A stretch of 28,818 bases of DNA, from assembly GCA_964598715.1 (NCBI GenBank), contig CAZRDA010000001.1, positions 1-28,818 of the forward strand, given 5' to 3'. This document shows, in pieces, positions 1 through 28,818 of this stretch (positions are counted from its first letter, which is position 1; every line of letters starts with the position of its first letter). Below the pieces are notes generated by a model, which saw nothing but the letters and a program-made list of their open reading frames with translations, ran no database searches and was not told the origin of the DNA. The DNA is from an uncultured bacterium (GTDB lineage: Bacteria; Methylomirabilota; Methylomirabilia; Methylomirabilales; JACPAU01). The translations under genes and the position numbers were made by a program.

Positions 1-2694
1 GACCGGCTCCATCTCCTGCGCCCGCAGCGCTCCGAGGAGATGCCGGGCCTGCTCCGGATCCCGCTCCACCACCAGCACCTTCGGCTGCCCGCGGACGGCG
101 ACTACCCCGGCCGCGCGGTTGTTCTCCTCGAGCGCGTCGTTCGCCACCTCCAGCGCGGCCTGGTACACGTGGAAGCCGGTGGCGCTCAGGGTCTGCCGAT
201 AGGCAAAGACATTCTTGCCCGGCTCCAGCTCGACCTTCTGGCTCCCCACGAACTTCCCGTCCCGGTACAGGCTCAGGTGCCCCGAGGCCGCAGCCGATGC
301 CCAGGCCACCACGCGCACGGCGAACGACTCCCCCCGCTTGACCTCCCGGGGGAGGAGCATCTGCTCCAGCAGGACTTCGGCGTCGCCCCACCCCCCGATG
401 GGCTTGACGTACAGGTCCGCCCCCCGCTCGCGGGCCCGCAGCGCCTCGGCCACCGCATCCCCGCGGGTCTCGTTCCCGTCGGTCAGGAGGACGACCCGGT
501 GGGCGCCATCACGCGGGAAGGAGGCCAGGGCAAAGGCCAGCGCCTCCGCCAGGTTAGTCTGCCCGCCCGGCTCCGCCCCCGGCCCCGGAAGCGGGCGCAC
601 GCCCCTCTCCAGCGGCACCTCCAGACGGGGGGTGTCGGCGAAGGCCGCGATGCCGGCCCGATCCTCCTGGCCCATCGCGGCGAGCGCCTCGCGGACGAAA
701 CGCCGGGCGGCTAGTCGCTCGCTGAAAGGAATACTATCCGACTCGTCCAGGAGGAACAGCACGTTCAGCCGGTCGCCCCTCCACGCTATCTGGGGGAGCA
801 GGAGCGCAGCGAGGCAGAGGGCGGCCACGCCTGCGCGGGCCACCAGGGCGCTCCGGGGAACGGGGCGAGCCGCCCGGAAGAACAGGGTGGCCTCCAGCAG
901 GAGGAGCGCCAGGGCCAGCACCGCGAGGTACGGCCACATCTCCCGATAGGCCTGGAAGGTTCGCGCTCCCTCCCCACCGCCCCCCGCGGGGAGGCTCAGG
1001 CGCGGCGTCAGGTCGCTCTCGTCCTCGTCCACGAGGTTGGCCGCGACCCGCTGCTCCCAGTCCCCCGCCTGCAGGAGGTAGATCCCCGCGAGCGTCGTCT
1101 CCGGGAGGGCCACTCCGCCCCCCACCACGGGGACCTCTCGGGCGACGCCGTCGGGCGCCGTGACCCGCACTGCCGCAACGCCGGGGGGGACCGGCACGGT
1201 GAGGCCGCGGCCCGTGGCGGCCTGGAGCGGCAGATCCTCCAGGCGCGTGGGGTAGAGCCACCGGACGGCGTTGCTGAGGAGGAGGGGGAAGGCGGCCCGA
1301 AGCGGCAGGTCGGAGCGGAGCGGATCGAAGCCGACGAAGACGATGCGCGATCCGCCCTCCTCGAAGGCCAGAGCCAGGGGGGTGAGCGTGGACTCGATGA
1401 GGGTCCGACTTCCGGTGAGGGGGCGGACCCGCAGGGCCTCCTCGATGAGGACCTGGGAGAGGTCCAGGAAGCGCATGGCGGGGTGACTCCGGTCCCAGTC
1501 CACGACGACGGGGTTCCGGATCGTGCCCGTCACCTCCAGGGGGGTGTTGCCGGCCACGGTGTTGACCAGGATGTAGCGCCCCCGCTCCAGGCGGGCGGGG
1601 GCGGCGCCGTCCAGGACGACCACGTCATGCTCCCCGGGGTTCCCCTCGAAGAGGGTGGGCGGGGTGGTGACCAGCTCCACCTGGGGATCCGATCGGAGGG
1701 CCTGCTCGAGGAAGAGGTTCCCCTCGCTCACCAGGAGAACCCGCAAGGTCCGCGGGGGGGGCAGCAGCGCCCAGCCCCGGTTGTCCACGGCCAGGGCGTC
1801 CGCGACCTCGGCCGTCACCTCCAGGGCCCCGCCCCCATGGTGACTGAAGGGAACGATGAGCGACCGGCGGGTCTGCGGGAGGAGCGTCACCTGCTGCCGG
1901 CTGAGCCGCACCCCCTCCAGGGTCACGACCAGCGGGAAGGTGACCGTCTGCCCTCCGGCATTGGCCAGGGCGACGTACAGCTCGTGCTGGGCCCCCGAGT
2001 AAAACTTCTTCCGGACCCGGAGCCCGCTGATGGCCACGTTGGGGGCCGGGCGACCGACAAAGTGGACCTCCAGCTCCGCGGTGCGGGGCAGGGACGGCAG
2101 CGCCCGGCTACTCGCCCCATCGGTGAACAGGTGAACCTCCGTCGGTCCTGCCCCCTCCGCAAAGGCGGCTGCCAGGCGCAACGCCGCCGCCAGGTCCGCC
2201 CCCCCGTCCTGCGGCGCGAGCCGGGCGAGGCCGGCCCGCAGGTCGCTCGCATCCCGCGTGAGGGGGACGGTCACTGCCGGGCGCGGCCCGGCCGCGATGA
2301 GGACAGCCTCCTCCCCCGGGGACAGGCGGTCGGCGACAGCCCGCGCCTCGCCAACCGCCCGGGCGAAGCGGGACGGACGCTCGTCGGTCGCCTGCATGCT
2401 CGCGGAGGTGTCCACGATGAGGACGGCCCGCCCGAACCCGACGGTCCGGGTGAGGAGCCCGGGGCGGGCCAGGGCCAGGGCCAGGGCCGTCACCAGGAGG
2501 ATCTGGACGAGAAGGATCAGCGGAAGCCGCAGGCGCCGAAAGAGCGTCCTGCCCTGCGGTTCGCCGGCCGGCAGCCCCCACAGAAGGAGGCTGCTGACCG
2601 TGACCTCCAGCCGGCGGCGCCGCACCGTGTACAGGAGGACCAGGAGCGGCACTCCCAGGAGAAAGATGAGCGCCAGGGGGTTGCCGAAGCTCAT
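1..2694 (-). CDS. BatA N-terminal domain + two VWA domains, membrane protein (3' end runs off window, >898 aa)
   Basis: Not in the ORF track because no stop lies in the window. ATG at 2694 overlaps the DUF58 stop (ATGA). Begins MSFGNPLALIFLLGVPLLVLLYTVRRRR...VSSLLLW (BatA-like). VWA1 has DTSAS (2398-2412) and LFTDG; two hydrophobic helices at ~800-940; VWA2 has DESDS (733-747), TNLAEAL and LLTDGNET. Frame read by eye with no stop. Confidence 0.85.
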   Translation of the reverse strand, partial: MSFGNPLALIFLLGVPLLVLLYTVRRRRLEVTVSSLLLWGLPAGEPQGRTLFRRLRLPLILLVQILLVTALALALARPGLLTRTVGFGRAVLIVDTSASMQATDERPSRFARAVGEARAVADRLSPGEEAVLIAAGPRPAVTVPLTRDASDLRAGLARLAPQDGGADLAAALRLAAAFAEGAGPTEVHLFTDGASSRALPSLPRTAELEVHFVGRPAPNVAISGLRVRKKFYSGAQHELYVALANAGGQTVTFPLVVTLEGVRLSRQQVTLLPQTRRSLIVPFSHHGGGALEVTAEVADALAVDNRGWALLPPPRTLRVLLVSEGNLFLEQALRSDPQVELVTTPPTLFEGNPGEHDVVVLDGAAPARLERGRYILVNTVAGNTPLEVTGTIRNPVVVDWDRSHPAMRFLDLSQVLIEEALRVRPLTGSRTLIESTLTPLALAFEEGGSRIVFVGFDPLRSDLPLRAAFPLLLSNAVRWLYPTRLEDLPLQAATGRGLTVPVPPGVAAVRVTAPDGVAREVPVVGGGVALPETTLAGIYLLQAGDWEQRVAANLVDEDESDLTPRLSLPAGGGGEGARTFQAYREMWPYLAVLALALLLLEATLFFRAARPVPRSALVARAGVAALCLAALLLPQIAWRGDRLNVLFLLDESDSIPFSERLAARRFVREALAAMGQEDRAGIAAFADTPRLEVPLERGVRPLPGPGAEPGGQTNLAEALAFALASFPRDGAHRVVLLTDGNETRGDAVAEALRARERGADLYVKPIGGWGDAEVLLEQMLLPREVKRGESFAVRVVAWASAAASGHLSLYRDGKFVGSQKVELEPGKNVFAYRQTLSATGFHVYQAALEVANDALEENNRAAGVVAVRGQPKVLVVERDPEQARHLLGALRAQEMEPV

Positions 2695-3572
2695 GCCAGC
2701 ACCCCCCCGTGCGTCAGGTGGGTGAGGATGAAGTCTTCAAAGGGCAGTGCCGTGCTGATCCGGAGGTAGTCCGCCCCGCTGCGGCGGCAGAAGTCCTCCG
2801 CGCGACCGCACAGGGCCCGCAGGTTCTCCAGGTAGCGCCGGCGGGTCTCGAGGGTGAGGACCACCTCCCGCCGCTCCCCGGTCTCCGCGTCGGTGAGGAG
2901 GAGGTCTCCCGTGACCGCCGGGTCAAGTTCGCCCGGGGTGACGAGGTGGATCAGGACGGCCTCGTAGCCGCGCCCGAGCAGCGAGGCGAGCCCCGTCTCA
3001 AAGCCGCTCCCGTCGAGCAGGTCCGTGAAGAGGATCGCCAGTCCCGGCGAACGCGCCTGGCGTGCGTAGGCCGTGAGGGCCAGGTTCAGGTTGGTCCCCC
3101 CCTGTGGCGTGAGCCCTTCGAGCTGCTTCAGGACCGTGAAGATCTGGGAGCGCCCGCGCAGGGGTCGGGAAAGGGCGGCGAGCCCCTCCCCCAGGATGCC
3201 CAGGGCGGCCCGTTCGTGGCCCGAGAGCGCGACGAAGGCGAGGGCGGCGGCGGCCCGCGCCGCGTAGAGGAGCTTCGACGGCTCGCCGAAGGCCATCGAG
3301 CGGCTGCAGTCCAGGAGGAGGTGCAGGCAGAGATCCTCCTCCTCGATGAACAGCTTCAGGATGAGCCGGTCCAGCCGGCTGAAGATATTCCAGTCCAGAT
3401 ACCGCAGGTCATCCCCGGCCGCGTAGGGACGGAAGTCGTGAAATTCGACCCCGCTCCCCCGCTTCGGCCCGCGCCGCTCCCCCTTCCCCCTCCCGCGCAT
3501 GCGCTTGCGGGAGACCAGGTCCAGGATCTCCAGTTTCCGGCGGAACTCGGGGTGGAAGATGCTGCGCGGCAC
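2691..3572 (-). CDS. DUF58 domain protein (MoxR-associated, VWA-like)
   Basis: Signature G.G.EF.DFRPY..GDDLRYLDWN..SR...L.LKLF.EE followed by LLLDCSRSM. GTG start with GGGAG upstream. Confidence 0.9.
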   Translation of the reverse strand: MPRSIFHPEFRRKLEILDLVSRKRMRGRGKGERRGPKRGSGVEFHDFRPYAAGDDLRYLDWNIFSRLDRLILKLFIEEEDLCLHLLLDCSRSMAFGEPSKLLYAARAAAALAFVALSGHERAALGILGEGLAALSRPLRGRSQIFTVLKQLEGLTPQGGTNLNLALTAYARQARSPGLAILFTDLLDGSGFETGLASLLGRGYEAVLIHLVTPGELDPAVTGDLLLTDAETGERREVVLTLETRRRYLENLRALCGRAEDFCRRSGADYLRISTALPFEDFILTHLTHGGVLA

Positions 3573-3598
3573 CCATCTCCCGGCGCCGAGGGGTGTCC

Positions 3599-5032
3599 CT
3601 AGCGCTGGGCCTCCAGGGCATCGAAGTATCGCTTGACCTGCTCCCGGTAGTCGGGGGGGATCGCTTCCTTGGTGAGGGCCTCCTCCATCATCTGCCGGTA
3701 GCGGGTCAGCACCTGGGTGTGGGGGAGGCGGGAGGCGCCCCGGTCCCCGCGGCCCACCACGTTGGTGTTGTAGGACTCGCTCGGGCCGTCCCGCACCTGG
3801 CCCCGGAGCCCGGTATCCACGCCCTCGCCGCGCAGGCGCGGCGTGGCGCGCCCGCGGGTGCCGGGGGAGGGGCCGGTCCCGGGCAGGGAGCCCGCGTCCC
3901 CCATCCCCTCGAAGTCCATTCCAAAGCCATCGAGACCCTCCGACCCCTCCTCGGCCCCCGGCGGAGGCAGGCGGCCGGGCCCCTCCAGATCTCGCCTGCC
4001 CCGGCCCCCGCCACCGTCCCGATCGCGGAGGCGGGAGAGGGCCCGGTCGAGGTTCCGGAGGGCCTCCTCCCGGGTGCCGCTCATCCCCCCCTCCGGGTCG
4101 CCCGAGAAGTCATCGGCGTACAGCCCGCTCCCGCCGCGCCTCCCCATCCGGTCAATCTCCGACAGGAGGCGCCGCAGTTCCTCGGCGGAGAGATCCTTCA
4201 GGGACCGCTCCCCGAGCGTCTCCCGCATCCGGCCCACGGCCACCTGGTAGGGCGTACGGGTGAAGCCCTGCTTCAGGTCGGGGATGGAGTCCGGCTTTCC
4301 GAGCAGCTTGAGCCGCTCATCCCCTTCCCTGATGAAGGAGCCGAAGTCGGGCCGCCGGCCGGAGAGGGGAGTATCGCGGAATTCGGCCGCGCCCTCGCCG
4401 CCGACATGGGTGGGCGGGACGAAGGTCTGGCTCATCCCCCGGTCGCGCGGTCTTGCAGCCTCGGCCAGGGCCGGCGGCTCTGCCCGGGGGGGCTGGGGGA
4501 TCCTGCGCTCCGGGAGCGGCTCCTCGCCCCCGGCCGCCGGAACTCCCGGAGCCTCCGCCGGGGCCGGCCGATCCCAGAGAAGGGGCGGAAGGGCGAGCAG
4601 AAGGAGCGCGGCGGCGAGGGCAGCGCTTGCCCAGGCGAAATCCCGGACGGGCAGCCTGAGAGGAAGGGCCCGGCGGACGTCCGGAATGATGGCCGCCGTT
4701 TCAGCCAGCGCGAGCAGTTCCGCCGCGCTCCGGGCCTGGCGACGGGAAAGCTCGACACCGGTGGCCAGGCGATCCTCCAGGTCGAGGCGGGCATCCAGGA
4801 GGCGGGCCGCATCAAAGGCGTCGAGCCGCAGCAGCAGGCCCACGACGAACCCCCCGATGAGGCCAAGCGTGCCCAGGGCTCCCAGCAGGAGCGGGGGCGA
4901 AAGAGGCAGGAGGCTGCGGGCCAGAACGAGCGGGAGACTAAGGAAGAGGCAGCAGGCGAGCCCGCGAACAGCCAGCCGCAGCCCCCGGAGGACCCGGATG
5001 CGCCAGCGGGCTCTTCCCAGGGTATCCCACAT
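3599..5032 (-). CDS. Conserved hypothetical membrane-anchored protein (DUF4175/TIGR02302-like architecture)
   Basis: ATG at 5032 overlaps the mnmA stop (ATGA). N-terminal hydrophobic helices, AARLLDARLDLEDRLATG motif, Gly/Pro-rich middle, C-terminal EEALTKEAIPPDYREQVKRYF, typical of proteins in DUF58/VWA clusters. Family name is tentative. Confidence 0.7.
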   Translation of the reverse strand: MWDTLGRARWRIRVLRGLRLAVRGLACCLFLSLPLVLARSLLPLSPPLLLGALGTLGLIGGFVVGLLLRLDAFDAARLLDARLDLEDRLATGVELSRRQARSAAELLALAETAAIIPDVRRALPLRLPVRDFAWASAALAAALLLLALPPLLWDRPAPAEAPGVPAAGGEEPLPERRIPQPPRAEPPALAEAARPRDRGMSQTFVPPTHVGGEGAAEFRDTPLSGRRPDFGSFIREGDERLKLLGKPDSIPDLKQGFTRTPYQVAVGRMRETLGERSLKDLSAEELRRLLSEIDRMGRRGGSGLYADDFSGDPEGGMSGTREEALRNLDRALSRLRDRDGGGGRGRRDLEGPGRLPPPGAEEGSEGLDGFGMDFEGMGDAGSLPGTGPSPGTRGRATPRLRGEGVDTGLRGQVRDGPSESYNTNVVGRGDRGASRLPHTQVLTRYRQMMEEALTKEAIPPDYREQVKRYFDALEAQR

Positions 5033-6153
5033 CAGCCTGCACCCTCCGCATGCGGAGAGCGGCCGAGCCACGCGCGCCGGATCAGTCCACCCCCTACGAC
5101 CAGGTCCGGGTCCTCCGCCTCGTAGAAGGCGGCAACCTGGCCCGGCGACACCGCCTGGACAGGCTCTTCGAACCGGACGATCACCGTCCCTGCCTCCCCT
5201 GGCAGCAGGATGGCGGGGCGGGGGGGCTGGCGGTGGCGGGTGCTCGCCAGGGCGCGCCGTGGGCCCGGAAGCCGCTCGAAGGGGATGAACGTTGCCCCCC
5301 CCACCTCCACCGTATCCACCAGCAGGTCTTCGGCCTCCCCCACGGTCACCGCGTTTTGTTCCGCGTCGAGCGCAACGACGAAGCGGGGCGGCCCGCCCCC
5401 GAGGCCCAGACCCCGGCGCTGCCCGACCGTGTAGGCGGCGATGCCGCGGTGCTCCCCCAGGATGCGGCCCGCACGGTCGCGGATAGGACCGGGTCGCGCC
5501 GCCTCCGGCGCCCGCTCCTCCAGGAAGGCCCGGTAATCGTTCCCGGGCACGAAGCAGATCTCCTGGCTCTCATCCTTCTCGGCCACCGGCAGCCCGCGGG
5601 CGGCGGCCAGGGCGCGGACCTCGTGCTTCTGGAGGTCTCCCACGGGCATCAGCGCGCGCGATAGCTGCGCCTGCCCCAGGCCGCAGAGAAAGTACGACTG
5701 GTCCTTCCGCCGATCCGCCGCGCGCCGGAGCAGGGCGCGCCCGGTGGCGGGGTCGCGCCCGATGCGCGCGTAGTGCCCGGTGGCGAGCTTCTCGGCCCCC
5801 AGCCGCCGCGCGGCGGCGAGGAGCGAGCCGAACTTCACGTGCTGGTTACAGGCGAAGCACGGGTTCGGCGTGCACCCCGTGAGGTAGGCGGCCGTGAAGG
5901 GCGCGATGACCGTCCGGTCGAAGGTGGCCTCATGGTTCAGCACGAAGTGGGGGATGCCGAGGAGGCGCGCGGTGAGGCGGGCGTCGTCCGCGTCCCGTGC
6001 GGTGCAGCAGCCGCGGGTGAGAGTGCCGCTCCCGTCGCGAGGGGCAAGGCGGAGGGTCACCCCCACCACCTCGTAGCCCGCCTCCTTGAGCAGGGCAGCG
6101 GCGACGGCCGAATCCACGCCCCCGCTCATCGCCGCCACGACCCGCTCGGCCAT
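5032..6153 (-). CDS. mnmA: tRNA-specific 2-thiouridylase MnmA
   Basis: AMSGGVDS PP-loop, TPNPCFACN, ATGHYAR, KDQSYFL, SQEICF, YTVGQRRGLG, PGQ motifs. Confidence 0.96.
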   Translation of the reverse strand: MAERVVAAMSGGVDSAVAAALLKEAGYEVVGVTLRLAPRDGSGTLTRGCCTARDADDARLTARLLGIPHFVLNHEATFDRTVIAPFTAAYLTGCTPNPCFACNQHVKFGSLLAAARRLGAEKLATGHYARIGRDPATGRALLRRAADRRKDQSYFLCGLGQAQLSRALMPVGDLQKHEVRALAAARGLPVAEKDESQEICFVPGNDYRAFLEERAPEAARPGPIRDRAGRILGEHRGIAAYTVGQRRGLGLGGGPPRFVVALDAEQNAVTVGEAEDLLVDTVEVGGATFIPFERLPGPRRALASTRHRQPPRPAILLPGEAGTVIVRFEEPVQAVSPGQVAAFYEAEDPDLVVGGGLIRRAWLGRSPHAEGAG

Positions 6154-6165
6154 TCGCCCCTTTCC

Positions 6166-6561
6166 TTACTCGGCCGGCCCGCTCTCCCCCGACTTCGGCG
6201 CCGTGCCCGGCTCGGGCTCGACCATGAGACACGTCCCGTTGAAAACCGCCCCTTCGGTGATGATGAGCGACGGGGTCGTGATGTTCCCGGAGACCACGCT
6301 GGATGCCAGGAGCTCCACCCGCTTCATGGCCCGGATATTCCCCACGATGCGGCCGCTGTTCACGACGGTCCCGACTTCCACCTCCGCCTTGAGGAGGCCG
6401 GGCTCCCCAACGATGAGAAGGTCGTCCCCGACCACCTCGCCCTCCACGTGGCCGTCAATCCGGACCGTTCCCTGGAAGGAAAGAACCCCCCTGAACTCGG
6501 TTCCCTCACCGAGGAACGCTTTGATCTCTGCCGGCTTCACCGGCCCCCGGTTCTTTCCCAC
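6166..6561 (-). CDS. Bactofilin (polymer-forming cytoskeletal protein)
   Basis: FLGEGTEFRGVLSFQGTVRIDGHVEGEV...IVG...V.SGRIVGNI....VEL...SVVSGNITTPSLIITEGAVFNG: the beta-helix repeat pattern of bactofilins. Confidence 0.9.
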   Translation of the reverse strand: MGKNRGPVKPAEIKAFLGEGTEFRGVLSFQGTVRIDGHVEGEVVGDDLLIVGEPGLLKAEVEVGTVVNSGRIVGNIRAMKRVELLASSVVSGNITTPSLIITEGAVFNGTCLMVEPEPGTAPKSGESGPAE

Positions 6562-6618
6562 GGACAGCGCGCGATCCCTCCGGTGCGGGCGAGGTAACTC
6601 TAGTGAAAATCGCGCGTT

Positions 6619-6647
6619 ACGCTACCACGGTTCCCCTGAACTGTCAA
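6619..6647 (-). promoter_or_regulatory. sigma70-type promoter for the bactofilin-mnmA operon
   Basis: Minus strand TTGACA-17 bp-TAGCGT with extended -10 TGG. Confidence 0.75.
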
Positions 6648-6791
6648 ACGCGCGTCGGCGGAGCCACCGCGCGGTCCTGCCAGAGGAGAGGCCATCGTCT
6701 TGAGCGATTGACGGCGGGTCCGGGGGAGGCGAAGGGGGCGTGCAGCGGAGCCTGCGGGGCCGGCGAGCGCCGGCGGTTCCTCGGCCCAGCG

Positions 6792-7037
6792 CTAGGCGCC
6801 GGGTGCGCTCTTCAGGCGCTCGCGAAGGAACCGCAGCAGGCGATCCTCCAGCTCCGGTGGAATATCCTCGCAGGCAACCTCACGGATGAGGCGGGTCGTG
6901 GTCCGGTAGGTCTTGAGGAAGTTCAGGCACGGGGGGCAGTCGGTGAGGTGCTGATCGAGGTCGCGGGCCACTTCGGGCGAAAGCTGGCCCTCGAGGTAAT
7001 CGGCCAGGAGGTCAACCAGCTCCTTGCAACTTCTCAT
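6792..7037 (-). CDS. Soluble zinc-binding anti-sigma factor (zf-HC2/ZAS)
   Basis: C.ELVDLLADYLEGQL...QHLTDCPPC (HxxxCxxC); 81 aa, no TM segment; ATGA-coupled to the sigma gene. Confidence 0.88.
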   Translation of the reverse strand: MRSCKELVDLLADYLEGQLSPEVARDLDQHLTDCPPCLNFLKTYRTTTRLIREVACEDIPPELEDRLLRFLRERLKSAPGA

Positions 7038-7648
7038 GCCCGCGGCCCCCCGGCCTCGACGTACGTCGCCAGCCGCTCCCGGAGGGCGAGGCGCGCCCGG
7101 TGCAACCGGGATTTGACCGCCAGGACCGTAGCCCCGAGAACCTCCGCCACCTCCTGATTCGAGAGGCCCTCGATGTCCCGGAGGACCACCGCCGCCTTGT
7201 AGTCCGGCGGGAGGGCCGCGATCGCGTCCTGCACGACCCGCCGGCGCTCGGCGGCGAGGAGCCGATCCTCCGGCACCTCCGACCAGTCGGCCACCGGCCG
7301 GGCGTGATGGCCGTCCGCGGCGAAGGCGGGCCCTGCCTCCTCGATGGAGAGATGCTGCCCGCCCGGGCGCGCCCGGAGCTTCATCAGGGCGGCGTTGGTG
7401 GCGATCCGATACAGCCAGGTGCTCAAGGCCGCCCGCCCGTCGAAGTCGCCGATCTTCCGGTACACGGCCAGGAAGACATCCTGCGTGGCCTCCTCCGCAT
7501 CCTGCGCGTTGCGCGTTATGTTCATCGCCAGGCGGTAGACCTTCCCCTGGTACCGCTTCAGGAGCGCCGCGAAGGCCTCCTCGTCCCCGCGCCTCAGGCG
7601 CTCCACCAGCGCGGCGTCCCCCGCGTGCCTCCCGGTCGTGAGCGCCAT
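7034..7648 (-). CDS. ECF RNA polymerase sigma-70 family factor
   Basis: Region 2 DAEEATQDVFLAVYRKIGDFDGRAALSTWLYRIATN; region 4 LSNQEVAEVLG....VKSRLHRARLALR. Confidence 0.93.
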   Translation of the reverse strand: MALTTGRHAGDAALVERLRRGDEEAFAALLKRYQGKVYRLAMNITRNAQDAEEATQDVFLAVYRKIGDFDGRAALSTWLYRIATNAALMKLRARPGGQHLSIEEAGPAFAADGHHARPVADWSEVPEDRLLAAERRRVVQDAIAALPPDYKAAVVLRDIEGLSNQEVAEVLGATVLAVKSRLHRARLALRERLATYVEAGGPRA

Positions 7649-7704
7649 CGGGCCCGACCCCTCTCCCCGACCCCCCGCGCCTCCTCCACCCGCGTGCGGG
7701 GGCG

Positions 7705-8559
7705 CTACGCGAGCGGCTCGCCGGAGATGGCCTCCACCACGCGCGTCAGGTCCTCGTCAGAGAAATAGTGCACCTCAATCCGGCCGCCCACCCCCGCCGG
7801 GATGATCGCCACCTTGGTCGCCAGGCGCTGCCGCAGCCGGTCCTCCAGGGCGCGCAGGTTGGGGGAGAGGCGGGGTCCGGGGAGCCTCCCGCGGACCGGT
7901 CTGGGTCTGAGGCGGCGGACGAGACTCTCGGCCGCCCGGACTGTGAGCCCCTGCTTGACGATCTGCTCGCGCAAGCGGAGCTGCTCCGAAGCCTCCTCCA
8001 CAGCCAACAGGGCCCGGGCATGGCCGGCCGTGAGCACGCCCGCCGTCAGGTCCTCCTGAATCCTGGTGGGCAAACGGAGGAGGCGGAGGGCGTTGGCCAC
8101 AGAGGAGCGGTCCCGGCCGACCCGCCGGGCCACCTCCTCTTGGCTGAGGCCGAAATCCTCGGTGAGCCTCCGGTACACCTCCGCTTCTTCGATGGGATTG
8201 AGGTCCTCGCGCTGGATGTTCTCGATCAGCGCCAGCGCCAGCATCTCACTGTCGCTGACCTCTTTGATGATGGCCGGGATAGTTGCGATTCCTGCCAGTC
8301 TCGCTGCTCTGTGGCGGCGCTCGCCTGCGACAAGTTCATACCCGTCTTGTGTTTGGCGCAGGATCACCGGGGCGAGAACCCCGTGGGAGCGGATTGAGGC
8401 CGCGAGTTCTTTTAACTTTTCGTCATCAAAGGTTTTCCTAGGCTGAAAGCTCGACGATCGGATCGAATCCAGAGGGATCTGTCGAATCCCGCGCTCCTCT
8501 GCGGCCCCGCTAGGAATCAGGGCCTCAAGCCCCCGACCGAGCGCCTGGCGCTGGGCCAT
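7705..8559 (-). CDS. parB: Chromosome partitioning protein ParB/Spo0J
   Basis: LGRGLEAL N-terminal peptide, QPRK.F, GERRHRA CTPase motif, IENIQREDLNPIEEA, HTH SQEEVARRVGRDRSSVANALRLL. Confidence 0.96.
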   Translation of the reverse strand: MAQRQALGRGLEALIPSGAAEERGIRQIPLDSIRSSSFQPRKTFDDEKLKELAASIRSHGVLAPVILRQTQDGYELVAGERRHRAARLAGIATIPAIIKEVSDSEMLALALIENIQREDLNPIEEAEVYRRLTEDFGLSQEEVARRVGRDRSSVANALRLLRLPTRIQEDLTAGVLTAGHARALLAVEEASEQLRLREQIVKQGLTVRAAESLVRRLRPRPVRGRLPGPRLSPNLRALEDRLRQRLATKVAIIPAGVGGRIEVHYFSDEDLTRVVEAISGEPLA

Positions 8560-9310
8560 TGATCACCTCCTCGGCTAGACTGAGATACGCCTCCGCACCG
8601 GCAGACCTGATGTCGTAGAGCAGGATGGGCTGCCCGAAGCTCGGTGCCTCACTCAAGCGGATGCTCCTCGGGATGACCGCTGAGAAGACCTTGCCCGGAA
8701 AGTTTCTCCGCACATTCTCGACGACCTGTCGGGCAAGGGTCAGCCGCCCGTCATACATCGTCAGAAGCCCCCCCTCAATCGCCAGATCGGGGTTTAGGCC
8801 CATCCGGACGAGCCGTATCGTCTCCAGGAGCCGCCCCAGCCCCTCGAGAGCATAGTACTCGCACTGGATCGGGATGAGCACCGAGTGCGCCGCCGTAAGT
8901 CCGTTCAGGGTCATCAATCCAAGGGAGGGCGGACAGTCCAGCAGGATAAAATCGTACTCGGACGCGACATCCGCGAGAGCATGCTTCAGGAGGAACTCCC
9001 TCCCGGACCTTCCGACCAGCTCTACTTCAGCGCCGATGAGATCGGGCCTGGACGGAAGCACCGAAAGAGCTTGGAGGGCGGTCTTCTGAATGGCATCTCT
9101 GGCCCGGGCCTTCCCAATCAGGACCTCGTAGATGCTGGGCCCTCCGAAGTCCTTCGGGATTCCAGCACCCGATGTGCCATTCGCTTGGGGATCCAGATCC
9201 ACGAGGAGGGTGTTCCTCTCGGCGACAGCCAGAGAGGCTGACAGGTTGACTGCCGTCGTGGTTTTGCCGACGCCCCCCTTTTGGTTGGCCACGGCGATGA
9301 CGCGAGCCAC
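8525..9310 (-). CDS. parA: Chromosome partitioning ATPase ParA/Soj
   Basis: Deviant Walker A NQKGGVGKTTT, DLDPQ.N, DCPPSLG, IPIQCEYYALEG, IPRSIRLSEAPSFG. Confidence 0.96.
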   Translation of the reverse strand: MARVIAVANQKGGVGKTTTAVNLSASLAVAERNTLLVDLDPQANGTSGAGIPKDFGGPSIYEVLIGKARARDAIQKTALQALSVLPSRPDLIGAEVELVGRSGREFLLKHALADVASEYDFILLDCPPSLGLMTLNGLTAAHSVLIPIQCEYYALEGLGRLLETIRLVRMGLNPDLAIEGGLLTMYDGRLTLARQVVENVRRNFPGKVFSAVIPRSIRLSEAPSFGQPILLYDIRSAGAEAYLSLAEEVINGPAPGARSGA

Positions 9311-9363
9311 TTAGACCCCTTTCGAGGGGGTCATGGGTGCGATCAGTCTACTTGATTTATGAG

Positions 9364-9392
9364 ACCCTAGCACAGTCCAGCCGGACCGCCAA
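9364..9392 (-). promoter_or_regulatory. sigma70-type promoter for parAB
   Basis: Minus strand TTGGCG-17 bp-TAGGGT with extended -10 TGC. Confidence 0.6.
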
Positions 9393-9418
9393 GAAAAAGC
9401 AGCGGCAGATGTCGGGTG

Positions 9419-9434
9419 CGTTTCACGTGAAACA
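9419..9434. promoter_or_regulatory. parS site 1 (1 mismatch)
   Basis: CGTTTCACGTGAAACA versus consensus TGTTTCACGTGAAACA. Confidence 0.88.
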
Positions 9435-9495
9435 CGAGTCTTCTTGGTGGACCCAGACAACTGCAATCTTTCTGGAAGAGGGGGGAGAAGGGAAG

Positions 9496-9511
9496 TGTTT
9501 CACGTGAAACA
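9496..9511. promoter_or_regulatory. parS site 2 (perfect, inside a 26-bp palindrome at 9491-9516)
   Basis: GGAAG-TGTTTCACGTGAAACA-CTTCC. Confidence 0.93.
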
Positions 9512-9542
9512 CTTCCACTTGACGAACCAAGCGGACCCCAGG

Positions 9543-10247
9543 CTATGAGGGCAGCGAAGCGGGATATGTTTCACGTGAAACATCCGGTCCCCTAATCACG
9601 GCCACGGTATCTTCCGGGAGGAGTGATGTGCCGGGAAGAGTCCTAAATTCAATGCCATGGAAGGCCTGCTGGGGCCAACTAGGTGGCAGCTCCTTCCTCT
9701 TGCCTTGAAGGAGTAGGAGTGAGCCGCTCGGGGCAAGTAGCGGGGTTAGGAGGGCAATCGCCTCTGGCAGGGGTGCCAGGGCCCGTGCGGCCACTACGTC
9801 AAAGGCTCCCCGAATGCCGGGCTCGTCGCGGAGAACCTCGACCCGGCCCCGCAGACAGACGATCCCCTCCAGCCCGAGAAGCCGGATCGAATGCGACAGG
9901 AATGACGCCCGGCGCCTGGAGGCCTCGATGAGGGTGACCCGCAGATCCGGTCTCGCCACCTTGAGGGGAATCCCGGGGAACCCTGCGCCGCTTCCAACGT
10001 CGGCCAGGCCGATCCTGTCCCCCTCCGGCAGGAGGGGTAGCAGCCTCAGAGAGCGAAGGATCCCCTCTCGGACGATCTGCTCAGGCTCTCTGAACCCGGT
10101 GATGTTGACCCGCTGCCTCCAACGAGCGACTTCGGCCGCGTACGCGAGGAGTTGCTGGATGGCCCTTTCCCCCAGGGAGACACCGATCTCTGCCAGGCCC
10201 TGGTCCAACAGTGCCCGCAAAGCCGATCCGCTCACCCCCGCCCCCAC
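9543..10247 (-). CDS. rsmG: 16S rRNA m7G527 methyltransferase RsmG (GidB)
   Basis: RWRQRVNITG, SAM motif DVGSGAGFPGIPL, TLIEASRRRASFL, GRVE, FDVVAARAL; canonical position upstream of parA; GGAGG SD upstream. Confidence 0.93.
   Translation of the reverse strand: MGAGVSGSALRALLDQGLAEIGVSLGERAIQQLLAYAAEVARWRQRVNITGFREPEQIVREGILRSLRLLPLLPEGDRIGLADVGSGAGFPGIPLKVARPDLRVTLIEASRRRASFLSHSIRLLGLEGIVCLRGRVEVLRDEPGIRGAFDVVAARALAPLPEAIALLTPLLAPSGSLLLLQGKRKELPPSWPQQAFHGIEFRTLPGTSLLPEDTVAVIRGPDVSRETYPASLPS
9567..9582. promoter_or_regulatory. parS site 3 (perfect, inside rsmG coding sequence)
   Basis: TGTTTCACGTGAAACA; translated within rsmG as D-VSRET-Y. Confidence 0.9.
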
Positions 10248-10343
10248 ACGAGTCCCCCCTCCCGGAGCGGGGACACCTTGACGGGCCCGGGGAGCAGGAA
10301 GGCCCGGTCCGAGAGGGCAACGGGTTCGCGGGCCATGGGGCCG

Positions 10344-11993
10344 CTAGGCCTCTGCTGCCGTCGGCTTTTGGGGGAACCGGTTCATGTAGTACTGGTGGCC
10401 GATCTGGAGAACGTTGCTCGCCAGCCAGTAGAGGACGAGGCCGGAGGGGAAGCCCCAGAACATGAAGGTAAAGAGGATGGGCATCATGTACAGCATCATC
10501 TGGGCCTGGCGGGGGTCGCCGGCCGTGGGGGTCATCTTCTGCTGGATGAACATGCTGGCCCCCATGAAGAGGGGCAGGACGCGGACCGCGAGCCCCTCCC
10601 CGACAAACGGGACCGCGAACGGAAGGACAAAGAGGGCATCCGGCACCGAGAGATCATCAATCCAGAGGATGAAAGGGGCCCGCCAGAGCTCTACCGAGTT
10701 GCCCAGGGCGTTGTAGAGGGCGATAAAAATCGGGATCTGGATCAGCATCGGGAGACACCCCCCCAGTGGGTTCACCCCGTGGCGCTTGTACAGTTCCATG
10801 GTCTCCTGGTTCATCTTCTGGGAGTTGTTCTTGTGCCGCTCCCGGATGGCGGCCACCTTGGGCTGCAGCATCTGCATCGCCTGCATGGACTTCAGGCTCT
10901 TCTGGGTCAGCGGGAGGAACGCCACCTTCTGGAGGAGAGTAATAATCAAAATCACAACGCCGTAGTTCCCCGTGTAGCGGTACAGGAACTTCATGAGGTA
11001 GAGGGCCGGCCGGGCCAAGAAGTCGAACCACCCCAAATCCACCAGTTGCTCTAGGTCCCGCCCCGCCTCCCGCAGCCGCTCCACCTCCTTCGGGCCGCCG
11101 AAGAAGTCCAGCGTCACCACCCGCTGGGTCCCCGCCGGCAGCGCCGTCCCGGCGAAGCGCAGGGTCGCGATCGGCCGATCTCCGGACCCCTTCCCGAAAG
11201 CCGCAGCCGGGCTCCCCCCCGACGGGACCAGCGCCGCAGCGAAGTAGGTGTCCTGGACTGCGGCCCAGGCCACCTCGCCCTTCTGGACCGCTTCCTCCTT
11301 GAGTTCGCTCACGTCCTCCGTGACCCGCTTGCCCCCCACCAGCGCCACCGCCTGGGGCTCCTGCCCTGCCGCCGCTTTCGCCGTCCCCCGGAAGCCCGGC
11401 CCCCACGCCACTCGAAGGTTGGGCGTCACTGCCCCGGCGCCCGCGTTGAGGAGGCGCAACTCCAGGGCCGCGTGGTATCTGCCGGGCTGAAGGGTGAACT
11501 GCCTCTCCAGGACCAGCCCGCTCTCCTCGACAGACCGGAAGGTCACCGCCTGGGCCTCGCCCGGCCCCTCACCCGACCGCTTCACGACCTCTAAGAGCTG
11601 GTCAGGGCCGAGTCCCCCCTCGACCCATGCCGCCAGGGAGAGCGGCGGCTCGTCGGGGCCGGAGGCGGGGGCCAGGTCAACAGGCCGCCCCGCCTCATCG
11701 GTGTACTGCTTGATCCGCCAGGCGCGTACGGTCCCGCCACGGTTCGTCAGGGTGACCTGCAGCAGATCGGTCTCCAGGTGAATCTGCTCTTCCCGCACTG
11801 GCCGCGCGACGCGCACCGGCGGGCGAGCCCCCCCAGGGGAAGGCCCGGGCTTCGGGGCCGCCGCCTCGGGCACTACCGGGGCTTCGGAGGACTTCTCTTC
11901 CTTCTGGCGGGGCGCTGGGGAGACAAATACCAGTTGGTAGACAAGCAGGATCAACACCGCCAGGGCGCTCGCCAGAAGGGCGCGCTTTTCCAT
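10344..11993 (-). CDS. yidC: Membrane protein insertase YidC
   Basis: Start set at MEKRALL (ATG 11993). N-terminal TM and periplasmic domain, then NYGVVILIITLL, PL...S.KSM..MQ.LQP, NPLGGCLPMLIQIPIF, PSGLVLYW..SN. Confidence 0.95.
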   Translation of the reverse strand: MEKRALLASALAVLILLVYQLVFVSPAPRQKEEKSSEAPVVPEAAAPKPGPSPGGARPPVRVARPVREEQIHLETDLLQVTLTNRGGTVRAWRIKQYTDEAGRPVDLAPASGPDEPPLSLAAWVEGGLGPDQLLEVVKRSGEGPGEAQAVTFRSVEESGLVLERQFTLQPGRYHAALELRLLNAGAGAVTPNLRVAWGPGFRGTAKAAAGQEPQAVALVGGKRVTEDVSELKEEAVQKGEVAWAAVQDTYFAAALVPSGGSPAAAFGKGSGDRPIATLRFAGTALPAGTQRVVTLDFFGGPKEVERLREAGRDLEQLVDLGWFDFLARPALYLMKFLYRYTGNYGVVILIITLLQKVAFLPLTQKSLKSMQAMQMLQPKVAAIRERHKNNSQKMNQETMELYKRHGVNPLGGCLPMLIQIPIFIALYNALGNSVELWRAPFILWIDDLSVPDALFVLPFAVPFVGEGLAVRVLPLFMGASMFIQQKMTPTAGDPRQAQMMLYMMPILFTFMFWGFPSGLVLYWLASNVLQIGHQYYMNRFPQKPTAAEA

Positions 11994-12028
11994 GTCGCCC
12001 ACGGGGGGCCTCCGCAGCCGGCGCCGCT

Positions 12029-12259
12029 CTACGGGACGGGGTCGAACCCGGAATCCCCGAATGGGTGACACCGGAGGAGCCGCCGCACGGCCAGCCAGCC
12101 TCCCCGCCAGAGACCCCGCCGCTCGAGCGCTTCGCGGGCGTACGAGGAGCAGCTCGGCAGGAAGCGGCACGCCGCGGGAAGGGTCGGGGAGAGGAAGGCC
12201 TGGTAGGCGCCGATGAAGCCGGCGGCGGCTCTAGCGGGCAGGCGTCTGAGGCGGAGCAC
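12029..12259 (-). CDS. yidD: Membrane protein insertion efficiency factor YidD
   Basis: YQ.FLSP....CRF.PSCSSYA.EAL...[21 protein letters not shown]; GTG start at 12259. Confidence 0.92.
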
Positions 12260-12641
12260 GCCTCGTCCCTCCCGCGGCGGCGGCCGCGGCGGCGGCCCGG
12301 ACGGCCTCGGCAACAGCACGGCCAAGGGCAGCGCCCATGACGCCACCCAGCGCCCTGGTGGCCACGGCGACGAGGTCCGTGCCGGGCGGGAATGCGCTGC
12401 GGTGCTGGCGGAACTGCTCGCGCAAGAGCCGCTTGACGCGGTTGCGAAGGGCCGCGCCGCCGACGCGCCGCCCCACAGTCAAGCCGAGACGCACCGCTTC
12501 CCCCTCGCCCCGGGCGACATGGAGGACGAACGGCCCCGAGCTGAGGCGCCGCCCGATCCGGAGGGCGCGGGCAAGATCCGCCCCCCTGAGAATCCGGGCG
12601 GCCCTCGGGAAGCGGTTCTGCCCTCTCTGCGGGGGCCTCAG
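12231..12641 (-). CDS. rnpA: Ribonuclease P protein component (start uncertain, probably CTG)
   Basis: [33 protein letters not shown] (RNR motif). The conserved N-terminus lies upstream of the ORF-track GTG; the nearest plausible start is CTG at 12641 overlapping the rpmH stop. Confidence 0.88.
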
Positions 12642-12772
12642 ACCGTCAGGCGCCAGCGTCCCTTTGCCCGTCGGCGCTTGAGGACATTCCTCCCGCCCGG
12701 AGTGCTCATCCGCTTGCGAAATCCGTGCGTGCGTTTGCGCTTGCTCCGATCCGGCTGGTAGGTGCGTTTCAT
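12638..12772 (-). CDS. rpmH: 50S ribosomal protein L34
   Basis: [44 protein letters not shown] (44 aa, below the ORF-track cutoff). Confidence 0.97.
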
Positions 12773-12817
12773 CGCGCTCCCGGGGTGGGCCGCTCAGTCC
12801 TTGTACGACAAGCGGTT

Positions 12818-12846
12818 ACCTTAGCGGGGGTGGGCGGCACTGTCAA
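12818..12846 (-). promoter_or_regulatory. sigma70-type promoter for rpmH-rnpA-yidD-yidC
   Basis: Minus strand TTGACA-17 bp-TAAGGT. Confidence 0.8.
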
Positions 12847-13436
12847 GCGCAAAGCATGGGATGGCACCAGAAATCCATTGCGGCAGCCGGGGAGCCTATG
12901 CTATTTTTCGGAGCGAGCAGAGCAGCTTGAAATGCGTGTAATTACAGGGTTCTCGAGTGGCTGTCGCGAGCTCCTGGGGTGGTGCAGCGAAGGGGGGTCC
13001 GGGATTCCGCGGCGCGCGAGCCGTTATCCACAGATGTGGATAAGCGTGTGTGTAAGTCTTGGTCGAGCTAGGCCCAGTTTTTCATGGGGTTATGTCGGTG
13101 TCCACCAATGGGTGCCGCCGGAGAGCCTCGGACCAACCGAGGTGCGTTACCTGCCCTGTGGAGAAGCAGTGGGATTGCTCCCCACACAAGGGCCGCCAGG
13201 CGACGCTCGCATCGGGCAGCACTTGTGTTCACAGCGTTGGTTGTGTTAGGTCGGTGTGAATCCACAGATCATTCCAAGACGCACCGCGGCTCGCGACCTG
13301 GCTCTTCTCCTGTTCTGCACAGGAGTCACAAGACTAGTGGTACTACGACTCCTTTTTGAGATAATCATGGAATGAGGAGTGGAATGAGGAGTGGGGTGCT
13401 CACAACTTTGCGGATGAGGGAAGCGAGGCGCTAACA
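12847..13436. other. Putative oriC (rpmH-dnaN intergenic region, no dnaA)
   Basis: Gene-strand switch point, GC visibly lower than the flanks, two perfect DnaA boxes plus degenerate ones, trio-like tract before dnaN, parABS nearby. Confidence 0.7.
13024..13043. promoter_or_regulatory. Inverted pair of perfect DnaA boxes
   Basis: TTATCCACA-GA-TGTGGATAA. Single-mismatch boxes at 13157-13165 (TGTGGAGAA) and 13313-13321 (TTCTGCACA). Confidence 0.85.
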
Positions 13437-14540
13437 ATGCATATTCGGGTTCAGCGAGGGGATTTTCTCTCCACGCTTGCTCAGGTCCAAGGGGTAGTGG
13501 AGGCGAAAAAAACACTCCCAATCCTCTCCCATCTTCTTTTGGAGGCGGGCGAGGGTGGCCTGAATGTATTCGGCACCGACCTCGACGTGGGGATCCGGAG
13601 CGCGACACCCGCCGAGATTCTGACCCCCGGGGCCATCGCCCTCTCCGCAAAGAAACTGTACGAGATCATGCGGGAACTCCCGGAGGCTCCCGTAGACTTG
13701 CGGGTCCAAGAGGAGCTCACCGCGGAGATCATCTGCCAGCGCTCACGGTTCAAACTCAAAGGTCTCCCCATAGACGAGTTCCCAGCGCGGCCGGTGATTC
13801 CAGCGGAGGGAGGCCTTGGCATGTCTCCCGAGACGCTGCGGAGCATGATCCAGCGGACAGCGTTCGCGGTCTCGACAGACCAGACCCGCTACACCCTCAC
13901 CGGCGCGCTGCTGCAGGTGACATCGGAAGAGGCACGAATGGTCGCCACCGACGGCCACCGGCTTGCGGTGGCCCGCGCGCCGCGAGACCGGGTGACGGGG
14001 AACGGCCTGACCGAGGCCCTCCTGCCTCGCAAGGCGCTCCTGGAGGCCTCAAAAGCCCTGCGCGAGGACGGCGAGGATGTCCGCCTGGTGCCCGTCGGGA
14101 ACCAGGTGGCCTTTGACCTGGGGCCCACGCTCCTCATCTGCCGACTCATCGAGGGGCAGTTTCCCAACTATCAGCAAGTTCTGCCGGCGGCGCAGGGGCG
14201 GGGGCTGACAGTGAAGAAGGAGGAGCTCGTGGGGGCTCTGAAGCGAACCTCCACCATTATCGGGGACCGGACGGCGCCCACCGTGTTCGACTTCCGGCGC
14301 GGCCGCCTCACGGTCTCGTGCGTCAACCTGGACCTGGGCGAGGCGCGGGAGGAGGTGGAGGTCCAGCACGCAGAGAAGGACCTGACCGCGGGCTTTAACG
14401 CCCGCTACGTCCTGGACTTCCTCGGGGTGGTGGACGAGGCGGAGGTGAGCATCCATCTCAACGATGCGCTGAGCCCGGCACTCTTCCGGCCCCTCCAGGG
14501 GCAGGACTACAGCTGCGTCATCATGCCGATGCGCCTGTAG
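13437..14540 (+). CDS. dnaN: DNA polymerase III beta sliding clamp
   Basis: TLPILSHLLL, GTDLDV, TDQTRYTLTG, VATDGHRLA, RLIEGQFPNYQQV, GFNARYVLDFL, C-terminal VIMPMRL. Confidence 0.97.
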   Translation: MHIRVQRGDFLSTLAQVQGVVEAKKTLPILSHLLLEAGEGGLNVFGTDLDVGIRSATPAEILTPGAIALSAKKLYEIMRELPEAPVDLRVQEELTAEIICQRSRFKLKGLPIDEFPARPVIPAEGGLGMSPETLRSMIQRTAFAVSTDQTRYTLTGALLQVTSEEARMVATDGHRLAVARAPRDRVTGNGLTEALLPRKALLEASKALREDGEDVRLVPVGNQVAFDLGPTLLICRLIEGQFPNYQQVLPAAQGRGLTVKKEELVGALKRTSTIIGDRTAPTVFDFRRGRLTVSCVNLDLGEAREEVEVQHAEKDLTAGFNARYVLDFLGVVDEAEVSIHLNDALSPALFRPLQGQDYSCVIMPMRL

Positions 14541-14562
14541 GGCGCGGCGGAACCGCGGGCGC

Positions 14563-18137
<3,575 letters not shown>

Positions 18138-18155
18138 CCGCGCGAGGACGGGGTA

Positions 18156-20708
18156 ATGCCCGAGGAGATCCGGGGTCAGGGCACACCACCGCCGGTGCAG
18201 CCGTTGCGCGGGATCGGCGAGGTCCGCCCCATCGACATCCACGAGGAGATGCGGCGGTCGTATCTCGATTACGCGATGAGCGTGATCATCGGGCGGGCGC
18301 TCCCCGATGTCCGGGACGGGCTGAAGCCGGTCCAGCGGCGCATCCTGTACGCCATGTGGGAGAACGGGCTGCGGCCCGGCGCCCGGTTGCGGAAGTCGGC
18401 GGCCGTCGTCGGGGAGGTGCTGAAGAGTTTCCACCCCCACGGCGATGTCGCGGTCTACGACACCATGGTCCGCTTGGTGCAGGACTTCTCCCTCCGGTAC
18501 CCCCTGATCGAGGGGCAGGGGAACTTCGGCTCCGTGGATGGGGACGCGGCGGCGGCCTACCGGTACACGGAGGTGAGGCTGGCGCGAATCGCCCAGGAGA
18601 TGCTGGCAGACATCGAGAAGGACACGGCGGACTTCGTCCCGAACTTCGACGAGACCCTTCTGGAGCCCACCGTGCTCCCGGGCCGCCTCCCGAACCTCCT
18701 GGTGAACGGCGCCACGGGGATCGCGGTGGGGATGGCGACCAACATCCCCCCCCACAACCTGGGTGAGATCCTGGACGGCGCCCTGCTTCTGCTGGAGGAC
18801 CCGGAGACCTCGCTCGAGGCGCTGATGGAAAAGGTCCAGGGGCCGGACTTCCCCACGGGGGCGATCATCAACGGGCGGGGCGGCATCCTGGAGGCCTACC
18901 GGACCGGTCGGGGTCTCATCCAGATGCGGGCCCGGGCGGGCAAGGAGCCGGTCCGGGGCGGCAAGGAGAACATCATCATCTCGGAACTCCCGTTCCAGGT
19001 GAACAAGGCGAAACTGATCGAGCGGATCGCCGAGTTGGTCCGGGAGCGGAAGGTCGAGGGGATCGCGGACCTGCGGGACGAGTCCGACCGGGAGGGGATG
19101 CGGATTGTCCTCGAACTCAAGCGGGACGAGGACGCCCGGCCGATTCTGAACCAACTGTACCGCTATACGGCCATGCAGTCCACCTTCGGGGTGATCATGC
19201 TGGCGCTGGTGGACAACCAGCCCAAGGTCTGCACGCTGCGGGAGCTGCTCCAGCACTTCCTCCAGCACCGGCGGGACGTGGTGGTCCGCCGGACCCGCTT
19301 CGAGCTGCGCAAGGCGGAGGAGCGGGCCCACATCCTGGAGGGGTACCGGATGGCCCTGGACCGTCTGGACGAGGTCATTACCCTCATCCGGAACGCTCCA
19401 ACCGTTGACGAGGCCCGCGTCGGTCTGGTGCAGCGCTTCGGCATGAGCGTGATCCAGGCCCAGGCCATCCTGGATCTCCGATTGCAGCGCCTCACGGGCC
19501 TCGAGCGCCAGAAGATCCTGGAGGAGTACCGCGAGGTGCTCCAGACGATCGAAAGGCTGCGGGCGATCCTCCAGAGCGAGGGCCTCCTGCGCCAGCTCAT
19601 CCGAGAGGAACTCGTCGCGCTGAAGGATCAGTACGCGGACCAGCGCCGGACCGCGATCCTGGAGGAGCAGCCAGAGCTTCAGTTCGAGGACCTCGTGGCG
19701 GACGAGGAGATGGTCATCACCGTCTCTCACCAGGGGTACGTCAAGCGCAGCCCGCTCGGCATCTACCGGGCGCAGCGGCGGGGCGGGAAGGGCTCGACCG
19801 GCATGGTGACGAAGGAGGAGGACTACGTCGAGCACCTCTTCGTGGCCTCTACCCACTCCTCCCTGCTGTTCTTCACGGACCGGGGGAAGGTCCACTGGGT
19901 GAAAGTCCACGAGGTCCCCCAGGCTGGCCGGGCGGCCAAGGGGAAGGCGGCCGTGAACCTCTTGGAGCTCGAGCCGGGGGAGACGATCACCACGCTGATC
20001 CCGATCCGCAAGGTCGAGGTCGGCCGCTACCTCATGATGGCCACGCGGCGGGGGATCGTGAAGAAGACGGAACTGGCGGCATACGGGAACCCCCGGGCCG
20101 CCGGCATTATCGCGCTGACGTTAGACGAGGGAGACCGGCTGATCGCCGTCGAGTTGACCCGCGGGACGGACGAGGTCTTCCTCGGGACCCGGCAGGGGCA
20201 GGCCATCCGCTTCAAGGAGGAAGAGGCCCGGCCGATGGGCCGAACCGCGCGCGGGGTGATCGGGATCTCCCTCGAGGAGGGGGATGAGGCGGTGGGGATG
20301 GAGATCGTCTCCGAGGGGGCGACGATTCTCACGGTGACGGAGCGGGGCTACGGCAAACGGTCCGACCTCGGTGAGTACCGGCTCCAGGGGCGGGGCGGGA
20401 AGGGGATCATCAATATCCGCGTGACGGAGAAGAACGGTCCGGTGGTCGGCGTCAAGAAGGTGACCGACGAGGACGGCCTGATGATGATCTCCCAGGAGGG
20501 GAAGATCACCCGGCTGAACGTGCGGGACGTGAGCGTCATCGGGCGGGCCACGCAGGGGGTCCGGCTGCAGGGGCTGGAGGCCGGCGACCGGGTGGCGGAC
20601 ATCACGCGCCTCGTCACCGAGGAGGTGGAGGAGAACGGCGGGGGGCCGACCCCTGCGGGCGGGCCGGGGGAGCCTCCCGAGGCTGCGGAGGGTCCCGCCT
20701 CGGCTTGA
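18156..20708 (+). CDS. gyrA: DNA gyrase subunit A
   Basis: [24 protein letters not shown], catalytic Tyr in RYTE (18564-18566), GyrA-box QRRGGKG, beta-pinwheel repeats. Confidence 0.98.
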
Positions 20709-20733
20709 CCGTCCCCCGGGCCGGTGCTAGGGT
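20705..20733 (+). promoter_or_regulatory. sigma70-type promoter for serS/tRNA cluster, overlapping the gyrA stop
   Basis: TTGACC-17 bp-TAGGGT with extended -10 TGC. Confidence 0.7.
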
Positions 20734-20759
20734 ATTCCCCCTTTGGGGGTGGGACTGGC

Positions 20760-22034
20760 GTGCTGGATCCGCGGATCATCCGGGAGAAGCCGGAGTGGCT
20801 CCGGCAGAAGGTCAGGGATCGGGGCGTCCCGTTCGACGTGGATGGCCTGCTGAACCTGGAGGCGGAGCGGCGGCGCCTGCTCGCCGAACTGGAGCGCCTG
20901 CGGGCGCGCAAGAACGCCCTCTCAGAGGAGATCGGGAGGCGGAAGCGGGCCGGGCAGGACGCGGCGACGCTCGTGGCGGAGTCGGCCGGGATTGACCCGG
21001 CGCTGAAGGGGCTGACAGAGCAGCAGCGGAAGGCGCAGGAGCAGTTTGATGCGCTCCTCCTCATGGTCCCCAATCTCCCCCACGATTCGGTGCCGGTTGG
21101 GGCCGACCCGGCCGCAAACCGGGAGGTCCGGCGGTGGGGGAAGCCACGGGAACTCGCCTTTACGCCAAAGCCACACTGGGAGCTGGGGGAGGCGCTGGGG
21201 ATCCTGGACTTCGAGCGGGGGGCGCGGCTGGCCCAGACCCGCTTCGCCGTCCTGACGGGGGCGGGCGCGAGGCTCGAGCGTGCGCTGATGAACTTCATGC
21301 TGGACCTGCACACCCGGGAACACGGCTACACGGAAGCCGCTCCACCGCTCCTGGTGAACGCGGCCGCGATGACGGGCACGGGGCAACTGCCGAAGTTCGA
21401 GGAGGAACTGTTCAAGACCCAGGAGGGGCTCTACCTGATCCCGACAGCGGAAGTTCCCCTCACGAACCTGCACCGGGGGGAGATCCTGCCACCGGGCGCG
21501 CTGCCGAAAAAGTACACGGCCGCCACCCCGTGCTTCCGGCGGGAGGCCGGCTCCTACGGGAAGGACACCCGGGGCCTGATCCGCCAGCACCAGTTCAACA
21601 AAGTGGAGCTGGTCTGGTTCACGGAGGCGGGAGGGTCCTACGGGGCCCTGGAGCGACTGACCGCCGACGCCGAGGAGGTTCTGCGGCGCCTCGAACTGCC
21701 GTATCGGGTCGTCGCCCTCTCGACCGGGGATCTGGGGTTCGCGTCGGCCAAGACCTACGATCTGGAGGTCTGGCTGCCGGGGCACGGCGATTTCCGGGAG
21801 ATCTCCTCGTGCAGCAACTGCGAGGACTTCCAGGCGCGCCGGGCGGAGATCCGGTACCGCCCGCATCCGAAGGCCGTACCGGAGTATGCCCATACCCTGA
21901 ACGGCTCCGGGCTGGCGGTCGGGCGGACCTGGATCGCCCTCCTGGAGAACTTCCAGGAAGCCGATGGGAGCGTGACGATCCCGGATGCCCTGCGGCCCCA
22001 CCTGGACGGGGAGAAGCGTCTCGCGCCCCGGTAG
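20760..22034 (+). CDS. serS: Serine--tRNA ligase
   Basis: Start set at GTG giving MLDPRIIRE; [10 protein letters not shown], motif 2 [51 protein letters not shown]. Confidence 0.97.
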
Positions 22035-22052
22035 CGGGCCGCGGAGCCACGG

Positions 22053-22138
22053 GGAGGGGTGGCCGAGTGGTTGAAGGCGGCGGTCTTGAAAACCGCAAGG
22101 CGCAAGCCTCGGGGGTTCGAATCCTCCCCCCTCCGCCA
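22053..22138 (+). tRNA. tRNA-Ser(UGA)
   Basis: Acceptor GGAGGGG/CCCCTCC, anticodon arm GCGGT-CTTGAAA-ACCGC, long variable arm, TTCGAAT, G73, encoded CCA. Confidence 0.95.
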
Positions 22139-22178
22139 GTGCCGCCCCTACCCCCGTTTTGGCAGCAGGAATCTGCTC

Positions 22179-22270
22179 GGAGAGGTGACCGAGCGGCCTA
22201 AGGTGCTCGCCTGCTAAGCGAGTCTACGTCGAAAGATGTAGCGGGGGTTCGAATCCCCCCCTCTCCGCCA
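22179..22270 (+). tRNA. tRNA-Ser(GCU)
   Basis: GGAGAGG acceptor, CTCGC-CTGCTAA-GCGAG, long variable arm, GCCA end. Confidence 0.95.
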
Positions 22271-22294
22271 TGCGCCGTAGCGCGACAGAACGCT

Positions 22295-22371
22295 GCGCCC
22301 ATAGCTCAGCTGGATAGAGCGACAGACTACGAATCTGTAGGCCAGAGGTTCGAATCCTCTTGGGCGCACCA
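22295..22371 (+). tRNA. tRNA-Arg(ACG)
   Basis: GCGCCCA/TGGGCGC acceptor, ACAGA-CTACGAA-TCTGT, ACCA end. Confidence 0.95.
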
Positions 22372-22376
22372 TTTGA

Positions 22377-22400
22377 GGGGTGCCGGCAACTCGGCGCCCC
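22377..22400 (+). terminator. Possible terminator hairpin after the tRNA cluster
   Basis: GGGGTGCCG-GCAACT-CGGCGCCCC, 9-bp stem; only a weak U tract follows. Confidence 0.4.
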
Positions 22401-22517
22401 GATTGGCTTTCTAGGCCCCCGGACCGCCTCCCTGCCGACTGGCATACGTCTTGCCATTCTCCCCTTCCACGCGCTCACGCTGCCCGGAAACCGGCCGCAG
22501 CGGCCTGATGAGGGAGA

Positions 22518-23159
22518 GTGGTGGAACGGTTGCAATGGGGTCCCTGGCCACCTGAAGACGAAGATCGCCTGCCGGACGGCCCCGGGGTCCTCGTGCTCGG
22601 CGACCGGGCCCGGCGGATCCTCTACATCGCCGCCACCGCAAACCTGCGAGCAGCCCTGGAGCCCGAAGGTGAGCGGGCGCAGGGGACGCTGGTGAATGGG
22701 CAGTGGCTTCCCAGGGGGGCGCGGGAGGCCGCGGCCGTGCTCCATTGGGAGGAGACGCCGGACCCGGAGGCTCGCCGCCTGCGCCTGGTGGAGACGTATG
22801 CGGCCGCGAACGGGGACTCCTACCCTCCCTTCAACCGCCGGCATCCCCGGTACCCCGCCCGCCACCCGGCCTCCTGTGGGGTCCCAAAGGGCTCCTCGGT
22901 CCTGCACATTCCGGGGGAGAGCACAGACTTCAGCCAGGGGGGATTGGGGGTTCTCCTTCCCGCCCCGATCCCGTTCCAGACGCCGGTTACCGTGCAGCTT
23001 CAGCTCCCCAGCGGCCCTCTTGAGGCCCTGGGCCTTGTCCTGTGGTCGGCACCGCAGGGGGACCGGACGCGCGTCGGCATCGAGATTTACACCCCCCTCG
23101 GCCTGGGGGGTCGCGTCCGCTGGGCCCGGCACTTGGAAAGCCTCGCCACCTCAGCCTGA
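22518..23159 (+). CDS. Degenerate GIY-YIG-like domain fused to a PilZ domain
   Basis: N-terminal LPDGPGVLVLGDRARRILYIAATANLR resembles UvrC-type GIY-YIG. C-terminal RRHPR (RxxxR, 22836-22850) and DFSQGG (DxSxxG, 22926-22943) are PilZ motifs. AGGGAG SD before GTG-GTG. Confidence 0.7.
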   Translation: MVERLQWGPWPPEDEDRLPDGPGVLVLGDRARRILYIAATANLRAALEPEGERAQGTLVNGQWLPRGAREAAAVLHWEETPDPEARRLRLVETYAAANGDSYPPFNRRHPRYPARHPASCGVPKGSSVLHIPGESTDFSQGGLGVLLPAPIPFQTPVTVQLQLPSGPLEALGLVLWSAPQGDRTRVGIEIYTPLGLGGRVRWARHLESLATSA

Positions 23160-23183
23160 CATCCCGCTAGCCCCCTGCCACCG

Positions 23184-23212
23184 TTGCCGGCCTCTCCCCG
23201 GTGTGCTAGATT
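23184..23212 (+). promoter_or_regulatory. sigma70-type promoter for tadA
   Basis: TTGCCG-17 bp-TAGATT with extended -10 TGC. Confidence 0.65.
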
Positions 23213-23244
23213 CACGGTGTTTTTCCCGCGCGGAGGCAGGCCCC

Positions 23245-23712
23245 GTGTTTCGCGACGCGGACGACCGGTTCATGCTGGTTGCGCTGGAGGAGGCGCGCCT
23301 CGCGGCTGCGGCCGGAGAGGTACCGGTCGGCGCCGTCGTGGTCCTGGGGGAGCGGATCCTGGCGCGAGAACATAACGCTCCGATCGGCCTAGCTGACCCG
23401 ACCGGCCATGCGGAGGTGCTCGCTCTCCGGAGCGCGGCCGCCAGGGCCGGCAACTACCGCCTGCCGGGGGCCGCACTGTACGTGACGGTGGAACCCTGCG
23501 CCATGTGCGCCGGGGCGCTCCTCAACGCCCGGGTTTCCCGGCTGATCTATGGAGCCCCGGACCCGAAGGCCGGCGCCGTTGCCTCCCGCCTTCGGCTCCT
23601 GGAAGTGCCGGGTCTCCCCCACCGGGTGGCGGTGACAGCGGGGCTCCGGGGGGAGGAGTGTGGCGCGCTCCTCCGCGATTTTTTTCAGGCGCGCCGGGCC
23701 GCCGCCGGGTAG
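23245..23712 (+). CDS. tadA: tRNA adenosine(34) deaminase TadA
   Basis: D.RFMLVALEEA, GEVPVGAV, DPTGHAE, TVEPCAMCAGA, GAPDPKAGA; GTG start after GGAGG. Confidence 0.94.
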   Translation: MFRDADDRFMLVALEEARLAAAAGEVPVGAVVVLGERILAREHNAPIGLADPTGHAEVLALRSAAARAGNYRLPGAALYVTVEPCAMCAGALLNARVSRLIYGAPDPKAGAVASRLRLLEVPGLPHRVAVTAGLRGEECGALLRDFFQARRAAAG

Positions 23713-23722
23713 AATGGGACCC

Positions 23723-23816
23723 GGAGGGGTGGCCGAGCGGCCGAAGGCGATCGATTCGAAATCGATTAGGGGGGCTCAAACCTCCCTCGGGGGTTCAAAT
23801 CCCTCCCCCTCCGCCA
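23723..23816 (+). tRNA. tRNA-Ser(CGA)
   Basis: GGAGGGG acceptor, ATCGA-TTCGAAA-TCGAT, long variable arm, TTCAAAT, GCCA end. Confidence 0.93.
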
Positions 23817-23873
23817 CGGGGCCACGCGCGGCCCGGCCCCGGTGGACGGCTCCCGACCCCGACAGACATGTGC

Positions 23874-23963
23874 GGAGAGGTGTCCGAGTGGCCGAAGGAG
23901 CACGCCTGGAGAGCGTGTATGGGGGTAACCCCATCCCGGGTTCGAATCCCGGCCTCTCCGCCA
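23874..23963 (+). tRNA. tRNA-Ser(GGA)
   Basis: GGAGAGG/CCTCTCC acceptor, CACGC-CTGGAGA-GCGTG, long variable arm, GCCA end. Confidence 0.95.
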
Positions 23964-23997
23964 TCGCGCCTGCCTCGGCGGGGAGCAGGAGGGATGT

Positions 23998-24516
23998 ATG
24001 GCGCTGTCCCTGGTACATCTCAAGACGCTGTACGCCTTTAACGCCTGGGCCCGGGGGCGGATGCTGGATGCCGTGGGGGCGCTGGATGGAGTGGCCTATC
24101 GGAAGGATCTCGGGAATAGTTTCGGCTCGGTGCACGGGACGGTCGTCCACATCCTCGGCGCGGAGGAGTTGTGGCTCAAGCGCTGGCACGGGGAGTCCCC
24201 CACGTCGCTGGTCTCGGCCGACACCTTCGCCTCCTTCCCTGAGGTTCGGCGGCGCTGGGACGACCTGGAGATCGAGTTGCAGCGCTTCCTGGCGGCTCTC
24301 ACCGAGGAGACCGTCCTGCGGGTCATCCGGCACCGGGACACCCGGGGCAACGCTTACGCCACTCCGCTCTGGCAGATGATGCAGCACGTGGTGAACCACT
24401 CGACGTACCACCGGGGTCAGGTCACGACGATGCTCCGGCAACTCGGGGCAAGGCCGGTCGCCACCGACTTGATTACGTACTACCGGCAGCAGGCCGGGCA
24501 GGAGAAGCCGGTCTGA
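23998..24516 (+). CDS. DinB/YfiT family protein (putative metal-dependent thiol transferase fold)
   Basis: L..LYAFNAWA, SFGSVHGTVVHILGAEELW..R, QHVVNHSTYHRGQ (His triad). Confidence 0.88.
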   Translation: MALSLVHLKTLYAFNAWARGRMLDAVGALDGVAYRKDLGNSFGSVHGTVVHILGAEELWLKRWHGESPTSLVSADTFASFPEVRRRWDDLEIELQRFLAALTEETVLRVIRHRDTRGNAYATPLWQMMQHVVNHSTYHRGQVTTMLRQLGARPVATDLITYYRQQAGQEKPV

Positions 24517-24528
24517 GCCGATCCGGTT

Positions 24529-24799
24529 GGCCGTGCTAGACGGGGAGGTAGCGGTGCCCTGTACCCGCAATCCGCTATAGCGGGGTCGAATTCCTGCCCG
24601 AGGTCGCGCGTCCCGCGGTCCGAGCAGGCGGGCCGGAGCGTTGAGGGCCGGGTCCCGCGCAGGGCGGGTCCACAAACCCCGCCAGGTCCGGAAGGGAGCA
24701 ACGGTACGTGGCCCCCCGCCGGTGCCGCGGGGACACTCGGCCGGAGCCACCGACCCGCCGCGCCGCCCGCGTGACCCGATCGACGGCAGGTGCACGGCC
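24529..24799 (+). ncRNA. ffs: Large (Alu-domain-containing) signal recognition particle RNA
   Basis: 5' GGCCGTGC pairs with 3' GCACGGCC; Alu-type GGGGAGGTAGCGGTGCCCTGTACC.GCAATCCGCT; helix 8 CCAGGTCCGGAAGGGAGCAAC; canonical position upstream of dnaX. Confidence 0.92.
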
Positions 24800-24819
24800 A
24801 GCTCTTCTCTCTCACACCG

Positions 24820-26619
24820 ATGTCCTACCAGGTTCTCGCCCGGCGCTGGCGTCCCCAGACCTTTGACCAGGTCGTGGGACAGGAGCCGGTCACTCGGACG
24901 CTCCGCAACGCCCTGAGCAGCCGGCGCCTGGCCCACGCCCTCCTCTTCGCCGGCCCCCGCGGCGTGGGGAAGACCACTACCGCCCGCCTCGTCGCCAAGG
25001 CCCTCAACTGCGAGAAAAGCCCGGGGCCCGATCCTTGCAATGCGTGCGCCGCCTGCCAGGAGATCGCCCTCGGCACCTCGGTGGACTGCATCGAGATTGA
25101 CGCCGCCACCCACACGGGCGTGGACCACGTCCGGTCTCTTCAGGAGCAACTGGCGTACCACCCGATCCGGGGCAAGTCCAAGGTCTACATTGTGGACGAG
25201 GTCCACATGCTCTCCGCCGGGGCCTTCAACGCTCTGTTGAAGACGCTGGAGGAGCCCCCGCCGAACGTCCTGTTCATCCTGGCCACCACCGAGCCCCACA
25301 AGGTCCCGGCCACGATCCAGTCCCGGTGCCAGCGCCACGACTTCCGGAAGATCGGGCCCGACCAGATCCGGGAGCGTCTGGCCGCGATCGGCCAGGCGGA
25401 GGGGGTCCGACTCGACGAGGATGCCGTCGCGTTGCTTGCCCGGGCCGCGGACGGGAGCCTGCGGGATGCCCAGAGCCTCCTGGACCAGGTGATCGCCTAC
25501 TGTGGCACCGAGATCGGCGGGCAGGCGGTTGCGACGCTCCTGGGTCTGGTGGCCTCGGACGCGCTCTTCGCCGCCGCAGGGGCCCTTGCGGAGGGGGCGG
25601 CCGGACGGCTCCTGGAGCTGGTGGAGGAGATGAGTCGCCGCGGGAACGACCTGCGCCTCTTCGCGGGCGAACTGCTCGGGCACTTCCGCAACCTCCTGGT
25701 GGTGAAGGTGACGGGGAGCGCGCGCCAGCTCCTGGGTCTGGCTCCCGCCGACTTCGAGCGGACGGTAACGCAGGCGGAGGCCTTCACTGTCCCCCGTCTG
25801 GAGGTGCTCCTGCACCTCCTCGGGCAGGCCGAGGCGGAGATGCGCCGGAGCGGGTATCCCCGCTATGCGCTGGAGGTGGCGCTGGTTCGGATGGCGGAGA
25901 CCGCCGCGGCACCCGCCCTGGATGACCTCATCCGGCGGCTCGCGGACCTCGAGGCCCGCCTGGGAGTCGGGGGGGTGGCGGCGCCTGTCCCGGCCGCTCA
26001 GCCCACCCTCTTCCAAGAGGCAGCTCCCGTGCCGCCGCGCCCGAGCCGGGCCAGCGCTACGCCCCCGGTTCCCCCGGCGGCCCCGAGCCCCGTCCCACCC
26101 CTCCCGAACCCATCCCGGCCGGCGCCGGTCGGGCAGGCCCCGGCTCCCGCGGGGGAGCCGGCGGAGCGGGGGGCCGCCGCCCGCGACCTTCCGATGACCC
26201 CCTCGGGGGGTCCCGATCCGGGCGCCGCCTGGGCGGATGCCAAGCGCCGGCTCGCCCGGCAGAAGCGGCTGGCCACGCTCCTCGAGGAGGTCCAGGAGGT
26301 CCGCCTGGAGGAGGAGACTCTCGTCCTGGTCTTCCCCGACGGGAACACCTTCTCCCGGATGACACTGGAGGATCCGGAGAATCGCCGACTCGTGGGCGGC
26401 GCCGTCGAGGGGGCCTTCGGCCGCCGGCTTGCGGTCGAGTATCGCTTCCTGTCTGCGCCGCCGCGCGCCGCCTCGCCCGGTCGGCCACCCGAGCCGGAGG
26501 GCGCCCATCGGGCCCCGCCGGCGGACCCGGCGAGCCACCCGCTGGTGCAGGAGGCCCTCCGCCTCTTCGGCGGGCGTCTTCTCCCGCCGGATCGCCGCGC
26601 GGGGGGTGTCCCCTTCTAG
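24820..26619 (+). CDS. dnaX: DNA polymerase III subunit gamma/tau
   Basis: MSYQVLARRWRPQTF, GPRGVGKTTT, C4 zinc site, IEIDAA, DEVHML, SRCQ, ADGSLRDAQSLLDQ; Pro/Ala-rich linker. Confidence 0.96.
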   Translation: MSYQVLARRWRPQTFDQVVGQEPVTRTLRNALSSRRLAHALLFAGPRGVGKTTTARLVAKALNCEKSPGPDPCNACAACQEIALGTSVDCIEIDAATHTGVDHVRSLQEQLAYHPIRGKSKVYIVDEVHMLSAGAFNALLKTLEEPPPNVLFILATTEPHKVPATIQSRCQRHDFRKIGPDQIRERLAAIGQAEGVRLDEDAVALLARAADGSLRDAQSLLDQVIAYCGTEIGGQAVATLLGLVASDALFAAAGALAEGAAGRLLELVEEMSRRGNDLRLFAGELLGHFRNLLVVKVTGSARQLLGLAPADFERTVTQAEAFTVPRLEVLLHLLGQAEAEMRRSGYPRYALEVALVRMAETAAAPALDDLIRRLADLEARLGVGGVAAPVPAAQPTLFQEAAPVPPRPSRASATPPVPPAAPSPVPPLPNPSRPAPVGQAPAPAGEPAERGAAARDLPMTPSGGPDPGAAWADAKRRLARQKRLATLLEEVQEVRLEEETLVLVFPDGNTFSRMTLEDPENRRLVGGAVEGAFGRRLAVEYRFLSAPPRAASPGRPPEPEGAHRAPPADPASHPLVQEALRLFGGRLLPPDRRAGGVPF

Positions 26620-26655
26620 CGGGGCGCGGGGCTCCCCGCGCCCCCGGAGTGGCGC

Positions 26656-26967
26656 ATGAAGGATTTCACCAACCTCATGAAGCAGGCCCAGCGGATGAAG
26701 GCCGAGCTGGAGCGCCTCCAGGGCGAGGCGGCCACCAAGCGGGTGGAGGGGACGGCGGGCGGCGGCATGGTGACCGTCACGGTGGACGGGCGCGGCGAGG
26801 TGGTGGCGGTCCGGATTGACCCCGAGGTGGCCGCCGCGGCCGACCGGGAGATGCTCCAGGATCTGATCGTGGCCGCCACCAACGAGGCCCTGCGGAAGGC
26901 GCGCGAGGTGATGAACGCCGAGATGGCGAAGCTCGCCGGCGGCATGGGCCTCCCCGGCCTCTTCTGA
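26656..26967 (+). CDS. ybaB: YbaB/EbfC nucleoid-associated protein
   Basis: MKQAQ.M, VEGTAGGGMVTV, DREMLQDLIVAATNEA; located between dnaX and recR. Confidence 0.93.
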   Translation: MKDFTNLMKQAQRMKAELERLQGEAATKRVEGTAGGGMVTVTVDGRGEVVAVRIDPEVAAAADREMLQDLIVAATNEALRKAREVMNAEMAKLAGGMGLPGLF

Positions 26968-26976
26968 GCGCGGCCC

Positions 26977-27582
26977 GTGCCACCAAAATACGCCCCCACC
27001 CTCGTTCACCTCATTGACGTGCTGATGCGACTCCCCGGCATCGGCCCCAAGACAGCCCAGCGCCTGGCGTTCTATCTCCTGAAGGTCCCCCGCGAGGAGG
27101 CCACGGCCCTCGCCGAGGCGATCGTGGACCTCAAGGAGAAGACCCGCCTCTGCGAGGTCTGCTTCAATGTGGCAGAGGAGGCCCGCTGCCCCATCTGTCA
27201 GGACGGCAGCCGGAACCGGAGTGTCATCTGCGTGGTGGAGGAGGCCAACGACCTGATGGCGATCGAGCGGACGGGAGAGTTCAAAGGGCTCTACCACGTC
27301 CTCCAGGGCTCCCTCTCGCCGCTGGAGGGGCGCGGTCCGGATACCATCCTGGCGAAGGAACTTCTGCACCGCCTGGCGGGGGGGGAGGTCCAGGAGATCA
27401 TCCTGGCCACGAACCCGAACGTGGAGGGGGACGCGACAGCCCTCTACCTGAAGCGGCTCATCCACCCCCTCGGGGTCCGGCTGACCCGGCTCGCGCACGG
27501 CCTGCCGGTGGGGGGGGACCTGGAGTACGCGGACGAAGTCACGCTGGCCCGGGCGCTGGCCGGGCGCCGGGAGCTGGGATAG
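26977..27582 (+). CDS. recR: Recombination mediator RecR
   Basis: LPGIGPKTAQRLAF (HhH), CEVC...CPIC zinc finger, ICVVEE, YHVL.G, ATNPNVEGDATA, GGDLEYADEVTL. Confidence 0.96.
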   Translation: MPPKYAPTLVHLIDVLMRLPGIGPKTAQRLAFYLLKVPREEATALAEAIVDLKEKTRLCEVCFNVAEEARCPICQDGSRNRSVICVVEEANDLMAIERTGEFKGLYHVLQGSLSPLEGRGPDTILAKELLHRLAGGEVQEIILATNPNVEGDATALYLKRLIHPLGVRLTRLAHGLPVGGDLEYADEVTLARALAGRRELG

Positions 27583-27643
27583 GCGTCCGGGAACGGGACT
27601 TGCAGTCCCAGGCAAGTTCGGGAAACCCACGTGGGGACACGGC

Positions 27644-27672
27644 TTGTAACCTCCTCTCCCGTATGGTATAAG
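27644..27672 (+). promoter_or_regulatory. sigma70-type promoter for mglBA
   Basis: TTGTAA-17 bp-TATAAG with extended -10 TGG. Confidence 0.7.
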
Positions 27673-27743
27673 GCTCCGACCGGTCCCCCGGGGCGGCCAA
27701 GCGGAGGACTGCGGCTTTTATGTCAGGAGGCGAAGGAGGGATC

Positions 27744-28253
27744 GTGCCGCCGGGCAGGCCGAACCTCATCATCCTGGATGAGGATTTTAAGCGGATCAAT
27801 GCCTGCCTCCTCCGTCTGGGCCAGGAGGCCCGCAGCAAGGCGGTTTTTCTCGTTGACAAAAACGGGCAGCTCATCTCCTCCCAGGGGGAGACGGCCGGGT
27901 TGGACACGGCGTCGCTTGCGTCCCTGACCGCCGGCAACATCGCGGCCACCGGCGGCCTCGCCCAAGTCCTCGGGGAGAAGGAGTTCTCCATCCTCTTCCA
28001 CGAGGGGGAGCGGGACAACCTCCACATCTCCGTCATCAGCCAGCGGGTCATCCTGGCGGTGATCTTCGACAGCCGGACCTCGCTGGGCTTAGTTCGCCTG
28101 CGCGTCAAGAAGGCCTCGGAGGAGTTGACTCGCATCTACGCCGACATCTTGGAGAAGGCGGACCAGGACGGCGGGCAGGCCTGGGCCACCTTTGCGGCGC
28201 AGTTCGCGCAGGTCACCGACGAGGATATCGAGAACCTGTTCGGGAGGGCCTAG
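27744..28253 (+). CDS. mglB: MglB roadblock/LC7 GTPase-activating protein
   Basis: AAGGAGG SD before GTG at 27744; VFLVDKNGQLI, LASLTAGNIAATGGLA..LGEKEFSILFHEGERDNLHIS, SLGLVRLRVKKAS. Confidence 0.9.
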   Translation: MPPGRPNLIILDEDFKRINACLLRLGQEARSKAVFLVDKNGQLISSQGETAGLDTASLASLTAGNIAATGGLAQVLGEKEFSILFHEGERDNLHISVISQRVILAVIFDSRTSLGLVRLRVKKASEELTRIYADILEKADQDGGQAWATFAAQFAQVTDEDIENLFGRA

Positions 28254-28261
28254 GTCGAGCG

Positions 28262-28818
28262 ATGTCCTTCATCAACTATTCGGCACGGGAGATCAACTGC
28301 AAGCTGGTCTACTACGGGCCGGGCCTCTGCGGGAAGACCACCAACCTCCAGCACATCTACAAGCGGGTGGCCCCGACCTCGAAGGGCAAGCTCATCTCCC
28401 TGGCCACGGAGACGGAGCGGACCCTCTTCTTCGACTTCATGCCCCTGCAACTGGGCGAGATCCGCGGCTTCAAGGTGCGCCTCCACCTGTACACCGTTCC
28501 CGGACAGGTCTTCTACGACGCCAGCCGGAAGCTGATCCTCAAGGGGTCGGACGGGATCGTCTTCGTCGCCGACTCCCAACTGGAGCGGATGGAGTCCAAT
28601 ATCGAGAGCCTCCAGAACCTGGAGCAAAACCTGGCGGAGCAGGGCCTCGTGCTGGAGAAGATGCCGTTCGTGATCCAGTACAACAAGCGGGACCTCCCCA
28701 ACGTCGTGAGCATCGAGGATCTCCAGCGGGCGCTCAACTCCCGCAACGTCCCCTGGTTCGAGGCGGTCGCGACCACCGGCGTCGGGGTCTTCGAGACCCT
28801 GAAGTCCATCGCCAAGAC
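28262..28818 (+). CDS. mglA: MglA small Ras-like GTPase (3' truncated)
   Basis: MSFINYSAREINCKLVYYGPGLCGKTTNL, TETERTLFFDF, YTVPGQVFY, QYNKRDL. Confidence 0.95.
   Translation, partial: MSFINYSAREINCKLVYYGPGLCGKTTNLQHIYKRVAPTSKGKLISLATETERTLFFDFMPLQLGEIRGFKVRLHLYTVPGQVFYDASRKLILKGSDGIVFVADSQLERMESNIESLQNLEQNLAEQGLVLEKMPFVIQYNKRDLPNVVSIEDLQRALNSRNVPWFEAVATTGVGVFETLKSIAK

What the first reader, a model, noticed from the sequence alone, without database searches (positions are those of the whole stretch)
12773..13436. Canonical origin locus without dnaA
rpmH and dnaN diverge across only ~660 bp; the ~1.35 kb dnaA gene normally found between them is absent, and no frame shows DnaA motifs (no Walker A or AAA+ remnant). 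DnaA boxes, the strand switch, parABS and dnaN-recF-gyrB-gyrA are all retained. This suggests dnaA was relocated, uncoupling it from oriC and leaving a compact continuous origin, or, less likely, initiation by another factor. A candidate rightward promoter (TTGCGG-18 bp-TGnTATTTT, 12878-12907) upstream of the box pair could make dnaN DnaA-regulated.
Basis: partly seen in the sequence, partly recalled or inferred. Interest (0 to 1): 0.75.

Follow-up and report, generated by a model that had tools for sequence, protein, structure and literature searches.

The report
Chromosome origin whose dnaA gene is gone
In this NC10-group (Methylomirabilota) bacterium the gene for the replication initiator DnaA has been cleanly removed from its usual place at the chromosome origin, while the initiator's binding sites, the DNA-opening module and even the gene's old promoter stayed behind. 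It is a tidy lineage-wide rearrangement of a kind already known from cyanobacteria and a few other bacteria.

Summary
rpmH (12638-12772, minus strand) and dnaN (13437-14540, plus strand) are separated by 664 bp with no trace of dnaA. This is not a misassembly: about 30 independent NC10-type assemblies show the same layout.

The spacer has the anatomy of a DnaA-dependent origin.
- A perfect convergent DnaA-box pair plus a third box lies at 13024-13055.
- Further boxes follow downstream.
- A conserved box-spacer-DnaA-trio-AT-rich unwinding module lies at 13313-13379.

The same 32-nt box motif sits just upstream of dnaA in Rokubacteria- and Binatia-type genomes, and their dnaA-dnaN spacers carry the same unwinding module. 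So the window's spacer is the two ancestral flanks of dnaA fused together.

I could not locate dnaA elsewhere in these genomes. Conserved perfect boxes and a published check of circular MAGs argue that it exists.

Origins linked to dnaN with dnaA elsewhere are already known (cyanobacteria, Sorangium). This is a new member of a known kind, of moderate interest.

The parts
12638..12772 (-). rpmH (ribosomal protein L34), left boundary of the origin spacer
   Evidence: Pfam Ribosomal_L34, E 1.7e-24
12818..12846 (-). Candidate rpmH promoter: -35 TTGACA (12846-12841), 17-nt spacer, -10 TAAGGT (12823-12818)
   Evidence: TTGACA-17/18-TAnnnT lies on this strand 30-48 nt from the rpmH start in 31 of 33 NC10-type loci. 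No transcript data.
12878..12907 (+). Presumptive ancestral dnaA promoter, now upstream of the boxes and dnaN.
   Evidence: Same pattern and spacing in L017 and L001, and in 46 of 47 Rokubacteria-type loci 137-212 nt upstream of the box motif. Shuffled controls: 1 of 940. Below the threshold of the generic sigma-70 scan.
13024..13055 (.). 32-nt DnaA-box motif: box TTATCCACA (13024-13032, +), box TTATCCACA (13035-13043, -), box-like TTACACACA (13047-13055, -)
   Evidence: Invariant in 13 aligned NC10 loci and present in all 15 genome loci. The same motif lies 34-75 nt upstream of dnaA in Rokubacteria-type loci and upstream of dnaA in Binatia-type loci.
13157..13165 (-). DnaA box with one mismatch (TTCTCCACA)
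   Evidence: Boxes at equivalent positions in relatives.
13258..13266 (+). DnaA-box-like GAATCCACA (2 mismatches)
   Evidence: Conserved in L017.
13313..13321 (+). DnaA box of the unwinding module (TTCTGCACA, 2 mismatches)
   Evidence: Aligns with TTGTCCACG / TTATCCACG of 36 NC10-type loci and with the box before the trios in outgroup dnaA-dnaN spacers.
13334..13351 (+). DnaA-trio run CTA GTG GTA CTA CGA CTC (complement 3'-GAT CAC CAT GAT GCT GAG-5'), 12 nt after the box
   Evidence: The first CTA is invariant across 13 loci. Pattern CTA NNN YTN CTN CTN CTA in 36 loci. Meets the box-spacer-trio definition quoted from PMC8287927.
13352..13379 (.). AT-rich stretch, candidate DNA-unwinding element
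   Evidence: The lowest-GC 40-mer of the spacer is 13340-13379 (GC 0.40 in a ~70% GC genome). A T-rich run follows the trios in all relatives.
13437..14540 (+). dnaN (beta clamp), right boundary
   Evidence: Three DNA_pol3_beta domains.
9419..9582 (.). Three parS sites (9419-9434, 9496-9511, 9567-9582) between parA and rsmG
   Evidence: Two perfect and one 1-mismatch TGTTTCACGTGAAACA, against 0.01 expected.

Best explanation
The 664-bp rpmH-dnaN spacer is most likely the chromosomal replication origin of an NC10-lineage (Methylomirabilota) bacterium. In an ancestor of this lineage the dnaA coding sequence was excised from the ancestral rpmH | dnaA-dnaN cluster, and the two non-coding flanks of dnaA were joined.

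Shown:
- The left flank keeps divergent promoter-like elements for rpmH and for what used to be dnaA.
- It also keeps a high-affinity cluster of three DnaA boxes (13024-13055).
- The right flank keeps further boxes and a complete basal unwinding module: DnaA box 13313-13321, 12-nt spacer, DnaA-trios 13334-13351, AT-rich stretch to about 13379.

Inferred mechanism:
- DnaA, encoded somewhere else in the genome, binds the box cluster and the module's box.
- It oligomerises onto the trios and opens the AT-rich stretch about 60-100 bp upstream of dnaN.
- The old dnaA promoter (12878-12907) now reads across the boxes and the origin into dnaN, so dnaN expression is probably DnaA-sensitive.
For: 1. 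Not an artefact, and lineage-wide.
- Fourteen NC10-type genome loci plus 19 metagenome loci contain both rpmH and dnaN, and none has DnaA within the DNA held, up to 10 kb each side.
- The rpmH-dnaN distance is 650-1400 nt, except in L011, L012 and L080; the excess in L011 and L012 is transposase insertions.
- Every outgroup locus with enough upstream sequence (13 of 15: Acidobacteriota, Binatia, a deltaproteobacterial MAG, Firmicutes) has dnaA directly upstream of dnaN.

2. DnaA boxes.
- Two perfect boxes against 0.03 expected.
- Seven boxes with <=2 mismatches in the 664-bp spacer, about 15 times the density of the rest of the window.
- The TTATCCACA-NN-TGTGGA(A/T)AA-N3-TGTGTGTAA motif is invariant across loci whose DnaN is only 52-59% identical to the window's.

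3. Fusion of the two flanks.
- A metagenome scan with the motif returned about 60 loci in which it lies between rpmH and dnaA, 34-75 nt before dnaA.
- Those DnaAs are named Candidatus Rokubacteria / Methylomirabilota bacterium. Others are Binataceae.
- Their dnaA-dnaN spacers carry box-spacer-trio-T-rich modules that match the dnaN-proximal part of the NC10 spacers.

4. The unwinding module fits the published definition (box with <=2 mismatches, spacer <=16 nt with a peak at 10-13, at least 3 NAN trios; PMC8287927). It is followed by the lowest-GC stretch of the spacer.

5. Surroundings fit an origin.
- parS x3 lies 3.5 kb away.
- Gene strand switches at the spacer.
- Local GC skew is negative to the left and positive to the right in most loci.
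- The motif-to-dnaN distance is constrained (395-660 nt), while the rpmH-to-motif distance is free (213-935 nt, with insertions of about 1.6-7.1 kb).

6. Promoter: TTGCxx-18-TGnTAnnnT is conserved in the window clade and in 46 of 47 Rokubacteria-type loci, against 1 of 940 shuffles.

7. dnaA very probably exists. The perfect boxes and trios are under evident purifying selection. In addition, PMC12313526 states that dnaapler verified replication-initiator genes in all circular MAGs of the project that yielded the circular NC10 genome of L015.
Against: - dnaA of this clade was not found. Three protein searches, one representative search and one cluster look-up did not reach it. Relocation is therefore inferred.
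- No whole-genome skew or marker-frequency data were available. The local skew switch coincides with the switch in gene orientation, so it is weak evidence on its own.
- The module's box in the window has two mismatches, and one of six trios lacks the central A.
- The generic sigma-70 scan finds no promoter in the spacer. No transcription or binding data exist.
- The 140-190 nt by which NC10 spacers exceed the sum of the Rokubacterial flanks are unexplained.
Confidence: 0.8

Rival explanations
1. The spacer is a regulatory relic, not the active origin. When dnaA left, the functional origin went with it or arose elsewhere, as in E. coli, where oriC lies 42 kb from rpmH-dnaA-dnaN. On this view the boxes here only regulate dnaN and rpmH transcription or titrate DnaA.
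For: - The boxes sit between conserved promoter-like elements and dnaN.
- In Methylomirabilales a perfect TTGACA-17-TGgTAAAAT promoter is followed at once by a DnaA box.
- No genome-wide skew or replication profile could be examined.
- The 32-nt motif also occurs in dense DnaA-box clusters away from rpmH, dnaA and dnaN in unidentified lineages (L108, L043, L111).
Against: - A complete box-spacer-trio-AT-rich unwinding module is conserved across 36 NC10-type loci at a constrained distance from dnaN. A purely regulatory site has no evident need for one.
- parS sites, the strand switch and the local skew switch all coincide here.
Confidence: 0.13
2. The clade has lost dnaA altogether. It initiates replication by another factor or mechanism, as some cyanobacteria and endosymbionts do.
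For: - No DnaA was found within +/-10 kb in any NC10-type locus.
- My searches never reached one.
- Literature searches found no statement about dnaA in Methylomirabilis or NC10.
Against: [quoted passage not shown] That is hard to explain without a DnaA to bind them.
- A paper reports that initiator genes were verified by dnaapler in all circular MAGs of the set that includes the NC10 genome of L015.
Confidence: 0.03
3. Assembly artefact: dnaA was collapsed or dropped from this contig.
For: None beyond the unusual gene order.
Against: The same dnaA-less junction, with the same internal landmarks, occurs in about 30 independently assembled contigs from many projects and technologies. One is a circular long-read chromosome (L015) and one a 699-kb contig (L004).
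Confidence: 0.01

Closest known systems
Cyanobacterial oriC linked to dnaN, with dnaA elsewhere (Synechococcus elongatus, Anabaena, Microcystis and others)
   Same: The DnaA-box cluster and origin lie directly upstream of dnaN, dnaA is not adjacent, and the trait is lineage-wide. The authors themselves explain it by translocation of dnaA away from an ancestral dnaA-dnaN origin (PMC4009838; PMC2650636). The second box of the Methylomirabilales pair is even the cyanobacterial type, TTTTCCACA.
   Different: Here the rest of the ancestral cluster is intact (parB-parA-rsmG-yidC-yidD-rnpA-rpmH | dnaN-recF-gyrB-gyrA), so both old flanks of dnaA can be recognised. A sister group still has the unbroken arrangement with the same motif. 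In cyanobacteria the other neighbour of the origin is an unrelated gene, and some species are DnaA-independent.
Sorangium cellulosum predicted oriC (between a kinase gene and dnaN, not at dnaA)
   Same: A high-GC genome with its origin predicted next to dnaN and dnaA elsewhere (PMC2650636).
   Different: Sorangium boxes are degenerate (TTATCCCCC) and rpmH is not the neighbour. Here the boxes are perfect consensus and the rpmH side is retained.
Ancestral rpmH-[boxes]-dnaA-[boxes, DnaA-trios, AT-rich]-dnaN origin (Bacillus subtilis type, bipartite). Found here in Rokubacteria-, Binatia- and Acidobacteriota-type loci.
   Same: The same two non-coding modules in the same order and orientation: the same 32-nt box motif and promoter on the left (Rokubacteria-type loci), and the same basal unwinding module on the right (definition in PMC8287927).
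   Different: The dnaA gene that separates the two modules is missing, so the origin is continuous instead of bipartite.
Escherichia coli arrangement (oriC separated from rpmH-dnaA-dnaN)
   Same: Initiator gene and origin are uncoupled on the chromosome (noted in PMC8287927).
   Different: In E. coli the origin moved and dnaA stayed beside rpmH and dnaN. Here dnaA left and the origin elements stayed.

Membership tests
DnaA-dependent bacterial oriC with basal unwinding system (BUS; Pelliciari et al. 2021, PMC8287927) | Cluster of DnaA boxes in an intergenic region | tested here: met
   Two perfect boxes against 0.03 expected. Seven boxes with <=2 mismatches in 664 bp, against 20 in the other 28.1 kb. 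Conserved in all NC10 loci.
DnaA-dependent bacterial oriC with basal unwinding system (BUS; Pelliciari et al. 2021, PMC8287927) | DnaA box (<=2 mismatches) within 16 bp of at least three DnaA-trios (3'-NAN-5', GAT preferred next to the box) | tested here: met
   TTCTGCACA 13313-13321, then a 12-nt spacer, then CTA GTG GTA CTA (complement GAT CAC CAT GAT) and two further triplets. Conserved in 36 loci. Definition.
DnaA-dependent bacterial oriC with basal unwinding system (BUS; Pelliciari et al. 2021, PMC8287927) | AT-rich unwinding region next to the trios | tested here: met
   The lowest-GC 40-mer of the spacer is 13340-13379, GC 0.40. T-rich runs follow the trios in relatives.
DnaA-dependent bacterial oriC with basal unwinding system (BUS; Pelliciari et al. 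2021, PMC8287927) | Nucleotide-skew switch at the site on the scale of the whole chromosome | tested here: inconclusive
   Only local sequence is available. The skew changes sign at the spacer in most loci, but so does gene orientation.
DnaA-dependent bacterial oriC with basal unwinding system (BUS; Pelliciari et al. 2021, PMC8287927) | DnaA binding, DnaA-dependent unwinding, or autonomous replication of the fragment | not testable with these tools
   Needs experiment.
dnaN-linked origin with dnaA translocated (cyanobacteria / Sorangium type) | Origin elements directly upstream of dnaN and no dnaA adjacent | tested here: met
dnaN-linked origin with dnaA translocated (cyanobacteria / Sorangium type) | A dnaA gene present elsewhere in the same genome | tested here: inconclusive
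   Not found with the capped searches. Indirect support comes from conserved boxes and trios, and from PMC12313526 on circular MAGs.
Bipartite origin (oriC1-dnaA-oriC2; B. subtilis, H. pylori) | Two box clusters separated by the dnaA gene | tested here: not met
   Both clusters are present but contiguous. There is no dnaA or remnant of it between them.

The most novel reading that the evidence does not exclude
NC10-lineage bacteria have no DnaA at all. On this reading the deeply conserved consensus boxes and trios at the old origin are read by a different, unknown initiator, or serve only transcriptional control, and replication starts by a DnaA-independent route in a free-living, non-cyanobacterial lineage.
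Probability: 0.03. Interest if true: 0.85.

Novelty: new member of a known kind. Interest (0 to 1): 0.35.

Why it matters
It adds a clean, datable example of how the oldest gene cluster in bacteria (rpmH-dnaA-dnaN) can lose its initiator gene while the origin keeps working. Three things make it useful.

- The unbroken state survives in Rokubacteria-type relatives with the same 32-nt box motif, promoter and unwinding module. The two halves of a bipartite origin can therefore be seen fusing into one.
- The beta-clamp gene appears to have inherited the autoregulated dnaA promoter, which reads through the origin.
- Practically, origin-finding and genome-rotation tools that anchor on dnaA will misplace the origin in NC10 genomes. 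rpmH|dnaN and the 32-nt motif are better anchors.

It does not change what is known about initiation mechanisms unless dnaA proves to be absent.

Tried and rejected
1. Looking for a dnaA remnant. tblastn with four outgroup DnaAs and a DnaA profile HMM against six-frame translations of the window and 13 related spacers found nothing.

2. Finding the clade's dnaA.
- The search for homologous proteins with Vicinamibacteria, Binatia-type and Rokubacteria-type DnaA. The top-120 lists were saturated by close relatives (>=77% identity) and none was NC10 proper.
- The representative search with a Rokubacteria DnaA gave a star of representatives 44-57% identical with no way to assign them.
- One cluster look-up timed out. 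The next named Limnocylindrales and Mariprofundaceae. I judged further look-ups a lottery and stopped.
- I hoped the 32-nt motif would also mark a relocated dnaA. The motif-plus-dnaA loci without rpmH turned out to be Binatia and a GC ~0.5 lineage that still has dnaN next to dnaA.

3. The window's DnaN is not on record in the contig index, so the source contig could not be extended.

4. Literature. There is nothing on dnaA or oriC in Methylomirabilis, NC10 or Rokubacteria. A Methylomirabilis comparative-genomics supplement held no gene table, and one paper was not held.

5. The long spacers of L011 and L012 as possible hiding places for dnaA were rejected. They are IS or transposon insertions.

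6. The 174-aa ORF 12725-13249 across the spacer has no Pfam hit and no coding-type GC3 (0.59), so it is not a gene.

7. Rfam finds no known RNA in the spacer.

8. The generic sigma-70 and terminator scan of the spacer returned nothing. Promoter candidates rest on conservation instead.

Full report
WHAT IS THERE

The window has about 70% G+C. Pfam identifies the genes.
- Minus strand: parB 7705-8559, parA 8525-9310, rsmG 9543-10247, yidC 10344-12170, yidD 12029-12346, rnpA (from about 12231) and rpmH 12638-12772.
- Plus strand: dnaN 13437-14540, recF 14563-15693, gyrB 15690-18137, gyrA 18156-20708, serS 20724-22034, and further on dnaX, ybaB and recR.

By third-position GC, every likely gene from 2691 to 12772 is on the minus strand and every one from 13437 to 28253 is on the plus strand. 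Three parS sites lie at 9419-9582, against 0.01 expected.

The rpmH-dnaN gap is 664 bp and has lower GC (0.59). There is no DnaA in it or anywhere in the window.
- tblastn with outgroup DnaAs gives nothing below E 0.05.
- A DnaA profile HMM against six-frame translations gives E 0.37 at best, and that hit is DnaX.

NOT AN ARTEFACT: A LINEAGE TRAIT

A scan of one genome per species with the window's DnaN returned 18 Methylomirabilota/NC10 loci and 15 outgroup loci.
- In every NC10-type locus that holds both genes, rpmH and dnaN face away from each other across 650-1400 nt, and no DnaA is detectable within up to 10 kb on either side.
- Two longer spacers (L011, 7.6 kb; L012, 3.4 kb) contain transposase genes.
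- The loci include a circular 5.65-Mb long-read chromosome (L015) and a 699-kb contig (L004).
- A metagenome scan added 19 more loci with the same layout.
- Every outgroup locus with enough upstream sequence (13 of 15: Acidobacteriota, Binatia, a deltaproteobacterial MAG, Firmicutes) has dnaA immediately upstream of dnaN.

ANATOMY OF THE SPACER

Two perfect DnaA boxes converge at 13024-13032 and 13035-13043, against 0.03 expected in the window. A third box-like element (TTACACACA on the minus strand) follows at 13047-13055. Seven boxes with at most two mismatches fall in the 664 bp, against 20 in the other 28 kb.

Alignment of 13 NC10 spacers shows that TTATCCACA-NN-TGTGGA(A/T)AA-NNN-TGTGTGTAA is invariant, although the DnaN proteins are only 52-59% identical.

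Close to dnaN a second block is conserved in 36 loci. It consists of a DnaA box (TTGTCCACG and variants; TTCTGCACA 13313-13321 in the window), an 11-12-nt spacer, a triplet run CTA NNN YTN CTN CTN CTA (window 13334-13351, complement 3'-GAT CAC CAT GAT GCT GAG-5') and a T-rich stretch.

This block meets the published definition of the basal unwinding system: a box with at most two mismatches, a spacer of at most 16 nt with a peak at 10-13, and at least three NAN trios with GAT preferred next to the box (PMC8287927). The lowest-GC 40-mer of the spacer (13340-13379, GC 0.40) follows directly. Rfam finds no RNA family in the spacer.

WHERE THE PIECES CAME FROM

- There the motif lies 34-75 nt before the dnaA start.
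- Their DnaAs carry the source names 'Candidatus Rokubacteria bacterium' and 'Methylomirabilota bacterium'.
- From my own knowledge, GTDB places Rokubacteriales in the phylum Methylomirabilota, while NCBI keeps Rokubacteria apart.
- Another set with motif-dnaA-dnaN is Binataceae, and a third set (GC about 0.5) is unidentified.
- Acidobacteriota and Firmicutes loci lack the motif.

The dnaA-dnaN spacers of these lineages (162-237 nt) carry textbook unwinding modules, for example CCTTATCCACAGCCCCTACTATTACTCCTTGATTTTATATATATA. These match the dnaN-proximal block of the NC10 spacers.

So the NC10 spacer is the ancestral rpmH-dnaA spacer joined to the ancestral dnaA-dnaN spacer, with the dnaA reading frame removed without a detectable remnant.

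In NC10 loci the motif-to-dnaN distance is constrained (395-660 nt). The rpmH-to-motif distance varies from 213 to 935 nt, with longer spacers of about 1.6-7.1 kb in three loci, two of which hold transposase insertions. This suggests that the functional unit runs from the motif to dnaN.

PROMOTERS

On the minus strand, TTGACA (12846-12841), 17 nt, TAAGGT (12823-12818) is a candidate rpmH promoter. The pattern is present in 31 of 33 NC10 loci.

It fails a generic sigma-70 scan, but it is conserved.
- The same pattern and spacing occur in L017 and L001.
- They also occur in 46 of 47 Rokubacteria-type loci, 75-79 nt from rpmH and 137-212 nt upstream of the motif. Shuffled controls give 1 of 940.

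In Rokubacteria this is the only conserved promoter-like element upstream of dnaA. It is therefore most simply the autoregulated dnaA promoter, with the boxes in its leader. In the window it survives and now points across the boxes and the origin at dnaN.

Methylomirabilales lack it. They have instead a perfect TTGACA-17-TGgTAAAAT promoter between the motif and the unwinding module, immediately followed by a DnaA box.

All promoter assignments are inferences from conservation.

HOW IT MOST LIKELY WORKS

Shown: the sequence elements, their conservation and their homology to the two flanks of dnaA.

Inferred:
- DnaA made from a gene elsewhere binds the triple box and the downstream boxes.
- It oligomerises from the 13313 box onto the trios and melts the AT-rich stretch 60-100 bp before dnaN.
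- Forks then leave in both directions, co-oriented with the genes on either side.
- ParB-parS, 3.5 kb to the left, segregates the new origins.
- dnaN is probably transcribed from the retained dnaA promoter, and therefore damped when DnaA occupies the boxes.

IS dnaA REALLY ELSEWHERE?

I could not find it. The word-indexed protein search lists only the best 120 hits, and for DnaA these are always close relatives of the query. The representative search gave a star of lineages 44-57% identical with no labels. One cluster look-up timed out, and a second named other phyla.

Two things argue that dnaA exists.
- The consensus boxes and trios are invariant over deep divergence.
- The paper describing the project that produced the circular NC10 genome of L015 says that dnaapler verified replication-initiator genes in all circular MAGs (PMC12313526).

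I put total loss of dnaA at about 3%. A more serious rival (about 13%) is that the active origin moved away with dnaA and the spacer is a regulatory relic. The conserved unwinding module, parS, the strand switch and the local skew speak against it, but only a whole-genome skew or coverage profile can settle it.

COMPARISON WITH WHAT IS KNOWN

Origins that sit next to dnaN with dnaA elsewhere are the rule in cyanobacteria and are predicted in Sorangium. The translocation explanation has been proposed for them (PMC4009838; PMC2650636). E. coli shows the reverse uncoupling.

The present case works like these and like the Bacillus-type unwinding system. It differs in three ways: the whole remaining cluster is intact, both ancestral flanks and the old dnaA promoter are recognisable, and relatives with the unbroken arrangement carry the same motif.

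I found no paper describing this for NC10, but origin databases probably already list a dnaN-adjacent origin for M. oxyfera (my expectation, unverified).

VERDICT

This is a new member of a known kind, of moderate interest.

Noticed in passing
window 12231-12640 (minus strand): The conserved N-terminal part of RnpA (…[33 protein letters not shown]…) is in frame and open upstream of the first canonical start (GTG 12494), and it runs into the rpmH stop. There is no ATG, GTG or TTG in that stretch in the window, L017 or L001. So rnpA probably starts at a non-canonical codon or is translationally coupled to rpmH.
   Followed up: partly
L003-L016 versus window 14563-15693: recF lies between dnaN and gyrB in the window clade (window, L001, L002, L018). 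It is missing from that position in Methylomirabilales loci, where dnaN and gyrB are only about 290 nt apart. This is a second erosion of the ancestral cluster.
   Followed up: no
L011 2384-10000; L012 6040-9428: Transposable elements are inserted between rpmH and the DnaA-box motif. L011 has a Mu-transposase C-domain ORF, a weak AAA+ helper and a UPF0236 ORF. L012 has a DDE_Tnp_1 transposase. The origin side from the motif to dnaN is untouched.
   Followed up: yes
L004-L016, about 300-350 nt upstream of dnaN (alignment A1 columns ~235-275): Methylomirabilales have a near-perfect sigma-70 promoter, TTGACA-17-TGgTAAAAT, between the box motif and the unwinding module, immediately followed by a DnaA box (TGTGGATAA in some). 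It is absent from the window clade.
   Followed up: partly
L108 (~7016), L043 (~3080), L111 (~446), L059 (~524), in motif-forward orientation: The same 32-nt motif sits in dense clusters of DnaA boxes on contigs (GC 0.62-0.66) that show no rpmH, dnaA or dnaN. The lineage and role are unknown.
   Followed up: no
window 22053-23963: Four tRNA-Ser genes (anticodons tga, gct, cga, gga) and one tRNA-Arg (acg) cluster directly after serS.
   Followed up: no
window 24531-27582: SRP RNA (24531-24797) is followed by dnaX, ybaB and recR, so a second block of replication and recombination genes lies within 14 kb of the origin.
   Followed up: no
window 13368-13391: There is an exact tandem duplication TGGAATGAGGAG x2 just after the AT-rich stretch. 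It is absent from the closest relatives L017 and L001, so it is recent.
   Followed up: no
proteins P0363, P0367 (representative search): Two proteins of 1876 and 1990 aa carry a stretch 47-48% identical to the AAA+ core of Rokubacteria DnaA (query residues 104-355). This is an unusual DnaA-like fusion of unknown source.
   Followed up: no
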